Below, piece by piece: positions 1-64,000 of a stretch of 64,000 nucleotides of DNA. The notes beneath the pieces are model-generated. The model worked only from the letters and a program-made list of their open reading frames with translations, was not told the origin of the DNA and did not search any database. Origin of the DNA: Bacillota bacterium (lineage in GTDB: Bacteria; Bacillota; Sulfobacillia; JAIMAT01); NCBI GenBank assembly GCA_023511835.1, contig JAIMAT010000005.1:2049-66048 (forward strand), in the 5' to 3' direction. A program made the translations under genes and the position numbers. Positions within the stretch are counted from its first letter, which is position 1, and each line of letters begins with the position of its first letter.

Positions 1-164
<164 letters not shown>

Positions 165-165
<1 letters not shown>

Positions 166-785
166 TGGAGCGCTTCGTCCGTCACACCGGCCTGGTGGCG
201 CCGCTGGACCGGCCCAACGTGGACACCGACGCCATCATCCCCAAGCAGTTCCTGAAGCGGATCGAGCGGACGGGCTACGGGCCCTTCCTCTTCCACGACT
301 GGCGCTACCGCCCCGACGGCTCGCCCGACCCGGAGTTCGTCCTCAACCGGCCGGGCTACCGGGAGGCGACCATCCTGCTGGCGCGGGAGAACTTCGGCTG
401 CGGCTCCAGCCGCGAGCACGCGCCCTGGGCGCTCCAGCAGTACGGCTTCCGGGCCATCGTGGCGCCCAGCTTCGCCGACATCTTCGAGGCCAACTGCCTC
501 CAGAACGGCCTCCTTCCGGTCCGGCTGGAGCCGGAGGCGGTGGAGGAGCTCTTCCGGCGCGCGGCCGAGCCCGGCTACCGGCTGACGGTCGACCTGGAGC
601 GGGAGCAGGTCCGCGACGGGGCGGGCTTCCTCGCCGCCTTCCGCATCGACCCGGAGCGGCGCCGCCGCCTGCTGGAGGGGCTGGACGACATCGGCGTGAC
701 GCTGGCCCACGAGGCGGCCATCGCCGCCTTCGAGGCGCGGCGCCCCGCCTGGAGCGAGATCGACTGGCCGGCCGGCGAGGGCTGA
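165..785 (+). CDS. leuD: 3-isopropylmalate dehydratase small subunit
   Basis: Motifs [35 protein letters not shown]. Confidence 0.97.
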
Positions 786-804
786 GCCGGGGGGAGGGGA
801 CGGC

Positions 805-2535
805 ATGGCGACGAGCGAGAGGACGGCGGCGATGCGGGCGCGCAGCTCCCGGCTCCTGGACGGCCGCGACCGGGCGGCGGCGCGGGCGATGCTGAAGGCC
901 ATCGGCTTCGGCGACGAGGAGCTGCGCCGGCCGGTGGTGGGGGTGGCCAACACCTGGATCGAGACCATGCCCTGCAACTTCCACCTCCGCCGCCTGGCGG
1001 AGCACGTCAAGCGGGGCATCCGGGCGGCGGGCGGCACGCCCATGGAGTTCAACACGGTGGCCATCAGCGACGGCGTCACCATGGGCACCGAGGGCATGAA
1101 GACCTCGCTGGTCAGCCGCGAGGTGATCGCCGACTCCATCGAGCTGGTGGCGCTGGGCCACATGTTCGACGCCCTGGTGGTCCTGGTGGGCTGCGACAAG
1201 ACCATCCCGGGCGGGGCCATGGCGCTGATCCGCGCCGACGTGCCGGGCCTCGTGCTCTACGGGGGCTCTATCGCGCCGGGGCGCTTCCGCGGCCGCGACG
1301 TCACCGTGCAGGACGTCTTCGAGGCCATCGGCGCGCACGCGGCGGGCCGGATCACGGACGAGGACCTGAAGGAGCTGGAGGACGCGGCCTGCCCGGGCCC
1401 CGGCGCCTGCGGCGGGCAGTACACGGCCAACACCATGGCCATGGCGCTGGAGTTCCTGGGGCTCTCCCCCTTCGGCTCGGCCGGCGTGGCCGCGGCCGAC
1501 CCCTTCAAGGACCGCGTGGCGGAGGAAGTGGGGCGCCAGGTGATGGAGGTGCTGGCGCGCGGCATCCGGCCGCGCGACGTGCTGACGCGCGGCTCCTTCC
1601 TCAACGCCGTCGCCGCGGTGGCGGCCACGGGCGGCTCGACCAACGCCGTCCTCCACCTGCTGGCGCTGGCCCACGAGGCCGGGGTGGAGCTCTCCATCGA
1701 CGACTTCGACGCCGTCAGCCGGAAGACACCCATCGTGGCCAGCCTGCGGCCCGGCGGCGAGTTCACCGCCGTCGACCTGGCGCGGGCGGGCGGCACCTCG
1801 CTCCTGGCCAAGGAGCTGATCGAGGCGGGGCTGGTGGACGGCGCCCAGCGCTCCATGACCGGCGCCACGCTGGCGGAGCAGGTGGCGGGGGCCGAGCCGG
1901 CGCCGGGCCAGCGGGTGCTGCGGCCGGTCCACGACCCCTTCAGCTCCAGCGGCGGCCTCGCCATCCTGCACGGCAACCTGGCGCCGGAGGGGGCGGTGGT
2001 CAAGATCGCCGGCCACGAGCGGCCCTACCACCGCGGTCCCGCACGGGTCTTCGACTCCGAGGAGGAAGCGATGCAGGCGGTCACCGGCGGCGCCCTCCGT
2101 CCCGGCGACGTGGTGGTCATCCGCTACGAGGGGCCGGCGGGAGGCCCGGGGATGCGCGAGATGCTGGGCGTGACCGCGGCCATCGTCGGCGCCGGCCTGG
2201 GCGAGAGCGTGGCGCTGGTCACCGACGGCCGCTTCTCGGGGGCCACCCACGGCCTGATGGTGGGCCACGTGGCACCGGAGGCGGCGCGCGGCGGCCCCCT
2301 GGCGCTCTTGCGCGAGGGCGACACGGTGGTCATCGACGTGGAGGCCCGGCGCCTGGACGTGGAGTTGGACGAGGCCGAGCTGGCCGCGCGTCGCCAGAGC
2401 TGGAACCCGCCCGCGCCGCGCTACACCTCCGGCGTCATGGCCAAGTACGCCGCGCTGGTGGGCTCCGCCGCCCAGGGCGCGGTCACCCGCCTGCCCGGCG
2501 GGCCGGGCGCTGCGGGCCGGCCGGCGGCGCGCTGA
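805..2535 (+). CDS. ilvD: Dihydroxy-acid dehydratase
   Basis: [54 protein letters not shown]. Confidence 0.96.
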
Positions 2536-2650
2536 GCTTCCGCCGGGGAGGGCGGCGGAGACCGCATCCGGGAGCGGGCCGGCCCGGCGGCAGGCGGCCG
2601 GCCGCACGGCGCGCGGCTCCGGCTTCGGAGCGGCGCCCGGGTGCGGGCTC

Positions 2651-2679
2651 TTGCGGCTGGGAGGGCCGCGGCGTAGCCT
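2651..2679 (+). promoter_or_regulatory. Putative sigma-A promoter of the ars unit
   Basis: TTGCGG-N17-TAGCCT, followed by an AT-richer stretch (GATAGGGAAATCGCGATAAGG) just before arsR. Confidence 0.45.
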
Positions 2680-2702
2680 GATAGGGAAATCGCGATAAGG
2701 TG

Positions 2703-3134
2703 ATGGGATTGCGGACGCCCTCCTCGACCGTGGCCTTGGTCTTCCGCGCTCTCGGCGACGATACCCGCCTCCAGATCCTCTCCCTCCTGCGCGAGCGTTA
2801 ACTCTGCGTCTGCGAGTTCGTCGAGCTCTTCGGCATCAGCCAGCCCGCCGTCAGCGAACACTTGCGCCGCCTCCGGGAGGCCGGCCTGGTGACCGCCGAG
2901 CGGCGCGGCGTCTGGGTCTTCTACGCCCTGCGCCGGCCGCTGCCCGCCTACGTCGACGAGGCGCTGCGCGCGGTGCGGCTTCCTGCGGAGCTGCAGGCCC
3001 GCTTCGCGGCCATGAGAGCCGTGGGCTCCTGCCGTCCGGAGCGCGGGGGGGGCGCGGCGGGGAGGGCCGGCATCCGGCAGGCCGGTCTGGGTCGCCTCGC
3101 CGCCCGGGAGCCCCGGGCGGACGGACGGGCATGA
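2703..3134 (+). pseudogene. arsR: ArsR/SmtB arsenic-responsive repressor interrupted by an in-frame stop (TAA at 2799-2801)
   Basis: One frame reads FRALGDDTRLQILSLLRER*LCVCEFVELFGISQPAVSEHLRRLREAGLV..ERRGVWVFY. The ArsR HTH and CxC site are continuous across the stop. Start could be ATG 2703 or TTG 2709. Confidence 0.85.
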
Positions 3135-3447
3135 GCCGCCCGGAAAGGACTCCCCTCTTCAGCGCGGAGCCGTCTCACCCCGCGGCCCGGTGCCCCCTGC
3201 TCCCCGGCGCCTGCCGGCGGCTGCTCACGTGCCGGCCCCCCGCGCCGTGGCGGGCCTGCGCGCAGACGGCCCGGGCCGCCGGGCGGGAGGAGCCTCCGCT
3301 CCCCGCCGGCGGGCGCACAGGGGAGGGCTCCGCTCTCCCGGTGCCCCGGCTGTCCGAAGCGATCCCCCTCTGCCCGGCGAGCGGTTCCACCCGAAGCTTC
3401 CGAACCTCACGACGGAAGACGCGATCCTGGGGGGTGCCCTTTCCAAG

Positions 3448-4746
3448 ATGCAGAGTCTCCTGGCCGTGGCCCTCTTCGTCGTCGTCCTCGTCCTCGTCAT
3501 CTGGCAGCCCCGAGGCCTCTCCATCGGCTGGCCGGCGGCGGTCGGCGGCGCCCTGGCCGTGCTGCTGGGCATCGTGACCCCGGCCGAGGTGGGCCAGGTC
3601 GTCGGCATCGTCTGGGACGCCACGCTGGCCTTCGTCGCCGTCATCCTGATCTCGCTGGTGCTGGACGCTGTCGGCTTCTTCGAGTGGGCCGCCCTGCACA
3701 TGGTCCGCCGCGCCGGCGGCAGCGGCGCCCGCCTCTTCGTCTACAGCATCATCCTCGGCGCCCTCGTGGCGGCCCTCTTCGCCAATGACGGCGCGGCGCT
3801 CATCCTGACGCCCATCGTCTACGAGCAGGTGAAGGCCCTCCGCCTCTCCTCCGCGGCCATCCTGGCTTTCGTCATGGCAGGCGGCTTCGTCGCCGACAGC
3901 ACCTCCCTGCCGCTCGTCGTCAGCAACCTCGTCAACATCGTTTCGGCCGACTTTTTCCACATCGGGTTCGTCGGCTACTCCGCGCGCATGCTCCCCGTCG
4001 ACCTGGCGGCGCTGGCGGCGAGCCTGCTGGCGCTCTACCTGTACTTCCGCCGCGACCTGCCAGAGCGCCTGGAGACGGCGGGGTTGAAGACGCCGGAGGA
4101 AGCCATCCGCGACCGGCGCCTCTTCCGCTTCTCCTGGCTGGTGCTCGCGCTTCTCCTGGCCGGCTATCTGGCCAGCCAGGCCCTGCACATCCCGGTCTCG
4201 GTGGTGGCCGGCGCGGCCGCGCTCCTCCTCCTCCTCGTCCTGGCCGCACGCAGCCCTGCCGTCGACGTGCGCCGTCTCGTCCTCGAGGCGCCCTGGAAGA
4301 TCGTGGTCTTCTCCATCGGCATGTACGTGGTCGTCTTTGGCCTGCGGAACGCCGGGCTCATCGCCATTCTCGCCCGCTCGCTGGCCTGGGCGGCCCGCCA
4401 CGGCCTGGCGGTGGCCGTCTTCTACACGGGCTATCTGGCCGCCGGGCTCTCTTCGGTCATGAACAACATGCCGACGGTGATGGTGGACGCGCTCGCCATC
4501 CACGCCAGTGGCCTCCACGGGGTGGCCCGCCTGGGCGCGGCCCTGGCCAACGTGGTCGGCAGCGACCTGGGCCCGAAGATCACGCCCATCGGCTCCCTGG
4601 CCACCCTTCTCTGGCTGCACGTGCTCGAGCGCCGGGGCGTGAAGATCGGCTGGGGGTACTACTTTCGGGTCGGCGTCACGCTGACGCTCCCCGTCCTCGC
4701 GGTCACCCTGGCCGCGTTGCTGGCCGTCCTCGCCCTCCAGGGCTGA
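3448..4746 (+). CDS. arsB: Arsenite efflux permease ArsB
   Basis: LVLVIWQPRGLSIGW, ALFANDGAALILTPIV, SNLVNIVSADFF, NNMPTV, DLGPKITPIGSLATLLW. ATG 3448 follows GGGGGTG, so the upstream part of the track ORF is not coding. Confidence 0.93.
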   Translation: MQSLLAVALFVVVLVLVIWQPRGLSIGWPAAVGGALAVLLGIVTPAEVGQVVGIVWDATLAFVAVILISLVLDAVGFFEWAALHMVRRAGGSGARLFVYSIILGALVAALFANDGAALILTPIVYEQVKALRLSSAAILAFVMAGGFVADSTSLPLVVSNLVNIVSADFFHIGFVGYSARMLPVDLAALAASLLALYLYFRRDLPERLETAGLKTPEEAIRDRRLFRFSWLVLALLLAGYLASQALHIPVSVVAGAAALLLLLVLAARSPAVDVRRLVLEAPWKIVVFSIGMYVVVFGLRNAGLIAILARSLAWAARHGLAVAVFYTGYLAAGLSSVMNNMPTVMVDALAIHASGLHGVARLGAALANVVGSDLGPKITPIGSLATLLWLHVLERRGVKIGWGYYFRVGVTLTLPVLAVTLAALLAVLALQG

Positions 4747-4937
4747 GCCTGCCCGGGCGGGGGAACCGCGCAGGCGCCGGCTCGGGAGCGGCGCGAGCGG
4801 CGGCCCGAGCTCTACACCGGGCGCGCGCGGCGCCGACATGGGAAGGGGGGCGCCGCGCCGGCGAAGAAGCCGGTGCGGACCGGCGGTCGCGGCGCCCGCG
4901 ACGACGGGCGCGGGCCGGCGGCGGAGGCGACGACGAG

Positions 4938-6101
4938 GTGGTGACGGGGATGGAGGCAGCCGAGCCGATCCGTCCCGTGGAGTGGACCGAAGAAGGGCTG
5001 GTCATCGTCGACCAGACGCTCCTTCCCGGCGAGCTGCGCAGGCGCTGGCTGCGCAGCGTGGAGGAGGTGTACGCGGCCATCCGCCGGCTCGAGGTGCGGG
5101 GAGCGCCGGCCATCGGCATCGCCGCCGCCTTCGGCGTGGTGCTAGGCGTCGACGAGGCCGCGCGCGGGGGGCGGGCCGGCACGGGAGGCGGCGCGGCGGG
5201 CGGGCCCGAGCGGGAGCGCTTCCTGCGCGCCGTGGAGGCGGCGGCCGACCGGCTGGCCAAGGCGCGCCCGACGGCCGTCAACCTCTTCTGGGCGCTGGGG
5301 CGCATGCGGCGCCGCGCGCATCGGGCCGTGCTGGGGGGCGACGACCGCCGCGACGGCCGCGGAGGCTGGGCCGCCTGGCGGCAGGCGCTGCTGGAGGAGG
5401 CGCTGGCCATCCTGGAAGAGGACCGGGCGCTCTGCCTTGCCATCGGCGAGCACGGGGCCGGGCTCCTGGAGGAGCTGGGGGCCGACGCCGTCCTGACGCA
5501 CTGCAACGCCGGCAGCCTGGCCACGGCCCAGTACGGCACGGCGCTGGCGCCCGTCTACGTGCTGGCCGCCCGCGGCCGCCGGCTGCGGGTCTACGTCGAC
5601 GAGAGCCGGCCGCTTCTCCAGGGCGCGCGGCTGACGGCCTGGGAGCTGGAGCGCGCCGGCCTGCCGGTCACGCTGATCGCCGACTCGGCGGCGGCCACGG
5701 TGCTGGCGCGGGGCTGGGTGCAGGCGGTGCTGGTGGGCGCCGACCGGGTGGCCGCCAACGGCGACGTAGCCAACAAGGTGGGCACCTACCCGCTGGCCGT
5801 GCTGGCCCGTCGCCACGGGGTGCCTTTCTTCGTCGCCCTGCCCTCGTCCACCGTCGACCTGGAGACGGAGACGGGCGAGGGCATCCCCATCGAGGAGCGG
5901 GGGCCCGAGGAGGTGCGCACCTGCGCCGGCCAGCCGGTGGCGCCCGCCGGGGTGGAGGTCTTCAACCCGGCCTTCGACGTCACGCCCCACGAGCTGGTGA
6001 CCGCCTTCATCACCGAGCGGGGCGTCATCCGCCCGCCCTTCGCGGAGGGGCTGCGCGGCCTGGCCGGCGGGGCGGCGGCCGGCCGGCTTCACCCCTCCTG
6101 A
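4938..6101 (+). CDS. mtnA: S-methyl-5-thioribose-1-phosphate isomerase
   Basis: VRGAPAIG, RPTAVNL, LTHCNAGSLAT..YGTAL, ESRPLLQGARLTAWEL, NGDVANKVGTY, NPAFDVTP. Confidence 0.95.
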   Translation: MVTGMEAAEPIRPVEWTEEGLVIVDQTLLPGELRRRWLRSVEEVYAAIRRLEVRGAPAIGIAAAFGVVLGVDEAARGGRAGTGGGAAGGPERERFLRAVEAAADRLAKARPTAVNLFWALGRMRRRAHRAVLGGDDRRDGRGGWAAWRQALLEEALAILEEDRALCLAIGEHGAGLLEELGADAVLTHCNAGSLATAQYGTALAPVYVLAARGRRLRVYVDESRPLLQGARLTAWELERAGLPVTLIADSAAATVLARGWVQAVLVGADRVAANGDVANKVGTYPLAVLARRHGVPFFVALPSSTVDLETETGEGIPIEERGPEEVRTCAGQPVAPAGVEVFNPAFDVTPHELVTAFITERGVIRPPFAEGLRGLAGGAAAGRLHPS

Positions 6102-7882
6102 GGGGGCGCCGTCCAGAGCGCGGGCTCCTCGGCCAGGACCTCCCGCTCCAGCTCCCACATGCGCCGGTAGAGGCCGCCCCGGGCGAGGAGCGCGCCGTGC
6201 GGGCCGCGCTCCACCACGCGCCCGTGGTGGAGGACGAGGATCTCGTCCATGGCCTCCAGCCCCGCCAGGCGATGGCTGACCAGGAGGAGGCTCTGCCCCT
6301 CCAGGGCGGCCAGCAGCCCCTTCAGCAGGCGGCGTTCGGTGAGCGCGTCGAGTCCGGCCGTCGGCTCGTCCAGGAGGAGGATGGGGGCCGGGCGGAGGAG
6401 CACCCGCGCCAGGGCCAGCCGCCGGCGCTCGCCGCCGGAGAGGCGGAGGCCGGCCTCGCCCACCGGGGTGGCCAGCCCGTCCGGCAGGCGGTCGAGCCAG
6501 TCGCCCAGCCCGGCCAGGCGGAGCGCGGCGCGCATCTCGGCCTCGCCGGCGGCCGGGTCGCCCAGGCGCAGGTTCTCCGCCAGACTGGCGTGGAAGAGGT
6601 GGCTCTCCTGGGCGAGGACGCTGTAGAAGGTGCGCAGCTCGCCCGGGTCCAGCGTGCGGATCTCCCGGCCGTCCAGGAGGATGCTCCCCGCCTCCGGTTC
6701 ACGGAAGCGGACCAGGAGATCGAGGAGCGTGCTCTTGCCCGAGCCGCTGGCACCCACCAGCGCCAGTCGCGCCCCCGGCTCGAGCACCAGGTCGATCCCG
6801 TCCAGGGCGGGGCGTACGGTGCCGGGGTAGGTGTAGCGAAGGCCGCGCACCTCCAGCCGCACCGGCGGCCGGGCCTGCGGCCGCCGGCCGCCGGCGGCGG
6901 ACGGCGAGGCCGGCGGCACCGGCGGCGGCACCCGCTCCAGCTCCTCGAGTCGCTCCGTCGCCTCCACGCTCTCGCCCAGGCCGGCCAGGGCCGCGGGGAG
7001 CGGGGCCACCGCCTCGAAGGCGGCCAGGGCGGCCAGCGCCGCGGCCACCGCCTCGGGGGCGGGGAGGCGGCCCTGACGGACCAGCGGCACGGCCAGGAGG
7101 AGGACGGCCAGCAGCGCGAGGTTCTGGAAGAGGCCCAGGAGCGCGCCGGTGGCCGCCTCCGCCCGCCGCACCCGCCGCTGGAGCGCGAGCAGGCGGTCGC
7201 CGGCCGCGTCCAGACGGCGGCTCCAGGAGGCTTCCTGGGAGAAGGCGAGCAGCTCGGCCATGCCGCGGACGGTGTCGACGGCCAGGTTGGCCAGGCGGCC
7301 GCGGGCGGCGGGCAGGGCGGCGGCGGCGCGGCCGGCCGCCCGCTGGGCGAGGAGCGGCAGGCCTGCGCCGGCCAGGAGATAGGCCAGCGTGAAGGCCGCG
7401 GCCAGGGCGAGGCCGCGCGGGGCCAGGACGGCCCAGCCCAGGAGCAGGGTGAGGAGCGCCACCCCCGGCGGGTAGAGGCCGCGCAGGAAGAGGTTCTCGA
7501 GTGTCTCCACGTCCCGGACCAGGCGGCTGAGCAGGTCACCCTGCCGCCGGCCCGCCAGGCCGGCCGGCGAGAGCGGCTCCACGGCGCGGTAGAAGGCGAC
7601 GCGCAGGCGGGCGAGCAGGCGGAAGGTGGCGTCGTGCGTCACCAGCCGCTCCAGGTAGCGGAAGGCGCCGCGCGCGATACCGAAGAAACGGACGCCGACG
7701 ATGGGCACCCAGAGGAGCAGGATGGTGGAGGGACGGAGCGCCGCGGCGGCGATCAGGTAGCCGGAGAGCGCCAGGAGGCCGAGGCTCGAGCCGACGGTCA
7801 GGAGACCCAGCAGGAGGCCGAGCCCCATGCGCGCCCGGAGCGGCGCGAGCCAGGCGAGCCAGCGTCGCCACGCGCGCCTCAC
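6089..7882 (-). CDS. cydC: Thiol-reductant/heme ABC exporter subunit CydC
   Basis: GVRFFGIAR..FRYLERLVTHDATFR (CydC signature), Walker A GASGSGKS, LSGGERRR; last gene of cydABDC. Confidence 0.9.
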   Translation of the reverse strand: MRRAWRRWLAWLAPLRARMGLGLLLGLLTVGSSLGLLALSGYLIAAAALRPSTILLLWVPIVGVRFFGIARGAFRYLERLVTHDATFRLLARLRVAFYRAVEPLSPAGLAGRRQGDLLSRLVRDVETLENLFLRGLYPPGVALLTLLLGWAVLAPRGLALAAAFTLAYLLAGAGLPLLAQRAAGRAAAALPAARGRLANLAVDTVRGMAELLAFSQEASWSRRLDAAGDRLLALQRRVRRAEAATGALLGLFQNLALLAVLLLAVPLVRQGRLPAPEAVAAALAALAAFEAVAPLPAALAGLGESVEATERLEELERVPPPVPPASPSAAGGRRPQARPPVRLEVRGLRYTYPGTVRPALDGIDLVLEPGARLALVGASGSGKSTLLDLLVRFREPEAGSILLDGREIRTLDPGELRTFYSVLAQESHLFHASLAENLRLGDPAAGEAEMRAALRLAGLGDWLDRLPDGLATPVGEAGLRLSGGERRRLALARVLLRPAPILLLDEPTAGLDALTERRLLKGLLAALEGQSLLLVSHRLAGLEAMDEILVLHHGRVVERGPHGALLARGGLYRRMWELEREVLAEEPALWTAPPQEG

Positions 7883-9744
7883 GGCCGGCCCTCCCCGGCG
7901 GCGGCCGCGGCCGCGGGCCCGGCGTAGGCGCGCGCCAGGCGCGCGTAGAGGCCGCCGCGAGCCAGCAGCTGCTCGTGCGAGCCCTCTTCCGCCAGCCGGC
8001 CGTCCTCCAGGACGAGGATCCGGTCGACCCGCCGGACGGTGGTCAGCCGGTGGGCCACCACCAGGGCGCCGCGGCGGGCCAGCAGGCGGGCCAGCGCCTC
8101 CGCCACGGCCGCCTCGCTCTCCGGGTCAAGGTGGGCGGTGGGTTCGTCCATCACCAGCCAGGGCGCGTCGCGCAGCCAGGCGCGCGCGATGGCCAGCCGC
8201 TGCCGCTCGCCTCCGGAGAGGCCGGCCCCGTCCTCGCCCAGCCGCGTCTGGAGCCCCTCGGGCAGGGCGCGTACGAACGCCTCCGCCCCGGCCGCGCGCA
8301 GCGCCGCCCAGAGCTCCGCCTCGCTGGCGTCCGGGCGGGCGAGGCGCAGGTTCTCCGCCACGCTGGCGGCGAAGAGATACGGCCTCTGGGGCAGGAGGGC
8401 GACCTGCGCCCGCCAGGCGGCCAGGCCCACCTCCTCCAGCCGGCGTCCGCCGATGCGGACCGCCCCCGCCTGCGGCCTGAGGAAGCCCATCCAGAGCGCC
8501 AGCACCGTGCTCTTCCCGGCCCCCGTCGGCCCCACCAGCGCCACCCGCTCCCCCGGCCGCACGAGAAAGTCCAGCTCCTCCACCGCCGGCCTCTCCCTGC
8601 CCGGGTAGGTGTAGGTGACGCGCTCGAAGCGGACTTCGCGCCGCGGCCGGCCCGCGCGCGCCGCCGGCGCCTCCGCGGGGGTGGCTTCCTCCCGGGCCGT
8701 GCCGGCGGCCTCCGGCCAGGCCGCGGGCTCATCCAGCAGCTCGAAGATGCGCCGGCCGGCCGCCGCGCCGCCGGCGGCGGCATGGAACTGGGCGCCCAGC
8801 GTGCGCAGCGGCTGGTAGACCTCGGGGGCGAGGAGGAGGGCGAAGAAGGCCTCGCGGAAAGGCAGGTGCCCGTCCAGCAGGCGGAGCGCCAGCGCCACCG
8901 CCACCACCGCCGTGCTCAGCGAGGCCAGCAGCTCCAGCGCCAGCGCCGAGAGGAAGGCGACGCGCAGCGTCTCCATGGTGGCGCTCCGCAGCCGCTCGCT
9001 GCTCCGGGCCAGCGTCTCCGCCTCGCGCCGCTCCAGGCCGAAGAGCTTGAGCGTGGGCAGCCCCTGGAGCACGTCCAGAAAGTGCGCGCTCAGGCGCGAG
9101 AGCTCCCCCCAGCGACGGCGGGCGGCGGCCGCCGCCTGCCCGCCGATCAGCCACAGAAAGAAGGGGAGGAGCGGCAGGGTGACCAGGAAGATCACCGCCG
9201 AGAGCCAGTCGCGGGGGAAGACAAAGGCGACCAGCAGGAGCGGCACCAGCGCCGCCAGCGCCAGCTGCGGCAGGTAGCGGCCCAGGTAGCTCTCCAGCTG
9301 CTCGACGCCCTCCAGGAGCGTGTTGGCCAGCTCGCCCCCGCGCTCGCCCGTCGTCGCCGCCGGCCCCAGCGCCAGCAGGTGGCGGGAGAGCCGCCCGCGC
9401 AGCTCCCGCTCGACGCGTGCGGCCAGCTCGAAGGCGGCCAGCTCGCCTCCCCAGGCCAGGAGCGCCCGGGCGGCCATCACCGCCGCCAGCGCCAGCGCCG
9501 GCCGCGCCAGGGCCGCCAGGCCGGCGCCCCCCAGGAGGAGCCGATCGACGACGCCCGAGAAGAGCCAGGCCTGGGCGACGGCCAGGAGCGCGGTCAGTCC
9601 GCCCAGGAGCACCACCAGCGCCAGCAGGTGGCGGACCGGGCGGACCCGCGCCAAGAGCCTCCGGTCCATTCCCACGGCCATCCCCGTCCCGACGCCGAGG
9701 CCGGCCCGTGGGCCGGCCTCGGCCTCGCTCCTATTCTCCGTCAT
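7879..9744 (-). CDS. cydD: ABC exporter subunit CydD
   Basis: YLPQLALA, FLDVLQGLPTLKLFG, LAPEVYQPLRTLG..FHA, Walker A GPTGAGKS, LSGGERQR. Confidence 0.9.
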   Translation of the reverse strand: MTENRSEAEAGPRAGLGVGTGMAVGMDRRLLARVRPVRHLLALVVLLGGLTALLAVAQAWLFSGVVDRLLLGGAGLAALARPALALAAVMAARALLAWGGELAAFELAARVERELRGRLSRHLLALGPAATTGERGGELANTLLEGVEQLESYLGRYLPQLALAALVPLLLVAFVFPRDWLSAVIFLVTLPLLPFFLWLIGGQAAAAARRRWGELSRLSAHFLDVLQGLPTLKLFGLERREAETLARSSERLRSATMETLRVAFLSALALELLASLSTAVVAVALALRLLDGHLPFREAFFALLLAPEVYQPLRTLGAQFHAAAGGAAAGRRIFELLDEPAAWPEAAGTAREEATPAEAPAARAGRPRREVRFERVTYTYPGRERPAVEELDFLVRPGERVALVGPTGAGKSTVLALWMGFLRPQAGAVRIGGRRLEEVGLAAWRAQVALLPQRPYLFAASVAENLRLARPDASEAELWAALRAAGAEAFVRALPEGLQTRLGEDGAGLSGGERQRLAIARAWLRDAPWLVMDEPTAHLDPESEAAVAEALARLLARRGALVVAHRLTTVRRVDRILVLEDGRLAEEGSHEQLLARGGLYARLARAYAGPAAAAAAGEGRP

Positions 9745-9748
9745 GCGG

Positions 9749-10768
9749 CTAGTAGGTCAGCCTCTCGCGCACGTCCACGCGCCGCCGGAAGACCCAGTAG
9801 CTCCACGCCTGGTAGGCCAGCACGAAGGGGACCAGCGTCAGGGCGACGATGGTCATCACCCGCAGCGTGTAAGGGCTGGAGGAGGCGTTGTAGACGGTCA
9901 GGCTCCAGGCGGGGTTGAGGCTGGAGATCATCACGTGCGGGTAGAGGCCGAGAAAGATCGCGGCCACGCTGGCGATGATGGCCAAGCCGTTGAACACGAA
10001 GGCCCAACCGGCGCGTTCGCGGCCGAGAGCGGCACGGACGGCCAGGAGCGCCGCCAGGCCGGCCAGCAGGAGGAGACCCGGCACCGGCCCCGGCCTCTGG
10101 AAAAGGCCGCTGGCGAAGTAGCTGTAGACGGCGAAGAGCGCCGCCGCCAGCGTGGCCAGGGCGCCCGACCAGAGGGCGGCCGCGCCGGCGCGCCGCCGGA
10201 TCTCGCCCTCCGTCTTGAGCAGGAGAAAGAGCGCCCCGTGCAGCGTGAAGAGCAGCAGAGTGAAGAGGCCGCCCAGCAGGCCGTACGGGTTGAGGAGCGT
10301 CAGGAGGTTGCCGGTGTAGTTCATCTGCGCGTCGATGGGCAGGCCGCGAAGCAGGTTGGCCAGCGCCACCCCCCAGAGGAGGGCGGGCAGCAGGCTGCCG
10401 GCGAAGATGGCCCAGTCCCAGGCGTTCCGCCAGCGCGGGCTCTCGTCGCGGCTGCGGTACTCGAAGCCGACGCCGCGCAGGATCAGGGCCAGCAGCATCA
10501 GCACCAAAGCCAGGTAGAAGCCGCTGAAGAGCGTGGCGTACCAGTTGGGGAAGGCGGCGAACATGGCGCCGCCGGCCGTCAGCAACCAGACCTCGTTGCC
10601 GTCCCAGTGGGGTCCCACCGTGTTGAGCAGCACGCGCCGCTCGCGGTCCGAGCGCCCCAGCCAGGGAAGGAGGATGCCGACGCCGTAGTCGAAGCCCTCC
10701 AGGAAGAAGTAGCCCACGAAGAGGATCGCGATCAGCGCGAACCAGAGCGTGTTCAGGTCCATGCGCAT
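9749..10768 (-). CDS. cydB: Cytochrome bd ubiquinol oxidase subunit II
   Basis: LEGFDYGVG, GPHWDGNEVWL..AGGAMFAAFP.WYATLFSGFY, RGVGFEYR. Confidence 0.95.
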   Translation of the reverse strand: MRMDLNTLWFALIAILFVGYFFLEGFDYGVGILLPWLGRSDRERRVLLNTVGPHWDGNEVWLLTAGGAMFAAFPNWYATLFSGFYLALVLMLLALILRGVGFEYRSRDESPRWRNAWDWAIFAGSLLPALLWGVALANLLRGLPIDAQMNYTGNLLTLLNPYGLLGGLFTLLLFTLHGALFLLLKTEGEIRRRAGAAALWSGALATLAAALFAVYSYFASGLFQRPGPVPGLLLLAGLAALLAVRAALGRERAGWAFVFNGLAIIASVAAIFLGLYPHVMISSLNPAWSLTVYNASSSPYTLRVMTIVALTLVPFVLAYQAWSYWVFRRRVDVRERLTY

Positions 10769-10775
10769 CCCCCCC

Positions 10776-12170
10776 TCAGAGCCCCAGCGTCGACTCGACG
10801 CCCACTTCGGGGACTTCCTCGCTCTCGCGGCCCTCCAGGCCCAGGCGCACGTACTTGAGCGTCAGGTGCAGGTCGGCCGCGGCCATCAGGCTGTAGAGCA
10901 GCGTGAAGAGGGCGAGGCTGAGGCCGACGTCCAGCGCGCTGACGGTGGGCGAGACGGCGTCCGCCGTCTTCAGCAACCCCGTCACCACCCAGGGCTGCCG
11001 GCCGATCTCGGTCATCAGCCAGCCGGTGGCGTTGGCCACGTAGGGGAGCGCGATCGCCCAGACCAGGAGGCGCAGGTAGCGCTCCCGCGCCGCCAGGTCG
11101 CGCCCCCGCCAGAGCAGGACCGCCCCGTAGAGGCCGAGGAGCAGCATCAGCGTGCCGGCCAGCACCATCAGCCGGAAGCTCCAGAAGGTGACGCCCACGG
11201 GCGGCACGTAGTCGCCCGGACCGTAGCGCGCCACCGCCTGGGCCTGCAGCTGCTCGATGCCGGGCACGCTGCCGGAGAGGCGACCGTACGCCAGCAGGCT
11301 GAGGGCGTAGGGGATCTGGATCTCGAGGTAGTTCCGCTGGTTGGCGCTGTCCGGGATGGCCACCAGCGTCCAGGGCGCCGGGCTCGGGCTGGTCTGCCAG
11401 AGCGCTTCGGAGGCGGCCATCTTCATGGGCTGGGCGCTGACCAGGTGGACCGCCTGGGCATGGCCCATCACCACCACCAGCAGGCTGAAGACGGCGGCGA
11501 AGAGGACCCCCAGCCGCAGCGAGCGGGCGAAGAGGTCGGGGTGGTGGCGGCGCAGGATCTGGTAGGCGCTGATGCCCGCCATGAAGAAGCCGGCCGTGGC
11601 GTAGGCGCCGAAGACGGTGTGCGGGAACTCCACCCAGAGCTGCGGGTTGCCCAGCAGCGCCAGGAAGTCGGTCATCTCCGCGCGGCCGCCGCGCAGCGCG
11701 TACCCCACCGGCTCCTGCATGAAGGAGTTGGCGGTCAGGATCCAGAAGGCGGAGATCAGCGTGCCCAGCGCCACCAGCCACATGGAGGCGGCGTGGAGCG
11801 ACTTGGAGATCCGGTCCCAGCCGAAGATCCAGACGCCCAGAAAGGTGGACTCCAGGAAGAAGGCGAGCAGCGCCTCCACCGCCAGCGGCGCGCCGAAGAC
11901 GTCGCCGACGAAGCGCGAGTAGCTCGACCAGTTCATCCCGAACTGGAACTCCTGCAGGATCCCCGTGACCACGCCCAGCGCGAAGTTGACCAGGAAGAGC
12001 CGGCCGAAGAATTCGGCCAGCCTCCGGTACGCCTCGTCGCCGCGCCGCACGTAGATCGTCTCCAGGACGGCGATGAGCAGGCTGAGGCCGATGGTCACCG
12101 GCACGAAGAAGAAGTGGAAGACGGTCGTGACGCCGAACTGCCACCGCGCCAGCAACAGGTTGAGAGCCAT
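10776..12170 (-). CDS. cydA: Cytochrome bd ubiquinol oxidase subunit I
   Basis: ARWQF..T..FHFFFVP, GVVTGILQEFQFGMNWS.YS, QPMKMAASE, GRQPW. ATG at 12170 follows GGAGGG. Confidence 0.96.
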   Translation of the reverse strand: MALNLLLARWQFGVTTVFHFFFVPVTIGLSLLIAVLETIYVRRGDEAYRRLAEFFGRLFLVNFALGVVTGILQEFQFGMNWSSYSRFVGDVFGAPLAVEALLAFFLESTFLGVWIFGWDRISKSLHAASMWLVALGTLISAFWILTANSFMQEPVGYALRGGRAEMTDFLALLGNPQLWVEFPHTVFGAYATAGFFMAGISAYQILRRHHPDLFARSLRLGVLFAAVFSLLVVVMGHAQAVHLVSAQPMKMAASEALWQTSPSPAPWTLVAIPDSANQRNYLEIQIPYALSLLAYGRLSGSVPGIEQLQAQAVARYGPGDYVPPVGVTFWSFRLMVLAGTLMLLLGLYGAVLLWRGRDLAARERYLRLLVWAIALPYVANATGWLMTEIGRQPWVVTGLLKTADAVSPTVSALDVGLSLALFTLLYSLMAAADLHLTLKYVRLGLEGRESEEVPEVGVESTLGL

Positions 12171-12234
12171 GTCCCGCCCTCCTTGCGGGGGAGCGCATCC
12201 CGTAGCGAGATGGCGGCGCGGCACTAAAAATGGT

Positions 12235-12248
12235 TTGATCTGAATAAA
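12235..12248. promoter_or_regulatory. FNR/Crp-type box upstream of cydA
   Basis: TTGAT-CTGA-ATAAA, one mismatch from TTGAT-N4-ATCAA, in an AT-rich patch ~65 bp upstream of cydA. Confidence 0.4.
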
Positions 12249-12430
12249 TAGCCCCGCCGCTAGCTAAAGCGTACGGCCCCCCGGGAAGGGCCGGAATCAC
12301 CCAAGCGGGGGATCCGCTAACTATTCGCCAGGAGGATCTCCTTTCGAAGGGGACCGGGCCAAGGGGGCGAGGTGGCCGGCCAGGCCGCCACCCGGTTGGC
12401 CCGGGCGGCGGCCGGCCGGCGGAGCGACTC

Positions 12431-12952
12431 TCAGCGGCGGTGGACGGAAGTCTGCACGGGTACCGGGTTGCGCAGGCACCAGGTGGCCGGGCAGCGCTCC
12501 TCGGCCAGCCTCAGGAGCCGCTCCAGCTCCTCCTGCGGCGCGTCGCTCTCCACCTCCACCTCCCAGCGCAGCGCCTCGATGACCGGCGCGTCACCCAGCC
12601 CGAAGAAGCGCGCGAAGTTGACGTCGGCGGTGGAGCGGACGTGGAGGGCGCCGAGCGTGACACCCTCCAGGGCGGCCACCAACCCGAAGGTGGAGGCGAA
12701 GCAGGCCATCGCCCCGTACATGCAGTACTGGACGGCGCTGGGCGCCAGGCCGCTGCCGCCCATGTGCGGCGGGAAGTCGGCGCGGAGCGTCACCTGCCCG
12801 GCCTTGGGCGTGGCCAGCGTGGCGGCGAACTGCGGCTCCCCCGCCTCGAAGTTCCAGTCGCCCTCGAGGACGACGCTCTGGCGCGTGGAGCCTCCGGCGG
12901 ACGCCTGCTGGATGGTGGCGCGCAGGGCGTCGACGTCCACGTTCTGGAACAC
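12431..12952 (-). CDS. OsmC-family protein
   Basis: DFPPHMGGSGLAPSAVQYCMYGAMAC and EERCPATWCL (two conserved OsmC cysteines). GTG start at 12952 follows AGGAGGGG. Confidence 0.8.
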   Translation of the reverse strand: MFQNVDVDALRATIQQASAGGSTRQSVVLEGDWNFEAGEPQFAATLATPKAGQVTLRADFPPHMGGSGLAPSAVQYCMYGAMACFASTFGLVAALEGVTLGALHVRSTADVNFARFFGLGDAPVIEALRWEVEVESDAPQEELERLLRLAEERCPATWCLRNPVPVQTSVHRR

Positions 12953-13017
12953 CGCGACCCCTCCTGTCCGCGCCGGCCACCCCGGCGCCGCCCCGGGGCG
13001 GTCGGGGCGACCGGCGT

Positions 13018-13039
13018 TATTCAACGATGTTATTGAATA
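13018..13039. promoter_or_regulatory. Perfect 7-bp inverted repeat, probable operator of the ArsR-rhodanese regulator
   Basis: TATTCAA-N8-TTGAATA in the AT-rich divergent intergenic region between OsmC and ArsR-rhodanese. Confidence 0.6.
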
Positions 13040-13086
13040 TAGCAGAAGAGAACGTGGGACAGGGGCGTGAGAGCGTGGAGGGACGC

Positions 13087-13812
13087 GTGCGGCCGGCGGG
13101 CGGCGCCCGCCGACCCGGCCGCGGCGCCGCGGCAGCCGAGGAGCTGGCGCTGGCGGAGGTGGCGCGTTTCGCGCGGGCGCTCGCCCATCCCCAGCGGCTC
13201 CGCCTTCTCGGGCTGCTGGCCCAGGGGGCGAGGACGGTGGAAGCGCTGGCAGGGGCGGCCGGCCTCAGCGTGGCCAACGCCTCCGCGCACCTGGGCGTCC
13301 TCCGCCGCGCGGGCCTGGTCCGCGCCTCCCGGCGCGGCACGTACGTCGAGTACCGGCTCGACGGCGACGACATCCTTAATCTGTGGCTCGGCCTCCAGGA
13401 GGCGGCACGCCGCCGCTCGGAGCGCCTGGTACTGCTCGCGCGCGAGGCGGCTGGCGCCGGAAAGGCCGGCTGGGGGCCGCCGCTGGAGCCGGGCGAACTG
13501 GCCGGCCGGCTCCGGCAGGTGCTGCTCTTCGACCTGCGGCCGGCCGCGGAGTACGCCGCAGGCCACCTGCCCGGGGCCCGTCCGTTGCCGGCGGAGGAGC
13601 TGGCCGAGGGCGGCGACGCGCTGGAAAGGCTGGCGGGGGAGCGGGGCGCGACGGAGGCGGTCGCCTACTGCCGGGGGCCGTATTGCTTCCTGGGGCGGAG
13701 CCTCCTGCCCCATCTCGCGCGCCACTTCCCGCGCGTCCGGCTGCTGGCGGGAGGGTTCGCGCGCTGGAGGGCCGAAGGCTACCCTGTCGAGGGAGGGGCG
13801 GGCGGCACCTGA
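13087..13812 (+). CDS. ArsR-family HTH regulator fused to a C-terminal rhodanese domain
   Basis: ALAHPQRLRLLGLL..SVANASAHLGVLRRAGLV..RRG..V.Y.L, then DLRP..EY.AGHLPGA and the active-site loop AYCRGPYC. Start is approximate (GTG after GGAGGG). Confidence 0.88.
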   Translation: MRPAGGARRPGRGAAAAEELALAEVARFARALAHPQRLRLLGLLAQGARTVEALAGAAGLSVANASAHLGVLRRAGLVRASRRGTYVEYRLDGDDILNLWLGLQEAARRRSERLVLLAREAAGAGKAGWGPPLEPGELAGRLRQVLLFDLRPAAEYAAGHLPGARPLPAEELAEGGDALERLAGERGATEAVAYCRGPYCFLGRSLLPHLARHFPRVRLLAGGFARWRAEGYPVEGGAGGT

Positions 13813-13855
13813 GCTCTGCGGGCGCCGCCCGTCCCGCGGAGGGGGGAACGGCGCG

Positions 13856-15019
13856 GTGTGGGACCTGGAGGCCGTGCGCAGGGAGCTGCCCGCGGTGCAG
13901 CGGTACGTCTACCTCAACACCGGCACGGCCGGCCCGCTGCCGCGCCGGGCGGCGGCGGCGCTGGAGGAGGCGCTGGCCCGGGAGCTCGAGGAGGGCCGGG
14001 CCTGGCCGGACCTCTGGCCCGAGGCGGAGCGGCGGCGCGAGCTCCTGCGCCAGCGGGTGGCCTCGCTCATCGGCGCCCGGCCCGACGAGGTCGCGCTCAC
14101 CCACCATACCAGCGAGGGTCTGAACATCGTCCTCTGGGGGATCGACTGGCGCCCCGGCGACGAGGTGGTGACCACCGACGCCGAGCACGAGGGCGGCCTC
14201 GTCCCGCTCTACCTGCTCCACCGCCGGCGGGGCGTGGGTCTCCGCTTCGCGCACCTCGGCGACGGCTCGGAGGAAGCCGCCCTGGAGGCCGTCCGCCGCG
14301 CGCTGACACCCTCCACCCGGCTCCTTCTCCTCTCCCACGTCAGCTACTCCACCGGCGCCCGCCTGCCGCTGGCCGAGATGGCCGCCCTGGCCCGGGAGCG
14401 GGGCGTGCAGGTGCTGGTCGACGGCGCGCAGTCGGTCGGCGCGCTGCCCGTCGACGTGGCCGCCCTGGGCGTCGACTACTACGCCCTCCCCGGTCAGAAG
14501 TGGCTCCTGGGACCCGAGGGGACGGGGGCGCTCTACGTCCGCGCCGACCGCCTGGAGGAGCTCCAGCCTACCTTCGCCGCCTGGGCCAGCGCCCGCCACG
14601 GCTCCGTCGACCCGCGGGCTCCCGGCTTCGAGCCGGCGCCAGGCGCACGCCGCTTCGAGGTGGGCACCGTCTTCGACCCCGGCCTCGAGGCCTGGCGCGC
14701 CTCGCTGGAGTGGCTGGACTCCCTGGGCTGGCCGGCCGTCTTCGAGCGCGTCGGACGCCTGGCCCGGTACGCGCGGGAGCGGTTGGGCGGGCTCCCCGGG
14801 CTGCGGGTGACGACGCCGGGGAACGCGGCCGGCCTCCTCCACTTCCGCCTGGAGGGCCGCGAGCCGGCCGGCGTGGTGGCGGAGCTGCGCCGCTCGGGCT
14901 TCATGCTGCGCGCGACGCCGCATCCCGAGCAGCTGCGCATCTCCACCGCCTTTTTCAACACCGAGGAGGAGATCGACCGGCTCGCCCGCGCGCTGGAAGA
15001 GCTGCCGCCCTCCGCCTGA
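13856..15019 (+). CDS. Class V PLP aminotransferase (cysteine desulfurase / C-S lyase-like)
   Basis: YLNTGTAG, HTSEGLN, LSHVSY.TG, VDGAQSVG, PGQKWLLGPEGTG (PLP lysine). GTG 13856 follows GGAGGGGG. Confidence 0.9.
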   Translation: MWDLEAVRRELPAVQRYVYLNTGTAGPLPRRAAAALEEALARELEEGRAWPDLWPEAERRRELLRQRVASLIGARPDEVALTHHTSEGLNIVLWGIDWRPGDEVVTTDAEHEGGLVPLYLLHRRRGVGLRFAHLGDGSEEAALEAVRRALTPSTRLLLLSHVSYSTGARLPLAEMAALARERGVQVLVDGAQSVGALPVDVAALGVDYYALPGQKWLLGPEGTGALYVRADRLEELQPTFAAWASARHGSVDPRAPGFEPAPGARRFEVGTVFDPGLEAWRASLEWLDSLGWPAVFERVGRLARYARERLGGLPGLRVTTPGNAAGLLHFRLEGREPAGVVAELRRSGFMLRATPHPEQLRISTAFFNTEEEIDRLARALEELPPSA

Positions 15020-15126
15020 GAAGGTTCTCGCCGCCGCGCCCTCCGGACTCCTCCTGAGGCTGTAGGGCCGGGGTCGGGCAGACTTCCTTCCGCAGGCCGA
15101 AGCCAGCTGCAGAGGTGGGATCACCG

Positions 15127-15348
15127 GTGGCACGGCGCGGTGGCCTGATGTCGGACGCCCTCAAGTACGAGCTGGCGCGCGAGCTGGGCGTGGCCGAGGT
15201 GGTGGGGCGCGAGGGATGGGGCTCCGTCTCCTCGCGCAACTGCGGCAACCTGGTCCGCCTGGCCATCGAGCGGGCCGAACGCTCGCTGGCCGGCCAGGCC
15301 GGCGGCCCGCCCGCCGCGCCGACGGGCTCTCCGCTGCCGCGGCGCTGA
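15127..15348 (+). CDS. sspF: Small acid-soluble spore protein, SspF type
   Basis: MARRGGLMSDALKYELARELG...GWGSVSSRNCGNLVRLAIERAE matches the pattern of B. subtilis SspF (MGRRRGVMSDEFKYELAKDLG..GWG....DAGNMVKRAIE.AE). Confidence 0.85.
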   Translation: MARRGGLMSDALKYELARELGVAEVVGREGWGSVSSRNCGNLVRLAIERAERSLAGQAGGPPAAPTGSPLPRR

Positions 15349-15432
15349 GCCGGGGCGGCGGCAGGGGCGGCGGCAGACGGACGGCCCGGGGGACTCCCCC
15401 GGGCCGTCCCCGTCCTCTTGGCGGGCCGGGGC

Positions 15433-16833
<1,401 letters not shown>

Positions 16834-17001
16834 GACCGGTACCCCCTTCCGCTCTCTAGGATTCCTTTCGCCGGCCGGGGCCGGTTTCCCCACCGCCGCG
16901 GCAGGCGGGGGCCGCGGCGGGGCGAATGGCTCCAGTCGGGAGGAAGACCCGCCGGGCGCGGCGCGCCGCCGGCGGGAGCTCCGCCGGAGAGGGTGGCGGG
17001 C

Positions 17002-18009
17002 GTGCGCGTGGTGGTGACGGGAGGGACGGGGCTGATCGGCCGCGCCCTGGCCGGCGAGCTGGCGGCCCGGGGGGAGGAGGTGGTCCTGCTCAGCCGGCGG
17101 CCGGCCGCCGCGGCGGCCGCCGGGCTGCCGCCGGGCGTCCGCCTCCTCCCCTGGCCGGCGCTGCCGCGCGGCGAGCTGGCCCTCCTGCCGGGGCCCCGCG
17201 CCGGCGAGTCGGGGGAGTGGCGCGAGGCGCTGGAAGAGGCCGAGGCGGTCGTCCACCTGGCCGGGGAGTCCATCGCCGCCGGCCGCTGGGACGGGGCGCG
17301 CAAGGCGCGCCTCGTGGAGAGCCGGCTCCTCTCCACGCGGGCGCTGGTGGAGGCGCTGGCGGCGGCGCGGCGGAGACCCGCGGTGCTGGTCAGCGCCTCC
17401 GCGGTCGGCTACTACGGGTCGCGCGGGGAGGAGGAGCTGGCCGAGGAAGCCGGGCCCGGCGACGACTTCCTGGCGCGCCTCTGCGTCGCCTGGGAGCGCG
17501 AGGCGATGGCGGCGGAGGGGCTGGGCCTGCGCGTGGTCCGGCTGCGCACGGGCCTCGTCCTGGCCCGCGAGGGCGGAGCGCTGCCGCGCCTCCTGCTGCC
17601 TCTCCGGCTGGGCCTGGGCGGACCGCTGGGCGGCGGCCGGCAGTGGGTGCCCTGGATCCACCTGGAGGACGAGGTGGGCCTGATCCGCTGGGCGCTGGAG
17701 GAGGAGCGCCTGGCAGGGGCGCTCAACGCCGTCGCGCCGGAACCGGTGCGCGAGGCCGACCTGGCCCGGACGGCCGGCCGCCTCCTCCACCGGCCCGCCT
17801 GGCTGCCCGCCCCGGCGCCGCTCCTCCGCCTGGCACTCGGGGAGATGGCCGACGCCCTCCTCCTGGCCAGCCAGCGGGTGCTGCCTGCGCGGGCCCTGGC
17901 GCTGGGCTACCGTTTCCGCTACCCTCGCCTGGAGGGGGCTCTGGCGTCGCTCCTGGGCGGCGGAGACGGCCGCCCGCCGGCCCGGGAGCGCTACGCCGAG
18001 CCGCCCTAG
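17002..18009 (+). CDS. TIGR01777/YfcH-family NAD-dependent epimerase-like oxidoreductase
   Basis: MRVVVTGGTGLIG, HLAGESI...RW, SASAVGYYG, DFLARLC..WE, GRQW.PWIHLED. Confidence 0.9.
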   Translation: MRVVVTGGTGLIGRALAGELAARGEEVVLLSRRPAAAAAAGLPPGVRLLPWPALPRGELALLPGPRAGESGEWREALEEAEAVVHLAGESIAAGRWDGARKARLVESRLLSTRALVEALAAARRRPAVLVSASAVGYYGSRGEEELAEEAGPGDDFLARLCVAWEREAMAAEGLGLRVVRLRTGLVLAREGGALPRLLLPLRLGLGGPLGGGRQWVPWIHLEDEVGLIRWALEEERLAGALNAVAPEPVREADLARTAGRLLHRPAWLPAPAPLLRLALGEMADALLLASQRVLPARALALGYRFRYPRLEGALASLLGGGDGRPPARERYAEPP

Positions 18010-18083
18010 CGCCGCGCCCCGGGGCGGGGCAGGGGCTTCCTCGTGAGGGACGAGTCTGGAGCGCAAAGGAGCTGGCAGCCGAG

Positions 18084-19124
18084 GTGGCAGAGGAGAGGAG
18101 CCGGGCGCGCGGCCCCGAGGCCGCGCTCCTGGACGGCTACCCGCACATCCCCTGGCGGCGGGACGACGTCAACCTGCGCCGGGAGCGGAACCGCTTCGAG
18201 AGCGGCGAGATCGACGCGGCGGCCCTGGCGGCCGCCTACGACGCCACCGTCCTGCGCGTCCTGCGCGAGCAGGAGGCGGCCGGCCTCGACCCGGTGACCG
18301 ACGGCCAGGTACGCCAGGACGACCTCCTGGAGCCGCTGGTCCGCGACCTGGCCGGGCTGGCGCCGGGCGGCCTTGTGCGGTACTACGACAACAACTTCTA
18401 CTACCGGGCGCCGCGCGTCACCGGCCGCATCGCCCCGCTGGGCATGAGCCTGGCCGGGCAGACGGCCTGGCTGGTGCGGCGCACGGAGCGGCGCGTCAAG
18501 GTGGTGCTGCCCGGGCCGCTGACGGCGACGGCGCTGGTGGAGGACGAGCACTACCACGACCGCGAGCGGCTGCTGGCCGACGTGAGCCGGGCGCTCCACC
18601 TGCTGGCGGCCGCGGCGGTGGAGGCCGGCGCCGCCGTCGTCCAGCTGGACGAGCCCGAGCTGGTCCGCCCGCAGGGCGAGGAGCGCCGGCGGGCGCTGGC
18701 GGACCGGGCCGCCTGGCTGGCCGAGGCGCGCGAGGCGACGCGGCGGGTGACGGAGGGGCTGGGCGTGCGCACCCAGCTGGCCCTCTTCTTCGGCGACGCC
18801 GCCCCGCTTCTGGACGCCCTCGGCGACTGGCCGGTGGACGACGTCCTCTTCGACCTGGCCTCGGGACCGGCGGCGGCCGACCGCCTCGCCGCCGAGGGCT
18901 TCCCCCGCGGCGTCGGCCTGGGCTGCCTGGACGCCCGCCAGCCGCGCCTGGAGAGCGTGGAGGAGATCGAGCGGCTGGTGGAGCGGCTCTCGGCGCGCGT
19001 GGCGCCGGAGCGGATGACGCTGCATCCCAGCGCCAGCCTGGAGTTCCTGCCGGCGGAGAAGGCCCGCGCCAAGCTGCTCCGACTGGGCGAGGCGCTCGCG
19101 GCCATCAGGGGGGACGGGCGATGA
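18084..19124 (+). CDS. Cobalamin-independent methionine synthase family, non-catalytic N-terminal-like barrel (split MetE subunit)
   Basis: EQEAAGLDPVTDGQVRQDD, RYYDNNFYYRAP, K.VLPGPLT, VQLDEP. Lacks the HxC/E/C Zn ligands. ATGA-coupled to the next gene; start uncertain. Confidence 0.8.
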   Translation: MAEERSRARGPEAALLDGYPHIPWRRDDVNLRRERNRFESGEIDAAALAAAYDATVLRVLREQEAAGLDPVTDGQVRQDDLLEPLVRDLAGLAPGGLVRYYDNNFYYRAPRVTGRIAPLGMSLAGQTAWLVRRTERRVKVVLPGPLTATALVEDEHYHDRERLLADVSRALHLLAAAAVEAGAAVVQLDEPELVRPQGEERRRALADRAAWLAEAREATRRVTEGLGVRTQLALFFGDAAPLLDALGDWPVDDVLFDLASGPAAADRLAAEGFPRGVGLGCLDARQPRLESVEEIERLVERLSARVAPERMTLHPSASLEFLPAEKARAKLLRLGEALAAIRGDGR

Positions 19125-20158
19125 CGGGAGAGGTGCGGGAGCCGGGGCGCGCCGGCGCGGCGGGCGTCCGGAAGACGGGCATCCCCCACCGGACGCTGCG
19201 CACCACGGGGGTCGGCAGCCTGCCCAAGCCGCCGGCGCTGCTGGAGGCGCGGGAGCGGGTGCGGCGCGGCGAGCTGGAGCCGGCCGAGCTGCGCCGCCTG
19301 GAGCGCGAGGCGACGGAGGCCTGGATCCGCTTCCAGGAGGAGATCGGCATCGACGTCCCGGTCCACGGCGAGATGGAGCGGGGCGACATGGCCACCTACT
19401 TCGCCGAACTCCTGGAGGGCTTCGCCATCTCGGGCCCGGTCCGCTCCTACGGCAACCGGTACTACAGGAAGCCCATCGTCACCGGGCCGGTGCGGCGCAC
19501 GCGGCCGCTGGTGCTGGAGAGCTGGCGCGAGGCGCAGGCGTTGACCGACCGGCCCGTCAAGGCCATCCTGACCGGCCCGTATACGCTCTGCGACTGGTCC
19601 TTCAACGAGTACTACCCGGACCGTCGCAGCCTGACGCTGGCGCTGGCCGAGGCCCTCCACGAGGAGGTGCTGGATCTCCAGGCGGCCGGCGCCCAGTTCA
19701 TCCAGATCGACGAGCCGGCCATCTCCACCCGCCCGGAGGAGATCGGGCTGGCCATCGAGGCCATGGGCCGCGTGACGGAAGGGCTGAAGGCGCACACCGT
19801 CAGCCACATCTGCTACGGCCACTGGGAGGAGGTGCTGCCGGCGCTGCTCGAGCTGCCGGTGGACCAGCTCGACCTGGAGATGGCCAACGGCGGCTACGCC
19901 CTGCTCGACCTGCTGCGCCGCTACCCCTTCGAGAAGGAGATCGGCCTGGGCGTCATCGACGTCCACAGCCACCGCGTGGAGAGCGTGGAGGAGGTGAAGC
20001 GGGGCATCTACCGCGCCCTGGAGTTCCTTCCTCCCGACCGGGTCTACGTGGATCCGGACTGCGGGCTGAAGACCCGCACCGAGGAGGAGGCGAGGCGGAA
20101 GCTGGAGGTGATGGTCGAGGCCGTCCGGGAGGTGCGCCAGGAGCTGGGGCTGGCATGA
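19121..20158 (+). CDS. metE: Cobalamin-independent methionine synthase, catalytic C-terminal barrel (split MetE subunit)
   Basis: TTGVGSLPKP, DVPVHGEMERGDM, VRSYGNRYYRKP, KAILTGPYT, IQIDEPA, Zn ligands SHICY / LEM / DPDCGLK. Confidence 0.9.
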   Translation: MTGEVREPGRAGAAGVRKTGIPHRTLRTTGVGSLPKPPALLEARERVRRGELEPAELRRLEREATEAWIRFQEEIGIDVPVHGEMERGDMATYFAELLEGFAISGPVRSYGNRYYRKPIVTGPVRRTRPLVLESWREAQALTDRPVKAILTGPYTLCDWSFNEYYPDRRSLTLALAEALHEEVLDLQAAGAQFIQIDEPAISTRPEEIGLAIEAMGRVTEGLKAHTVSHICYGHWEEVLPALLELPVDQLDLEMANGGYALLDLLRRYPFEKEIGLGVIDVHSHRVESVEEVKRGIYRALEFLPPDRVYVDPDCGLKTRTEEEARRKLEVMVEAVREVRQELGLA

Positions 20159-22152
20159 AGAGCCCCTTCCTGGCCGCGCTGGAGGAGGGCCCGCTCCTGG
20201 CCGACGGCGCCGTGGGCACGCAGCTGCACGCGCGCGGCGCGCCGCTCTTCGGCTCGCTGGAGCTGCTCAACGTGCAGTCGCCGGAGCTAGTCCTGGACCT
20301 GCACCTGGACTACCTGCGCGCCGGCGCCCGCCTCCTGACCACCAACACCTTCCAGGGCCACCGGCTGGCGCTGGCCCGACACGGCCTCCAGGAGGAGGTC
20401 TGGCGGCTCAACGTGGCGGCGGTCAAGCTGGCGCGGCAGGCGCGGGAGATGGCGGGGCAGGAGGCTTTCGTAGCCGCCTCGCTGGGCCCGTGCCAGGGGG
20501 CGCTGGCGCCGCTGGGCCCGCTCCGCGAGGAGGAGGTGGAGGCCGCCTACCGCGAGCAGGTGCGGGCGCTGGTGGCGGGTGGCGCCGACCTCTTCCTGCT
20601 GGAGACCTTCTCCGACCCGCGCCAGCTGGCGCTGGCGCTCCGGGCGGTGCGCGCCGAGTCCGACCTGCCGGCGGTCGCCTTCTTCACCTTCTCCGCCGAC
20701 GGGACCACCCTCTACGGAAGTCCGGTGGAGCGGGTGGTGGAGGAGTTCCTGGAGGCGCTGGGCGGCGAGCCGCTGCCGGAGCTGATGGGCGTCAACTGCG
20801 GCGCCGGGCCGGCGCCCAGCCTGGAGAGCCTGGCGCGCCTGGAGCGGGCGCTGGGCGGCCGCCTGCCCGGGGACCGGGAGGGGCGCTGGGCGCTCTCGCC
20901 CAACGCGGGCCTGCCGGAGCGGAGCGCGGAGGGCGTCCGCTACCCCTCCCGACCGGGCTACTTCGCCGAGACGGTGGCACGCGGCCTGGAGCTGGGCGCG
21001 CGGCTGGTGGGCGGCTGCTGCGGCACGTCGCCGGAGCATGTCGCCCGGCTGGGGCTGGAGCTGGCCCGCCGGAGGCCGGCCTCCGGGGCCGGAGGGGCGG
21101 CCACGCCCGGCGGGGCCGGGCCGGCCGCGCTCGTCGCCCCCGCCCGGGCGGAGGGCGGCGGGGCGTCGCGGGCGGTGCCGGCGGGCCGGACGGAGGAGGG
21201 GGAGCCTCCCGAGACGGCGCGGCCGCCGACCGGCGAGGCGCCGGGCGGCGGGCGCTTGGCGGAACGGCTGGGGCGGGAGCTGGTGGTCAGCCTGGAGCTC
21301 GATCCGCCCCGCGGGGCGGTGGCCGACCGCTTCCTGGCGCAGGCGCGCCAGGCCCGGGAGGCGGGCGTCGACTGCGTCAACGTGGGCGACAGCCCCATGG
21401 CCCGGGTGCGCATGTCCTCGCTGGCCGCAGCCCACCTGGTCCAGCGCGAGGCGGGCGTGGAGGCCATCCTCCACTTCACCACGCGCGACCGGAACCTGAT
21501 GGGGCTGCAGGCCGACCTGCTGGGCGCGCACGCGCTGGGCGTGCGCACGGTCCTCGCCCTCACCGGCGACCCGCCCGCGCTGGGCAACTACGCCCACGCC
21601 ACGGCCGTCTACGACCTCGACTCCGTCGGGCTGATCCGGCTGCTGCGCCGGCTCAACGCCGGCGAGGACGCCGCCGGCAACCGGCTGGCGCGACCCACCG
21701 GCTTTCTGGTCGGCTGCGCCCTCAACCCGGTGGCGGAGGACCTGGAGCGGGAGCTGGAGCGCTTCCGCGCCAAGGTGGCCGAGGGCGCCCACTTCGTCAT
21801 GACGCAGCCGGTCTACGACCCGGCCGACCTGGAACGGGTGCTGGACCGCCTGGGCGGCTCGCCGCTCCCGCTGCTGGTGGGGCTGATGCCGCTGGCCAGC
21901 TACCCGCACGCGCTCTACCTGCACAACGAGGTGCCCGGCGTCCGCCTGCCCGAACCGGTGCTGCGGCGCATGGAGGAGGCGGGAGCCGAGGCGCGCCGCG
22001 CCGGGCTCGAGGTGGTGCAGGAGGTCTGGCTGGCGGTCCGTCGCTGGGTGGCGGGCGCCTACGTGGTGCCCAGCTTCCAGCGGGTGGAGGACGCGCTCTC
22101 GCTGGTCCGCTGGCTGCGCGGGCTGGAGGCGGGCGGCCGGGCGGCCGGCTGA
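20155..22152 (+). CDS. yitJ: Bifunctional homocysteine S-methyltransferase / 5,10-methylene-THF reductase (YitJ type)
   Basis: LADGAVGT, GVNCG and GGCCGT Zn cysteines, then ELDPPRG, VNVGDSPMARVRMS, HFTTRDRNLMGLQ, ALTGDP. Confidence 0.9.
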   Translation: MKSPFLAALEEGPLLADGAVGTQLHARGAPLFGSLELLNVQSPELVLDLHLDYLRAGARLLTTNTFQGHRLALARHGLQEEVWRLNVAAVKLARQAREMAGQEAFVAASLGPCQGALAPLGPLREEEVEAAYREQVRALVAGGADLFLLETFSDPRQLALALRAVRAESDLPAVAFFTFSADGTTLYGSPVERVVEEFLEALGGEPLPELMGVNCGAGPAPSLESLARLERALGGRLPGDREGRWALSPNAGLPERSAEGVRYPSRPGYFAETVARGLELGARLVGGCCGTSPEHVARLGLELARRRPASGAGGAATPGGAGPAALVAPARAEGGGASRAVPAGRTEEGEPPETARPPTGEAPGGGRLAERLGRELVVSLELDPPRGAVADRFLAQARQAREAGVDCVNVGDSPMARVRMSSLAAAHLVQREAGVEAILHFTTRDRNLMGLQADLLGAHALGVRTVLALTGDPPALGNYAHATAVYDLDSVGLIRLLRRLNAGEDAAGNRLARPTGFLVGCALNPVAEDLERELERFRAKVAEGAHFVMTQPVYDPADLERVLDRLGGSPLPLLVGLMPLASYPHALYLHNEVPGVRLPEPVLRRMEEAGAEARRAGLEVVQEVWLAVRRWVAGAYVVPSFQRVEDALSLVRWLRGLEAGGRAAG

Positions 22153-22589
22153 GCGGCCGGGAGGAGCTCCTCCAGGCGGCGCCGTAACTCCGGCGGCAGC
22201 CGCCGCGGCCGGCCGCTGCGGGCGTCGACGAAGACCTGGACCGTCCGCCCGCTCGCCACGCGGCGGCCGTCGGCCGCCTCCACCTCGTACTCCAGCGCGA
22301 AGGAGGAGCTGCGCACCTCGCCCACGCGGACGCCCACGCGCAGCTCTTCGCCGAAGCGCGCCGGGCTCCGGTAGAGGCAGGAGGCCTCGGCCAGCACCAT
22401 GGGCGGCAGCGGTTCGCCGTCGGCCGCACGCCCGGCCAGCGCCTCCGGGGTCACGCCCAGGACGCGCTCCAGCCAGAGCGTGCGCGCCTCCTCGAAGTAG
22501 CTCAGGTAGACCGCGTTGTTGACGTGGCCGAGCAGGTCGCAGTCGCGCCAGGCGACGCGGCGCGTGGCCAGGAAGTCGTACCCCTCCAG
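22059..22589 (-). CDS. Acyl-CoA thioesterase (YbgC/FadM hot-dog family), predicted CTG start
   Basis: The conserved RVAWRDCDLLGHVNNAVYLSYFEEAR lies upstream of the first ATG/GTG/TTG. CTG at 22589 follows GGAGGGAGG. Also contains YRSPARFGEEL. Confidence 0.85.
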   Translation of the reverse strand: MEGYDFLATRRVAWRDCDLLGHVNNAVYLSYFEEARTLWLERVLGVTPEALAGRAADGEPLPPMVLAEASCLYRSPARFGEELRVGVRVGEVRSSSFALEYEVEAADGRRVASGRTVQVFVDARSGRPRRLPPELRRRLEELLPAAQPAARPPASSPRSQRTSESASSTRWKLGTT

Positions 22590-22608
22590 GCGTCCTCCCT
22601 CCCCGCGG

Positions 22609-23577
22609 TCAGCCGTTCTGGGCGCCGCCTGCCTGGCGCGGCGGCCGCAGCTCCACCGTCGGCCGGTGGAGGACCATGGCGCCGGCGGGCACGCTCTCGG
22701 TCACCCAGCAGTTGCCGCCGATGACCGCGCCGCGCCCGACGACGGTCTCGCCGCCCAGGATGGTGGCGCCCGAGTAGACCACCACGTCGTCCTCCAGCGT
22801 GGGGTGACGCTTCTGGTTGCGGATGAGCGCCCCGCTCTCGTCCTTGGGGAAGCTGAGGGCGCCGATGGTGACGCCCTGGTAGAGCTTCACCCGGTCGCCG
22901 ATGACCGCCGTCTCGCCGATGACCACGCCGGTGCCGTGGTCGATGAAGAAGCTCCGCCCGATCCGCGCGCCCGGGTGGATGTCGATGCCCGTCACGCTGT
23001 GGGCGTACTCGGTCATCATGCGCGGGATGAGCGGCACGCCGCGGAGCCAGAGCTCGTGGGCCAGGCGGTAGACGAGGACGGCGAAGAAGCCGGGGTAGGC
23101 GAGCAGGATCTCGTCCAGGCTCTTGGCCGCCGGGTCGCCGTCGAAGGCCGCCTGCACGTCGTCGCAGAGCAGGTCGCGGATGCGCGGCAGCTCGGCCAGG
23201 AAGGCGGCGGCCACCGACTGCGCCCAGCTCAGCTGCGGGCAGAGCGAGGCCGAGGTGTCGCAGGCGTGCGCCCGCGCCGAATGGATCTCGTCGGCCAGGT
23301 CCCAGAAGATGTCGCCCAGCCGCTCGTTGAGGGCCGTCAGGTCGAGGCGGACCGCCTGGCGCCCGCTGTAGTGGCCGGGGAAGAGCACCCGGCGCAGCTT
23401 GCCGACCAGGCGGATGACGCGCTCGTAGTCGGGGTAGCGGGGAGCCACCGGCTCGCGCAGGTTGCCCTGCTGCTGCGCCGCGTGCAGGCGCTCGGCCGCC
23501 TGCAGCACGCGCCGCATGGCGCCTCCCAGCTCGTCGGACGCGGTGCGCCCGTCCTCCAGCTCGTGGGCCAAGGCCAT
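22609..23577 (-). CDS. cysE: Serine O-acetyltransferase (long N-terminal form)
   Basis: DVQAAFDGDPAA, YPGF.A...YRLAH, IDIHPGARIG, IDHGTGVVIGET, RHPTL. Confidence 0.93.
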   Translation of the reverse strand: MALAHELEDGRTASDELGGAMRRVLQAAERLHAAQQQGNLREPVAPRYPDYERVIRLVGKLRRVLFPGHYSGRQAVRLDLTALNERLGDIFWDLADEIHSARAHACDTSASLCPQLSWAQSVAAAFLAELPRIRDLLCDDVQAAFDGDPAAKSLDEILLAYPGFFAVLVYRLAHELWLRGVPLIPRMMTEYAHSVTGIDIHPGARIGRSFFIDHGTGVVIGETAVIGDRVKLYQGVTIGALSFPKDESGALIRNQKRHPTLEDDVVVYSGATILGGETVVGRGAVIGGNCWVTESVPAGAMVLHRPTVELRPPRQAGGAQNG

Positions 23578-23658
23578 CGCCCTCCTGTCCCCTCAATCTA
23601 GCATCGAGGGGCGCGGGGCCGCATACGGCTGGAGCGACGAAGCCGGGGGGTGAGCGCC

Positions 23659-24045
23659 ATGTCCGACCTGAAGGCGCTGGCGGACCAGCTGCGGGCGCAC
23701 GAGTCGGAGCTGATGCCCACCTACGAGGAGCTGGCGCGCGCCGCCGAGGCTCCCGCCGAGGTGAAGATCGTCCACCAGCTCCGCGCCTACCAGCGCCTGC
23801 AGCTGCTCAGCCTGGAGCTGCTGGGCGACCGGGTGCCGGAACGCTTCCTGGGTTTCGGCCGGGTGACCGCCAGCGACGTCAACATCCGCTCCGCGCCCAA
23901 CGGCCAGGCGGGCCTGGTGGGCAAGGCGCAGCAGGGCGACCAGGTGATCATCTGCAGCTACCAGGGCTACTGGGTGGAGGTGCAGGTGATGCACGGGCCG
24001 TCGGGCTACATCTTCCGCGACTACGTGCAGGAGGAAGGCGGCTGA
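23659..24045 (+). CDS. Hypothetical protein: helical N-terminus plus C-terminal bacterial SH3 domain, no signal peptide
   Basis: VTASDVNIRSAPNGQAGLVGKAQQGDQVII...GYWVEVQ...GPSGYIFRDYV is a typical SH3b pattern. Confidence 0.65.
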   Translation: MSDLKALADQLRAHESELMPTYEELARAAEAPAEVKIVHQLRAYQRLQLLSLELLGDRVPERFLGFGRVTASDVNIRSAPNGQAGLVGKAQQGDQVIICSYQGYWVEVQVMHGPSGYIFRDYVQEEGG

Positions 24046-24100
24046 GCGGGAGGAGCCCGCCGCCCCGGGGCGAAGCCGCTTCCTGACGGAGGCGGCCGAC

Positions 24101-25384
24101 CTGATCCTGCGCGACCCGGTGCACGGCGACATCACCCTGACCGGCGAGGAAGCCTGGCTCCTCGACGCCCCCGAGGTGCAGCGGCTGCGCTGGGTGCAGC
24201 AGCTGGGCACCGCCTACCTGGTCTACCCCGGCTGCCGCCACAGCCGCTTCGAGCACGCCCTGGGCACACTAGCCGCCGCCGGCCGCATCCTGGCCGGGCT
24301 CCGGGCGGCCGGCTTCGACGTGGCGCCCGAGGTGGAGCGGGCGGTCCGCGCGGCGGCGCTTCTCCACGACGTCACCCACGTCCCCTTCGGCCACACCCTG
24401 GAGGACGAGCGCGGCCTCCTCCCGCGCCACGACCGCGGCCCGCGCCTGGGCCTCCTGCTGCGCGGCGAGCTGGGCCGCCGCCTGGAGAGGCTCGGCCTGC
24501 TGGGGCCGGTGCGCGAGATCCTGGAGCCCGAGTCCGGGGAGGAGCGAGCCGCCGGGGGCGGGCTCCCCCCCTGGGCCCGGGAGCTGGTGGCCGGCACGGT
24601 CGACGCCGACCTCCTGGACTACCTGCGCCGCGACGCCTACTACGCCGGGCTGAAGCCCGACTACGACGACCGCGTCTACCGCTACTTCGTCCTGGACGGG
24701 GGCCATCTCGCCCTCAACCTGCAGGACCGCGGCATCGACCGGCCCGACGCGCGCTCGGAGGTGATCCAGGTCCTGCGCACGCGCTACTTCCTCACCGAGC
24801 GCGTCTACTTCCACCACGCCAAGGTGGCCTCGGGGGCCATGGTCTCGCGGGCGGTGGAGACGGTGCTGGAGGCGGGAGGCGTCGACGAGGAGCGGCTTCT
24901 CCGGCTGGGCGACCAGACGCTCCTGGAGTGGCTGGCGGGCGGAGCCGGGCTCCGGAGCGGCGCTCGCGAGACGGTGGCCGGCCTGGCGCGCGCCCTCCTG
25001 GAGCGGCGCCTGCTCAAGCGCGCCTACGTCCTGACGGCGCGGAGCACCGGGCGCGACGAGCGCGCGGAGCTGACGCGCCTCTACTGGCGCCGGGGCGAGC
25101 CCCGGCGCCGGCTGGAGGCGGAGCTGGCCGGGGAGGCCGGCCTGGCGGAGGGCTGGGTGGTCGTCTGGTGCGCCCAGGAGAGCGCCATGAAGGAGGCGCG
25201 GGTGCGGGTGGTCAGCGCCTCGGGCCGGCGGGAGCTGGACGGCCCCGAGGTGGAGGTGCTGGACCAGGCCTACCGCGGCCTCTGGCGCCTCTACGTCTTC
25301 GCGCCCCGAGAGGCGCGCACGCGCGTCGAGGCGGCGGCGGAGCGGCGCTTCGGGCGGCCCAGCGAACTCCAGCCGCCGTCCTAG
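24101..25384 (+). CDS. HD-domain phosphohydrolase, SAMHD1-like dNTP triphosphohydrolase family, predicted CTG start
   Basis: RDPVHG, QRLR.VQQLG, HSRFEHALG, LLHDVTHVPFGH, DADLLDYLRRD, VYFH. GGAGG lies 8 nt before CTG 24101. Confidence 0.88.
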   Translation: MILRDPVHGDITLTGEEAWLLDAPEVQRLRWVQQLGTAYLVYPGCRHSRFEHALGTLAAAGRILAGLRAAGFDVAPEVERAVRAAALLHDVTHVPFGHTLEDERGLLPRHDRGPRLGLLLRGELGRRLERLGLLGPVREILEPESGEERAAGGGLPPWARELVAGTVDADLLDYLRRDAYYAGLKPDYDDRVYRYFVLDGGHLALNLQDRGIDRPDARSEVIQVLRTRYFLTERVYFHHAKVASGAMVSRAVETVLEAGGVDEERLLRLGDQTLLEWLAGGAGLRSGARETVAGLARALLERRLLKRAYVLTARSTGRDERAELTRLYWRRGEPRRRLEAELAGEAGLAEGWVVVWCAQESAMKEARVRVVSASGRRELDGPEVEVLDQAYRGLWRLYVFAPREARTRVEAAAERRFGRPSELQPPS

Positions 25385-25434
25385 TCGGGATTCCCCGGCC
25401 CGCCCCCTTCCCCCGCGGAGGGGGGCTTACTCAT

Positions 25435-25463
25435 TTGAGCGGGGGGTCCTGGCCAGGTATAAT
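25435..25463 (+). promoter_or_regulatory. Sigma-A promoter of the cytochrome b/Rieske operon
   Basis: TTGAGC-N17-TATAAT followed by an AT-rich leader. Confidence 0.75.
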
Positions 25464-25567
25464 GAACGCGCATTCCGATAGATGCACCCTTAGGAAATAT
25501 ACTTACAAAGCATAAGGGCGGACCGCCGGAGCCGGGCCGCGGCGGGGCGCCCGTAGGGGGGTCGGAG

Positions 25568-26341
25568 GTGGCGGAGCCCAGGCCGAGCCTCTGGGAGAGG
25601 ATCCGCGAGACCTCGCTCTACCGGTCGATCTACCGGACGCGGTACCCCGACCAGCCGCGCTGGCAGTCGATGGTCATCCTGCAGAGCCTCGCGCTCCACC
25701 TGCACCCGGTCCGGGTGCCCAAGCGGGCCACCCGTCTCACCTACACCTGGGGATTGGGCGGGCTGAGCGTCTGGCTCTTCCTCATCCTGACGTTCACCGG
25801 CGTCTTTCTGATGTTCTATTACGTGCCCGACGTACCCGGGGCGTACTTCTCGATCCAGAACCTGGCCACCAGCGTCACCTTCGGCCAGTTCATGCGCAAC
25901 CTCCACCGCTGGGCGGCGCACGCCATGGTCCTCCTGGTCTTCATGCACATGACGCGCGTCTTCCTCACCGGTGCCTATAAGCCCCCGCGCGAGTACAACT
26001 GGATGGTCGGCGTGGGTCTCCTCGTCCTCACCTTCCTGCTCAGCTTCACCGGCTACCTGCTGCCCTGGGACCAGCTGGCGCTCTGGGCCATCACCGTGGG
26101 CACCAACATGGCCGGCTCGACGCCGCTGATCGGCGGCGCCGTGCGCACGGCGCTGCTGGGCGGGTTCAGCGTGGGGCCGTCCACGCTGGTCCGCTGGTAC
26201 ACGCTTCACGTCATCTTCCTGCCGCTGGCGCTGATCGTGGGGATGAGCGTCCATTTCTGGCGCATCCGCAAGGACGGCGGCATCTCCACCCCCATCTACG
26301 AGGAAGAGGAGATCGGGAGCCATGTCCAGCTTGCCCAGTGA
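25568..26341 (+). CDS. qcrB: Cytochrome b, N-terminal (b6-like) subunit of a Rieske/cytochrome b complex
   Basis: LHLHP, FTGVFLMFYYVP, RNLHRWAAHAM, HMTRVF.TGAYK.PRE.NW, FTGYLLPWDQ, RWYTLHVIFLP. Confidence 0.92.
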   Translation: MAEPRPSLWERIRETSLYRSIYRTRYPDQPRWQSMVILQSLALHLHPVRVPKRATRLTYTWGLGGLSVWLFLILTFTGVFLMFYYVPDVPGAYFSIQNLATSVTFGQFMRNLHRWAAHAMVLLVFMHMTRVFLTGAYKPPREYNWMVGVGLLVLTFLLSFTGYLLPWDQLALWAITVGTNMAGSTPLIGGAVRTALLGGFSVGPSTLVRWYTLHVIFLPLALIVGMSVHFWRIRKDGGISTPIYEEEEIGSHVQLAQ

Positions 26342-27089
26342 GCGCCGCGAGGCGGAGGCGCGCCCGCAGGCCGGTTCGCGCGAGCGCTTCTTCGAGGACG
26401 TGCCCGAGGAGGAGCTGCGCCGCGTCTACGTCTGGCCCAACCTGCTGAGCATCGAGCTGATCGGGGGCCTCTTGCTCCTGCTCCTGCTCAGCCTCCTGGC
26501 CATCTTCGTCAACGCGCCGCTGGAGTCGCTGGCCAACGACGAGAAGACCCCCGACCCCTCCAAAGCGCCCTGGTACTTCCTGGGGCTGCAGGAGCTGCTG
26601 CTCCACATGCACCCCTCGCTGGCCGGCGTCATCGTGCCCGGCGTGGTCATCCTGGGGCTGATGGCCATCCCGTATATCGACCGCGAGCGGGTGGGGACGG
26701 GCATCTACTTCACGACCAAGAAGGGCCTTCCCATCGCCCTCTTCTCCCTGGCCTACACGGCCGTCTGGGAGTTGGCCCTGATCCTCCTGGACCAGTACCT
26801 GCCGGCGGCCGAGGGCGGGCACGGCCTGGGGCCCTACCTGCACACGGTGCTGGGCTGGCCGGAGTGGATCTCGGCCATCGTGGTGCCCAGCGCCATCATG
26901 CTCTTCATCCCGGCGCTACTGGTCCTGCTGGTGAAGCGACGCTGGCAGGCGGACACGCGGGAAGTGATGATCGCGCTCTACGCCTTCTTCTTCGCCTCCT
27001 TCTGGACGCTGACCATCGTCGGGACGTTCTTCCGCGGCGAGAGCATGAACCTGGTGCTGCCCTGGAACCTGCCCGGTTTCAGCCAGTAG
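26322..27089 (+). CDS. Cytochrome b C-terminal (subunit IV-like) subunit
   Basis: VWPNLL..E, NAPLE.LAN...TPDPSKAPWYFLGLQELL, PYIDR; several TM helices. Confidence 0.85.
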   Translation: MSSLPSERREAEARPQAGSRERFFEDVPEEELRRVYVWPNLLSIELIGGLLLLLLLSLLAIFVNAPLESLANDEKTPDPSKAPWYFLGLQELLLHMHPSLAGVIVPGVVILGLMAIPYIDRERVGTGIYFTTKKGLPIALFSLAYTAVWELALILLDQYLPAAEGGHGLGPYLHTVLGWPEWISAIVVPSAIMLFIPALLVLLVKRRWQADTREVMIALYAFFFASFWTLTIVGTFFRGESMNLVLPWNLPGFSQ

Positions 27090-27125
27090 AGGCCGAGGCG
27101 GCAAAGGCACGGGGGTGAGCGTGGC

Positions 27126-27677
27126 ATGAGCGTACAACCCGAGGAACAGCAGCCGGGGCCGGCGCAGAGGCCAGTGGCCGAACCGGAGAAGGTGGGCCGG
27201 AGGCGGCTCCTCCGCTACATCATGTGGGGCTCGACGGGCGTCTTCGCGCTGGCCACGGCGGGCATGGGCCTGGGCATGTTCTGGCCCCGGAAGATCCAGG
27301 GCTTCGGCGGCAAGGTGGTGGCCGGGCCGGTCAGCAAGTTCGCCCAGCCGCTCAGCGTCACCGTGGTCCGCGAGGGCAAGTTCTACGTCTCCCACGTCAC
27401 CAGGCAGTACGCGCCCGTGGAAGGGCTGATCGCCCTCTACTGGCGCTGCGTCCACCTGGGCTGCACGGTGCCGTGGGTGCCGGCGGAGGACCGTTTCCAC
27501 TGCCCCTGCCACGGCTCCATCTACGACCACGCGGGCAAGAACATCGCCGGGCCGGCGCCGCGGCCGCTGGACTGGATGCCGCTCACCATCGAGAACGGGA
27601 CGGTGGTGGTGGACACCGGCAAGATCAACCAGCGGCACGCGGTGGAGGCGAACCAGATCACGCCCATCAAGGGCTGA
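27126..27677 (+). CDS. qcrA: Rieske [2Fe-2S] protein with Tat signal/anchor
   Basis: GRRRLLRY + TM helix; CVHLGC and CPCHGSIYD; GPAPRPL. Confidence 0.93.
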
Positions 27678-27743
27678 GCGGGGACGCATTCGCGGCCGGC
27701 CCGGGCTGGCGCGAGGAAGGGCCGGCGGACGGAGGGGACCTGG

Positions 27744-27905
27744 GTGCTGTTGCAGCTGTCGGGCGCACGTGGTGAAGCGATCGAACTGCTGCTGGTGATG
27801 GTGACGCTGGGCCTCTTCTACGTGGCGATGTACGCCATCGACCGCTGGATGCGCGTCGACGGCGTCCAGCATCCCGTCCGGGGGGGTGGCCGGCGTGGCC
27901 GATGA
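27744..27905 (+). CDS. Small single-TM protein (53 aa) inside the Rieske/cytochrome b operon, absent from the ORF track
   Basis: [10 protein letters not shown] then GTG; MLLQLSGARGEAIELLLVMVTLGLFYVAMYAIDRWMRVDGVQHPVRGGGRRGR*; high GC3; overlaps the start of the cytochrome c gene. Confidence 0.6.
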   Translation: MLLQLSGARGEAIELLLVMVTLGLFYVAMYAIDRWMRVDGVQHPVRGGGRRGR

Positions 27906-28872
27906 GCCGGTCCAGGACCGCGAACGGGTCTACTTCCTGGTCACCACCCTGGCCTGGCTTCTCGTCCTGCTGGTGGTGGGCTACGCCATCTACGATCCGC
28001 TGCGCATGGCGAGCGCGGCCTCCCAGCAGCACCAGGCGGCCATCGAGGACGGGGCGCGCATCTACGCGCAGTACTGTATGGTCTGCCACGGCCCCAACGG
28101 CGAGGGCGTGGTGGGCAAGCCGCTCAACCGGGCCGACCTGCAGGGCGACCCGGCCACCAAGCAGGACGTGGTGGCCATGCTGACGCAGACCATCACCAAC
28201 GGCCGCCCCGGCTCGACGGTGCCGCACTGGGTGCGCCTGCCCGACGGCAGCTGGGCCTCCTTCACGGCCATGCCCGCCTGGGGGCGGTCGCAGAACGGGC
28301 CGCTGGACGAGCAGATGGTGAGCGACGTGGTGGCCTTCATCATGAACGGCGACTTCTCGCTGGCCGGCAAGTACACGCCGCCCATGGGCACGGGGACGGT
28401 CAGCCAGGAGCAGGCCGCCAAGCTGAGCTCCTCGGAGCTGATGCAGAAGCTGGTCCAGCAGCTGCCGCGGCCGGCCGGGCTGGACGCCTCCACCTACGCC
28501 CGGGCGCAGCAGCTGATCGCCAAGTACGGCTGCCTCAGCTGCCACACCATCGGCTCGGTGGGCGGCCGCATCGGGCCCGACCTGACGCAGGTGGGCAGCT
28601 GGGGGCTGGACGCGAGCTTCCTGCAGAACTGGCTCTTGCACGCGCCCACGGTGAAGGACCGGGCGCCCGTCTACTGGTCCAACTTCCAGGATCCCTTCCC
28701 GGTGCTGGAGCGGGCGCTGGGCGGGACGGGCGGCTCGCAGGGCGCGCTGGCGCCGCTGCCGGCGCCGACGCCGCTGGAGCATCCGACGGATATGCCCAAC
28801 TTCCAGCAGTCGATGGGCATGACCCCCGCGGATGCGCAGACGCTGGCCGACTATCTGCTGCACCTGAAGTAG
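27886..28872 (+). CDS. Membrane-anchored diheme cytochrome c
   Basis: N-terminal TM helix, two heme motifs CMVCH and CLSCH, with distal Met candidates (AMPAW, DMPNF). Confidence 0.88.
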   Translation: MAGVADEPVQDRERVYFLVTTLAWLLVLLVVGYAIYDPLRMASAASQQHQAAIEDGARIYAQYCMVCHGPNGEGVVGKPLNRADLQGDPATKQDVVAMLTQTITNGRPGSTVPHWVRLPDGSWASFTAMPAWGRSQNGPLDEQMVSDVVAFIMNGDFSLAGKYTPPMGTGTVSQEQAAKLSSSELMQKLVQQLPRPAGLDASTYARAQQLIAKYGCLSCHTIGSVGGRIGPDLTQVGSWGLDASFLQNWLLHAPTVKDRAPVYWSNFQDPFPVLERALGGTGGSQGALAPLPAPTPLEHPTDMPNFQQSMGMTPADAQTLADYLLHLK

Positions 28873-28897
28873 GGGCGCGGGAGGGGGGAGGGGAGCC

Positions 28898-29731
28898 ATG
28901 GAGCCCGCTTGGGAGCGGCTGGCCTGGCTGGCGACGCTGGCCTTCCTGGGCGGCGTGCTGCTCAAGCTCAACCAGCTGACCGGCTTCCCCTTCTTCCAGA
29001 TGTTCGGCCTCTGGGCGCTGATCGGGGCGATGCTCCTGGCCAGCCGCTGGTGGGAGCGCCGCCAGGCCGCCCGGGCCGAGGCGGCGGCGCTGGCGAGCCT
29101 GCGCGCGCGGCTGCCTTCCGGCTCCCGTCTCCTCCGCCGGCGGGCGCGGCGGCGGGGCGGGGAGGCGGCGGCCGACCTGTTGCTGCTCGCGCCGGCCGGG
29201 GTGGGCCTCCTGGTCTACGAGGAGTCGGCCGAACACCGGCGACGGGGCGGTGCCGCGCGGGCGCTGGCGGCGGCACGGCGGCGGGCGCTGGCGGCGGCCG
29301 GGCGTGCGGAGGTGCTTCTGGCCGCCCTGCCGGGGGGCTCCGCGGGCCTGCTGGTCCGGGCGGGAGTGCTCCTCCTGCGCCGGCGGGCGCGCGAGGAGGA
29401 GGCGGCGGCTGCCGCCCGCGAGGCGCCCGGGGGGGAGAGGGAGGTCCGCTTCCTCAACCCGGAGGGGGTGGAGGCCTGGCTGGAACCGCTCCTGGCGAGC
29501 GAGGCCTGGGGCCCGGAGGCGCGTGCCGCCTTTGCGCGGCTCTGGCGGGAGGAGGCGGAGGGCGAGTCGGCGCGCCGGCCGGTTGTGGCGCCGGCGGGCG
29601 CGCCGGGCGTGGAGCCGGTGGGAGCGGACGGTCCGCCCACCCTGGCGGGCGGCGCCGAGGAGCGGGAGCGCCGCCAGGGGCGGGAAGAGCGGCTTCCCGT
29701 GGACGCGGGCTCCCGGGCGACGGGGGGATAA
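28898..29731 (+). CDS. Hypothetical membrane protein (2 TM) with a possible degenerate NERD-like cytoplasmic domain
   Basis: GGAG RBS + ATG; two TM helices; ADLLLLAPAGVGLLVYEE loosely resembles the NERD core (IDhlvigp.GvfviE.K) but lacks the Lys. Confidence 0.5.
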   Translation: MEPAWERLAWLATLAFLGGVLLKLNQLTGFPFFQMFGLWALIGAMLLASRWWERRQAARAEAAALASLRARLPSGSRLLRRRARRRGGEAAADLLLLAPAGVGLLVYEESAEHRRRGGAARALAAARRRALAAAGRAEVLLAALPGGSAGLLVRAGVLLLRRRAREEEAAAAAREAPGGEREVRFLNPEGVEAWLEPLLASEAWGPEARAAFARLWREEAEGESARRPVVAPAGAPGVEPVGADGPPTLAGGAEERERRQGREERLPVDAGSRATGG

Positions 29732-29734
29732 GGG

Positions 29735-30163
29735 ATGGCGTACACCATCGTCGAGAAGTGCATCGGCTGCTCCGCCTGCGAGAAGGTCTGCCCCACCGAG
29801 GCCATCTGGGGCAGGCAGCGCGAACTCTTCCACATCGATCCCGAGCTGTGCATCGACTGCGGGGCCTGCGCCAGGGTCTGCCCGGTGCAGGCGATCCACG
29901 ACGCCAGCGGCTATTTTCCGCCGCGCATCGCACGGCGCGCCGACTGGCCGAAACCCGTGATCGACCCCGATCTCTGCTCGGGCTGCACCTTCTGCGTCGA
30001 CATCTGCCCGTTCGACTGCCTGGAGATCGAGGGGGGCTCCATGTTCGGCACGGCCAAGCTGGTGCGGCCCAACGCCTGCGTCAGCTGCGGCGAATGCGAG
30101 GAGGTCTGCATCAAGGGCGCCATTGTGGTGCCCGGCGTGCGCCGGCGCGGGCAGGTAGCCTGA
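29735..30163 (+). CDS. Polyferredoxin with four [4Fe-4S] motifs
   Basis: CIGCSACEKVCP, CIDCGACARVCP, CSGCTFCVDICP, CVSCGECEEVC. Confidence 0.92.
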   Translation: MAYTIVEKCIGCSACEKVCPTEAIWGRQRELFHIDPELCIDCGACARVCPVQAIHDASGYFPPRIARRADWPKPVIDPDLCSGCTFCVDICPFDCLEIEGGSMFGTAKLVRPNACVSCGECEEVCIKGAIVVPGVRRRGQVA

Positions 30164-30194
30164 GCCGCCCGCCCGCGCCGTCCGTCCGTGCCGT

Positions 30195-30986
30195 TTACTC
30201 CGGCTCGAGGGCCGGGGCCCTGGCCTGGTTCCGGCGGTAGACGATCTCCAGGCCGGCCAGCGTCAGGAAGGGGTCGACCCGCTGGATGCACTCGCTCTCC
30301 GACGCCACCAGCTCGGCGTAGCCCCCCGTTGCCACCACGGCCGTCTCTTGCCCCAGCTCGCGCTGGATCCGCCGCACCAGGGCGTCCACCTGTCCGGCGA
30401 AGCCGAAGAGGATGCCCGACTGCATCGAGTGGACGGTGTTCCGCCCGATGACGCGGGGCGGCCGGACCAGCTCGACGCGCGGAAGCTTGGAGGCGTGTTC
30501 GAAGAGCGCCTCGGTGGAGATGCCGATGCCGGGCGCGATGACGCCGCCCAGGTAGCTTCCGCCGGCGTCCACCACGTCGAAGGTGGTGGCGGTGCCAAAG
30601 TCGACCACGATGACCGGGCCGCCGTACTTCTCGTAGGCGGCGACGGCGTCGACGATGCGGTCGGCGCCCACCTCGCGCGGGTTCTCGTAGCGGATGGGCA
30701 TGCCGGTATGCACCCCGGGGCCCACCACCAGCGGCTCCACGTGCAGTTCCTGGCGCAGGAAGCGTTCCAGGGCGGCCAGGGCGGGCGGGACGACGCAGGC
30801 GACGGCGGCCCCGTCCACCTCCTCCGGCCGCTCGCCGGAGCGGTCGAAGAGCACCTGGAGCACCACCGCCCACTCGTCCGACGTCCGCTCCGGGCGCGTC
30901 GAGACGCGCCAGTGGCGGACCAGCTGGCGCCCGCGGTAGAGGCCCAGCATGGTGGTCGTGTTGCCGACGTCAAGCGCGAGTAACAT
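30195..30986 (-). CDS. coaX: Type III pantothenate kinase
   Basis: LDVGNT, EVGADR, VVDFGTATT, GGVIAPG, IGRNT..SMQSG, VATGG. Confidence 0.95.
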   Translation of the reverse strand: MLLALDVGNTTTMLGLYRGRQLVRHWRVSTRPERTSDEWAVVLQVLFDRSGERPEEVDGAAVACVVPPALAALERFLRQELHVEPLVVGPGVHTGMPIRYENPREVGADRIVDAVAAYEKYGGPVIVVDFGTATTFDVVDAGGSYLGGVIAPGIGISTEALFEHASKLPRVELVRPPRVIGRNTVHSMQSGILFGFAGQVDALVRRIQRELGQETAVVATGGYAELVASESECIQRVDPFLTLAGLEIVYRRNQARAPALEPE

Positions 30987-31758
30987 TCTCCACCTTCGCC
31001 TCCACGGTGCCGCCGGCGGCGGCCACCAGCCCGCTCCGCCTCAGCCCGCGGTAGACGGCCACGGTCAGCACCATGGCCACCAGCGCCTCCGGCAGCCCCT
31101 GCACCACGGCGATGCCCAGCGAGAGCTGCCAGGGCAGGTAGCCGCGCAGCGTGACCAGCCCCAGCACGCCCACGGTGTTGGTCAGGCTCCCGGCGAGCGC
31201 CGCCAGCGCCGGCCCCACGTCACGCTGGCGGAGCCAGCGCAGCACCAGCCAGGCGCTGGCCGCGGCCACCGCCAGCGAGGCGACCAGGCCCGCGGGGGTG
31301 ACCCCCGGGTAGGGGGAGCGGACCGAGGTGGGCAGGCCCCCCGCCAGGCGGTAGGTGGCGTCGCCCAGCGCCAGCGCCACCAGCGCCGCCACCGCAGCGC
31401 GACCGGCGCGGTGGCGGGCCGCCCGGAAGGCCGCCCAGGCCACCAGACCGATGAGGATGCGCGGCACGAAGGCCACCAGGGGGTCGCTGAACATCACCCG
31501 GGCCACCGGGTTGGCGGCGTGGGTGAGCGCCTGCCAGTAGCTGAAGGTGCCGAAGAGAAAGCCGGCGACCGCGCCGGCCAGCGGGCCCTCGGCCAGGGCC
31601 GCCAGGATGACGGGGATGTGGATGGTGGTGGCCGAGCCCGCGGGCGTCGGTACCGGGATGAAGCCCAGCGGGGTCATGCCCAGGACGACAACCAGCGCGC
31701 CCATGAGGGCGGTGACGACCATGCTGCGGGTGCGGGAGCGGCGCTCTGCCACGTGCAC
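30970..31758 (-). CDS. panT: ECF transporter S component, probably pantothenate-specific (PanT-like)
   Basis: TPLGFIPVP..SATTIHIPVILAA..EGP, PRILIG, GSLTNTVGVL, GLPEALVA; translationally coupled to coaX. Confidence 0.78.
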   Translation of the reverse strand: MHVAERRSRTRSMVVTALMGALVVVLGMTPLGFIPVPTPAGSATTIHIPVILAALAEGPLAGAVAGFLFGTFSYWQALTHAANPVARVMFSDPLVAFVPRILIGLVAWAAFRAARHRAGRAAVAALVALALGDATYRLAGGLPTSVRSPYPGVTPAGLVASLAVAAASAWLVLRWLRQRDVGPALAALAGSLTNTVGVLGLVTLRGYLPWQLSLGIAVVQGLPEALVAMVLTVAVYRGLRRSGLVAAAGGTVEAKVENVTRA

Positions 31759-31926
31759 GGGGATCCCTCCGTTCCGGCTCCGCCTCCGCGGATGCCGTTC
31801 GTCGGACTGGCGGCGGCCCGGGTCGCGCGGCCTCGCGGTGCGAGCCGGCGGCTTCCGCCCGCGCCTGCGAACCGGGCCGATTCAGTATAAGCGCCCCGCC
31901 CCCACCGCGGGAAGCGGAGCCTCCCT

Positions 31927-32379
31927 TCAGCGGAAGAGGCGGGCCACGAGGGCGGTGATGCCGGCGGCGATGAGCGGGCCGGTCGGCACGCCGCCCACCA
32001 GCACGCCGGCGATGGAGCCGGCGATCAGGCCGACCATGACCGAGGGCTGGCGGGCGAGGAGCTCCACGCCGTCCTTGGCGACATAGGCGGCGGCCGCGCT
32101 GACCAGCACCGCCACCAGGCCGGCCGGACGCAGCAGCTCGGCGAAGAAGGCGCCCAGCGGGATCCTCCCGTCGGCCACCGGGACCAGGATGGCCAGGATG
32201 AGCAGGAAGATGCCGGCGCTGATCCCGTAGCGGCCCAGCCAGCCCAGCAGCGGGGTCGCCCCGGCCAGGCGGAGCAGGATGAGGACGGCGGCCGAGCCGG
32301 CCAGGAGGCTGTTTCGGGCCAGGAGTCCCAGGGCCAGGAGAAGGAGGAGGATGAACAGCGGTTCCGACTCTCCGAGCAC
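31927..32379 (-). CDS. DUF441-family membrane protein
   Basis: GLLARN.LLA, GI.AGIFLL.LAILVPVA.GRI, GIAGVLVGGVPTGPLIAAG. Confidence 0.8.
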   Translation of the reverse strand: MLGESEPLFILLLLLALGLLARNSLLAGSAAVLILLRLAGATPLLGWLGRYGISAGIFLLILAILVPVADGRIPLGAFFAELLRPAGLVAVLVSAAAAYVAKDGVELLARQPSVMVGLIAGSIAGVLVGGVPTGPLIAAGITALVARLFR

Positions 32380-32617
32380 CCTCTCGCCCCCCAGGGCGGG
32401 AGCAACCCGCCCAGCCCCGTGTTATTCGACCGGGCCCGAAATATGCCGCGGGCCAAGAGGAGCGCGGCCCGGCGCCGGGGAGGGGCGCGCCCGCGGTGCG
32501 GTCGGGCGCGCCGCACCTCGGTCAAGCGGCGGCGAATACCCTGCTCCCGCGGCGCGGGGAGCCGGCGCTTCCGCCCGAGGCGCGGCCGCGGCGCCCCCGC
32601 CGGGAGGAGGGGAGAGC

Positions 32618-33457
32618 GTGCACGAACGAGGCTGGTCGGAGATCTTTCCCTATCCCGTCCAGGGCCGGAGACCGAAGCCCCGCGAGCAGGGGCTGACCAT
32701 GGTCATCGACAAGGGGCTCGGCCTTCGGGCGACGCAGGATCTGCTGGAGATGGCGGCGGACGCCATCGACGTCATCAAGCTGGCCTTTGGGACGCCGGTG
32801 CTCTACCCGGCCGAGCGGCTGCGCGAGAAGGTGCACCTCATCCAGAGCTACGGGATCCCCGCCTACCCGGGCGGGACGCTTCTGGAGGTGGCCGTGGTCC
32901 AGGGACGCTTTCAGGACTTCCTGGACGAGGCGGAACGGATCGGCTTCCGGCGCCTGGAGGTCTCCGACGGGACCATCCCCATGACACCCGACGTGCGCGC
33001 GGAGATCATCCGCCTCTGCCGCGAGCGCGGCTTCGAGGTGGTCAGCGAGGTGGGCAAGAAGCATCCCGCCGACCGGGTCCCCTCCACCAACCTGGTGGAG
33101 CAGGTGGCCGCCGACCTCGAGGCGGGGGCCAGCCACGTGATCATCGAGGGGCGCGAGTCGGGCAAGGGCGTGGTCATCTACCAGGAGGACGGCTCCATCG
33201 ACGACGACGAGCTGGAGTACATCACCCGCCACGTGCCCGACCTGAGCCGGCTGATCTGGGAGGCGCCGCTCAAGTCCCAGCAGCAGGACCTCATCCTGCG
33301 CTTCGGGCCCAACGTCAACCTGGGCAACGTCCATCCCGAGGACGTGCTCGCCTGCGAGGCGCTGCGCGTCGGCCTGCGCGGCGACACGCTCAGGGACGCG
33401 CTCCTCCGCCATCCGGAGCGCTTCCCCTTCCCCTACCTGCTGGAGCGCGAGGGGTGA
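32618..33457 (+). CDS. comA: Phosphosulfolactate synthase (ComA/YitD)
   Basis: KPREQGLTMVIDKG, IDVIKLAFGT, YPGGTLLE, LEVSDGT, VSEVGKK, VIIEGRESG, WEAP.KSQQ, NVNLGNV, EALR.GLRGDT. Confidence 0.92.
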   Translation: MHERGWSEIFPYPVQGRRPKPREQGLTMVIDKGLGLRATQDLLEMAADAIDVIKLAFGTPVLYPAERLREKVHLIQSYGIPAYPGGTLLEVAVVQGRFQDFLDEAERIGFRRLEVSDGTIPMTPDVRAEIIRLCRERGFEVVSEVGKKHPADRVPSTNLVEQVAADLEAGASHVIIEGRESGKGVVIYQEDGSIDDDELEYITRHVPDLSRLIWEAPLKSQQQDLILRFGPNVNLGNVHPEDVLACEALRVGLRGDTLRDALLRHPERFPFPYLLEREG

Positions 33458-34406
33458 GGCGGGAACGGCGGGAGCGCGGCCCCGCGGGGCCGGCCCCGCC
33501 CCCCGGCAGCCGCCGGGCCAGCTCGCCCAGCACGCGGCGCTCGACTGCGGCCAGCGCCTCACGACTCCAGCCGGCCACGTGCGGCGTCAGCAGCACCCGA
33601 GGGTGGCCGGCCAGGGGGTCGGGTTCGCGGAGCGGCTCCTCGCGCACGTCGAGCGCGGCCGCCGCCGGGCGGCCGCGCTCCAGGGCGGCGAGGAGCGCCT
33701 CTTCGTCCACCAGGGCGCCGCGGGCGGTGTTGACCAGGAGCGAGCCGGGCCGGAGGAGCGCGAGCCTCCCCGCGTCCAGCAGGTGATAGGTCTCGGCCGT
33801 CAGGGGCAGGTGGAGGCTGACCACGTCGGAGCGGCCCAGCAGCTCCTCAAGGCCGCTCCACGCCACCCCTGGCGGGGCGGGGACCGGATGCCGGGGAGGG
33901 AGGGCCAGGACGCGCATACCCCAGGCCAGCGCCCGGGCGGCCACCCGGCGGCCCACCGCCCCGAAGCCGACCACGCCCCAGGTGCGGCCCGCCAGCTGGC
34001 GGCCGGCCATGGCGAGGCGCTCCGCCGGCCCGGCGCGGCTCCGGCCGAGCGCCCGTTCCAGGTGGCGGCTGGCGGCCAGGGCGAGGAGCCAGGTGAAGTC
34101 GGCCGTCGCCTCGGCGTTAAGAGCGGGCGCGGAGACCACCTCGACCCCCAGGCGGCGCGCCGCCTCCAGGTCGACGTTGTCCAGGCCGCTGCCGAGCCGG
34201 GCGACGAGGCGGAGCGGAGGCGTCAGCGCCTCCAGCAGGGCCTCCTCCACCCGCGTCCGGTTCCGCACCACCAGCGCCCACGGGCGCTCGCCGGCCGGGG
34301 GGCGACCGCCCTCGAGCCTCCCGCCGGCCACGTAGACCGCCTCGTCCAGGCGGCGCAGCGAGTGCCAGAAGAAGGCCGAGACCGGCTCGGTCACCCAGAC
34401 CGCCAT
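33390..34406 (-). CDS. D-isomer-specific 2-hydroxyacid dehydrogenase (SerA-like catalytic core)
   Basis: RLGSGLDNVD, GVVGFGAVG, SLHLPLT.ET, VNTARG, TPHVAG. Confidence 0.82.
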   Translation of the reverse strand: MAVWVTEPVSAFFWHSLRRLDEAVYVAGGRLEGGRPPAGERPWALVVRNRTRVEEALLEALTPPLRLVARLGSGLDNVDLEAARRLGVEVVSAPALNAEATADFTWLLALAASRHLERALGRSRAGPAERLAMAGRQLAGRTWGVVGFGAVGRRVAARALAWGMRVLALPPRHPVPAPPGVAWSGLEELLGRSDVVSLHLPLTAETYHLLDAGRLALLRPGSLLVNTARGALVDEEALLAALERGRPAAAALDVREEPLREPDPLAGHPRVLLTPHVAGWSREALAAVERRVLGELARRLPGGGAGPAGPRSRRSRLTPRAPAGRGRGSAPDGGGARP

Positions 34407-34426
34407 GCTCTCCCCCGGGGAGGAGT

Positions 34427-35365
34427 CTATGCGGCCGCCTCCCAGTCGCGGAGTCCGAAGAGCCTGGCGGCGTTGCCCCCCAGGAAGAGGCGGATCGACT
34501 CCTCCGGCCAGCGCAGGTAGCGGACGGCGCGCAGCTGGTCGGCCAGGTAGCGTTCCACGAAGCCGCGCGGGAACCAGCTGGAATCGGTGCCGAAGAGGAT
34601 GCGCTCCGGGCCCAGCATCTCGTAGGCCTTCTGCAGGAGGGACTCCAGGGTGAGCGGGTAGGGCATCCAGCGCATCCACTGGTTCGAGCCCGAGGTGTCC
34701 ACATAGACGTTGGGCAGGCTCCAGCAGAGCTGGAGCAAGTCCTGCCAGTAGCCGGCGCCGAAGTGGGGGATGATGAAGGGGATGTCCAGGAACTCCCTCG
34801 CCACCGGCCAGATGGTGAGCGGGCTCATGCGCGGCGCGTAGACGATGCCGCCCGCGTGGCCCAGCAGGCCGAAGTGGATGAGCACCGGGATGCGCCGCTC
34901 GGCCAGGTATTTCCAGATCGGGCGCAGCGACGGATCCTCGAACGGGACGGGCATGCGCGGCCCGAACATCTTGTAGCCCACGAAGCCGTACTCCTCCACC
35001 CCGCGGCGAAGCTGCTCCAGCGCGTCGGGAGCGGTGGGGTCGTGGTGGACCATGCCCAGGAAGCGATCGGGATGGCGCCGGACCACCTCCGCCAGGCGCT
35101 CGTTGCCACCGCCGGTGACGAAGGTGATGCGGTCGACACCGTGACGGTCCAGATCCTCCACCCAGCGGTCGGCCAGGCGCGCCGCCTCCTCCGGCGTGGC
35201 GGGCGCGGGCTCGGGCGGTCCGGGGAACTGCCACTCCTCGCGCATCCGCCGGTCGCGCTCCCGGGCGTAGGCGGCCAGCGCGGGATGCTCGGGGCCGGTG
35301 GAGGGCCACCGGCCGTAGACGAAGTGGGCGTGGACGTCCAGGATGCGGAAGCCTTGGTAGGCCAC
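34427..35365 (-). CDS. Amidohydrolase_2 family metal-dependent hydrolase
   Basis: DVHAH, GYKMF, PVLIHFG, IIPHFG, NVYVDTS, LFGTDS, GNAARL. Confidence 0.85.
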   Translation of the reverse strand: MAYQGFRILDVHAHFVYGRWPSTGPEHPALAAYARERDRRMREEWQFPGPPEPAPATPEEAARLADRWVEDLDRHGVDRITFVTGGGNERLAEVVRRHPDRFLGMVHHDPTAPDALEQLRRGVEEYGFVGYKMFGPRMPVPFEDPSLRPIWKYLAERRIPVLIHFGLLGHAGGIVYAPRMSPLTIWPVAREFLDIPFIIPHFGAGYWQDLLQLCWSLPNVYVDTSGSNQWMRWMPYPLTLESLLQKAYEMLGPERILFGTDSSWFPRGFVERYLADQLRAVRYLRWPEESIRLFLGGNAARLFGLRDWEAAA

Positions 35366-35504
35366 CGGATCACCTCCTGAAAAGCCTTGCGGAAGCCGGC
35401 CTCCCGCCGGGCGGGAGGCGCGGGCGGCGGGAGTGGAGGAGGAGGGGGCGCGCCGCGCCCTCGAAGGGCGCGGCCGTCCCCGGGGACGGCCGCGCCGGAA
35501 GCTC

Positions 35505-36269
35505 TCAGGCGCCCTTCAACTTGCTCGCCAGCCAGCGCGAGAAGCCGCGGGCGATGGTCTGGCGGTTGGCCTCGGCGATGGCGGTGGTCAGCGGGATCCC
35601 CTTCGGGCAGGCGCGGACGCAGTTCTGGGCGTTGCCGCAGCCGGTCACCCCGCCCGCCTCCATCAGCGCGTCCAGCCGCTCGGCCGCGTTGTAGCGGCCC
35701 GTCGGGTGGGCGTTGAAGAGGACTACCTGGGCGATGGGCTGCGCGCCGATGAAGTCCGACTGCGGCCCGTAGTTGGGGCAGACCTCCAGGCAGACGCCGC
35801 AGGTCATGCAACGCGAGAGCTCGTAGCGCCAGGACTGCTCCGCGTCCGAGATGCGCGGCCCGGGCCCCAGCGGGTAGGTGCCGTCGATGGGGATCCAGGC
35901 CTTGACGCGCTTCAGGTTCTCGAACATGCGCGTCCGGTCGACGATCAGGTCGCGCACCACCGGGAAGGAGTGCATCGGCTCCAGCGTTACCGGCTCCTCC
36001 AGGTGGTCGATGAGCGTGGAGCAGGCCTGCCGGGCGCGGCCGTTGATCACCATGCTGCAGGCGCCGCAGACCTCCTCCAGGCAGCTCGACTCCCAGGCCA
36101 CCGGCGCCGTCGGCTTGCCGGCGCTGTTGACCGGGTTCCGCTGGATGGCCATCAGCGCGCTGATCACGTTCATCCCCGGCTCGTACGGGATCTCGAAGTC
36201 CTCCCAGTACGGGTCCGCCTCGGGGTTCTCCTGTCGCCGGACGTGCAGCTTGATGCTCTCCCGGGCCAC
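35505..36269 (-). CDS. sdhB: Succinate dehydrogenase iron-sulfur subunit
   Basis: SCLEEVCGACSM, ACST, RCMTCGVCLEVCP, CGNAQNCVRACP; GTG after GGAGGGTGG. Confidence 0.96.
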   Translation of the reverse strand: MARESIKLHVRRQENPEADPYWEDFEIPYEPGMNVISALMAIQRNPVNSAGKPTAPVAWESSCLEEVCGACSMVINGRARQACSTLIDHLEEPVTLEPMHSFPVVRDLIVDRTRMFENLKRVKAWIPIDGTYPLGPGPRISDAEQSWRYELSRCMTCGVCLEVCPNYGPQSDFIGAQPIAQVVLFNAHPTGRYNAAERLDALMEAGGVTGCGNAQNCVRACPKGIPLTTAIAEANRQTIARGFSRWLASKLKGA

Positions 36270-36295
36270 GGAACCACCCTCCGATCGTTCCGATT

Positions 36296-38035
36296 TCAGT
36301 CGTATTTGCGCGGGCGGGGCGGGATGAGCGAGGTGTCGACGGCCTCGTAGCTGAACTTCGGCCCGTCCGGCGTGAAGGTGGCGATGGTCGTCTTCAGCCA
36401 GTGCTCGTCGTCCCGCTGCGGAAACTCGGGCTTGTAGTGGGCGCCGCGGCTCTCGTTCCGGTTGAGCGCGCCCAGCGTGATCGCCCGCGCCAGCTGCAGC
36501 ATGTGGTAGAGGTGGGCGGTGAACTGGACCGACTGGTTGGTCCAGCGGCCCGCGTCGGGGGTGCCGATCCGCTCCCAGCGCTCCAGCAGCTCCTGGAGCT
36601 TGGCGTCGGTCTCGCGCAGACGGTCGTTGTAGCGGACCACCGTCACGTTGTCCGTCATCACCTGGCCCAGCTCCTGGTGGATGCGGTACGGGTTCTCCTT
36701 GCCGTCCATGCGGTAGATCCGCTCGTACCGCTCCTCCACCCGCTTCCTCTCCGCCTCGAAGAGGCTCTCGGGCAGGTCCCAGGCGTCCTGGTCGAGCCCC
36801 TCCAGGTGCTTCTGGATGGTCGGGACGACGGTCATGCCGTCGTAGATGCAGGAGAGGAGCGAGTTGGCGCCCAGCCGGTTGGCGCCGTGGTGCTGGTACT
36901 CCGCCTCCCCGGCGGCGAAGATGCCCGGCACCGAACTCTGCATCCCGTAGTCCACCCAGAGCCCGCCCATGTTGTAGTGGACGGTGGGGAAGACCTTCAT
37001 CGGCACCTTGCGCGGGTCGTCGCCGACGAACTTCTCGTAGATCTCCAGCACGCCGCCCAGCTTCCTCTCCAGCACCTCGGCCGGGATGTGGGTGACGTCC
37101 AGGTAGACCATGTTCTTGCCGTCGATGCCCAGGTGCTGGTTGACGCAGACGTCGAAGATCTCGCGCGTCGCGATATCCCGCGGCACCAGGTTGCCGTAGT
37201 GCGGGTACTTCTCCTCCAGGAAGTACCACGGCTTCCCGTCCTTGTAGACCCAGACGCGGCCGCCCTCCCCGCGGATGGACTCCGACATCAGCCGGTTCTT
37301 GTCCCCGCCGGGGATGGCGGTGGGATGGACCTGGATGAACTCGGGGTTGGCGTACTTCAGCCCCTGCTGGTAGAGGATGCTGAGCGGCGCGCCGTCGTTG
37401 ATGATCGAGTTGGTGCTCTTGCCGAAGATGACGCCCAGCCCGCCCGTGGCGATGACCACGGCGTTGGCGCGGAAGGCGCGGATCTCCATGGAGTGCAGGT
37501 CCTGGGCGATGATGCCGCGCGCGATGCCGCGGTCGTCGATGACGGCGCCCAGGAAGTCCCACATCTCGTACTTCTGGACGCGCCCCTCCACCTCCCAGCG
37601 GCGCACCTGCTCGTCCAGCGCGTACATCAGCTGCTGGCCCGTGGTGGCTCCGGCGAAGGCGGTGCGGTGGAACTGCGTGCCGCCGAAGCGGCGGAAGTCG
37701 ATCAACCCCTCGGGCGTCCGGTTGAAGGGGACGCCCATGCGGTCGAACATGTAGATGATGTCGGGAGCCGCCTGGCACATGCCCAGCACCGGCGGCTGAT
37801 TGGCCAGGAAGTCGCCCCCGTAGACCGTGTCATCGAAGTGCTGCCAGGGTGAGTCGCCCTCACCCTTGGTGTTGACCGCCCCGTTGATCCCGCCCTGGGC
37901 GCAGACGGAGTGCGAGCGCTTCACCGGTACCAGCGAGAAGAGGTCGACCTGGAAGCCGGCCTCGGCGGCGCGGATGGTGGTCATCAGGCCGGCCAGGCCG
38001 CCCCCGACGACGATGATGCGGTTCTGCTTCGGCAA
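36296..38035 (-). CDS. sdhA: Succinate dehydrogenase flavoprotein subunit
   Basis: GGGLAG, RSHSVCAQGGING (covalent FAD His), QVHPT, VHYNMGG, HGANRLG.NSL, ESRGAH. Confidence 0.97.
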   Translation of the reverse strand: MPKQNRIIVVGGGLAGLMTTIRAAEAGFQVDLFSLVPVKRSHSVCAQGGINGAVNTKGEGDSPWQHFDDTVYGGDFLANQPPVLGMCQAAPDIIYMFDRMGVPFNRTPEGLIDFRRFGGTQFHRTAFAGATTGQQLMYALDEQVRRWEVEGRVQKYEMWDFLGAVIDDRGIARGIIAQDLHSMEIRAFRANAVVIATGGLGVIFGKSTNSIINDGAPLSILYQQGLKYANPEFIQVHPTAIPGGDKNRLMSESIRGEGGRVWVYKDGKPWYFLEEKYPHYGNLVPRDIATREIFDVCVNQHLGIDGKNMVYLDVTHIPAEVLERKLGGVLEIYEKFVGDDPRKVPMKVFPTVHYNMGGLWVDYGMQSSVPGIFAAGEAEYQHHGANRLGANSLLSCIYDGMTVVPTIQKHLEGLDQDAWDLPESLFEAERKRVEERYERIYRMDGKENPYRIHQELGQVMTDNVTVVRYNDRLRETDAKLQELLERWERIGTPDAGRWTNQSVQFTAHLYHMLQLARAITLGALNRNESRGAHYKPEFPQRDDEHWLKTTIATFTPDGPKFSYEAVDTSLIPPRPRKYD

Positions 38036-38047
38036 CGTCTCTCCCCC

Positions 38048-38647
38048 CTACGCCACGAAGGCGATGGCCGAGCCGAGGCTGAGGAGGCTGAGCGCCACGA
38101 AGAAGACGCCCAGCACCCACTGCGCCACCTGCTGCGCCCGCGGGCTGACCAGGATCCCCCAGTCGATCCCGAAGAGCCAGAGGCCGTTGGCCAGGTGCCA
38201 GGTGGCCGAGAGGATGCCCACGACCCAGAAGGCGAAGGTCCACGGGTTGGAGAGCTCGGCCGCCACCTTGGCGAAGCTGGCGGACGGGCCCACGAAGCGC
38301 AGCGTCAGCACGTGGTAGACGATGAAGACGAAGACGATCACGCCGGTGGCGCGCTGCAGCGTGAAGTACCAGTTGCGGGCGAAGGGGTAGCGGTTGACGT
38401 TGTATTGCGCCGTCCGCATGATGACGAAACCGTAGATCGCGTGATAAAGGATCGGAAGAAAGATGAAGAGCGTCTCCACCACGATCAGAGCCGGCAGGCT
38501 TTCCAGCAGGCGCACCACCTGGTTGTAGGCCTTGGGTCCTGCCAGCGCCGCCGAGTTGGCCCAGAGGTGGAAGGTGAGGAAGACGCCGACGGGCACGACG
38601 CCACTGAGCGAATGGAGCCGGCTCCAGAAAAAGTGGCTGACGCGCAA
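38048..38647 (-). CDS. sdhC: Succinate dehydrogenase cytochrome b558 anchor (Bacillus-type, diheme)
   Basis: RLHSLSGVVP.G.FL.FHL, PILYHAIYG, QRATG, YHV, WHLANGLW. Confidence 0.93.
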   Translation of the reverse strand: MRVSHFFWSRLHSLSGVVPVGVFLTFHLWANSAALAGPKAYNQVVRLLESLPALIVVETLFIFLPILYHAIYGFVIMRTAQYNVNRYPFARNWYFTLQRATGVIVFVFIVYHVLTLRFVGPSASFAKVAAELSNPWTFAFWVVGILSATWHLANGLWLFGIDWGILVSPRAQQVAQWVLGVFFVALSLLSLGSAIAFVA

Positions 38648-38822
38648 TCGCCCTCTCTCCCTTCGCCGTGCGCCCGGTCCGGCCGCCGAGCGGCGGCTAG
38701 GATGCTCGACACGGCTAGAAGTATAGCACCCGCTCCCGGCCCCGGCCGGGGCGCGCCCGCCCGGGGCGGGCGGCGGAGGGGCGGCACGATTTGGCTAGAA
38801 TGGGCCCCGGGGAGGTCGCCCG

Positions 38823-40496
38823 TTGCTCGGCCGGCGCATCCGCCAGCTCGACCGTTTCCGTCAGGTGGCCCGGACGCTCGGCCGCTTCGGTTTCGGCTGG
38901 GTGCTGGGCCAGCTCGGCCTGGCCGGGCTGGCCCCGCTCACCCCGCTCCGCGGCCGGCCCGAGCTGGCCCGCCTGGGCCGCGCCGAGCGGCTCCGCCTCA
39001 TGCTGGAGGAGCTGGGGCCCACCTTCGTCAAGCTGGGCCAGCTGGCCTCCACCCGCGCCGACCTCCTGCCCCCCGACATCCTGGGCGAGCTCTCCAAACT
39101 CCAGGAGCAGGTGGCGCCCTTCCCCTTCGCCGAGGTGCGGCGGGCCGTGGAGGGCGAGCTCGGCCGGCCGCTGGCCGAGAGCTTCCGGACCTTCGACCCG
39201 GTTCCGGTGGCGGCGGCGAGCCTGGGCCAGGTCCACCACGCCGTCCTCCACGACGGCCGCGAGGTGGCGGTCAAGGTGCAGCGGCCGGGCGTGCGCGAGC
39301 AGGTGGGCGTCGACCTGGACCTCCTGCGCGAGCTGGCCGCCCTGGCCGACCGGCGGCTGCCGCGGCGGGGTCCGACCAGCTTCCTGGAGATCGCCGAGGA
39401 GCTGGGGCGGATGCTGGACCGCGAGCTGGACTACGCCCAGGAGGCGACGCACACGGCGCGCGTCGGCCGTTTCTTCGCCGGCTCCGGGGAGGTGGTCATC
39501 CCCGCCGTCGTCCGCGAGCTGAGCGGCAGCCGGCTCCTCACGCTCTCCTGGGTGGAGGGCGTCCACCTCAGCCGCTTCCTGGCCGGGCAGGAGCGGCTGG
39601 AGGCGCCGCAGGAGGTGGCGCGCCGCATCGCCACCTCCATGTTCGACCAGATCTTCAAGCTGGGGCTCTTCCACGCCGACCCCCATCCGGGCAACGTGCT
39701 GGTCCTGCCGGACGGGCGCATCGCCTACCTGGACTTCGGCATGGTGGGCCGCCTGGGCCCGGCGCGGCGGGAGCAGTTCTCGGAGCTGGCCGTGGCGCTG
39801 CTCGAGCGCGACGCGGCAGGCATCGTCCGCGCCATCCTGGAAATGGGCATCGCCCCCGACGACCTCGACCTGCCCCGCTTCGAGGAAGAGGTGGAGGAGG
39901 TCCGCGACCGCTTCTACGAGCGCCCCCTGCGCGAGATCCCCGTCGGCGAGGCGGTCCGCTCCATCCTGGGCCTGGCCTGGCGGCATCGCATCCGCATCCC
40001 CGGCGACTTCACGGTCCTGGGCAAGACGCTCATCACGCTGGAGGGCGTGGTGGAGCGCCTGGACCCGTCCGTCAGCGTGGTCGAGCTGGCCGAGCCGTAC
40101 GGCCGGCGGATCCTGCGCCAGCGGCTCGACCCGCGCCGCATCGCGCGGCGCGTGACGGAGGCGGCGGGCGAGGGCGCCCGCGAGCTGGGGGAGCTGCCCG
40201 GGGCTCTCCACGGCTTCTTCCGGCGCGCCGAGGCGGGGCGCCTCAGCCTGGAGGTGCGCAGCGCCCCGCTGGAGCGGACCGCGCGCAGCATCGAGCGCTC
40301 CTCGCGCCTCCTGGCGCAATCCCTCCTCCTCCTGGCGCTCAGCGTCCTCGCCGCCGGCCTGCTGGTGGCCGTCTCCCTGCAGGGGCCCCAGCCCCTCCTG
40401 CAGGCGCCGGGGTACGCGCGGGCCGCGCTGGCCGCGGGCGGCCTCCTCCTGGCGGTCCTGGCGGCCGAGGCGCTGCGCAGCCTGCGCGGCCGCTGA
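38823..40496 (+). CDS. ABC1/UbiB/AarF atypical kinase
   Basis: LEELGPTFVKLGQ..STR.DL, AASLGQVH, VAVKVQRP, ELDY, FHADPHPGN, LDFGMVG. Confidence 0.92.
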   Translation: MLGRRIRQLDRFRQVARTLGRFGFGWVLGQLGLAGLAPLTPLRGRPELARLGRAERLRLMLEELGPTFVKLGQLASTRADLLPPDILGELSKLQEQVAPFPFAEVRRAVEGELGRPLAESFRTFDPVPVAAASLGQVHHAVLHDGREVAVKVQRPGVREQVGVDLDLLRELAALADRRLPRRGPTSFLEIAEELGRMLDRELDYAQEATHTARVGRFFAGSGEVVIPAVVRELSGSRLLTLSWVEGVHLSRFLAGQERLEAPQEVARRIATSMFDQIFKLGLFHADPHPGNVLVLPDGRIAYLDFGMVGRLGPARREQFSELAVALLERDAAGIVRAILEMGIAPDDLDLPRFEEEVEEVRDRFYERPLREIPVGEAVRSILGLAWRHRIRIPGDFTVLGKTLITLEGVVERLDPSVSVVELAEPYGRRILRQRLDPRRIARRVTEAAGEGARELGELPGALHGFFRRAEAGRLSLEVRSAPLERTARSIERSSRLLAQSLLLLALSVLAAGLLVAVSLQGPQPLLQAPGYARAALAAGGLLLAVLAAEALRSLRGR

Positions 40497-40529
40497 ACGA
40501 GGGCCGGCCGGGCGCGGGAGGCCGGTGCC

Positions 40530-40558
40530 TTGACGGCCCGGCGCGCGCCCGGGATAGT
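40530..40558 (+). promoter_or_regulatory. Putative sigma-A promoter for the MTase-ychF-like-hutP-like operon
   Basis: TTGACG-N17-GATAGT. Confidence 0.55.
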
Positions 40559-40595
40559 GACAGCGGGCCGAGGCGGGGCCCGCGGAGGTGCAGCC

Positions 40596-41387
40596 GTGAG
40601 GGCCTACAGCTTCTTCGCCCGGCTCTACGACCGGGTGATGCAGGCGATCCCCTACGCCGAGTGGATCGAGTACGTGCAGGCCATCCTGGAGCGCTTCCAG
40701 GTGGCGCCGCGCTCCGTGGCCGACCTGGCCTGCGGCACCGGCAACACCACCCTGCCCTGGGCGCGCATGGGCTACCGGGTCTACGGCGTCGACCGCTCGC
40801 CGGAGATGCTGGAGGTGGCGCGCCGCAAGGCCGAGGCGGAGGGGCTCCGGGTGACCTGGCTGGAGGCGGATCTGCGCGCCTTCCGCCTGCCCGAGCCGGT
40901 GGACCTGGCCACCTGCCTCTACGACAGCCTCAACTACCTGGAGGACGAGGAGGCGCTGGAGGCCGCCTTCCGCGCAGCCTACCGCAACCTGCGGCCGGGG
41001 GGCCTGCTGGTGATGGACATGAACACCGAGTACAAGCTCCTGCACGTCGAGCCGGAGACGGAGTACTACCGCTCGCAGGACGGGGAGGAGGAGTGGCACC
41101 TGATCTGGGAGCACGGGACGAACATGGCGGAGCAGGTCTGGGAGGTGCGGCTGACCGGCTTCCTCCCCAGGGCCGGCCACCCCGGCTGCTACGAGCGCTT
41201 CGAGGAAGTCCACCGCGAGCGCGGCTACCCCGTCCGGGAGGTGGAGGCGCGGCTCGGGCGGGCGGGCTTCGAGCTCCTGGCCACCTACGACGCCTACACC
41301 TTCGATCCGCCGGTGCCGGTCTCCGACCGCCTCTTCTGGGTCGCCCGGCGCCCGCTGGGCGGCCGCCGGCCGGCGGGGAGGGCCTAG
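40596..41387 (+). CDS. Class I SAM-dependent methyltransferase (YqeM-like)
   Basis: YSFFARLYD..M..IPY..W, DLACGTG, GVDRSPEML, DSLNYL, LRPGGLLVMD; GTG after GGAGG. Confidence 0.9.
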   Translation: MRAYSFFARLYDRVMQAIPYAEWIEYVQAILERFQVAPRSVADLACGTGNTTLPWARMGYRVYGVDRSPEMLEVARRKAEAEGLRVTWLEADLRAFRLPEPVDLATCLYDSLNYLEDEEALEAAFRAAYRNLRPGGLLVMDMNTEYKLLHVEPETEYYRSQDGEEEWHLIWEHGTNMAEQVWEVRLTGFLPRAGHPGCYERFEEVHRERGYPVREVEARLGRAGFELLATYDAYTFDPPVPVSDRLFWVARRPLGGRRPAGRA

Positions 41388-41388
41388 C

Positions 41389-42471
41389 GTGCAGATCGGC
41401 ATCATCGGCCTGCCGCTCTCGGGCAAGAGCACGCTCTTCCGCCTCCTCACCGGCGGGCGCGCGGAGTCGGCGCACCCGGGCGGGCGCGCGGACGTCCGCA
41501 CCGGCGTCGCCCAGGTGCCGGATCCGCGCCTGGACTTCCTGGCGACTCTCTACCACCCGAGGAAGGTGACGCCCGCCACCATCCAGCTGACCGAGACGGC
41601 CGGCTTCCTGCCCGGGCAGGGCGACCGCGCCAGGACCAACGAGTTCCTCAACGCGGTCCGCACCTCGGACGCCCTGATCCACGTGGTGCGCACCTTCGAG
41701 AGCGCCGAGCTGCCCCACCCGCGGGGGCGCGTCGACCCGCTGGCCGACGTGCGCGACCTGGACCAGGAGCTCCTCCTGGCCGACCTGGCGGTGGCGGAGA
41801 GCGCGGCCGGCAGGCTCCGCCAGGCGAGACGCCGCGGCCCGGAGGAGGAGGCGACGCTGGCGCTCCTGGAGCGCGTCCAGGAGGCGCTGGGCGAGGAGAT
41901 CCCGGTCCACGACCTGGGGCTGGACGAGGAGGAGATGCGCCTCCTCCGGAACTACGCCTTCGTCACCGCCCGACCGCTCCTGGTGGCGCTCAACCTCTCG
42001 GAGGAGCAGTGGAGCGCGCGCGACTACCCGGGGCGGGCGGAGCTGGAGGACTACGCCCGGCAGCACGGGGAGCGGACGGTCACCTTCTGCGCCCGGGTGG
42101 AGCTGGAGGTGGCGGAGATGGAGACGGCGGACCGCGAGGAGTTCATGCGCGCCTACGGCATCGAAGAGACCGGCATCGTGCGCATCGCCAAGGCCGCCTA
42201 CGCCTCGCTCGGCCTCGTCTCCTTCCTCACCGCCGGCGAGGACGAGGTGCGCGCCTGGCCCGTGCCGAGGGGGACGACGGCCAGGCGGGCGGCGGGGAAG
42301 ATCCACTCCGACCTGGAGCGCGGCTTCATCCGCGCGGAGGTGGTCGCCTTCGACGACCTGGCCCGGCTGGGCTCCATGAAGGCCGTCCGCGAGGCGGGAC
42401 TGCTCCGCCTGGAGGGGAAGGATTACGTGGTCCAGGACGGCGACATCCTCACCGTCCGTTTCAACGTCTAG
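41389..42471 (+). CDS. YchF/Ola1-like Obg-family ATPase (DUF933/TGS domain), divergent paralog
   Basis: IGIIGLPLSGKST, VPDPRL, ETAG, NLSE, SFLTAGEDEVRAW, AGKIHSDLERGFIRAEV, GKDYVVQDGD. Confidence 0.88.
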   Translation: MQIGIIGLPLSGKSTLFRLLTGGRAESAHPGGRADVRTGVAQVPDPRLDFLATLYHPRKVTPATIQLTETAGFLPGQGDRARTNEFLNAVRTSDALIHVVRTFESAELPHPRGRVDPLADVRDLDQELLLADLAVAESAAGRLRQARRRGPEEEATLALLERVQEALGEEIPVHDLGLDEEEMRLLRNYAFVTARPLLVALNLSEEQWSARDYPGRAELEDYARQHGERTVTFCARVELEVAEMETADREEFMRAYGIEETGIVRIAKAAYASLGLVSFLTAGEDEVRAWPVPRGTTARRAAGKIHSDLERGFIRAEVVAFDDLARLGSMKAVREAGLLRLEGKDYVVQDGDILTVRFNV

Positions 42472-42500
42472 CCGCCCCGGCGGCGCCGGGAGGTGGGGGT

Positions 42501-42914
42501 GTGCCCGACAACCTCAGCGTCGGACGAGCCGCGGTGCGCATGGCCATCTCGCTCTCACGCGAGGAGGAGGCGCGCCTCAAGGAGGAGCTGCGCGGCGAGG
42601 GCATCGCCGCCGCGGCGGTCGACCTGGGCGGCGACTTCGTCTCGAGCCTCGGCAAGATGGTGGAGCGGGCCATCGTCGCCGCCCGGCGGGAGGGCGTCAT
42701 CCGCCCCATCCACGCCCACGAGGGGGCGGTGGCGGGCGCGGCGCGCGAAGCACTGGGCATCGTGGGCCAGCGGGCGCTGGGCTTCAACATCGGCGGCAAG
42801 CTGGGCGTCGCCCGCGGCGGCGGCCACCTGGCGGTGGCCGTCTTCGCCGGCGTCGGCCTGGTCTACCTGGACGACGTGGCGCTGGGGCTGGCCCACCGGG
42901 CCGTCCCCGAGTAG
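42501..42914 (+). CDS. HutP-family RNA-binding antiterminator-like protein
   Basis: VGRAAVRMAIS.SREEE, K.VERAIVAARREGVI...HAHEGAV.GA.REAL, GKLGVAR...HLAVA; GTG after GGAGGTG. Confidence 0.82.
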   Translation: MPDNLSVGRAAVRMAISLSREEEARLKEELRGEGIAAAAVDLGGDFVSSLGKMVERAIVAARREGVIRPIHAHEGAVAGAAREALGIVGQRALGFNIGGKLGVARGGGHLAVAVFAGVGLVYLDDVALGLAHRAVPE

Positions 42915-42928
42915 GCGCGCGGCCGGCC

Positions 42929-43999
42929 TCAGCGGCCGGCCGGCCCCTGGGGGGCGCCGCGGGGCGGCTTCCGGCCGTAAAGCCGCCCGTCCACCAGCGC
43001 CAGCAGCTCCTCGGCCGACATGCCGCCGCGGCTCTCGGCCAAGCCGAAGGTGAAGCCCAGCGAGGGCAGAGGGCGGTGGCGCGGGGCGGCCGCTTTCGCC
43101 TCCGCCGCGCCCGCCGCGGCGCGGGCCGCCGGCCGCTCCAGGCGGGCCAGCTCGGCGTTGGCCGCCTGGGCCATGCGCGCCGCCACCCGCTCGGCGACGG
43201 CGCGCGCGGTCGCCTCGTCGGTCTCCGGCAGGAGGAGGGCGAACTCGTCCCCGCCGTAGCGGGCGGGCAGGTCGGAGAGGCGGACCGCGTGGAGCATGGC
43301 GCGCGCCGCGGCGGCCAGGACGCGGTCGCCGGCGGGGTGGCCGAGGCGGTCGTTCACCTGCTTGAAGGCGTCGGCGTCGAAGAGGACCAGCGAGGTGGGG
43401 CGGCCGCTGCGGGCGCTCCGCTCCAGCTCCTGGCGGAGGCGCTGGAAGAACTGGCGGCGGTTGGCGAGGCCGGTCAGCTCGTCGGTCAGCGCCGAGGCGG
43501 CCAGCGCCTCCTGGAGGCGCCGGCGCTCGTCGCTCAGCCGGCCCAGCGCCCAGCCCGTGAGGAGCAGGGCCAGCGCCAGGCTGGCGTCCAGCGGCAGGAG
43601 GGCGGTCCGGTGCGCGGCCGCGTCCACGCCCACCACCAGCACCGCCGGCAGCAGGCCCAGCGCCACCGCCCGGCGCCGGCCCAGCGCGGTGGCGTAGAAG
43701 ACGAAGGCGAAGAGGTAGCCCGACTGGAAGAAGGGGACCGGGACCACCGCCTGGGCGGCGGCGGCCGTGCCGAAGTCCAGGACGGCGGAGACGGCCAGCC
43801 AGGCGCCCAGGTGGGCCCGGCGCAGGCGGGGCACCGAGAGCAGGACGGCCAGGGAGTAGGCGACGGCGAAGAGGGCCAGCCAGGCCGTCTCGCGGCTGCG
43901 CGCGGCCGGCACCATGACCACCAGGAGGCCCAGGCTGCCGATCCAGACGGCCAGCCGGGCCAGCGAGGTGGTCCGGCTCGTCTGGCGATCCCCCACCAC
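42929..43999 (-). CDS. Membrane-bound diguanylate cyclase (GGDEF)
   Basis: About 5 TM helices, DELTGLANRR, D.DAFKQVND..GH..GD, RLSD I-site then YGGDEF, TFGLA. Confidence 0.9.
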   Translation of the reverse strand: MVGDRQTSRTTSLARLAVWIGSLGLLVVMVPAARSRETAWLALFAVAYSLAVLLSVPRLRRAHLGAWLAVSAVLDFGTAAAAQAVVPVPFFQSGYLFAFVFYATALGRRRAVALGLLPAVLVVGVDAAAHRTALLPLDASLALALLLTGWALGRLSDERRRLQEALAASALTDELTGLANRRQFFQRLRQELERSARSGRPTSLVLFDADAFKQVNDRLGHPAGDRVLAAAARAMLHAVRLSDLPARYGGDEFALLLPETDEATARAVAERVAARMAQAANAELARLERPAARAAAGAAEAKAAAPRHRPLPSLGFTFGLAESRGGMSAEELLALVDGRLYGRKPPRGAPQGPAGR

Positions 44000-44199
44000 G
44001 GCCACCCCTCCGGGCGCGAAAGCTTTCCACCGCGGGAAGCGACTTCCTTCCCGCGGGGAGTCCCGAGCCCGCCCCGGCGCCTCGGCGCCGGCGGCCTCTT
44101 GCCGCACCCAGCGGCCTGTGGTAAAGTCCTGCGCAAATCCGGCCGCCCCGGGCGGGCGGAGCGCAAGACGGGAAGACGGTAGGGTACCGGGAGGTCCTC

Positions 44200-44667
44200 G
44201 TGGGCAAGACGGCAGGATGGTCCTCCTCGCCGCCGGGTGACTGGCGGCTCCCCAGGACACGTGCCCGCACGGCCCTGCGCGGCGTGCGCGGCGCCACCAC
44301 GGCGGAGGACGACACGGCCGACGCCATTCGGCGGGCGACCCAGGAGCTCCTCGAGGAGCTGGTGCGGCGGAACGGCCTGCGGCCCGAGGAGCTGGCCGCG
44401 GTCTTCTTCACCCTCACCCCCGACCTGACCGCCTTCTACCCCTCCCAGGCGGCGCGCGAGCTGGGCTGGCGGCTGGTGCCGCTGCTCGACCTGGGCCAGG
44501 CCCCCGGCCCGCGGCCCGTGGCGCGCTGCATCCGGGTGCTGGCGCTCTGGAACACCACGCGGCGGCCGGAGGAGATCCGACACGTCTATCTGCGCGGGGC
44601 GGCGGGCCTGCGGCCCGACCTGGCCGCCGGCGAGGCGGGGGAGGCGGAGCCACCTTGGTCATCGTGA
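44200..44667 (+). CDS. aroH: Chorismate mutase, AroH class
   Basis: [16 protein letters not shown]...[29 protein letters not shown]. Confidence 0.92.
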
Positions 44668-45719
44668 TGCGCGAGGGTGCGGCGGCGAGCGAGGTCGAGC
44701 GGGTGGTGCGGGCGGTGGAGGAGCTGGGCCTGCGCCCGCACCGCTCCGACGGCGAGCTGCGCTCGGTGGTGGGCGTCATCGGCGACGTCAGCCGCGTCTC
44801 CGAGGAGCACTTCCTGGCGATGCCGGGCGTGGAGCGGGTGGTGCGGCTGGAGCAGCCGTACAAGCTGGCGAGCCGCGCCTTCCGCCCCGAGGGCTCGCGC
44901 GTCTGGGCGGGGCCGGTGGAAGTGGGGGGCCCCGGGATCGTGGTCATGGCCGGCCCCTGCAGCGTGGAGAGCCGCGAGCAGCTGCTGGAGGCGGCCCAGG
45001 CGGTGCGCGCGGCCGGCGCCGCCGTCCTGCGCGGCGGCGCCTTCAAGCCGCGCACCTCGCCCTACACCTTCCAGGGACTGGGAGCGGAGGGGCTCCGCCT
45101 CCTGGCCGAGGCCCGGCAGCGCACCGGCCTGCCCGTGGTGACCGAGGTGATGGCGCCCCAGGAAGTGGAGCTGGTGGCGGAGTACGCCGACGTGCTCCAG
45201 GTGGGCACGCGCAACATGCAGAATTTCCCGCTGCTCCGGGAGCTGGGGCGTGCCGGCAAGCCGGTCCTCCTCAAGCGCGGCATGTCGGCCACCGTGGAGG
45301 AGTGGCTCCTGGCGGCCGAGTACGTCCTCAGCCACGGTAACCCCGACGTCATCCTCTGCGAGCGGGGCATCCGCACCTTCGAGCCGGCGACGCGGAACAC
45401 GCTGGACCTGGGGGTGGTGCCGCTGGTCAAGCGGTTGAGCCACCTGCCCGTGGTGGTCGACCCCAGCCACGCCACCGGCCTCTGGGAGCTGGTGACGCCC
45501 ATGGCACTGGCCGCCGTGGCGGCGGGCGCCGACGGCCTGCTCATCGAGGTCCACCCCGACCCCAGCCGGGCGCTCTCGGACGGCCGCCAGTCGCTGCGGC
45601 CGGACCGGCTGGCGCGCCTGGTGGAACAGGCCGAGGCGGTGGCCCAGGCGGTGGGGCGCTGGATCCTCCGCCCGGAGCAGGCGGAGCTGCCCAGGCGGGC
45701 GGCGGCGGCCGGACGGTAG
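44655..45719 (+). CDS. aroF: DAHP synthase type I-beta with N-terminal ferredoxin-like regulatory domain
   Basis: [61 protein letters not shown]. Confidence 0.95.
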
Positions 45720-45735
45720 GGGAGGGGAGCCCGCC

Positions 45736-46671
45736 GTGCGTGAGCGGGCGGTGGCCATCTTCGGCCTGGGCCTGATCGGGGCCTCCGTCGGCCTCGGCCT
45801 GGCGGGGCGGCTGCGGCGGCTGGGCGCCGATCCCGACCCCGAGGCGCGCCGCGTGGCGGAGGCGACGGGCGCGGTGGAGGCGGCCCACGAGGCGCCGGGC
45901 CCCTGGCTGGGCGAGGCCTCGCTGGTCGTCCTGGCCGCGCCGCCCGGGGCGCTGCCTGCCCTGGCGGCCGCCGTGGCGCCGTGGCTCGCCCCGGACGCCG
46001 TCGTCACCGATGTGGCCGGCGCCAAGGGCCGTGTGGCCGCGGCGCTGGAGCCGCTTCTGCCCGCGGGGCGTTACGTGCCCGGCCACCCCATGGCGGGCAG
46101 CGAACGGACGGGCGCGCGCTGGGCCGATCCCGCCCTCTTCCGCGGCGCGGTCTGGTTCTTCTGCCCGCCACCGGCCGCCTCCGCCGCCGGCACCCCCACC
46201 GCGGCATGGGAGGCGGCGTACGCGCGCGCCGCCCGGCTCGCGGAGAGCCTGGGCGCCCGCCCCCTCCGGCTGCCGGCGGCGCTCCACGACCGCTGGGTGG
46301 CGCGCACCAGCCACCTGCCCTACCTGGTGGCGGCGGCGCTGGCGGCCGCGGCCGGCGTGGAGGAGTCGCAGGGCATCGCCCAGGCGGTGGCGGGCGGCTT
46401 CCGCGACGGCACGCGGGTGGCGGCGATGAACCCGGAGGTGGGCGCCGGCATGTGCCTGGCCAACCGGGAGGAGCTCCTGGCCGCGCTGGGCGCCTTCCGC
46501 CGGGCGCTGGATGCGCTGGAGGAGGCGCTCGGCGAGGGACGGGAGGAGCGGCTGGTCGGCCTCCTGGCGCGGGCCCGGGCCGCCCGCGCCGCCCTGCTCG
46601 AGGCGGCGGAGGCGGCGACGGATGGGGAGCCCGCGCCGGCGGGGCCCTCCGCGGGGAGGGATGGCGACTGA
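45736..46671 (+). CDS. tyrA: Prephenate dehydrogenase
   Basis: GLGLIGAS, TDVAGAK, PGHPMAGSE, HD..VARTSHLP, GGFRDGTRVA. Confidence 0.88.
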   Translation: MRERAVAIFGLGLIGASVGLGLAGRLRRLGADPDPEARRVAEATGAVEAAHEAPGPWLGEASLVVLAAPPGALPALAAAVAPWLAPDAVVTDVAGAKGRVAAALEPLLPAGRYVPGHPMAGSERTGARWADPALFRGAVWFFCPPPAASAAGTPTAAWEAAYARAARLAESLGARPLRLPAALHDRWVARTSHLPYLVAAALAAAAGVEESQGIAQAVAGGFRDGTRVAAMNPEVGAGMCLANREELLAALGAFRRALDALEEALGEGREERLVGLLARARAARAALLEAAEAATDGEPAPAGPSAGRDGD

Positions 46672-47996
46672 AGCTGCGCCTGGAGGCGAGAAGGCGACCG
46701 CTCGAAGGAAGTTTCCGTCCGCCCGGCGACAAGTCCGTCTCGCACCGCGCCGCGCTCCTGGCCGGCGCGGCGCGCGGACGCTCGTGCCTGCGCGGCCTGG
46801 CGCCGGGCGCCGACGTGGCCTCGACACTCCGCGCGCTGGAGGCTCTGGGCGTCCGCCTGGAACGCCGCCCGGAGCGGGGCGGGGAGACGGTGGTGGAGAG
46901 CCCGGGGCTCGACGCCTGGGCGGAGCCGGCCGACGTGGTCGACTGCGGCAACTCCGGCACCACCATCCGCCTCCTGGCCGGGCTCCTGGCCGCTCGGCCG
47001 GGGCTGGCGGTGCTGACCGGCGACACCTCGCTGCGCCGCCGGCCCATGGACCGGGTGGCCGAGCCGCTCCGCGCCATGGGCGCCTCCGTGGACGGGCGTG
47101 AAGGCGGCCGCTACGCCCCCCTGGTGGTGCGCGGCGGGCCGCTCCGCCCCCTGGCCTGGCGGAGCCCGGTGGCCAGCGCCCAGGTCAAGTCGGCCATCCT
47201 CCTGGCCGCCCTGCGCGCGCCCGGCGAGACCGCCGTCTGGGAGCCGGTGCCCAGCCGCGACCATACGGAGCGCCTCTACGCCTGGCTGGGGCTGCCGATC
47301 CGCACCGGGGGGAGCGGCGGAGAGGAGCCGGCGGGCGGTCCGCCTCCCGTCCGGCTGGCCGGCCCCGCCAGCCCGCCCCCCTTCGCTCTGGAGGTTCCGG
47401 GCGACCCCTCGGGCGCCTTCCCCTACGCTGTCCAGGCGGCGCTGACGCCCGGCTCGGAGCTGGAGATCGAGGGCGTGCTGCTCAACCCGCTCCGCCTGGG
47501 GGGCTACCGGCTGCTGGAGCGCATGGGCGCCCGCCTCGAGCTCGTCCGCGAGGGCGAGGCGGGCGGCGAGCCCGTGGGCCGCATCCGCGTACGGGCCTCG
47601 GCGCTCGGGGCCATCGAAGTACGGCCGGAGGAGGTGCCGGCGGCGGTGGACGAGCTGCCGCTCCTGGCCGTGGCCGCCTGCGCGGCCGAGGGCGAGAGCC
47701 GCTTCCTGGGGCTGGGCGAGCTGCGCGTCAAGGAGAGCGACCGGCTCCACGCCATGGCCGCCGGCCTGCGCGCCATGGGCCTTCCGGTGGAGGAGGAGGG
47801 GGACGGCTGGCGGGTGCGGGGGCCGGCACGGGGGCACGGCGCCGCCCTGGAGAGCGCGGGCGACCACCGGGTTGCCATGGCGCTGGCGGTGGCCGCCTGG
47901 ACGCTGCTCGCCCCGGGCGAGGTGGCGGAGCTGGAGGGCGCGGAGAGCGTGGCCATCTCCGACCCCGATTTCTTCCGGCGGGCGGGCGTCGCCTGA
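46668..47996 (+). CDS. aroA: EPSP synthase, predicted CTG start overlapping the tyrA stop (CTGA)
   Basis: PGDKSVSHRA, DCGNSGTTIRL, SLRRRPM, SAQVKSA, RDHTER, VPGDPS, DELP, ELRVKESDR, DHRVAMA. Confidence 0.93.
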   Translation: MKLRLEARRRPLEGSFRPPGDKSVSHRAALLAGAARGRSCLRGLAPGADVASTLRALEALGVRLERRPERGGETVVESPGLDAWAEPADVVDCGNSGTTIRLLAGLLAARPGLAVLTGDTSLRRRPMDRVAEPLRAMGASVDGREGGRYAPLVVRGGPLRPLAWRSPVASAQVKSAILLAALRAPGETAVWEPVPSRDHTERLYAWLGLPIRTGGSGGEEPAGGPPPVRLAGPASPPPFALEVPGDPSGAFPYAVQAALTPGSELEIEGVLLNPLRLGGYRLLERMGARLELVREGEAGGEPVGRIRVRASALGAIEVRPEEVPAAVDELPLLAVAACAAEGESRFLGLGELRVKESDRLHAMAAGLRAMGLPVEEEGDGWRVRGPARGHGAALESAGDHRVAMALAVAAWTLLAPGEVAELEGAESVAISDPDFFRRAGVA

Positions 47997-48862
47997 TGCG
48001 GCTGGCGGTGGTGGGCGACCCGGTGGCCCACTCGCTCTCTCCGGCCATGCAGGAGGCGGGCCTGCGCGCCGCCGGCCTGGGCGGGCGTTACCTGGCGCTG
48101 CGCGTCGAGCGCGGGCGCCTGGCGGAGCGCGCAGCCGAGCTGGAGGCGGAGGGCTTCCTGGGACTGAACGTCACCATGCCGCTGAAGGAGGAGGCGCTGG
48201 CCCTGGCCCGGCGGCGGTCGCGCCGCGCGCTCCGGGCGGGCGCCGCCAACACCCTGGTACGCCTTCCGGAGGGGGGCTGGGCGGCGGAGAACACCGACGT
48301 GGAGGCGGTGGCGGGGGCGCTCGCCGAGCGCGGCTGGCGGCCGGGACCGGCGCTGGTGCTGGGCGCCGGCGGCGCGGCGGGGGCGGCGGCGGTGGCGCTG
48401 GGCGAGCTGGGCGCGCCGCGGGTGCGGCTCCTCAACCACCACGCCGGCCGGGCCGAGCGGCTGGCCGCGCGGATGCGCGCCCACTTCCCGGCCACCCGCT
48501 GGGAGGCGGCCTCCTGGTCGGAGGCCGGTGGCGTCGGGCAGGCCGGGGCTCCGGAGGGGTGGAGCCTCCTCGTGCAGGCGACGCCGCTGGCCATGGAGGG
48601 CGTCGGGGCCGGCTACCCGCTTCCGCCGGAGGAGCTGGCGGCCGCGCTGGCCCCGGGGGGATGGGTGGTGGAGCTGGTCTACCGGCCGCCGCGCACGCCG
48701 CTCCTGGAGGCGGCCTCGGCAAGGGGCCTGGGCGTGGTCGACGGGGTCGAGCTGCTGCTCCGACAGGGCGCCGCCTCCTTCGAGCTCTGGACGGGGCGGG
48801 AGGCGCCGCGGGAGGCGATGCGCCGGGCGCTGGAGGAGGTGCTGGGTTGCTCCGCTGGCTGA
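47996..48862 (+). CDS. aroE: Shikimate dehydrogenase
   Basis: GDPVAHSLSP.M, G.NVTMPLK, AANT, NTD, GAGGAA, ELVYRP..T, GVELLLRQGA..F..W. Confidence 0.92.
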   Translation: MRLAVVGDPVAHSLSPAMQEAGLRAAGLGGRYLALRVERGRLAERAAELEAEGFLGLNVTMPLKEEALALARRRSRRALRAGAANTLVRLPEGGWAAENTDVEAVAGALAERGWRPGPALVLGAGGAAGAAAVALGELGAPRVRLLNHHAGRAERLAARMRAHFPATRWEAASWSEAGGVGQAGAPEGWSLLVQATPLAMEGVGAGYPLPPEELAAALAPGGWVVELVYRPPRTPLLEAASARGLGVVDGVELLLRQGAASFELWTGREAPREAMRRALEEVLGCSAG

Positions 48863-50106
48863 CGGGGGGCGAGTCGCACGGCCCCGGGCTGACGGTCGTG
48901 GTGGACGGGCTGCCGGCGGGCGTCCCGCTGGACGGGGAGCGGGTGGCGGCCGAGCTGGCGCGCCGCCAGCAGGGCTACGGCCGCGGCGGGCGGATGCGCA
49001 TCGAGCGGGATCGGGCTCGCTTCCTGGGCGGGGTGCGGCACGGGCGCAGCACCGGGGCGCCGGTGGTCCTCTGGATCGAGAACCGCGACTGGGCCAACTG
49101 GCAGGAAGTCCTCTCCCCCGACCTGCCCTCCCCCGGCGCGGAGGCGGAGGGGGCGGGGGAGGCTCCGCGGGAGAGCCCCACGGCGGCGGAGCGGCGCCGG
49201 GCGCCGGTGGAGCGGCCGCGCCCGGGCCATGCCGACCTGGCCGGCGCCCTCAAGTACGGCCACCGCGACATGCGGGACGTGCTGGAGCGCGCCAGCGCCC
49301 GCGAGACGGCGGCGCGGACGGCGGCGGGGGCGGTGGCCAAGCGCCTCCTCGCCGAGCTGGGGGTGGAGGTGGGCAGCTTCGTCGAGCGCATCGGGCCGGC
49401 CACCTGGCGCAGGGAGCCCGCCTATCCGGCCGATCCGGACGCGTGGCGGGCCTGGGCGGCGGCGGCCGAGCGCTCGCCCGTCCGCTGCCCGGAGCCGCAG
49501 GCGGAGGCGGCCATGATGGAGGTCATCGAGCAGGCGCTGCGCGAGGGCGACACGGTGGGCGGCCGCTTCCTCGCCTTCGCCGTGGGCCTCCCCGCGGGCC
49601 TGGGCAGCTACGCCCAGTGGGACCGGCGCCTGGACGGCCGCATCGCCCAGGCCGTGGTCTCCATCCCCGGCGTCAAGGCGGTGGCCATCGGCGCCGGCGA
49701 GGAGATGGCGGAGGAGCCGGGTTCGTGCGTCCACGACCCGCTCCTGCCCGATCCCTCCGGTCCGCGGCCGGGGCGCTTCGTCCGTCCCAGCGACCGGGCG
49801 GGCGGGCTGGAGGGCGGCGTCACGAACGGCGAGCCGCTCCTGGTGAGCGGGGTGATGAAGCCGCTGGCCACGCTCCGCCGCGGCCTCCCCTCGGTCCACA
49901 TGCCCAGCGGGCAGCCGGCCGAGGCGACCTACGAGCGCTCCGACGTCTGCGTGGTGCCGGCGGCGGGGGTGGTGGCCGAGGCCATGCTGGCGCTGGTCCT
50001 GGCGGACGCGCTGCTGGAGGCGGTGGGTGGCGACAGCCTGGAGGAGGTGCGCCGCCACGTGGAGGAGCGGCGCCGCGCCCGGGAGGCCGGCTGGCCGTGG
50101 GGCTGA
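48847..50106 (+). CDS. aroC: Chorismate synthase
   Basis: LRWLTGGESHG, RRQQGYGRGGRM.IE, RPGHAD, LERASARETA, GGLEGG.TNG, MKP..TL, RSDVC.VP. Confidence 0.95.
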   Translation: MLRWLTGGESHGPGLTVVVDGLPAGVPLDGERVAAELARRQQGYGRGGRMRIERDRARFLGGVRHGRSTGAPVVLWIENRDWANWQEVLSPDLPSPGAEAEGAGEAPRESPTAAERRRAPVERPRPGHADLAGALKYGHRDMRDVLERASARETAARTAAGAVAKRLLAELGVEVGSFVERIGPATWRREPAYPADPDAWRAWAAAAERSPVRCPEPQAEAAMMEVIEQALREGDTVGGRFLAFAVGLPAGLGSYAQWDRRLDGRIAQAVVSIPGVKAVAIGAGEEMAEEPGSCVHDPLLPDPSGPRPGRFVRPSDRAGGLEGGVTNGEPLLVSGVMKPLATLRRGLPSVHMPSGQPAEATYERSDVCVVPAAGVVAEAMLALVLADALLEAVGGDSLEEVRRHVEERRRAREAGWPWG

Positions 50107-51767
50107 GCGCAGCCGGCGGGGTTCGGCTGGCGCTGGTCGGCCTGAGCGGCAGCGGCAAGGGGAGCGTGGGCCGGCTCCTGGCGCGGAGGCTGGACGTGGC
50201 CTGCCTCGACCTGGACCGTCTGGTGGAGCTGGAGGCGGGTGCGCCCGTCCGCCACATCTGGGCGGAGGAGGGGGAGCAAGGCTTCCGGCGCCGCGAGGCG
50301 GCGGCGCTGGAGCGGGCTCTGGAGCTGGGCGAGGCCGTGCTGGCCACCGGCGGCGGCACGCCCCTCCTGCCCGGCGCCATGGACAGGCTCGTGGCCTGGG
50401 GCCGGGTGGTCTGGCTGGACGCGCCGCCCGAGGTGCTGGCCGCCCGGCTGGGGGAGGAGGAAGTGGCCGGGCGGCCGCTCTTCGCCGGCCGCCTGCCGGC
50501 GGAGGTGCTGCGCGCGCAGCTGGCCGCCCGGCGCGCCGTCTACGCGCGGGCGCTCCGCATCGACGCCGCGGCCGCCCCGGCCGAAGTGGCGGAGCGCGTC
50601 CTGGCCGCCGCCGGCCTTCGCCCGGCGGAGCGGCCGTCCGCCGTGCGCCGGCTCTCCGTGGGCGGCGCCTACGAAGTGGAGGTGAGCGACGCGGCGCCCG
50701 AGCGGCTGGCCGACTGGCTGGCCGGGGCGGGGGCGGAGCGGCTGGTGCTGCTGGCGGAGCCGCTGGCGGGGGCGCTGGCCGGCGGGGAGATCCTGGAGGC
50801 CTGCCGCGCCCGGGGGCTCCAGGCGGAGCTCCTCCTCTTCCCCGGCGGCGAGGAAGCCAAGCGCCTCGTGACGGTGGAGCGCCTCTACCACGAGCTGGTG
50901 CGGCGGGGCGTGGAGCGGACCACCTGGCTGCTGGCCGTGGGCGGCGGGGTGACCACCGACCTGGGCGGCTTCGTCGCCGCCACCTTCCTGCGCGGCCTGC
51001 CCTGGGTGGCCGTGCCCACCACGCTCCTCGCCCAGGTGGACGCCGCCATCGGCGGCAAGACCGGCGTCGACCTGGAGGAGGGGAAGAACCTGGTGGGCGC
51101 CTTCTACCCGCCGCGCCGGGTCGTCGCCGACGTGCGCTGGCTGCGCGCCCTGCCGCGACAGCTCCTCCTGGAGGGGATGGGCGAGGTGGTCAAGGCGGCG
51201 CTCCTGGCCGGCGAGCCCTTCTGGAGCTGGCTGGAGGAGGCGAGGCCGGCGCTGCTCGCCCGCGAGCCGGAGGCGCTGGCCGAGGCGGTGGCGCGCGCGG
51301 CCGCCGTCAAGGCCGAGGTGGTGGCCGCCGACGAGCGCGAGGCAGGGCGGCGCGAGCTGCTCAACCTGGGGCACACCTTCGCCCACGCGCTGGAGTGGGC
51401 CAGCGGCTACCGGCTCCGCCACGGCGAGGCGGTGGCCACGGGACTCTTTCTGGCCGCCCGGCGGGCGGAGGCGGAGGGGCTCCTGCCGGCGGCGGAGCGG
51501 CGCCGCATCGAGGCGCTGCTGGAGGCGTACGGGATCGGGAGGAGCGCCGCGCTGCCGCGCGGGGAGGCTTCCTCGCCCGACCGGCTGGCGGCGGCGCTGG
51601 CCGTCGACAAGAAGCGCCGCCATGGCCGGCTCCGCCTGGTGCTGCCGCGGGCGGTGGGCGACGTGGTCGCTGGCTGGCCGGCCGAGACGGAGGAGCTGGC
51701 CCGCTGGCTCGCCTCCGCGCTGGAGCGGTTATCCTGGGAAGGAGAGAAGCCCACGGGAAGAGGGTGA
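50097..51767 (+). CDS. aroKB: Fused shikimate kinase / 3-dehydroquinate synthase (AroK-AroB)
   Basis: GLSGSGKGSVG, GE.GFR.RE, ATGGG, RP; then GEEAK, GGGVTTDLGGF, PTTLLAQVDAAIGGKTG, LNLGHTFAHALE, HGEAVA. Confidence 0.92.
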   Translation: MGLSAAGGVRLALVGLSGSGKGSVGRLLARRLDVACLDLDRLVELEAGAPVRHIWAEEGEQGFRRREAAALERALELGEAVLATGGGTPLLPGAMDRLVAWGRVVWLDAPPEVLAARLGEEEVAGRPLFAGRLPAEVLRAQLAARRAVYARALRIDAAAAPAEVAERVLAAAGLRPAERPSAVRRLSVGGAYEVEVSDAAPERLADWLAGAGAERLVLLAEPLAGALAGGEILEACRARGLQAELLLFPGGEEAKRLVTVERLYHELVRRGVERTTWLLAVGGGVTTDLGGFVAATFLRGLPWVAVPTTLLAQVDAAIGGKTGVDLEEGKNLVGAFYPPRRVVADVRWLRALPRQLLLEGMGEVVKAALLAGEPFWSWLEEARPALLAREPEALAEAVARAAAVKAEVVAADEREAGRRELLNLGHTFAHALEWASGYRLRHGEAVATGLFLAARRAEAEGLLPAAERRRIEALLEAYGIGRSAALPRGEASSPDRLAAALAVDKKRRHGRLRLVLPRAVGDVVAGWPAETEELARWLASALERLSWEGEKPTGRG

Positions 51768-51771
51768 CCCC

Positions 51772-52560
51772 TTGCGACTCTTCGCCGCCGCCATGCCGGA
51801 CCTCGGGCGGCTGCCGGCTCAGCTCCCCGAGGGGGCGCTGGTGGTGGTCGCGCCCTCCGGCGAGGCCTGGGAGGAGCAGCTCGGCCGGGCCGGCGAGCTG
51901 GCCCGCTCGCGCGCGCTCTGGGTGGTGGTGGCCGGCCCGCGTCGGGAGGGGGAGGGGTGGCGCCTCTCCGCCGCCTGCCTCTCGCCCGAGGGCCGCCCGG
52001 TGGCCGTGCAGGACGAGCTCTTCCCGCCGCAGGGCTGGCGCGCGGGCGGGCGCCTGGAGCTCTTCGAGCTGGCGGGCTGGCCGGCGGCGCTGCTGGTGGG
52101 CGAGGACGTCCTCTGGCCGGAGGTGGCCCGACTGGCGACGCTGGAGGGTGCGCGCCTGCTGGCGGTCCCCAGCCTCTACCCGCCGGAGGAGGCGGGGGGC
52201 GCGCCGACGGGGCCCTGGCGCCAGCTGGCGGGCGGCTGGCAGGAAGTCCAGCAGAACCAGGTCTTCGCTGTCGAGAGCCCGCTGGACGGCGAGCTGGCGG
52301 GACGGCGCTCGCACGGCCGCGCCGCCGTCTGGGCCCCTTGCGAGATCACGCCCGACTCCCGCGGCTGGCTGGACTGGGCCGAGAAGCCCGGCGAGGCGGC
52401 TGCGGCATGGCTGGAGGAGGAGGCGCTCGAGGGGATCCGCGACGCCTACCCGCTGGAACGTTTCCTCAACCCGGCGCTCTACCGGCGGCGGCTGGCGGAG
52501 GCCTACGAGCGGTTGGCGGGCGAGGCGGGCGCGGGTGCGGCGGGAGGCGGGGAGCGATGA
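51772..52560 (+). CDS. Carbon-nitrogen hydrolase (nitrilase) fold protein lacking the catalytic triad
   Basis: Fold pattern recognisable (LLVGED.LWPEVARLATLEGARLL.VP, QQNQVF.V, G.AAVWAPCE), but Gly replaces the nucleophilic Cys and the Glu/Lys are not seen. Confidence 0.7.
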   Translation: MRLFAAAMPDLGRLPAQLPEGALVVVAPSGEAWEEQLGRAGELARSRALWVVVAGPRREGEGWRLSAACLSPEGRPVAVQDELFPPQGWRAGGRLELFELAGWPAALLVGEDVLWPEVARLATLEGARLLAVPSLYPPEEAGGAPTGPWRQLAGGWQEVQQNQVFAVESPLDGELAGRRSHGRAAVWAPCEITPDSRGWLDWAEKPGEAAAAWLEEEALEGIRDAYPLERFLNPALYRRRLAEAYERLAGEAGAGAAGGGER

Positions 52561-53720
52561 GCGGAGCAGAGGCGGAACGGGAGGGCGGGGAGCTGCTGCC
52601 GCTGCCCGGGGATGCACGGCTCTTCCGCCTGGCACCCGGCGTGGCCGAGGCGGCGCTGGCGGAGGCCGGCTTCGGCGCCGCCAGGGCGGCGGACGTGGAG
52701 GCGGCGGGCGCCGGGCAGGGCGGCGGGGCTCGGGACCGGGGAGCGCGACGGGGTCGCCTGCGGGCGGCGGCGGTGCAGATGGAGCTGCGCCTCCACCGGC
52801 GGGCTGCCGGCTGGGCGCGCCAGGTGCGCGAGCTCGGACTGCGGGCGGCGGAGCGACTGGAGGCGCTGGCGGGGGGCGCGGGCGGAGCCGCCCCGACGCT
52901 CATCGCCTTCCCCGAGGACGTGGCCACGGGGCTGGTCGGCCTCCTTCCCGGTTTCGACGAGCTGGCCAGCCGGGCGGCGGCGGCGCTCGAGGGCGGCGGC
53001 GCCGCCGAGGGGGCGCCGCGCGTCGCCGACGTCTTCGCCGCCGTCGGGCCGGCGGCGGAGGAGCTCTACCGGGCCGTCTTCGCCGCCCTGGCGCGCGAGA
53101 CGGGCGCCTGGGTGGCGGCGGGCAGCGCCAACCTGCCCGCGCCCGACGGCTGCGTCTACAACGTCGCCCACCTTTTCGCCCCGGACGGCCGCCTCGTGGG
53201 GCGGCAAGCCAAGAGCCACCTCCTGCCGCTGGAGGCCGCCTGGGGCCTGATGCCGGGACGGGAGCTGGAGGTCTGGGAGCTGCCCTGGGGACGGCTGGCC
53301 CAGCCGGTCTGCATGGACGCCACCTACTTCGAGACCTTCCGCATCGCCCGCGGCCTGGGCGCCGACGTGGTCGTCATCCCCAGCGCCAATCCCGAACGGC
53401 CGTACAACGAGTGGACGGCTACCAGGGGGATCTGGCCGCGGGTGCAGGAGAGCCAGGTCTACGGAATCCAGGCCTCGCTGGTGGGCGACTTCCTGGGCGT
53501 GGGGCTGAGCGGCAAGAGCGGCCTCTTCGCGCCGCTGGCGCTCTCGCCGCGGGGCGACGGCGTACTGGCGCGGTTGGAGGACCCCTACGGCGAGGGGGTG
53601 GCGGCGGCGGTGTTCGACCTGGAGGCGCTGGACGAGTTCCGCGCGCGCCACCCGCTGGCCGGGCGGCTCAACCGCCCCGTGCTGGAGCGGCTCCTGGAGG
53701 CGTACAGCCGGCTTGGCTGA
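52557..53720 (+). CDS. Carbon-nitrogen hydrolase (nitrilase/amidase) family protein with intact E-K-C triad
   Basis: IAFPED, YNVAHLF.PDG, QAKSHL, PVCMDATYFE, IPSAN. Confidence 0.85.
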   Translation: MSGAEAEREGGELLPLPGDARLFRLAPGVAEAALAEAGFGAARAADVEAAGAGQGGGARDRGARRGRLRAAAVQMELRLHRRAAGWARQVRELGLRAAERLEALAGGAGGAAPTLIAFPEDVATGLVGLLPGFDELASRAAAALEGGGAAEGAPRVADVFAAVGPAAEELYRAVFAALARETGAWVAAGSANLPAPDGCVYNVAHLFAPDGRLVGRQAKSHLLPLEAAWGLMPGRELEVWELPWGRLAQPVCMDATYFETFRIARGLGADVVVIPSANPERPYNEWTATRGIWPRVQESQVYGIQASLVGDFLGVGLSGKSGLFAPLALSPRGDGVLARLEDPYGEGVAAAVFDLEALDEFRARHPLAGRLNRPVLERLLEAYSRLG

Positions 53721-55170
53721 GCGGTTCGACGGGGAGGCTGCCCGGGCCCCCGGGGAGGCCGAGGGGATGGAGGCTCGGCGTCGGCTGGCCGCCCTCCTCG
53801 AGAAGGCTCCGCGCTTCGCACCCGTCCCCGGCCTGGAGAGCATGAGTCGCCTGGCGGCGGCGTTGGGCCGTCCCGAGCGCCGGCTCCGGGTCATCCACCT
53901 GGCCGGCACCAACGGCAAGGGTTCCACCGCCGCCATGCTGGCCTCCATCCTGGCGGCGGCGGGCCGCCGCGTGGCGCTCTTCACCTCGCCCCACCTGGTG
54001 GCGTGGGAGGAGCGCCTCCGCCTGGACGGCCAGCCGGTCGGCCCCGGCGAGCTGCTCCAGGCGCTGGAGCGGGTGCTGGCGGCGGACGCGGCGACCGCGG
54101 CCGCGGGCGAGAGCCCCCTCCTCCAGTCCGAGCTCCTGACGGCAGCCGCCTGGTGGCTGGCGGAGCGCCGGGGCGCCGACTGGCTGGTGCAGGAGACGGG
54201 GCTGGGCGGCCGCTACGACCCCACCAACGCGGTCGAGGCGCCGAGGGCCGTGGTCTGGACGCCCGTCCACCTCGACCATACCCGCCTCCTGGGCCGCTCC
54301 ATCGCGCGCATCGCCGCCGACAAGGCCGGCATCGCCAAGGCCGGTGCCGTGGCGGTCAGCGCCCGCCAGAAGCCGGCGGCGCGGGCGGCGCTGGAGGCGG
54401 CGACGGCCGTCGTCGGCGGGCGGCTGCGCCTGCTGGGAAGGGACTTCCGCCTCGGGCGGGTGCGGCTCCTGGACGGCCTCGCGCCCGGCGACCGCCTGGG
54501 CGGCGTCGCCTTCGACTACCGCGGACCCTCCTGGCGGCTGGAAGAGCTCCGCCTCCCGCTGCCCGGCTTCCATCAGGCGGAGAACGCGGCGGTGGCTGTG
54601 GCGGTGGCCGAGGCGCTGGCGGAGCAGGGTGACGGCCCGGGACCGGAGGCGGTCCGCGCCGGGCTGGCCCGGGTCCGCTGGCCCGGCCGCCTCCAGCTTT
54701 GGCGCGAAGGTGGCCGCCTCTGGATCCTGGACGGGGCGCACAACCCGCACGCCGCGCGGGCGCTGGCCGGCTGGCTGGAGGCCGCCGGCGGCGTGGCCTG
54801 GACGGTCCTGGCGGTAGGACGCGAGAAGGCCGCAGGCGGACTGGTGGCAGCCCTGGCGCCGGCGGGCGGCCGGCTCCTGCCGGTGACGGCGCTGGAGGAC
54901 GGCTTCCCGCTTCAGCCGGCCGCGCGGCTGGCGCGCCTCTGGCGGATGGCGGGCGGAGAGGCGGCGCTGGAGCCGGCCGCCTCGCCCGCCGAGGCTTTCG
55001 CGCGCCTCCGCGCCCTGGCCTCGCCGGGCGAGCGGCTCCTGGTCACCGGTTCACTCCACCTGGTCGGCGCCTGGTTGCGGCTCCTCCGCCCCGCCGGCGC
55101 GAGCGGCCCGCTCGGCCTCGGGGCCGCGGCGCTCGACGATGCGGCTCAGCTCCATGTCGCCCAGCCGTAG
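53713..55170 (+). CDS. folC: Folylpolyglutamate/dihydrofolate synthase
   Basis: IHLAGTNGKGST, FTSPHL, ER, E.GLGGR.DPTN, LDH..LLG, IA.DKAGI, HQAENA, WPGR, LDGAHNP, VTGSLHLVG. Confidence 0.9.
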   Translation: MAERFDGEAARAPGEAEGMEARRRLAALLEKAPRFAPVPGLESMSRLAAALGRPERRLRVIHLAGTNGKGSTAAMLASILAAAGRRVALFTSPHLVAWEERLRLDGQPVGPGELLQALERVLAADAATAAAGESPLLQSELLTAAAWWLAERRGADWLVQETGLGGRYDPTNAVEAPRAVVWTPVHLDHTRLLGRSIARIAADKAGIAKAGAVAVSARQKPAARAALEAATAVVGGRLRLLGRDFRLGRVRLLDGLAPGDRLGGVAFDYRGPSWRLEELRLPLPGFHQAENAAVAVAVAEALAEQGDGPGPEAVRAGLARVRWPGRLQLWREGGRLWILDGAHNPHAARALAGWLEAAGGVAWTVLAVGREKAAGGLVAALAPAGGRLLPVTALEDGFPLQPAARLARLWRMAGGEAALEPAASPAEAFARLRALASPGERLLVTGSLHLVGAWLRLLRPAGASGPLGLGAAALDDAAQLHVAQP

Positions 55171-55260
55171 GCGGAAGCCCTTCCGCTCGCTGAGCGGGTT
55201 GTAGAGGCGCTCCCCGCGCGCCTCGTGCGGGCTCTTTCTCCCGTCATCCCTTGGCTCCAT
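55051..55260 (-). CDS. Small hypothetical protein (69 aa), convergent with and overlapping folC
   Basis: GGGAGG RBS 10 nt before ATG 55260; high GC3 through LYNPLSERKGFRLRLGDMELSRIVERRG. Confidence 0.4.
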   Translation of the reverse strand: MEPRDDGRKSPHEARGERLYNPLSERKGFRLRLGDMELSRIVERRGPEAERAARAGGAEEPQPGADQVE

Positions 55261-55413
55261 GCCGGCCAAGCCTCCCGTCGCGCCTCTAGTCTTGGGGCGC
55301 GGCCTCCGGCTTCATGCGGGCGGGGGCTGGAGATGGCTGCCGGCGCTGCCAGGCGTGCCTCCTCGATGGCGCGAAAAGCTGACTTATAATTGCGCCAGCA
55401 GGGAGGTGGCCGC

Positions 55414-56226
55414 ATGCCGTGGTTGTTCGTCACGTTCACGGCGGTGCTCCTCTTGCTCCTCCTGCTGGCCGACCACGTCAAGAACCGCTTCCGGCACACG
55501 CCCTCCAGCCGGCGCACCCTGGCGGCGGAAGGCGCGGCCGTGGCCGTCGCCGGCGCTCTCGCCGCCTGGCGGCTCCTCCCCCACGCGCCCGCCTGGCAGC
55601 TGGTTGCGCTGGCGCTGGTGCTGGCCGTGCCGGGCTACGTGCTGACCGCCTACGTCACGGTCGAGGTCTGGCGACATCGGAAACAGGGCAGCTTTGACCG
55701 CCACATCCGCCGCCTGCAGCGCGAGATCGACCGGCTGGAGGAGGAGGTCGAGCGGCTCACCTGGCAGCTGGCCGAGCTGCAGCGGCGCCGCCAGCGCCTG
55801 CGCGACGAGGAGACGCAGGCCGCGGTGCGCGAGCAGATGCTGCGCGACCAGGTGGAGGCCTGGGTGGCGGCCCGCGACTCGGGCGCGCGCAGCTCGGCCG
55901 TCCTGGAGTGGGAGATCGCCTACCGGGCCATGAGCCCGGCGGAGCGGGCGGCGGAGCGCGAGCGGGTCCAGCAGGCGCTGCGCGGCGCCCGCGACGGCGA
56001 CGAGCGGGGCGAATGGGGCGCGCGGCTTAACCTGCTCGCCCTGGCCGAGCTGCTTGCGCCCGGAGCGGAGGGAGCCTCCGGCCTCCAGGGCGTGGAGCAG
56101 GAGATCCACCTCTGCCGCGACGCACGCGAGAATGCCCAGCGGCGCCTGGAACAGCTGGAGGGCGAGTTGCGCGGCTGGCTCGAGCGACGCCACGCCTTCC
56201 TGCGCGAGAAGATCCCCCTGGACTAG
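55414..56226 (+). CDS. Hypothetical membrane protein (3 TM) with a long C-terminal coiled coil
   Basis: TATAAT at 55385, GGGAGG RBS, hydrophobic N-terminus, heptad-rich IRRLQREIDRLEEEVERL... segment. Confidence 0.75.
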   Translation: MPWLFVTFTAVLLLLLLLADHVKNRFRHTPSSRRTLAAEGAAVAVAGALAAWRLLPHAPAWQLVALALVLAVPGYVLTAYVTVEVWRHRKQGSFDRHIRRLQREIDRLEEEVERLTWQLAELQRRRQRLRDEETQAAVREQMLRDQVEAWVAARDSGARSSAVLEWEIAYRAMSPAERAAERERVQQALRGARDGDERGEWGARLNLLALAELLAPGAEGASGLQGVEQEIHLCRDARENAQRRLEQLEGELRGWLERRHAFLREKIPLD

Positions 56227-56318
56227 AGCCCGGTGCGGCCCTGCCGCCCGGCCGGAGCGACCGGGAGCGCGGCACGCCGGCGCAGCCGGGAAGAGGTCGG
56301 GTCATACGGCCTGGAAAG

Positions 56319-56347
56319 AAAACCCCGCCCTCCCTGGGCGGGGTTTT
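56319..56347. terminator. Bidirectional intrinsic terminator between convergent genes
   Basis: AAAACCCCGCCC-TCCCT-GGGCGGGGTTTT, with A/T tracts on both sides. Confidence 0.85.
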
Positions 56348-56379
56348 CGCCTTCCGGCGCGGCGCGGACGTCGGGACGC

Positions 56380-57507
56380 CTAGACGTCCGCCTGCTGGGC
56401 CGCCGGCCGCTGGACGGGAAGGAAGCGGTCGGCCAACCGGGCCATGATCTGGGGCATGGTGGTGTACTCCATGTCTTCGGCGGGCAGGCGGTGCGGCTCG
56501 AAGGGGCCCTGGCGCCGGATGTATCCGGCGATCTCGTTGGCGAGCCGGCGTGCCTCGTCGAAGGCGACGTCGGCGAACATGTCGCGTGGCCCCACCAACT
56601 CGCCGTCGGCCAGCTGGTAGCCCAGGCCGATGACGCGGGGCGGCCCGTCGAAGCGCGTCGGATGTGCCTGGTCGACGGAGCAGGGCATCAGCGGCCCGAC
56701 GAAGGAACCCCGCATCCAGCCGCCCACCAGGTGCGGTGTGCTGAAGGCCTCCAGCACCTCGCCGACGGCGGGCAGGCCGCTCTGGCAGCGGACGATCATG
56801 GACGGGTCGTCCTTGCCCACGTAGCGGCCGGCGATCAGGTTGAGGCGCTGGGTGGTGGCGACGGCGGCGATCTCGCCCAGCTCGCGCGAGTAGACGGCGC
56901 TGATGACGTAGCGGCCGGGCGTGCCGATGAAGGCCAGAAGGTCATAGGCCTCCTCGGGGCAGTTGAGGCGGATGAGACGGTCTTCACGCAGGTCGTGTAC
57001 CTCGAAGGTGAAGCCGCCGTGCATCTTGGGGTCGATAACCAGCCCCGGGGTGTTGAAGGGATCGGCGAAGATCCGGTAGAGAGGCAGGTTCCAGGCGCCC
57101 GGCTCGGTCTTGTCGGCCATGAAGATGAGCAGCGGTTCGCTGGGCCGTTCCTCGAACTCCATCTCGGCGATCCCCGGGCCGAGGCCGCGGATATTGCCCG
57201 AGAAGGCGTCGGCCAGCAGGTCCTGGCCGGCCCCGTAGAGCTTCAGCCGCCTGGCCACGTCGGTGCAGCCGCGGAAGGTATCCCAAGCGAGCTGGTGGAC
57301 GGCCGGGTCGTTGACGCCGCGGCGGTGGGTGAGCACCAGGTTGATGTCGTCGCCCACCGAGGAGACGCTGAAGTCGACCAGCAGCCGGCCCTTCTCCGCC
57401 GCCAGCGCCTCCCGGGCGTACTCCAGCGTCTCGGGGTGGACGGCACCGTGACCCACGAAACCGCCGATGTCCGCCTTGATCACGCTGACGGTGATCTTCT
57501 CGCCCAC
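56380..57507 (-). CDS. fbp: Bifunctional fructose-1,6-bisphosphate aldolase/phosphatase (FBPase class V)
   Basis: ITVSVIKADIGG..GH, GDD, KLYGAGQDLL.DAFSGN, DKTEPGA, YVGKDDP (Schiff-base Lys), GWMRGS, MEYTT; GTG after GGGAGGAGG. Confidence 0.95.
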   Translation of the reverse strand: MGEKITVSVIKADIGGFVGHGAVHPETLEYAREALAAEKGRLLVDFSVSSVGDDINLVLTHRRGVNDPAVHQLAWDTFRGCTDVARRLKLYGAGQDLLADAFSGNIRGLGPGIAEMEFEERPSEPLLIFMADKTEPGAWNLPLYRIFADPFNTPGLVIDPKMHGGFTFEVHDLREDRLIRLNCPEEAYDLLAFIGTPGRYVISAVYSRELGEIAAVATTQRLNLIAGRYVGKDDPSMIVRCQSGLPAVGEVLEAFSTPHLVGGWMRGSFVGPLMPCSVDQAHPTRFDGPPRVIGLGYQLADGELVGPRDMFADVAFDEARRLANEIAGYIRRQGPFEPHRLPAEDMEYTTMPQIMARLADRFLPVQRPAAQQADV

Positions 57508-57692
57508 GTGCGCCCTCCTCCCTTCGGGTTCTGGAAAGCGGCTGCCGCCAGAGGAGACGAGCCTCCAGGGCGGAAGCGCCCGCCTTCCCCTTTTGGATAC
57601 GCCGGCGACGGGATCCTGCTCTCCGCCGCCACGACCGGGAGGCATAGCGCCCGCCCGGCCCGGCATAGCCGTCGCCGGGGAGGGGCGATGCC

Positions 57693-58889
57693 TTGCGCAC
57701 GGCGATTCTCCTGGCCACCCCCTGGCGGCGGCGGCCGCCGCGGAACGGCGAGGGGGGCCGGCGCCGCCTGGCGCGCTGGGCCCTGGTGCTGCTCTTTCTG
57801 GTCGTGCCGCGGCTGGGATGGGGCAGCGCGCGCTGGCAGCCGGTGGGCGAGATGGAGATGGTGCAGGCGCTGCCCTCGCCGCCTGACGGCCTTCTGCTGC
57901 GCGCGGCCGGCGCCGAGGGCAACCCGTCCGGACCCGTGCTGCAGCTCCAGGCCTGGGCCTTTGGCGCGCTCCCGCCCCTGGTGCGAACCGTCGCCGCCGG
58001 CTCGGTGCCCGGCGGCTCGCTGCTGGCCGCCGGCCTGGCCCCGGCGGTCCGCGACGGCGCCGGCGCCGCCCAGGGCGGGCCGCTCCTCCTCTCCCCGGAC
58101 GGCAGCGAGGCGGTGCGCGTGGCGCCGGACACCAGCCTCTGGCTGATCCGCTCCGACGCGCTGGCGCCGCGCCTGCTGGTGGGTCCGGGTCGTGCCGGAG
58201 GCCCGCAGGGCGGCGTGGTCTGGGCCGCGGAGCCGGTCTGGTCGAGGGACGGGAAGCAGGTCTACTTCCTGTCCAACAGGGACCAGGGAGGCGCGGCCTA
58301 CGGCATCTGGTCGGTGGACGTGCGGACGGGTCACGAGCGGCGGCTCCTCCGCCCCCAGGGCCGCGAGAGCTTCTACCTGGCGGGCTGGAACGACCGCGGC
58401 GAGCTGCTGGTGGGGACCAGCCGCGGCCGCCTGATGGCGCTCTCGGGCAGCGGGCGCCTGCGCCTGCTGATGAGCGGCGTGCAGGTGGTGGCCGTCTCGC
58501 CCGACGGCCGTCACCTGCTCTACCGGAGGCTCTCCTCCGGCGGCCTCCTGCCCGACCTATGGGGCGCCGACGGCGAGGGGCGCAACCCGGTCCGCCTGGC
58601 CGGGCCCGGGATCCCGGAGCCGGTGGTCCCGGGCTCCTGGTCGCCGGGAGGAAGCCGCATCGCCTACGTGGGCTACGCCGGCGCGCCTTCGGGCCGGACG
58701 GCGCTGGTCGTGCTGGACGTGGCGGCCCGCCGCCCCTCGCCCGGGAGCGTCCGCCTCTTCACGCCTCCCGTCCCGGGTCTGCGCCTGGACCTGGCCCAGC
58801 TCCCGGTCTGGCTCGACCGCGACCGGCTGGTCGTCGGCACGCTCGACGCCAGGAAGCGGCCCTCCACTTGGCTGGTGCGCGTCTGGTGA
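57693..58889 (+). CDS. Membrane-anchored TolB/WD40-like (PD40 repeat) beta-propeller protein
   Basis: N-terminal TM helix; repeats LSPDG, PVWSRDGKQVYF.S, VSPDGRHL.Y, WSPGG.RIAY. Confidence 0.75.
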   Translation: MRTAILLATPWRRRPPRNGEGGRRRLARWALVLLFLVVPRLGWGSARWQPVGEMEMVQALPSPPDGLLLRAAGAEGNPSGPVLQLQAWAFGALPPLVRTVAAGSVPGGSLLAAGLAPAVRDGAGAAQGGPLLLSPDGSEAVRVAPDTSLWLIRSDALAPRLLVGPGRAGGPQGGVVWAAEPVWSRDGKQVYFLSNRDQGGAAYGIWSVDVRTGHERRLLRPQGRESFYLAGWNDRGELLVGTSRGRLMALSGSGRLRLLMSGVQVVAVSPDGRHLLYRRLSSGGLLPDLWGADGEGRNPVRLAGPGIPEPVVPGSWSPGGSRIAYVGYAGAPSGRTALVVLDVAARRPSPGSVRLFTPPVPGLRLDLAQLPVWLDRDRLVVGTLDARKRPSTWLVRVW

Positions 58890-58975
58890 ACCTCCCCGGC
58901 TCCCGCCGCCCTGTGGTAGACTCGGGGGTGCTCCGCGGCGGCGACCGTCGCCGTTCCCGCCAGGACGGTCTCTGC

Positions 58976-59050
58976 GGGCGAATAGCTCAGCGGCAGAGCA
59001 CCCGCCTTACACGCGGGGGGTCGCAGGTTCGAACCCTGCTTCGCCCACCA
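58976..59050 (+). tRNA. tRNA-Val: tRNA-Val (anticodon TAC)
   Basis: GGGCGAA/TTCGCCC acceptor stem, GCTC/GAGC D stem, CCCGC-CTTACAC-GCGGG anticodon arm, GCAGG-TTCGAAC-CCTGC T arm, encoded CCA. Confidence 0.98.
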
Positions 59051-59369
59051 GAAAATTGGCTCTGCCCGACACTTTGCGGGCGGGCTCGGTCCGCCAGCCA
59101 TCCTCTTCCGGGCGCTGAGGCGCTCACACGCATCCGGAGAGTTCCGCCGAGCCTGGCGCCCGCGCGGGCAGCCGAGCTCTGCCACACCCGGCTCTCCCCA
59201 CGCGCATGCGCTCGCTCCTCTTCACCCGAGGAAGCCGCTCCCCGGGAGATCCGATTCCAGGCACGGCCCCCAGGGGAGAGGGACGACACACTCCAGCAGC
59301 TCGCTCTGGACGGAGGCGTCGACGACCCGCGTCGTCGCGAGAGAGATCACCTCGGCGCCCCTGGGGCCC

Positions 59370-60209
59370 TCAAGTCCGGGGAGGAGTCGGTGACCCCCGC
59401 GAGGTCTCTCCCGCCCGCCGCGTCCACGGCGATGGCGGTTCCGTGGTCGTGATCGCTCCCCCCATGACACGGCGGGCACCGCGAATCGCCAGTTCAGCGA
59501 ACGCCCGGAGCAGCAGGGCGCTGCCCACCCCCCGCCGTCGGAACCGATGACGGGTGCCGAGGAAAGCGATGACCCCCTCTCCGTCGGCTGTGCGAGCGAC
59601 CAGAGCGCCGGCCGGCTCATCATGGACGGAGGCGACGTACCGAAGGCCGGCGTCATGTCCGGGACGGCTTTCCTGCTCGGCGAGGAAGGTTTCGAAATCC
59701 AGGGGACGATGGTCCCAATGGTCACTTTGGGCTTCCTCAATAATTTCATGAACCAGCCGCAACCCGGCGTCGCCATCTGCCGGACGCACGCGCACGTCGG
59801 CGGCGGTGACCGCTTCAGACGGTTCGCGAGGGAGCTCCAACGACATTCTCAAGTAGGTTCGCACCTTCTGCCAACTCAACTCCTCCAGCCACGGGGAAGC
59901 CACGCCGCCCGTCACTTGCCACAGACTGATCATTGGCGCACCGCGCCGCTCGGCCTTGGTGCCGATCCGGCGAAGCAGGGCAAGAGCGCCTTGCTGGAAT
60001 TCGGGAACCGCCGCAAACCGGGCTCGCAGTTCCCTCGTCTTGGCGAGGTGACGGAGCGAGCCGAATGCCGCAACTTCGCCCGAAACGAGGGCCACCCAGG
60101 CACCCATGTCGCTCTCGACCATCGCCTCTCGGACATCGGCTTCGGCCGTGATGATCGTTCCGAGCTCCGCGATGTCCATGCGGTGGTAGACCCCCAGGAT
60201 CGCGCCCAT
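59370..60209 (-). pseudogene. Tandem-domain GNAT acetyltransferase (MshD-like), apparently damaged at the C-terminus
   Basis: AILGVYHRMDIAELG, VRVRPAD, EEAQSDHWDH.P..FE.F, LGTRHRFRRRGVGSALLLRAF (acetyl-CoA motif A). The reading degenerates after RRVMGG; no clear RBS; lower GC. Confidence 0.6.
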
Positions 60210-60374
60210 TTCATCCGATCCGCAGCGCGGGGCCGGGATCAGCCGGAGTATGCTGTACGAGAGGCGGGGCGGGCCCGCGGGTCGGTCGGACGGAGCCGGA
60301 CGACTTCGTCGGCCACGAGACGCCGCCGCGGGCGCGTCGGAGAGCAAGCCAACGTCCTGCGCGGGCGACATGGG

Positions 60375-60821
60375 GTGGTGACCGCATTGGGTCTGCCTGT
60401 GAAAGCCGTGGCCTACGGGTTGCTCGCCTTGGTTGTGGCGACAGGTCTTCCGATCGTACCCCTGCCCGTGCCCCCGCCCGTGAGAAACTTGCACTTCGCC
60501 AGTTCACACCTCTCGCTGGTCGCGGGCCGGAGGGCGGGAATCGGGTGCGAGGTGACGCAAGGCGTATCGGTTCCCGCCGGAGCTCCTGGCGGTGTATCGT
60601 TTCCCGTCGCATACAACCCCGTATCGTGCATGACGCTTTTGAGAGTGGGGATTTTAGGCGCCAGTGAGAATCAACCGACAACAGCGGATCGCGACTGCTA
60701 TGTACTGAAACTGCAAAGCGGAAAGGTCGCCGTCACACCGCCCGGCTACAAGTGCATTAAGATCATCTTGCCGGACGGCAGGACGTTCATTCGCAACTTG
60801 GCCGGCACAGGCGGCAAGTAG
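60375..60821 (+). CDS. Orphan putative secreted/membrane-anchored protein (~148 aa), lower GC
   Basis: Hydrophobic N-terminus VKAVAYGLLALVVATGLPIVPLPVPPP, four Cys, atypical codon usage. Confidence 0.45.
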   Translation: MVTALGLPVKAVAYGLLALVVATGLPIVPLPVPPPVRNLHFASSHLSLVAGRRAGIGCEVTQGVSVPAGAPGGVSFPVAYNPVSCMTLLRVGILGASENQPTTADRDCYVLKLQSGKVAVTPPGYKCIKIILPDGRTFIRNLAGTGGK

Positions 60822-61276
60822 GGCGAACCGGCGGCAGACGTTTGTTCCCTATGCTGGATGAGCGAGGATGCGGACGGCTGGGGCCCGCCGCGATGCCGTA
60901 CGAACCCGGGCGACTCCGAGGGCCCCGGCCTTTCGCCCGCCGGGGAGCGGGCCGCGGAGACCGCAGGTGGCACCCGGGAGAGGGCTGGACGAACGCACGA
61001 TCTCCGGCGCCCGGGTTCGACACCACCGCGTACATGAGGGCGCGCCGTACCCTCGCTGGGAGAGGCTGCCCGGTCCGGACTCCATCGCGTTCCCGACAGA
61101 AGCGACGGAAATCCGCAGCAGGGTGCGGGTCCGAGCACATTCTGCGAGCCATTCTCCGGGCGTCTGGAACGTCGTATTCTCCGGCGACACGGGCTGGAGG
61201 TGGTCCGCCGTGACGCGGCAACGGAGGGACGTATCCGTGGAGCGCCGGACAGCTTCGCGGTGGAGATGAACGCGAC

Positions 61277-61567
61277 ATGCGCGCGGCGAGGAAGTGGTTC
61301 CGGCGACGGTGGCTTCTCTGGAGGGCGAACGTCCTGGAGCGGGAGGCGGCCGGGCTCCGGGGCAAGCCGACCCTCCTGGACGACCCGTACTTTGTGAGCT
61401 ACGTCAACCCCATCGCGGCGGCCCTCTGGTCGTGGGTCTTTCACCTCGTCGAGGGTCGAGTTGGAAGCAAGGGATCCAACGGGAAAGAGAGTCCCCAGGC
61501 CCGCGCGGCCGGTCTGGAGCGGCGCGCCGCGGAGCTGAGGGCGGAGGCGGACCGGCTCGGAGGCTGA
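61277..61567 (+). CDS. Small hypothetical protein (96 aa)
   Basis: GGAG RBS + ATG; basic/Trp-rich N-terminus, central hydrophobic stretch, helical C-terminus. Confidence 0.45.
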   Translation: MRAARKWFRRRWLLWRANVLEREAAGLRGKPTLLDDPYFVSYVNPIAAALWSWVFHLVEGRVGSKGSNGKESPQARAAGLERRAAELRAEADRLGG

Positions 61568-61726
61568 GAACCGGTGAGCGCAGAAAAGGCCTGGGGCGAG
61601 GTGCGCGGCCTCTGGGCGGGTGCCGGAGGAGGCTCGCCCACTGGCCGGAGCCGGGCGTCCCCGGGAGAGAGCCGGGCGCACCGGGGCGATCGCCGGCTTC
61701 CGCCCGGACAAAGGGGGCTGACTCGC

Positions 61727-63052
61727 GTGCCGTCGCGACTCCTGGCCGCCGTCCTGGCGGACGACCTGACGGGTGCCAACGCCACCGGAGCCCTTCTCTC
61801 CGCCCTGGGCCTGCGCGTGACCGTGCAAATGGAACCGGTGCCGGGAGCCGGCACCGTTCCGGCACGGCGCGGGACGTCTCCGGAGGCGCTGGTGCTCTCC
61901 ACGGCGAGCCGGCTTCTGCCGCCCGAAGAGGCGGGGCAGGCGGTGGCGCGGGCGGCGGAGACGGTGCTGGCGGAGCGGCCGCGCCTCTTCGGCAAGCGCA
62001 TCGACAGCACGCTCCGCGGCAACCTGGGCGCCGAGATCGACGCCGCGCTGAAGGCTTGGCAAGAGGCCTGGAAGGGGGACGGCCGGCGGCCGCGGGCGCT
62101 GGTGGCGGCGGCCTACCCGGCCGCGGGGCGGACGGTCCGGGGCGGCCGCCTCTACGTGCACGGCCGGCTTCTCGAGGAGACGGAGGCGGCGGCCGGCGCC
62201 TCCACCCCGGTCGGGCGGAGCGACGTGGCCGGGCGGATCGCGGAGCAGTGCCGGCGGCCGCTGGCCGTGCTGGAGCTGGAGGCGATCCGGGGGGCCCGGG
62301 TGGAGGGCCTGGCCCGGCGCCTGGAGCGGCTGGCCGGGGAGGCCGAGGTGCTGGTGGCGGACGCCGAGAGCGACGAGGAGATCGACCTCCTGGCGCAGGC
62401 GGTCCACTTCCTGGAGGAGACGGGAAGCGACCGGGGACCTTTCCTCCTGGTCGATCCCGGCCCCGTCCTCGCTGCGCGGGCGCGCGCGGCTCTCGAGGCC
62501 GGACGGCGACGCCCGCCGGTCCTGGTGGTGGCCGGCAGCGTCGCGCCCCTCTCCCTGGAGCAGGCCGAGCGGGTGGCCAGGCGGCTGGAGGCACCGGTGG
62601 TCCACTTCGACGTGGCCCGCTTCCTCGGGCAGCCGGAGGAGTACGGGAGGCGCGCGGCCGCCGCGGTCGGGCGCGCGGTGCGGGGGGTGACCCGCCGACA
62701 CCGGCTGCCCGCGGTCGTCGTGCGCACGGCCCGGCGCGGCGAGGATCGCCTCGACCTGGCGCCGGAGCAGGCGCTCCGGGTGGCGCGCGGCCTCGGCGAG
62801 CTGGTCGGCCATGTCGCTAGCGCGGCGGCGCTGGGCGGTTTGGTCCTCACCGGCGGCGAGGTGGCCGCCGCCGCCTGCCGGGCGCTGGGCGCCAGCCGCC
62901 TCGAGCCGGTGGACGCGGTGGAGCCGCTGGCCGTCCACGCCCGGCTGGCGGACGGCCCGTACAGGGGCCTCTCGCTCTGCACCAAGGGCGGGCTGGCCGG
63001 CGACGGGGAGAGCCTGGTCCGCTGCGTCCGCCACCTGGCCGGCTGCCCCTGA
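61727..63052 (+). CDS. Four-carbon acid sugar kinase family (DUF1537; DtnK/OtnK-like)
   Basis: ADDLTGANATG, STASR, KRIDSTLRGNLG.E, AAYP..GR...GG, VAGS, LTGGE, TKGG. Confidence 0.88.
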   Translation: MPSRLLAAVLADDLTGANATGALLSALGLRVTVQMEPVPGAGTVPARRGTSPEALVLSTASRLLPPEEAGQAVARAAETVLAERPRLFGKRIDSTLRGNLGAEIDAALKAWQEAWKGDGRRPRALVAAAYPAAGRTVRGGRLYVHGRLLEETEAAAGASTPVGRSDVAGRIAEQCRRPLAVLELEAIRGARVEGLARRLERLAGEAEVLVADAESDEEIDLLAQAVHFLEETGSDRGPFLLVDPGPVLAARARAALEAGRRRPPVLVVAGSVAPLSLEQAERVARRLEAPVVHFDVARFLGQPEEYGRRAAAAVGRAVRGVTRRHRLPAVVVRTARRGEDRLDLAPEQALRVARGLGELVGHVASAAALGGLVLTGGEVAAAACRALGASRLEPVDAVEPLAVHARLADGPYRGLSLCTKGGLAGDGESLVRCVRHLAGCP

Positions 63053-63097
63053 GCCGGGGCGGCCGTCAGGGCGGCGAGCCGTCGCGGACGACGCCAA

Positions 63098-63114
63098 TTC
63101 TTATCCTCTTCTCA
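63098..63114 (+). promoter_or_regulatory. 11-bp-periodic direct repeat, possible OmpR/PhoB-family response-regulator site
   Basis: TTCTTA-N5-TTCTCA in an AT-rich patch ~90 bp upstream of the 63205 gene. Confidence 0.35.
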
Positions 63115-63204
63115 GCTTCGTCTGGGAGGCCCGTCAAGGCTTTCCTCTAGCCTTCCTGGAAACAGGCGGAGCTCCAGGAAGCGAGCGGGGGAGCGTGATC
63201 TCGC

Positions 63205-63816
63205 GTGGCCCGTGCAGGACGTACCCTGGCGGTCCTCGGCGCGCTGGGTGCTTTCGTGACCGGCGGCGCCAGCGCCCTCCGGCAGGCGCCCGGGGTGGCC
63301 CAGGCCGCCCCTGCCGCCGGCCCCGTGGCGGGCCTCTCCGCCGGCGAGCTGGCCGCGCTCGAGCGGCGGCTGGAGGCGGAGCTGGCCGCCCAGGAGCGTT
63401 CCATCCGCCTCCTCGACCAGCGGCGCCAGCAGCTGGAACAGGCGCTGGCCGACGCCCAGCGGCAGCTGGCCCAGAAGGAGGCGGCGGTGGCCGCGGCCCG
63501 CTCGAGCCTGGCCCTCCTCCAGACGCAGATCCAGCAGCGCCAGGCCGCCCTCCTCCAGGCCCAGGCGTCGCGGGCGGCGGCGGCCGCCGCCGCCCGGCAG
63601 GCCGCCACCAGGCCCGGTGGCGCCCCGCCTGTGGACACGCTGACCGGGGCCTCCTCCGCGCACGGCGCGGTGGCCGCCCCCGGCCAGGGGAGCTCCGTGC
63701 AGCCGCGGGTCGACAGCCTGACCGGCGCCTCCGGAGGCGCGGGCTACCAGGGCGGACGGGAGCGGCATCACGAGCGGGAGCACGAAGGAGAGCACGAGGG
63801 CGGCGACGACGACTGA
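63205..63816 (+). CDS. Secreted coiled-coil protein with two putative flavinylation motifs (VDTLTGAS, VDSLTGAS) and a His/Glu-rich tail
   Basis: Sec-like signal peptide, ~85-aa coiled coil, motifs at 63631-63654 and 63709-63732, C-terminus RERHHEREHEGEHEGGDDD. Confidence 0.75.
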   Translation: MARAGRTLAVLGALGAFVTGGASALRQAPGVAQAAPAAGPVAGLSAGELAALERRLEAELAAQERSIRLLDQRRQQLEQALADAQRQLAQKEAAVAAARSSLALLQTQIQQRQAALLQAQASRAAAAAAARQAATRPGGAPPVDTLTGASSAHGAVAAPGQGSSVQPRVDSLTGASGGAGYQGGRERHHEREHEGEHEGGDDD

Positions 63817-63823
63817 CATGCGT

Positions 63824-63852
63824 CGCCCCGCCGGCCGCGGGCCGGCGGGGCG
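63824..63852. terminator. GC-rich hairpin between convergent genes (probable terminator)
   Basis: CGCCCCGCCGGCC-GCG-GGCCGGCGGGGCG, a perfect 13-bp stem; no U tract. Confidence 0.55.
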
Positions 63853-63872
63853 TGCGGCCGGACGCGGTCGGC

Positions 63873-64000
63873 CTAGTTGGGATCGCTGGCCAGCGCCGGG
63901 ATCAGCCGGTCGCCCTGCGGTGAGCCGATGCCGGTCACCAGGTCGTACCCCGGCAGGGCGGGATTGCCATTGCTACCGCTGGTCACATCGTGGAAGTCGG
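63873..64000 (-). CDS. S53 (sedolisin/kumamolisin) peptidase, C-terminal end (partial)
   Basis: Minus strand reads DFHDVTSGSNGNPALPGYDLVTGIGSPQGDRLIPALASDPN*, with the S53 Ca-binding C-terminal signature. Confidence 0.82.
   Translation of the reverse strand, partial: DFHDVTSGSNGNPALPGYDLVTGIGSPQGDRLIPALASDPN

Follow-up and report, generated by a model that had tools for sequence, protein, structure and literature searches.

A three-gene operon very probably centered on a split cobalamin-independent methionine synthase in an uncultured Bacillota bacterium

The window analyzed here, a stretch of 64,000 nucleotides, belongs to the genome of an uncultured, very GC-rich Bacillota bacterium. It harbors three consecutive genes on the same strand (Table 1): two tandem genes coding for single-barrel homologs of cobalamin-independent methionine synthase (MetE), referred to below as gene 1 and gene 2, and, directly after them, gene 3 encoding a fusion of a homocysteine methyltransferase with a methylenetetrahydrofolate reductase (MTHFR). 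Both junctions, gene 1/gene 2 (at 19121-19124) and gene 2/gene 3, are ATGA overlaps; hence, the genes are considered to be coupled. An earlier note on this DNA had described the tandem pair, its ATGA junction, and the fusion gene following it in the same way, and a re-check confirmed its coordinates of all three genes; only its title, which called the operon “fused” to the third gene, was inaccurate, since the genes overlap and are coupled, not fused. The GTG at 18084 is the sole in-frame ATG, GTG, or TTG seen between the stop codon of the upstream gene and the conserved barrel of gene 1; an AAGGAG motif is located 13 nt 5' of this GTG, the spacing being rather long.

Table 1. Features of the methionine-synthesis operon and of the region directly upstream of it.
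Feature	Coordinates	Strand	Start and stop; length	Evidence
NAD-dependent epimerase/DUF1731 (SDR) gene	17002..18009	+		Pfam Epimerase (77 bits) and DUF1731 (73 bits)
Intergenic gap	18010..18083	+	74 nt	Rfam, promoter/terminator scan, fold z-score
Probable split MetE, non-catalytic subunit (gene 1)	18084..19124	+	GTG 18084, TGA 19124; 346 aa	Pfam/NCBIfam, ligand substitutions, profile-profile alignment, AlphaFold2
Probable split MetE, catalytic subunit (gene 2)	19121..20158	+	ATG 19121, TGA 20158; 345 aa	NCBIfam NF003317, Pfam Meth_synt_2, ligands
YitJ-type bifunctional protein (gene 3)	20155..22152	+	ATG 20155; 665 aa	NCBIfam NF006396, Pfam S-methyl_trans and MTHFR

The epimerase/DUF1731 gene, whose GTG start was read from the sequence, lies directly upstream of the operon on the same strand and may be co-transcribed with it. 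A functional link between the two was rejected, given that the gene occupies this upstream position in the two same-genus genomes only.

The gap between the epimerase gene and gene 1 shows no folding advantage over shuffled sequence (z = +0.94), and the scan of this gap revealed neither a sigma-70-like promoter nor a terminator, so the idea of a terminator after the epimerase gene was abandoned. At the gathering score, no Rfam family was detected near the operon, and no SAM or T-box match was found in 16500-18400 even at E ≤ 10; with no Rfam match, a T-box or another leader in the gap was likewise rejected. The Rfam check on SAM and T-box elements suggested in the earlier note was, therefore, negative, in line with its statement that no SAM riboswitch precedes the operon. 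The SAM-I riboswitch (RF00162) is absent from the leader in the window as well as from two same-genus loci and one Limnochordales locus. At the same time, six Sulfobacillus-like loci possess a SAM-I element (84-93 bits) on the upstream side of the operon, and it sits just before the gene-1 homolog in the two of them where this homolog was mapped. In these relatives, the operon is under SAM-riboswitch control and, therefore, belongs to the methionine regulon, so its lack of the riboswitch in the window is indeed unusual, as the note had remarked. The genome studied here possesses a single copy of SAM-I, which sits before metY; with RF00162 in the leader taken as the hallmark of the S-box regulon, the operon in question falls outside it.

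The product of gene 2 has the attributes of the catalytic, C-type barrel of a split MetE: it is shorter than 400 aa and retains the zinc ligands (H229, C231, E253, and C314) together with the Ser, Glu, and Asp residues contacting homocysteine (S33, E84, and D197; residue list from PMC7857596). It scored 266.6 bits with Pfam Meth_synt_2 and 415.6 bits with NCBIfam NF003317 (PRK04326), a model of the single-barrel methionine synthase of the archaeal type, which is above the equivalog cut-off of 406. The latter model served as a proxy for the published rule of at least 200 bits to PF1269 of P. furiosus, and by this proxy gene 2 falls into the PF1269/PRK04326 group rather than with MesA-D or with the fused MetE (TIGR01371, 293.9 bits vs. 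a cut-off of 929.95). Moreover, a hairpin and a DM(A) motif of gene 2 align with the folate hairpin region of the fused MetE.

Over the full length, the products of genes 1 and 2 share 33% identity, but the positions of the four zinc ligands of the latter are occupied by A, F, D, and A, respectively, in the former. The earlier claim that the zinc ligands are confined to the second gene is, hence, correct, and the view of the second subunit as the catalytic one is supported. Like the second component of a split MetE, gene 1 encodes a protein of no more than 400 aa which exceeds the Meth_synt_1 cut-off (50.8 vs. 27 bits). Still, its score with Meth_synt_2 is higher (95.8 bits), so it does not pass the filter of Price et al., demanding a Meth_synt_1 score above that of Meth_synt_2; the same authors state that their filter misses true partners, e.g., AMET1_0515 (PMC7857596). 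The score of gene 1 with TIGR01371 was 62.1 bits vs. the cut-off of 929.95.

The methods did not agree on which barrel of the fused enzyme is the closest relative of gene 1. Plain phmmer against PDB sequences aligned it to the C barrels of solved MetEs, and the structure search with its AlphaFold2 model returned Z of 34-36 to both barrels; the lower rmsd for the N barrel (2.1-2.4 Å vs. 2.6-3.0 Å for the C barrel) is not enough to decide between them. In the profile-profile comparison of the gene-1 family with the fused MetE, the N barrel was the best match (columns 7-375 of 778, E 3.7e-43). The family consensus features TYFG, Asp, and PSCGLE in place of HxC, Glu, and PDCGL of the C barrel; that is, Tyr substitutes for the first Cys and Asp for Glu, the last Cys being kept. 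The same disabling pattern was reported for the N barrel of the fused MetE (PMC539065). Gene 1 itself has PSASLE where most of the family members have PSCGLE, so the vestigial Cys is gone in this genus. As to the indels, a one-residue insertion in DNNxYYR is common to gene 1 and both archaeal N-type subunits, an insertion after YPK is present in gene 1 and in the subunit from a Euryarchaeota MAG but absent from that of Sulfolobales, and a 12-residue insertion is peculiar to this genus. The phmmer alignment is not counted against the putative N-barrel orthology, since the N barrel is favored by the profile-profile alignment as well as by the pattern of shared substitutions and indels. On these comparisons of sequence, gene 1 is best read as corresponding to the N-terminal barrel of the fused MetE, presumably a catalytically dead paralogous barrel of the MetE-type (beta-alpha)8 fold.

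Gene 3 is of the YitJ type, with an N-terminal Zn(Cys)3 homocysteine S-methyltransferase domain (S-methyl_trans, 215 bits) and a C-terminal MTHFR domain (106 bits). Its score with NCBIfam NF006396 (PRK08645), 606.6 bits, is above the equivalog cut-off of 453, and its NCG and GGCCGT cysteines align with those of the MetH homocysteine domains. The genome, 96% complete, contains only two matches to Meth_synt_2, one to MTHFR, and one to S-methyl_trans, all of them in the operon; no MetH was found in it, as the MetH model matched only the N-terminal domain of the YitJ-type protein. There is, accordingly, no other methionine synthase or MTHFR among the genes detected. Since its MTHFR domain is the sole one found in the genome, the respective half of gene 3 most likely supplies methyl-THF, which upholds the suggestion of the earlier note. 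In contrast, the “second methionine route” seen there in the other half lacks support: the methyltransferase half of YitJ has been described as SAM-using, i.e., engaged in salvage or repair without net synthesis (PMC6302742).

Split MetE in the sense of Price et al. 2021 is the best reading of the pair, and it is very probable that the three genes represent a methionine-synthesis operon built around it. The product of gene 2 would bind zinc and homocysteine, and the product of gene 1 would pair with it face to face in a putative heterodimer, as the N barrel does in the fused MetE. This pairing would close a cleft in which 5-methyl-tetrahydrofolate, the likely donor, could methylate homocysteine directly at its zinc-activated thiol. 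The donor would be made by the MTHFR half of gene 3, whereas its methyltransferase half would most likely re-methylate homocysteine at the expense of S-adenosylmethionine or S-methylmethionine in the course of salvage or repair; the ATGA overlaps would couple the translation of all three genes.

The prototype of this system is the PF1268/PF1269 complex of P. furiosus cited by Price et al. (PMC7857596), and GapMind 2026 continues to list split MetE as “predicted” (PMC13759103). The locus resembles the prototype in that it comprises two adjacent genes of ~330-345 aa with the non-catalytic one first, which constitute the sole methionine synthase found in the genome and have methyl-THF or another pterin as the predicted donor. 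It differs in its bacterial host, in the translational coupling of the pair to a YitJ-type MTHFR fusion, in the Pfam score order by which the published filter would miss gene 1, and in the genus-specific traits of the first subunit (the missing vestigial Cys and the 12-residue insertion). Counted against the split MetE reading were the failure of gene 1 in the Meth_synt_1 filter, its phmmer alignment to C barrels, the tie between the barrels in the structure search, and the absence of the SAM riboswitch in this genus.

The phylogenetic distribution of the pair was assessed by searching species-representative genomes with a 10-member alignment of gene 2. Among the best 80 catalytic homologs (55-66% identity), 79 were bacterial and one was labelled archaeal, with at least 12 phylum-level labels represented. 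All ten sampled bacterial genomes with a gene-2-type gene (nine phylum-level labels) also possess a gene-1-type gene, which is located directly upstream in eight of them, and the same N-then-C pairing occurs in two archaeal loci (a Nanoarchaeota-labelled locus, L034, whose reported range gave no clean translation, was left out of the comparison). In seven Bacillota genomes, the pair is directly followed by a YitJ-type gene; in an Ignavibacteria MAG such a gene follows after 470 nt, and in a Zixibacteria genome it is found within 4 kb. The gene order is, hence, conserved across many bacteria, and a bacterial split MetE, as proposed in the earlier note, is supported. It is not new, however: the 2021 description of split MetE already included a bacterial case, that of Sulfobacillus sp. 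hq2, with the two genes side by side, while the supplements of that paper give no list of bacteria carrying split MetE (PMC7857596).

The note had also considered that the pair was possibly acquired from archaea. Split MetE is mainly archaeal in the literature (PMC7857596), its rarity in this phylum (3 of 301 sampled genomes at E ≤ 1e-30) makes a horizontal arrival plausible, and the Euryarchaeota MAG RBG_16_68_13 harbors a pair with 54% (catalytic subunit) and 35% (gene 1) identity. Nevertheless, a recent and direct acquisition from archaea by this lineage appears improbable: the nearest catalytic homologs among the best 80 are bacterial, the subunits of Sulfolobales are just 44% (catalytic) and 25% (gene 1) identical, the RBG_16 subunit itself shows 49-59% identity to the bacterial group but 40% to Sulfolobales, and GC content is uniform (72-80%) across the operon and its flanks. 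A recent archaeal origin thus seems unsupported and, since the nearest homologs are bacterial and the two archaeal catalytic subunits compared are only 54% and 44% identical to gene 2, any exchange between the domains would be old.

Another possibility is that gene 2 encodes a Mes-type “core” methionine synthase which dispenses with folate and uses a corrinoid protein or another donor, gene 1 being an accessory paralogue with another function. Homologs of MetE that consist of one barrel and use donors other than folates, MesA-D, do exist, and MesA is ~38% identical to a catalytic subunit of split MetE (PMC7857596); they share with gene 2 a MetE-type catalytic barrel of ~340 aa with a zinc site, and gene 2 matches the PRK00957 model. 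This match (174.6 bits) is, however, below the cut-off of 258, whereas that of PRK04326 was passed, and at the position of E. coli Glu484 gene 2 has Glu (HGE, Glu84), as does MetE, while MesA and MesC have Gln (PMC7857596). The set of traits characteristic of MesA and MesC (Gln at this position, no partner barrel, and a methanogen or Wood-Ljungdahl host) does not fit gene 2. Mes proteins operate with corrinoid or other donors and without a partner barrel, whereas the operon encodes both a partner barrel and an MTHFR; such a partner is kept beside the catalytic gene in many phyla, and no methionine synthase using methyl-THF was found in the genome apart from the operon, which contains its only MTHFR. 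A Mes-type function of gene 2 is, in view of this, highly unlikely. Finally, the loss of all four zinc ligands from gene 1, including the vestigial Cys which most of the members keep, might point to a decaying, functionless duplicate of gene 2, but this is hardly conceivable for a full-length open frame with 80-87% identity in two same-genus genomes, a confident AlphaFold2 model (pLDDT 92.4), 17 invariant columns across 27 family members, and orthologs in the same position in at least 10 bacterial phylum-level groups and in archaea.

Read as a split MetE, the pair shares with the fused MetE (TIGR01371; 1XDJ, 1U1J, 3PPF) the two kinds of barrel, the HCEC zinc site, the homocysteine contacts, and the disabled non-catalytic site (Tyr/Phe, Asp, and Cys retained in the gene-1 family). 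Unlike the fused enzyme, a single polypeptide of at least ~676 aa with both barrels, it is encoded by two genes separated by a stop codon and lacks the 35-residue linker. Gene 2, which shares 38% identity with the C barrel of one fused MetE, is devoid of the beta4-alpha4 insert, and the gene-1 family is devoid of the beta8-alpha8 insert of ~16 residues; both inserts enlarge the interface between the barrels of the fused MetE (PMC539065). Identity between the two subunits (33%) exceeds that of the gene-1 family to the fused N barrels (19%). The yitJ gene of Bacillus subtilis (S-box regulon; NF006396) encodes the same fusion of homocysteine S-methyltransferase and MTHFR, but it has its own SAM-I leader and functions alongside a fused MetE, whereas here its counterpart is the third gene of an operon without a SAM-I leader.

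Overall, the arrangement is real but ordinary: it was described in 2021, it is common in uncultured bacteria, and it otherwise belongs to biosynthetic housekeeping. Its distribution suggests that the published “primarily archaeal” picture understates the two-gene form in uncultured bacteria; annotation filters demanding Meth_synt_1 above Meth_synt_2 miss the partner subunit. A broader reading, which we regard as tentative and rather doubtful, is that the split pair is a surviving pre-fusion stage of MetE evolution and not a broken MetE, spread over at least 12 mostly uncultured bacterial phyla rather than mainly over archaea and hard-wired to the HMT-MTHFR fusion in several lineages. It draws on the N-type disabled zinc site, the 33% identity to the partner, and the interface inserts missing from both subunits; if true, a three-protein assembly could channel methyl-THF. 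As split MetE is so far a prediction, any tractable example is useful. A bacterial pair that has a common tetrahydrofolate-type MTHFR as its neighbor should be able to use the folates of E. coli. The archaeal prototypes may depend on other pterins, so such a pair may be better suited to a first complementation or enzyme test.

The three-gene operon at 18084-22152 (+) is real and correctly read, and it belongs to a known, so far predicted, kind, split MetE. The earlier note's observation of it was accurate in every particular (coordinates, ATGA overlaps, domain scores, and zinc ligands), as follows from the coordinates, the junctions, the domain scores, and the end-to-end alignment of gene 1 and gene 2 (33% identity) with their ligand positions. 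Long spurious ORFs are plentiful here, since the G+C content of the region is ~72-80%; entries of the ORF list such as 15433-18066 (-) and 16926-19124 (+) greatly overstate gene lengths in this 75% GC DNA. Both junctions within the operon are ATGA overlaps, and 74 nt separate the epimerase gene from gene 1. At its 3' side, the unit is bounded by the thioesterase and serine-acetyltransferase-like genes, the latter being a cysteine-pathway gene neighboring a methionine operon. A scan of 16700-22600 for promoter-like and terminator-like sites found none.

Genes of the predicted split MetE operon and its surroundings
Feature	Start	End	Strand	Product length	Remarks
Class II fumarase gene	15433	16796	-		divergent from the epimerase gene across ~205 nt
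SDR epimerase/DUF1731 gene	17002	18009	+		5' neighbor of gene 1, same strand
Gene 1 (non-catalytic split MetE subunit)	18084 (GTG)	19124 (TGA)	+	346 aa	
Gene 2 (catalytic zinc subunit)	19121 (ATG)	20158 (TGA)	+	345 aa	
Gene 3 (YitJ-type fusion)	20155 (ATG)	22152	+	665 aa	
4HBT-type thioesterase gene	22059	22454	-		convergent with the operon
Serine-acetyltransferase-like gene	22609	23577	-		SATase_N + hexapeptide repeats; convergent with the operon

In the Pfam search, gene 2 scored 266.6 bits with Meth_synt_2, while gene 1 scored 95.8 bits with the same model and 50.8 bits with Meth_synt_1; in NCBIfam, gene 2 matched NF003317 (PRK04326 “methionine synthase”) with 415.6 bits, slightly over the cut-off of 406. 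Gene 3 combines the Pfam domains S-methyl_trans and MTHFR and matched NF006396 (bifunctional homocysteine S-methyltransferase/MTHFR, YitJ type) with 606.6 bits (cut-off 453). The zinc ligands of gene 2, H229/C231/E253/C314, are replaced by A/F/D/A at the aligned positions of gene 1. At the Glu484 position gene 2 carries Glu; the single-barrel core methionine synthases MesA and MesC have Gln, not Glu, at this position (PMC7857596). The hairpin and the DM(A) motif of gene 2 align with the folate-hairpin region of a fused MetE.

Split MetE was defined by Price, Deutschbauer and Arkin in 2021 from P. furiosus PF1268/PF1269 and P. fumarii; it was found mainly in Halobacteria and Thermoprotei, methyl-pterin donors were predicted, and an adjacent pair was already noted in the bacterium Sulfobacillus sp. 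hq2 (PMC7857596). In GapMind 2026, both components are still “predicted” (PMC13759103). The window's operon has the features described by Price et al. with one exception: gene 1 does not follow their operational rule that Meth_synt_1 outscores Meth_synt_2, a rule which, according to the authors themselves, misses real partners (PMC7857596). Four points extend the literature to a modest degree: how widely the two-gene form occurs among uncultured bacteria, the repeated coupling of split MetE to a YitJ-type MTHFR fusion, the partner barrel bearing the disabling substitutions of the fused N barrel without the interface inserts of the fused enzyme, and the disappearance of the S-box leader in this particular lineage.

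In a plain sequence search, gene 1 aligned with the C-terminal barrel of MetEs of known structure, and its score with Meth_synt_2 is likewise the higher one. When a profile of 27 gene-1 family members was compared with that of 16 full-length fused MetEs, the alignment fell on the N-terminal barrel (E 3.7e-43), covering columns 7-375 of 778. The family consensus reads TYFG/Asp/PSCGLE at the HxCY/Glu/PDCGL of the catalytic barrel. In the fused N barrel, according to Pejchal and Ludwig, the Cys620 equivalent is Tyr, the Cys704 equivalent is retained in most sequences, and Asp253 is one of the disabling substitutions (PMC539065); in the present comparison, the Asp253-type Asp aligns with the zinc-ligand Glu, so the disabling pattern of the zinc site is exactly alike in the two. 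Furthermore, a one-residue insertion (DNNxYYR vs. GNR-YYR) is common to gene 1 and the N-type subunits of one Sulfolobales genome and a Euryarchaeota MAG, and an insertion of about six residues after YPK occurs in gene 1, in the bacterial subunits, and in the one from that MAG, but not in the Sulfolobales subunit. Because of the profile alignment, the substitutions, and the insertions in archaeal N-type subunits, we conclude that gene 1 corresponds to the N barrel and did not arise as a private copy of gene 2. The AlphaFold2 model of gene 1 (pLDDT 92.4) confirms the predicted MetE-type barrel fold, which does not tell the N from the C barrel, because the model superposes alike on both (Z 34-36).

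Since folate in fused MetE is held mainly by a long C-barrel hairpin, with the N barrel mostly completing the cleft (PMC539065), the label “folate-binding subunit” is to be taken loosely. Two inserts that widen the barrel interface of fused MetE (PMC539065) are missing here: the beta4-alpha4 one from gene 2 and the ~16-residue beta8-alpha8 one from the gene-1 family. Among the aligned homologs, this genus alone carries a 12-residue Arg/Glu-rich insertion at residues ~205-216 of gene 1. The vestigial Cys of PSCGLE, retained by most members of the family and most fused N barrels, is gone in this genus (PSASLE, residues ~316-318).

A search of the whole genome (2.36 Mb, 156 contigs, 96% complete) returned two Meth_synt_2, one S-methyl_trans, and one MTHFR match, all within the operon. 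No MetH was found in this genome: apart from two faint hits to B12-binding domains elsewhere, the MetH model matched only the N-terminal domain of gene 3. The only candidate found for a methionine synthase is therefore the pair of genes 1 and 2, and the one MTHFR detected lies in gene 3; gene 3 would make the methyl-THF which the pair would use up. The N-terminal domain of gene 3 retains the Cys3 zinc site. The earlier note regarded YitJ as a second methionine route. However, the B. subtilis homolog, YitJ, is described as a SAM-using homocysteine methyltransferase preferring the (R,S) isomer (PMC6302742); by analogy, the reaction would serve salvage or repair and would not amount to another de novo route.

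The proteins closest to gene 1 are encoded in MAGs labeled “Bacillota bacterium” (80-87% identity). The order epimerase-gene 1-gene 2-gene 3 recurs in both same-genus genomes, and gene 1-gene 2-gene 3 in two genomes from another family of the class. Across the phylum, the operon is uncommon and scattered: of 301 genomes sampled, only 3 had a gene-1-type match at E<=1e-30. Among species-representative genomes, the top 80 homologs of gene 2 (55-66% identity) bear at least 12 bacterial phylum-level labels, and one is labeled archaeal; the labels include Limnochordales, Sulfobacillus, Dehalococcoidia, Chloroflexia, Thermomicrobiales, Zixibacteria, Ignavibacteria, Omnitrophota, Eisenbacteria, Acidobacteriota, Planctomycetia, Actinomycetota, and Dormibacterota. 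All ten sampled genomes with a gene-2 homolog have a gene-1-type gene, directly upstream in eight (nine of nine, seven adjacent, without the Dormibacterota genome G049, an adjacent case flagged unpublished). Seven Bacillota genomes have a YitJ-type gene directly 3': that of the window, two of its genus, two of a sister family, one Sulfobacillus MAG, and one Limnochordales MAG. In an Ignavibacteria MAG the gene follows 470 nt downstream, and in Zixibacteria RBG-1 it lies within 4 kb; in the other sampled genomes it was elsewhere, on different contigs, or gave no match. A single stop codon falls within the YitJ-type match at the Ignavibacteria locus L021 and in the genome of the Dehalococcoidia locus L023, where the methyltransferase and MTHFR halves may be separate adjacent genes, not a fusion.

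One Sulfolobales catalytic subunit shares 43-44% identity with gene 2, and its partner shares 25% with gene 1; the pair of Euryarchaeota archaeon RBG_16_68_13 (L103:4001-5943, MGWB01000036.1; genes overlapping by 4 nt) reaches 54% and 35%, respectively. The catalytic subunit of the latter shows 49-59% identity to the bacterial group vs. 40% to Sulfolobales, which may reflect inter-domain exchange or mis-binning of the contig. Judged from the identities to archaeal and bacterial subunits, the window's gene pair falls within a large, mainly bacterial similarity group. Split MetE has probably been exchanged between the domains, in one direction or the other. As to the possible acquisition from archaea suggested earlier, a recent event of this kind into the window's lineage finds no support, the nearest catalytic homologs being bacterial, and probably none took place.

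The absence of a SAM riboswitch before the operon, pointed out in the earlier note as unusual, was borne out: no Rfam family was found near the operon at the gathering score and no relevant match at E<=10, and the 74-nt gap showed no unusual structure. Upstream of the operon in six Sulfobacillus-like loci there is a SAM-I aptamer (84-93 bits), just before the gene-1 homolog in both loci where this was mapped; none was found at two same-genus loci and one Limnochordales locus. The best reading is that the SAM-I leader was lost in this genus. The sole SAM-I riboswitch of the window's genome (75 bits; L100:1501-1640 (-), i.e., contig C84:21064-21203 of G000) precedes a gene for O-acetylhomoserine sulfhydrylase/homocysteine synthase (L100:103-1410 (-), TIGR01326, 679 bits). 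SAM control is retained for the formation of homocysteine, not for its methylation.

Follow-up and report, generated by a model that had tools for sequence, protein, structure and literature searches.

The window analysed here, a stretch of DNA 64,000 nt in length, contains two genes of the nitrilase fold, cnh1 and cnh2, between shikimate-pathway and folate genes; the neighbouring genes identified are tyrA, aroA, aroE, aroC, an aroK-aroB fusion, and FolC. The reading frames of cnh1 and cnh2 were assigned by GC3 frame analysis and translation. The features discussed below are as follows:

50103 to 51767, + strand: aroK-aroB fusion, upstream neighbour (Pfam SKI and DHQ_synthase N and C domains)
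51772 to 52560, + strand: cnh1, predicted catalytically dead nitrilase-fold subunit of 262 aa, TTG start
52099 to 52101, + strand: codon of cnh1 Gly110 (motif VGED), aligned with the nucleophilic Cys, family alignment column 276
52557 to 52560, + strand: ATGA start/stop overlap of cnh1 and cnh2, read from the sequence
52557 to 53720, + strand: cnh2, predicted catalytic nitrilase-fold subunit of 387 aa (Pfam CN_hydrolase)
53310 to 53312, + strand: codon of cnh2 Cys252 (motif PVCMDATYFE), predicted nucleophile, alignment column 276
53713 to 55170, + strand: folC, downstream neighbour, start either TTG 53713 or ATG 53767 (TIGR01499, 298 bits; cut-off 162.65)

The stop codon of aroKB (TGA, 51765-51767) is followed by CCCC and then by the TTG of cnh1 at 51772, and the two nitrilase-superfamily genes share the ATGA at 52557-52560; both the 4-bp spacing and the overlap were described correctly in the first-pass annotation. 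Translation of cnh1 could instead begin at 51793, where there is an in-frame ATG. The overlap of cnh2 with folC claimed by the same annotation holds if folC starts at TTG 53713, and is replaced by a 46-nt gap if translation begins at the in-frame ATG 53767, which has GGGGAGG ahead of it. Whichever folC start is used, there is no terminator-like site from position 44,000 to a hairpin at 55213-55231, 3' of folC. In this genus the pair is predicted to be cotranscribed with aroKB and folC, as the first-pass annotation had suggested. According to our gene calls, the same 4-nt overlap of cnh1 and cnh2 is shared by the sister species and by four further genomes belonging to other families of the class.

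In the family alignment, cnh1 carries A16, E82, a gap, and G110 in the columns of the catalytic Glu, Lys, second Glu, and Cys, respectively, so that the Glu-Lys-(Glu)-Cys set is missing from this protein. The earlier observation that Gly stands in place of the nucleophilic Cys, and that no catalytic Glu or Lys is recognizable, is thereby confirmed. With 17.4 bits, cnh1 falls below the gathering threshold of Pfam CN_hydrolase (PF00795; 23.2 bits), and some other members of the cnh1 family do have a precomputed PF00795 match. An AlphaFold2 model of cnh1 (pLDDT 92.9) shows the full nitrilase fold, a four-layer alpha-beta-beta-alpha sandwich, and its best structural matches are nitrilase-superfamily structures with Z scores of 22-25.5 (2plq, Z 25.5; 2w1v, Z 24.9). 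By comparison with the sister species, dN/dS is 0.43-0.45 for cnh1, 0.39-0.40 for folC, and 0.26-0.27 for cnh2. Thus, cnh1 is under purifying selection, and it evolves faster than cnh2 according to both dN/dS and branch lengths in the tree. The cnh1 protein of this genus is further reduced within its family, lacking helix alpha-1 as well as three residues of the vestigial pocket, namely Gln, His, and the second Glu.

The catalytic tetrad of cnh2 is intact (E120, K219, E226, and C252), and these columns are invariant in 149 catalytic-type domains. The first-pass annotation had recognized E120, K219, and C252, to which E226 is now added. The protein scores 43.3 bits against Pfam CN_hydrolase (cut-off 23.2), and it possesses an N-terminal extension of about 68 aa that is rich in Gly and Ala, as well as an inserted helical segment that follows the first catalytic Glu. 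A sequence search of the PDB found no close solved structure, the nearest relative of cnh2 being 3ivz at only 41 bits. All scores against NCBIfam equivalog models were far below the cut-offs, including those of Nit1/Nit2 type for deaminated-glutathione amidase and omega-amidase (NF033621, 12.2 for cnh1 against a cut-off of 355; NF043013, 18.9 for cnh2 against 500) and the NAD+ synthase model NF010588 (9.5 bits for cnh2 against 479), and no curated family points to a substrate.

The two proteins are paralogs of each other (36% identity, E 2.8e-13), and their lineages form sister clades against the outgroup (SH-aLRT 90 and 81). A dead signature, x-Q-E-G, with the consensus A/G, Q, E, and G at the catalytic columns, is found in 155 domains of the family alignment, drawn from many lineages, as opposed to E-K-E-C in 149. 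At column 276, Gly stands in 128 of the 155 dead-type domains and Cys in all 149 catalytic-type domains. Residues of a vestigial pocket are conserved in the dead family, namely Gln (137/155), His (131/155), Asp (153/155), and a Pro-Glu plus an Arg (about 98%). A profile search with cnh1 returned 430 cluster representatives at E<=1e-30; among the best 150 of these 430, 117 are single-domain dead forms. The gene is encoded in 132 species genomes, nearly all of them Bacillota. Of the 75 loci with room for it, 73 have cnh2 as the next gene downstream. Conversely, each of the other 17 genomes in the class with a cnh2 ortholog has a cnh1 homolog immediately upstream of it, in one case as a fusion. 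Many anaerobic and thermophilic Bacillota carry the pair, with Thermaerobacter marianensis DSM 12885 and Desulfitispora alkaliphila DSM 22410 among the cultured examples.

Natural two-domain fusions of the two proteins also occur. In all 16 fusions the dead half comes first, and in 15 of them the second half retains an intact E-K-E-C, the exception being P0127 (EKEG+EKEG). The fusions occupy at least six separate places on the tree. We used the AlphaFold2 model of one of them, P0015, as a proxy for the cnh1-cnh2 complex. This model is confident (pLDDT 91.4, pTM 0.91), with disorder confined to the linker at residues 276-298, and both halves adopt nitrilase folds (dead half, Z 28.6 to 7elf; catalytic half, Z 30.9 to 2w1v). 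Adjacency in 73 of 75 loci, conservation of the dead state, the 16 fusions, and the confident two-domain model give strong comparative, though indirect, support to a heteromeric hydrolase in which one subunit is non-catalytic, as had been proposed from the sequence of this locus. The two proteins very probably make up a single enzyme, and a putative obligate cnh1-cnh2 heteromer is well supported.

Other roles of cnh1 have to be considered. It might be a separate, non-enzymatic sensor or regulator that is coexpressed with cnh2 and forms no stable complex with it. The strong conservation of the vestigial pocket across the dead family would fit ligand binding by such a protein, but the repeated independent fusions in constant order, together with the pTM of P0015, argue for tight physical association, and several families show the 4-nt overlap; we consider this possibility unlikely. 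Because helix alpha-1 and pocket residues are lost in this genus, a ligand-binding role of the pocket may not apply to the cnh1 examined here. Alternatively, cnh1 could be a functionless, decaying duplicate beside a cnh2 that acts as an ordinary homo-oligomeric enzyme of the nitrilase family, which might be suspected from the score below the Pfam cut-off, the loss of all three triad residues, the faster evolution, and the shortening in this genus. Decay is hard to reconcile, however, with an intact frame, a family kept in 132 species genomes, a dN/dS similar to that of folC, a confident fold model, the retention of family-specific invariant residues, and the maintenance of fusions, and it appears highly improbable. 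Finally, cnh1 could still be an enzyme whose nucleophile has moved elsewhere, for instance to the Cys in an APCE motif. The pair C190-E191 (motif APCEITP) is indeed common in the dead family, but this Cys is present in just 104 of 155 members (67%), with Val or Leu in 39, and Leu, Met, or Ile occupies the corresponding position in catalytic subunits, which indicates a place in the hydrophobic core and speaks against a conserved nucleophile. All other Cys and Ser columns of the dead family stay below 50%. We rejected this candidate nucleophile on account of its poor conservation and hydrophobic position, and an active cnh1 of this kind is scarcely credible.

A further alternative concerns the pair as a whole. 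The first-pass annotation had tentatively placed it in chorismate-pABA-folate metabolism, and it had named in advance a lack of conservation of the linkage as one finding that would count against its proposal. On this reading, the pair would be a glutaminase or amidase module that supplies ammonia for aminodeoxychorismate synthesis or processes an amide of a folate or pABA intermediate, and its place between aroKB and folC would be accounted for. In favour of this idea, the pair is tightly packed between aroKB and folC in this genus, without a terminator-like site before 55213, and CN-hydrolase domains serve as glutaminases in NAD+ synthetase. With respect to pabA and pabB, the genome (96% complete) has a single chorismate-binding enzyme, which is TrpE-like, and pABA synthesis is not obviously covered; a TrpG/PabA-type amidotransferase is present and adjoins this TrpE-like gene, so an amidotransferase is already in place there. 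The linkage itself does not extend beyond the genus. Outside this genome it was found in 1 of 80 loci, that one being the sister species, and it is absent from all 15 other families of the class; aroKB, aroC, aroA, aroE, tyrA, and folC near the pair were likewise confined to the sister species among 18 loci of the class and 80 species-genome loci. No synthetase is fused to the pair, and cnh2 does not approach the NAD+ synthase model. In other lineages the pair sits among the housekeeping genes polA-mutM-coaE, showing how readily it enters unrelated operons. A function in folate or chorismate metabolism is thus very unlikely, and the position between aro and folC is, to judge from these neighbourhoods, a local accident.

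The recurrent partners of the pair are a GH125-like gene, found in 35 of 80 loci, and an MFS/GPH symporter, found in 26 of 80, in varying orders and orientations; about half of the loci have neither gene within 7 kb. Within the class, 14 genomes have the GH125-like gene, and each of the 14 also has the pair; the gene is absent from the 23 genomes that lack the pair. These are related genomes, and the counts are not independent. In the present genome it is located on a different contig with unrelated genes beside it. The genes for a PlsC-like acyltransferase, a penicillin amidase, GlpX, and EamA adjacent to it were considered as conserved partners and rejected, their association being conserved only within the genus. 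Similarly, polA, mutM, coaE, an Iso_dh-family isocitrate/isopropylmalate dehydrogenase, and riboflavin genes recur as neighbours in the 80 loci and were dismissed as functional partners because they reflect Syntrophomonadaceae-like synteny. A module containing a GPH symporter and a GH125-type glycosidase suggests that the substrate is probably an imported glycoside, or the aglycone of one, with a nitrile, carbamoyl, N-acyl, or amide group, and perhaps specifically an amide-bearing glycoside. Mannosylglyceramide is an example of such a glycoside, and nothing ties it to the pair.

Nitrilase-superfamily enzymes are widely used in biocatalysis, and the known members are homo-oligomers of identical active subunits. 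Both proteins of the pair share the fold of the nitrilase/CN-hydrolase amidases, including mouse Nit2 (2w1v), Pyrococcus PH0642 and related amidase structures (1j31, 6ypa), the Geobacillus pallidus aliphatic amidase (2plq), and N-carbamoylputrescine amidase (5h8i), with matches to superfamily structures at Z 22-31 and an rmsd of 2.0-3.8 Å over 220-280 residues. Like these amidases, cnh2 has a Glu-Lys-Glu-Cys tetrad and a C-x-D-x-x-[FY]-x-E motif. It differs from them in its remote sequence (best score 41 bits, no curated equivalog cut-off approached), its helical insert and N-terminal extension, and in that the other subunit is a dedicated dead paralog. The glutaminase domain of glutamine-dependent NAD+ synthetase (3sez, 3syt; Z 27.3-27.4) has the same fold and is a precedent for ammonia supply; by contrast, the pair has no synthetase partner or fusion, and its linkage to a candidate user of ammonia is not conserved.

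In the plant nitrilases NIT4A and NIT4B, both subunits keep the catalytic triad. The active enzyme of sorghum and other grasses is a heteromer of these two nitrilase paralogs (PMC5154151). The cnh1/cnh2 pair resembles this arrangement in consisting of two nitrilase paralogs, its complex being predicted from genes and models, and differs from these branch-1 nitrilases in that one partner lacks Glu, Lys, and Cys across a large bacterial family and in that fusions exist. Trypanosomatid AdoMetDC offers a likeness of concept, since a dead paralog, the prozyme, is retained there as the live enzyme's obligate partner (PMC5201418). As in that system, cnh1 is a conserved paralog without catalytic residues (sister clades, dead signature in 155 domains) retained beside a live enzyme; activation of cnh2 by cnh1 is only hypothetical, and the fold and the organisms are unrelated. 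Our literature search for inactive or pseudoenzyme nitrilase-superfamily paralogs, heterodimers, and GH125 combined with nitrilase yielded nothing relevant, and no paper describing the pair was found.

Taken as a whole, we favour the interpretation that cnh1 and cnh2 are subunits of one asymmetric C-N hydrolase, most likely an amidase, linked elsewhere to a GPH/GH125-type module, and consider it probable. The two sister lineages would go back to a nitrilase-fold gene that was duplicated in tandem long ago. Of the two copies, the downstream one, cnh2, would have retained Glu-Lys-Glu-Cys in its active site. The other, cnh1, lying upstream, would have lost the first Glu and exchanged Lys for Gln (Glu in this genus) and Cys for Gly while keeping the whole fold. 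In such an enzyme, cnh1 may replace the second of the two protomers that normally form the two-fold dimer of nitrilases, leaving one active site per complex, and its conserved vestigial pocket may hold or sense part of the substrate. Translational coupling through the ATGA could provide cnh1 and cnh2 in fixed proportion. In other Bacillota, the pair would operate in a module with a glycoside symporter of the GPH family and a glycosidase of distant GH125 type, whereas in this genus it appears to have come to lie between aroKB and folC with no functional connection to folate. A more far-reaching version, which is tentative and on balance doubtful, is that of an undescribed asymmetric class of the nitrilase fold. 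In it, the dead pocket (Gln-His-Glu-Gly-Asp) would bind one portion of a bipartite substrate, for example, the sugar of a glycoside bearing an amide or nitrile, and cleavage of the C-N bond would fall to the live subunit. Together with the GPH symporter and the divergent GH125-type glycosidase, such an enzyme would constitute a new catabolic pathway in Bacillota that are anaerobic, thermophilic, and alkaliphilic.

In conclusion, the tempting guilt-by-association link to folate at this locus is unsupported and is corrected here, and the tie to a GH125-type glycosidase and a GPH symporter supplies a concrete entry point to the substrate. If the proposed interpretation is true, there would be a large bacterial family whose working unit is a live subunit together with a dedicated dead paralog, including natural single-chain fusions, and this would be the first such bacterial case found for the nitrilase fold. 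For about 130 species in which these genes are now annotated as "nitrilase" or "hypothetical protein", activity could probably not be reproduced from the catalytic gene alone. The pair would further constitute a clean model for the emergence of pseudoenzyme partners from symmetric dimers.

Because the window has a G+C content of ~79%, raw ORF lists are useless, and genes were therefore set by third-position G+C periodicity (GC3) together with Pfam. The genes from tyrA to folC are close-packed and all lie on the + strand:

45736-46671, +, tyrA (GC3 and Pfam)
ends 47996, +, aroA (GC3 and Pfam)
47996-48862, +, aroE (GC3 and Pfam)
48859-50106, +, aroC (GC3 and Pfam)
ends 51767, stop 51765-51767, +, aroK-aroB fusion (GC3 and Pfam)
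51772-52560, +, cnh1, dead nitrilase-fold subunit, 262 aa, TTG start at 51772
52557-53720, +, cnh2, its catalytic partner, 387 aa
starts TTG 53713 or ATG 53767, +, folC (TIGR01499, 298 bits)

The first-pass annotation had this anatomy right; the ATGA common to cnh1 and cnh2 is at 52557-52560. For folC, TTG 53713 gives an 8-nt overlap with cnh2, and the in-frame ATG 53767, preceded by GGGGAGG, leaves a 46-nt gap (53713-53770); in the sister species the conserved FolC part starts after residue ~24-39. Terminator-like hairpins in 44000-56500 are all downstream of folC, starting with one at 55213-55231. The genome has genes for an archaeal-type FBP aldolase/phosphatase (Pfam FBPase_3; window 56380-57666, -) and also for a GlpX-type fructose-1,6-bisphosphatase (locus L036:13418-14416, -). 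As called, residues 1-68 of cnh2 (52557-52760) form a Gly/Ala/Arg-rich N-terminal extension of ~68 residues ahead of the fold; one recorded gene call, P0009 (315 aa), begins past it, and GC3 gives an equivocal reading across 52550-52700.

The observation of a dead cnh1 beside a live cnh2 is confirmed. Against Pfam CN_hydrolase (cut-off 23.2), cnh2 scores 43.3 bits and cnh1 17.4 bits, and cnh1 is a paralog of cnh2 (E 2.8e-13, 36% identity). An AlphaFold2 model of cnh1 built with 59 family sequences (mean pLDDT 92.9, pTM 0.87) matches nitrilase-superfamily structures at Z 22-25.5, including 2plq (Z 25.5; 245 residues superposed with an rmsd of 3.7 A) and mouse Nit2 2w1v (Z 24.9; 226 residues, 2.6 A). 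In the cnh1/cnh2 family alignment (about 300 domains), the catalytic columns are:

first Glu: cnh2 E120, cnh1 A16
Lys: cnh2 K219, cnh1 E82
second Glu: cnh2 E226, cnh1 gap
Cys: cnh2 C252, cnh1 G110 (codon 52099-52101)

This alignment bears out what the first-pass annotation had read, namely Gly for the nucleophilic Cys and no recognisable Glu or Lys in cnh1, and an intact E-K-C in cnh2, to which E226 is now added. Shifted catalytic residues in cnh1, which the first-pass annotation had named as a refuting outcome, were looked for in this alignment and not found. The sole recurrent Cys (APCE) was considered as a relocated nucleophile and rejected as a core position, because only 104/155 dead members keep it and the same column is Leu, Met or Ile in live subunits. 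By fold and catalytic tetrad cnh2 belongs to the nitrilase superfamily, and it matches no characterised branch. It falls far under the cut-off of every curated equivalog model, including Nit1/Nit2-type amidases and NAD+ synthase. A PDB search gave no close structure for the pair, and family members are named merely 'nitrilase-related carbon-nitrogen hydrolase' or 'hypothetical protein'.

Several lines of evidence suggest that the two proteins form one enzyme. Of 80 species loci, 75 extend far enough to show what follows cnh1, and in 73 of these the next gene is cnh2; within the class of the source genome, a cnh1 homolog lies immediately upstream of a cnh2 ortholog in 17 other genomes. Our gene calls place 4-nt start/stop overlaps also in the sister species and in four further genomes, which belong to other families of the class. 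One genome of the class carries both halves in a single 687-aa open frame. We identified 16 two-domain fusions (e.g. P0013, 658 aa, and P0015, 618 aa), the dead half always first and the second half E-K-E-C in 15, the other being P0127. They occupy at least six separate tree positions, spread over both clades, and must therefore reflect repeated fusion or fission. The AlphaFold2 model of P0015, a stand-in for a cnh1-cnh2 heterodimer model, has pLDDT 91.4 and pTM 0.91, with disorder confined to the linker (276-298) and the extreme C-terminus. Both halves are predicted to be complete nitrilase folds (residues 1-257 against 7elf, Z 28.6; 303-609 against 2w1v, Z 30.9). For two ~300-residue domains on a floppy linker, such a pTM means that their mutual arrangement is confidently predicted, and the cnh1-cnh2 interface would presumably be the canonical nitrilase dimer surface. 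The original proposal of a heteromeric hydrolase with a non-catalytic subunit is thus well supported by gene arrangement and modeling, and we regard such a complex as likely.

Two domain classes were distinguished in the alignment, E-K-E-C (n = 149) and x-Q-E-G (n = 155). In the dead class Ala or Gly stands in for the first Glu, Gln for Lys (137/155) and Gly for Cys (128/155), and the His, Asp, Pro-Glu and Arg beside the lost residues are almost invariant. A profile of cnh1 relatives retrieved 430 proteins at E<=1e-30 from 1.84 billion cluster representatives, with 117 single-domain dead forms among the best 150 of the 430. When each species was represented by a single genome and scanned by pattern, cnh1 relatives were found in 132 species, almost all Bacillota, among them Thermaerobacter, Syntrophomonadaceae, Thermoanaerobacteraceae, Dethiobacter, Carboxydocellales and the cultured Desulfitispora alkaliphila DSM 22410; Thermaerobacter marianensis has a cnh2 ortholog. 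Based on these comparisons, the cnh1-type dead subunit is a conserved family and not a local accident. In a maximum-likelihood tree of 106 domains rooted on the genome's third CN hydrolase, 51 of 52 dead domains form a single clade, sister to the catalytic clade (SH-aLRT 90 and 81), a topology that fits a single ancient duplication. P0224, which has the dead-type signature, falls within the catalytic clade, and the two-domain P0127 (611 aa) reads EKEG+EKEG in its halves; these may be independent recent nucleophile losses or alignment artefacts. In this genus cnh1 is reduced further: it lacks helix alpha-1, and its vestigial pocket has lost Gln, His and the second Glu. Though reduced, it is still under purifying selection, with Nei-Gojobori dN/dS against two sister species, rough at such G+C content, of 0.43-0.45 (folC, 0.39-0.40; cnh2, 0.26-0.27).

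In function, the pair comes closest to the heteromeric NIT4A/NIT4B nitrilases found in grasses (PMC5154151). The NIT4 proteins are branch-1 nitrilases of plants, and neither subunit is known to lack the triad. In concept, it comes closest to the trypanosomatid AdoMetDC 'prozyme', a dead paralog (PMC5201418). In the literature searched, no nitrilase-fold pair of one dead and one live member was described.

Concerning function, the first-pass annotation suggested that the pair, with its aro/folC flanks, possibly supplies ammonia or repairs or processes an amide in chorismate-pABA-folate metabolism. The pair itself is conserved; those flanks occur in two sister species only, and the one locus among the 80 other-species loci that has aro and folC genes nearby is that of a sister species. 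In Syntrophomonadaceae-type genomes (L046, L052, L061, L067, L081, L088 and other loci) the pair comes after polA-mutM-coaE on the same strand, in some cases joined by a gene for an Iso_dh-family isocitrate/isopropylmalate dehydrogenase, and is followed by a convergent YbaK-like editing-domain gene, GPH symporter and GH125-like gene. The pair evidently inserts into housekeeping operons with which it has no relation. One chorismate-binding enzyme is encoded in the genome, which is 96% complete; it best matches TrpE (502 bits, equivalog cut-off 517.7) and is adjoined by a TrpG/PabA-type amidotransferase (G000:C84:14095-14856, -, corresponding to L117:5009-6655, -, with L117:4401-5117, -); a separate pabB was not found with PF00425, and no orphan synthase needing an ammonia donor is evident. 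The non-conserved linkage and the low curated scores rule against a folate or chorismate enzyme, and a folate link, which is not supported, seems very improbable.

The genes that do recur near the pair, in varying order and orientation, encode a GH125-like protein and an MFS transporter of the glycoside-pentoside-hexuronide (GPH) family (TIGR00792, 140 bits, under the model cut-off of 231). The former (~600-700 aa) matches GH125 in its C-terminal half, scoring 35-96 bits with PF06824 and, against GH125 alpha-1,6-mannosidases of solved structure, 44-57 bits. Among the 80 loci, 35 have the GH125-like gene, 26 the transporter and 20 both. One lineage, with about a dozen Thermaerobacter-like loci, also has a 4HBT-type thioesterase gene close to the pair, which in L024 and L027 is the gene next after cnh2, and an HD-domain gene recurs in nine loci (L024:8890-9396, -; L027:3028-3477, -; L104:3099-3866, +, for these observations). 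Often the GH125-like gene and the pair are on different contigs. The present genome is such a case: its GH125-like gene (G000:C22; L036:8774-10702, -) is directly downstream of PlsC-like acyltransferase and penicillin-amidase (Ntn) genes (L036:10636-13395, -), an arrangement kept within the genus only. Across the class, 14 of 41 genomes have the GH125-like gene, all 14 with the pair, and it is absent from all 23 without the pair, a count over related genomes and so not a statistical test. Neighbourhood and co-occurrence still agree in direction, and, read most simply, this gene association suggests an enzyme that would act on an imported glycoside containing a C-N bond or on the corresponding aglycone.

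Follow-up and report, generated by a model that had tools for sequence, protein, structure and literature searches.

What might a secreted protein do with two acceptor motifs of the flavin transferase ApbE if no flavin-binding fold surrounds them? This question is raised by a gene in the window, the 64-kb stretch of DNA from a Bacillota bacterium analysed here. To our knowledge, the natural ApbE substrates described so far always hold the flavin in a folded domain. These domains are FMN_bind, DUF2271, DUF3570, NqrB/RnfD, Flavodoxin_4 and FMN_red, and because the known substrates are all domain-held, surveys look for further substrates via the same domains. The gene product, which we call the stalk protein, probably represents a new type of flavin electron carrier, one without a flavin-binding domain, since its only known relatives adjoin apbE and a haem-type membrane protein.

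The gene and its surroundings

The features of the locus are as follows.

63094..63136, plus strand: conserved upstream element TTCTTAYC ... TCTCAGSTTC ... CCGT, aligning with the upstream regions of both homologs
63187..63193, plus strand: Shine-Dalgarno-like GGGGGAG, 11 nt 5' of the GTG, read from the sequence
63205..63816, plus strand: coding sequence including the stop codon, 203-aa secreted coiled-coil protein, GTG start, present on 6 contigs
63205..63276, plus strand: Sec-type signal peptide, residues 1-24 (n-region MARAGR, h-region TLAVLGALGAFVT, c-region GGASA)
63340..63609, plus strand: single alpha-helix/coiled-coil stalk, residues 46-135 (AlphaFold2 pLDDT 95-98; heptad register)
63610..63813, plus strand: disordered Gly/Ala/Pro/acidic tail, residues 136-203, 68 residues (pLDDT ~50; composition)
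63631..63654, plus strand: motif 1, VDTLTGAS, residues 143-150, aligning with the single invariant motif of the homologs
63709..63732, plus strand: motif 2, VDSLTGAS, residues 169-176, a consensus match
63757..63813, plus strand: His/Glu/Asp-rich C-terminus RERHHEREHEGEHEGGDDD, residues 185-203 (sequence)
63824..63852, no strand: perfect hairpin of 13 G+C base pairs with a 3-nt loop, lying between the stop codon of the stalk gene and that of a convergent Peptidase_S8 gene

The genome has 75% GC, and we rejected the possibility that the open reading frame is an antisense or overlap artefact of this composition on the grounds of codon-position GC and conserved homologs. GC at codon positions 1/2/3 is 0.87/0.60/0.92, as in the neighbouring kinase gene; this is the coding pattern of the genome, and overlapping reading frames fit it worse. 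The same protein, 100% identical, is called on 6 independent public contigs from several samples. The start codon is confirmed because MAR[AV]GRTLAVLGA opens both homologs too. Codon-position GC and homologs thus support a real gene of 203 aa at the place given in the earlier note.

The stalk gene stands alone in the window, flanked by a gene for a DUF1537-type sugar-acid kinase and by one, in convergent orientation, for a subtilase (Peptidase_S8). The hairpin between the two convergent genes is likely a bidirectional terminator. Scans around the stalk gene for a sigma-70 promoter consensus and for intrinsic terminators found nothing, the consensus terminator scan having missed this hairpin because it has no T-tract. 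The upstream element lies ~70-110 nt 5' of the start codon and is conserved although the upstream neighbours differ among loci; it is a candidate promoter or operator. That it is common to the window gene and to both cluster-leading homologs suggests shared regulation. We rejected an FMN riboswitch or other leader RNA upstream of the gene, as Rfam gave no match at the element and its sole match was a tRNA elsewhere.

Tblastn with two ApbE queries found no ApbE-like sequence in the 64-kb window (E > 0.4), as the earlier note had claimed, and neither of the other two partner genes described below, for a TM-anchored protein and a six-TM protein, was found within it. Tblastx of the window against the homolog loci returned compositional noise and nothing more. 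Méheust et al. (2021) used co-localisation with apbE as a gene-cluster criterion; such co-localisation is lacking for the window's own copy.

Signal peptide, stalk and tail

The N-terminus has a positive n-region and a hydrophobic core at residues 7-25 (mean Kyte-Doolittle 1.66) followed by GGASA/L, with an inferred cleavage site at ASA/L; all of these are kept in the homologs, in which the region is near-invariant, and they bear out the Sec-type signal read earlier. In the AlphaFold2 model, computed with a single sequence as input, the region forms a helix at residues 4-27. A Tat signal was rejected, there being no twin-arginine motif. The N-terminal Sec signal predicts an extracytosolic location.

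Behind the signal peptide, one a/d heptad register takes 13 of the 17 L/I/V/M/F residues of the long helix. The coiled coil proposed earlier thus stands, with its length revised from ~85 to ~90 residues by the modelled helix (46-135) and the heptads. If straight, the stalk would measure ~13.5 nm, and it may, as suggested earlier, form a rod that spans the Gram-positive wall.

The tail (136-203) has a net charge of -6 and 5 His and is without secondary structure in the model; its last residues are HHEREHEGEHEGGDDD, as read before. Searches of Pfam and NCBIfam found no domain in the protein, with coiled-coil matches below threshold only. Membership of FMN_bind (PF04205) fails, since the motifs have no enclosing folded domain and the tail has a pLDDT of ~50. 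Domain searches and model therefore agree with the earlier view that the motifs belong to a disordered tail and are not enclosed in a folded FMN-binding domain.

Two bare acceptor motifs

The ApbE consensus is D-x-x-[S/T]-G-A-[S/T], with the terminal Ser/Thr as acceptor (PMC12052999). DTLTGAS and DSLTGAS are exact matches to it, and the predicted FMN acceptors are Ser150 in motif 1 and Ser176 in motif 2. Serine acceptors are known to be flavinylated, as are motifs on an unstructured C-terminal extension (PMC12052999; PMC11334425). The earlier note had seen the same 8-mer twice, 26 residues apart and kept despite different codons. The Asp-to-Asp spacing is indeed 26 residues; the identity is not complete, with 7/8 residues shared, and the two DNA segments differ at 3 of 24 positions, 2 of the differences being synonymous. 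Judged by its sequence, motif 2 is a lineage-specific duplicate of a P-x-V-D-[TS]-x-T-G-A-S unit, and it is most like the PRVDTTTGAS and PQVQTTTGAS units of the homolog cluster.

The motif is rare in its surroundings. The pattern D..[ST]GA[ST] occurs in the six-frame translation of the window (~128,000 residues) at these two sites only, and [DQ]..[ST]GA[ST] is confined, within the 20 kb of each homolog locus, to the two genes that immediately precede apbE. It is missing from the ~210,000 other six-frame residues of window and homolog loci combined.

A small family in uncultured Bacillota

An exhaustive phmmer search of 1.84 billion proteins yielded one homolog, and a genome scan yielded a second. 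Both come from metagenome-assembled genomes (MAGs) of uncultured high-GC Bacillota (loci L007 and L009). A word-indexed protein search with the stalk protein gave 0 hits above threshold among 8000 low-complexity candidates scored, and scans of JGI metagenomes with the stalk family and the six-TM family found no relatives.

All three known members share A-P-x-V-D-T-x-T-G-A-S-S without change, and this block is the most conserved part of the protein apart from the signal peptide, while stalk length and the remaining tail vary. The homologs end in a conserved FGSGE.EGSEGWG block that is absent from the window protein, which has another tail instead. The His cluster of that tail is confined to this lineage, the homologs sharing 'REH.G' and the overall acidity. 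Of the two kinds of conservation that the earlier note proposed to examine, that of the motif thus held (n=3), whereas that of the tail did not extend beyond these common traits.

A four-gene cluster at the homolog loci

In L007 and L009 the stalk gene is followed on the same strand by genes for a TM-anchored protein, ApbE and a six-TM protein. The first two genes overlap by 4 nt, the second and third are 14 or 22 nt apart, and the last two again overlap by 4 nt. The partners proposed earlier, apbE and an MsrQ/ferric-reductase-like protein, were therefore found in both homolog loci, not in this genome. Proteins of the two loci are 73-86% identical, and because the loci are so closely related, they amount in essence to a single evolutionary observation of gene context.

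The TM-anchored protein, represented by MDI3316732.1, terminates exactly at ...PQVQTTTGAS-stop, with Gln at the Asp position of the motif. The motif decapeptide (8/10 identical) is its only similarity to the stalk protein, and we rejected homology between the two for this reason. Fusion of the TM-anchored protein to ApbE by read-through was also rejected, the two genes being in different frames.

The cluster ApbE, represented by MDI3316733.1 and encoded two genes 3' of the stalk gene, matches PF02424 with E values of 3e-55 (L007) and 3e-54 (L009), which gives its fold. Its catalytic Ser222 and His238 align with those of solved ApbEs, and Glu266 takes the place of Asp in the Asp-Ser-His triad. 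No signal peptide, lipobox or hydrophobic segment was found in it; the Pfam domain begins at residue 9, and an in-frame stop lies just upstream. By its sequence this ApbE is thus signal-less though both putative substrates are predicted to be exported, a complication that counts against our preferred explanation, as does the Glu in its triad.

The six-TM reading frame, at 11824-12624 in L007, has no annotation in either MAG. It is a real gene, with a GC3 of 0.94 and divergence between L007 and L009 biased to third codon positions. Six segments of the protein are hydrophobic, and helices 3 and 5 carry four invariant His, spaced H-x13-H and H-x12-H (H96/H110 and H180/H193 in L007; 4/4 invariant in L009). 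The Arg-rich loops lie where an N-in/C-in topology would put them. It had no Pfam match at E <= 10, including PF01794, PF14358 and PF03929, nothing relevant in NCBIfam, no PDB match by sequence or profile, and no match in a tblastn search of plasmids. Hhalign against E. coli MsrQ gave a co-linear alignment of 121 columns at 28% identity, at a probability of 5.7% and with very shallow profiles; in this same low-probability alignment three of the His pair with the MsrQ residues His91, His151 and His164. The membrane partner in a flavinylation cluster is usually a cytochrome with six TM helices and four His (PMC8238504; PMC11334425), and we regard the protein as a putative cytochrome b with two haems, of the MsrQ/ferric-reductase type.

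Comparison with known flavinylated systems

The stalk protein shares its acceptor motif and predicted extracytosolic location with ApbE-flavinylated FMN_bind proteins (NqrC, RnfG, PplA; PF04205), and its homologs likewise adjoin apbE and a membrane electron-transfer protein. It differs from them in having no fold around the motif, which sits in a disordered tail behind a coiled coil, and in its Ser acceptor, theirs being usually Thr. Gram-positive multi-flavinylated proteins (Méheust et al. 2021, PMC8238504; Huang et al.) resemble it in carrying more than one predicted flavin per chain, in a rod-like coiled-coil scaffold, in a Bacillota host and in a proposed role in electron transfer at a distance outside the membrane. 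However, that class is defined by more than one folded FMN-binding domain per chain (Méheust et al. 2021, PMC8238504), and the stalk protein falls outside it, with two motifs and zero such domains. Because its motifs are bare, Pfam-based surveys would have missed it.

ApbE-associated FMN_red proteins have one or two motifs on an unstructured C-terminal extension, as the stalk protein does, and Ser/Thr flavinylation of these sites has been demonstrated experimentally (PMC11334425). In FMN_red the tethered flavin returns to a site in the protein's own folded domain, whereas the stalk protein chain has no such site. For the engineered 'flavin-tag' (Tong et al. 2021, as described in PMC12052999), seven motif residues standing alone, at a terminus or within a loop, suffice for ApbE to attach FMN. 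By analogy the stalk protein looks like a natural counterpart of this tag, which, in that description, is a laboratory construct. No natural protein with bare flavin-tags was found in the literature searched. The six-TM protein shares with MsrQ-like, DUF4405 and PepSY-like cytochromes the six TM helices, the four His on two helices with their H-x13-H and H-x12-H spacing, and the adjacency to apbE; it differs from them in lacking a profile match and an NAD-binding domain.

A proposed tethered flavin relay and its alternatives

On sequence evidence we give somewhat better than even chances to a Sec-exported stalk whose two-motif tail is flavinylated by ApbE and serves as a tethered flavin relay outside the membrane; the same evidence supports the earlier idea of flavinylated tails as tethered extracellular relays. 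The signal peptide would be cleaved, leaving a ~13-nm coiled-coil stalk that carries the 68-residue disordered acidic tail with its two P-x-V-D-[TS]-L-T-G-A-S motifs. An ApbE-family FAD:protein FMN transferase would join FMN to Ser150 and Ser176 by a phosphoester bond, giving a protein with two flavins that are open to solvent on a flexible tether, not buried in an FMN_bind domain. As summarised in PMC12052999, the flavin-tag work found that a bare seven-residue motif suffices for ApbE and works best at a protein terminus. The six-TM, four-His protein would move electrons across the membrane, the TM-anchored protein with its VQTTTGAS end would provide a membrane-proximal tethered flavin, and the stalk protein would pass electrons further out to a soluble or metal acceptor, possibly held by the acidic/His tail. 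In the window's genome, ApbE would act in trans. We infer this last point, as we do the flavinylation itself, haem binding by the partner, and the direction and purpose of electron flow. A flavin without a protein pocket would have an untuned potential and would be O2-reactive, which we count against this explanation. We also count against it the absence of the three partner genes from the window, the close relationship of the two homolog loci and the low probability of the MsrQ alignment.

More tentatively, and with some doubt, we suggest that the loci may encode a natural 'flavin-tag' system, in which FMN on pocket-less disordered tails would form leashed redox shuttles from a di-haem cytochrome to external acceptors. 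One tail would be on the membrane-anchored protein and one or two on the secreted coiled-coil stalk, an arrangement comparable to secreted flavin shuttles but covalently leashed. As the cluster ApbE lacks an export signal, FMN may be added to the tails in the cytoplasm, and the flavin-bearing tails may then pass through Sec. Flavinylation before export would account for the position of the sites in unfolded C-terminal tails, and FAD export would not be needed.

Other readings are less probable to differing degrees. It is unlikely, though worth serious weighing, that flavinylation of the tails does occur but that the tethered FMN acts locally and forms no long-range wire: as a detachable prosthetic group docking on the outer face of the six-TM protein, as part of a surface reductase for ferric iron or another metal, which the acidic/His tail would bind, or as an O2-reacting or consumed flavin. 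MsrQ-like and PepSY-like flavinylation clusters are mostly tied to iron reduction or assimilation (PMC8238504), and the tail is acidic and, in the window lineage, His-rich; however, the homolog clusters contain no VIT1, P19 or FTR iron transporters, and the His cluster is not conserved. Local docking has a precedent in FMN_red, where the motif on its unstructured extension brings the flavin into a nearby binding site (PMC11334425), and oxidase activity has been seen in a three-FMN protein (PMC12052999), but a 90-residue stalk is hard to account for if the flavin docks just at the membrane surface.

We think it improbable that there is no flavinylation at all and that the protein is a secreted structural or envelope coiled coil with a low-complexity tail, its TGAS unit being a protease site, another modification or a binding epitope, and the apbE neighbourhood of the homologs being coincidental. 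The biased tail composition in a 75% GC genome, the predicted cytoplasmic ApbE with its exported substrates, the window copy without apbE nearby and the tiny family of three all fit such a protein. Set against this are the rarity of the motif in the six-frame translations, its invariance in three diverged orthologues and its being the only block shared with a second, unrelated protein directly before apbE; furthermore, the overlapping stop and start codons in the cluster imply co-translation with apbE. We give still less credence to an orphaned remnant, in which an ancestral four-gene cluster was broken, the partners were lost and the protein is now unmodified or decaying. The hairpin and convergent protease gene directly 3' of the stalk gene, where partner genes are missing, and the replacement of the homologs' C-terminal block would suit such a history, but the reading frame is uninterrupted and has good codon-position GC, six independent contigs from several samples carry it unchanged, and the conserved upstream element is still present. 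The gain of a second motif copy argues for selection on the motif rather than decay.

In summary, if the tethered relay that we favour works, the stalk protein would offer a minimal natural scaffold for tethered-flavin bioelectronics. The pairing of a signal-less ApbE with exported substrates raises the question of where flavinylation occurs. If the relay is real, domain-based censuses undercount the flavinylated proteome, and bacteria may employ leashed, solvent-exposed flavins as flexible electron relays.

Secreted stalk protein with two flavinylation-type motifs

The open reading frame at window 63205-63816 (+) has 203 codons and a GTG start. Its product begins with a signal peptide (MARAGR followed by a hydrophobic core and GGASA|L), continues as a single helix (residues 46-135; pLDDT 95-98 in the AlphaFold2 model) in which 13 of 17 large hydrophobic residues fall in one a/d heptad register, and ends in 68 residues without predicted structure (pLDDT ~50). 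The anatomy proposed in the earlier note (signal, coiled coil, motif-bearing tail) is thus borne out by sequence reading, structural model and heptad register. The tail is rich in Gly, Ala, Pro and Ser, with a net charge of -6 and five His, and the C-terminal end of the chain is HHEREHEGEHEGGDDD.

ApbE transfers FMN from FAD onto the final Ser or Thr of its motif. The recognition motif is D-x-x-[S/T]-G-A-[S/T] (PMC12052999), and the tail contains it as VDTLTGAS (residues 143-150) and VDSLTGAS (residues 169-176). The spacing of 26 residues agrees with the earlier note, although the two copies, there called the same 8-mer, are identical at 7 of 8 residues; their DNA differs at 3 of 24 nucleotides. 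In a six-frame translation of the window (~128,000 residues), D..[ST]GA[ST] occurs only at these two sites, so two copies within 33 residues are not an effect of composition.

Window G+C is ~75%, and long spurious ORFs overlap the gene on both strands. Its GC at codon positions 1, 2 and 3 (0.87, 0.60 and 0.92) equals that of the adjacent kinase gene, and the overlapping ORFs fit the genome's codon-position signature more poorly. Six public contigs, independent of one another (five Logan contigs and one of the NCBI MAG GCA_019683775.1), carry a called protein identical to it. The gene is flanked by a DUF1537-type sugar-acid kinase gene on one side and a convergent subtilase gene on the other, the latter separated from it by a 13-bp hairpin.

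A small conserved family

Comparison with Pfam and NCBIfam gave only sub-threshold coiled-coil matches, and a word-indexed protein search returned no relative. An exhaustive phmmer search of 1.84 billion representative proteins found a sole relative, P0001 (152 aa, E 2.5e-20; locus L007), and a pattern scan of GTDB species genomes a second, in 'MAG: Bacillota bacterium isolate Bu54' (locus L009). Both are entered at NCBI as 'hypothetical protein [Bacillota bacterium]'. Two JGI metagenome scans, one with this family and one with the six-TM family described below, yielded no further relatives. Alignment of the three proteins shows a nearly invariant signal peptide and a stalk of variable length. 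The block A-P-x-V-D-T-x-T-G-A-S-S is invariant in all three proteins, so the motif singled out in the earlier note is conserved, whereas the His/Glu tail noted with it is not: outside the block, the tails share only their acidity and an 'REH.G' element. Each homolog has one motif; the window protein carries a duplicate as well, and its end is far richer in His.

All three genes are also preceded by a conserved non-coding element, ~70-110 nt 5' of the start codon:

Window 63094-63136; L007 ~9888-9930; L009 ~9888-9930: upstream element

Its parts TTCTTA.C, TCTCAG.TTC and CCGT are invariant in 3/3 members despite differing upstream genes. The element matched neither Rfam nor the sigma-70 consensus and is a candidate operator or alternative-sigma promoter. 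Its presence before the window gene and both cluster-leading homologs suggests common regulation and argues against decay of the window gene.

A four-gene cluster around the homologs

The neighbourhood of the homologs is the key evidence, and the two loci are so closely related that it is effectively one observation. In both, the stalk homolog is the first of four same-strand genes, followed by:

L007 10456-10854; L009 10507-10896: gene 2, membrane-anchored mini coiled-coil protein
L007 10877-11827; L009 10911-11843: gene 3, ApbE (FAD:protein FMN transferase; PF02424)
L007 11824-12624; L009 11840-12646: gene 4, six-TM four-His protein

Genes 1 and 2 overlap by 4 nt, genes 2 and 3 are 14 or 22 nt apart, and genes 3 and 4 overlap by 4 nt. 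The 64-kb window contains no apbE, in agreement with the earlier note, and no homolog of gene 2 or of the six-TM gene.

The gene 2 product (129-132 aa) combines an Arg-rich N-terminus and a single membrane segment free of charged residues with a short helix and a polyproline linker. Its final ten residues are P-Q-V-Q-T-T-T-G-A-S, which places the site at the extreme C-terminus, with Gln for the 'strictly conserved' Asp. Similarity to the stalk protein is confined to this decapeptide (8/10 identical), and [DQ]..[ST]GA[ST] is confined to genes 1 and 2 across both 20-kb loci. According to PMC12052999, seven residues suffice for ApbE, a terminus is the best position, substitution of the motif Asp matters little and Ser makes a somewhat poorer acceptor than Thr; the Gln variant is therefore still plausible.

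Gene 3 matches PF02424 with E-values of 3e-55 and 3e-54. At both loci, the catalytic Ser and His are kept, Glu replaces Asp in the Asp-Ser-His triad and Lys replaces Thr four residues later. No signal peptide, lipobox or hydrophobic segment was found in either ApbE, whereas both putative substrates (genes 1 and 2) look exported. Possible explanations are flavinylation before export, a different route of exit for the enzyme, or errors in the topology predictions. It is speculation that the unfolded C-terminal tail is modified in the cytoplasm and then exported through Sec, but this would account for where the sites lie.

Gene 4 is absent from the annotation of both MAGs but is clearly coding: GC3 is 0.94, and third codon positions differ between the loci at twice the frequency. 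Its start overlaps the apbE stop codon (ATGA) and its 3' end a convergent UDG-family gene. The product has six hydrophobic segments, with Arg-rich loops that place both termini in the cytoplasm, and four invariant His (H-x13-H in helix 3, H-x12-H in helix 5), a spacing that corresponds to the haem-ligand geometry of the ferric-reductase/MsrQ superfamily. Pfam, NCBIfam and PDB sequence models gave no match to it. A profile alignment with E. coli MsrQ (from NC_000913) was co-linear over 121 columns at a probability of only 5.7%; in this low-probability alignment, three of the four His fall on MsrQ His91, His151 and His164. Gene 4 probably encodes a cytochrome of the ferric-reductase/MsrQ type and seems to represent a new MsrQ-like family.

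Other genes in the window

Elsewhere, the window contains routine genes of housekeeping and aerobic respiration, without relevance to the stalk gene:

3016-4746 (+): ArsB-type arsenite pump
6089-12263 (-), 25466-28872 (+), 36296-38794 (-): aerobic respiratory gene set
30195-31881 (-): ECF-transporter S component adjoining type III pantothenate kinase
44241-52560 (+): shikimate/aromatic amino-acid operon
56806-57507 (-): class V fructose-1,6-bisphosphatase (FBPase_3), an aldolase/phosphatase type common in thermophiles
58976-59047 (+): tRNA gene

The respiratory set comprises cytochrome bd oxidase subunits I and II with two CydDC-type ABC transporter genes, a cytochrome b6/subunit IV/Rieske/cytochrome c complex, and succinate dehydrogenase flavoprotein and cytochrome b subunits. 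The shikimate operon, in the most G+C-rich part (79%), encodes DAHP synthase with a ferredoxin-like domain, prephenate dehydrogenase, EPSP synthase, shikimate dehydrogenase, chorismate synthase and a fused shikimate kinase/3-dehydroquinate synthase. The S component weakly matches the riboflavin type and is probably a pantothenate or vitamin importer; in Listeria, ECF transporters provide flavins for extracytosolic flavinylation. At 59655-61567, where local G+C falls to 0.69, lie two possible genes, ORFs of 388 and 96 aa that match nothing in Pfam; the codon-position bias of the longer one is weak (GC3 0.72).

Proposed function

Beside an extracytosolic protein that is flavinylated, ApbE clusters typically encode a six-TM four-His cytochrome of MsrQ-like, PepSY-like or DUF4405 type (PMC8238504; PMC11334425), and electron transport across the Gram-positive wall by multi-flavinylated proteins has been proposed in the literature. 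Among known cases of a motif lying outside a fold, FMN_red comes closest, being flavinylated at one or two motifs of a C-terminal extension that is unstructured; it differs from the stalk protein in that its flavin returns to its own domain's binding site (PMC11334425). In the literature searched, we found no description of a natural ApbE substrate without any domain.

In the mechanism that we consider most likely, ApbE would attach FMN to Ser150 and Ser176 of a secreted, probably oligomeric stalk of ~13.5 nm (90 residues x 0.15 nm). The two flavins would lie exposed on a flexible tail whose contour length could reach ~24 nm. With the system complete, electrons would cross the membrane through the six-TM cytochrome, reach the C-terminal flavin of the membrane-anchored protein and move outward via the stalk flavins to an acceptor, perhaps a metal bound by the acidic/His tail. 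Like flavinylation itself, the binding of haem, the direction in which electrons flow and their acceptor are inferred.

The feature is real and non-random, and the flavinylated carrier envisaged in the earlier note gains independent genomic support from the only known relatives. Flavinylation by ApbE is, on balance, the probable reading, and we hold an extracytosolic relay role with somewhat less confidence. The protein is best described as a natural 'flavin-tag' protein, a new architecture among ApbE substrates, whose family is part of a four-gene flavinylation cluster not described before and so far seen only in a few uncultured high-GC Bacillota.
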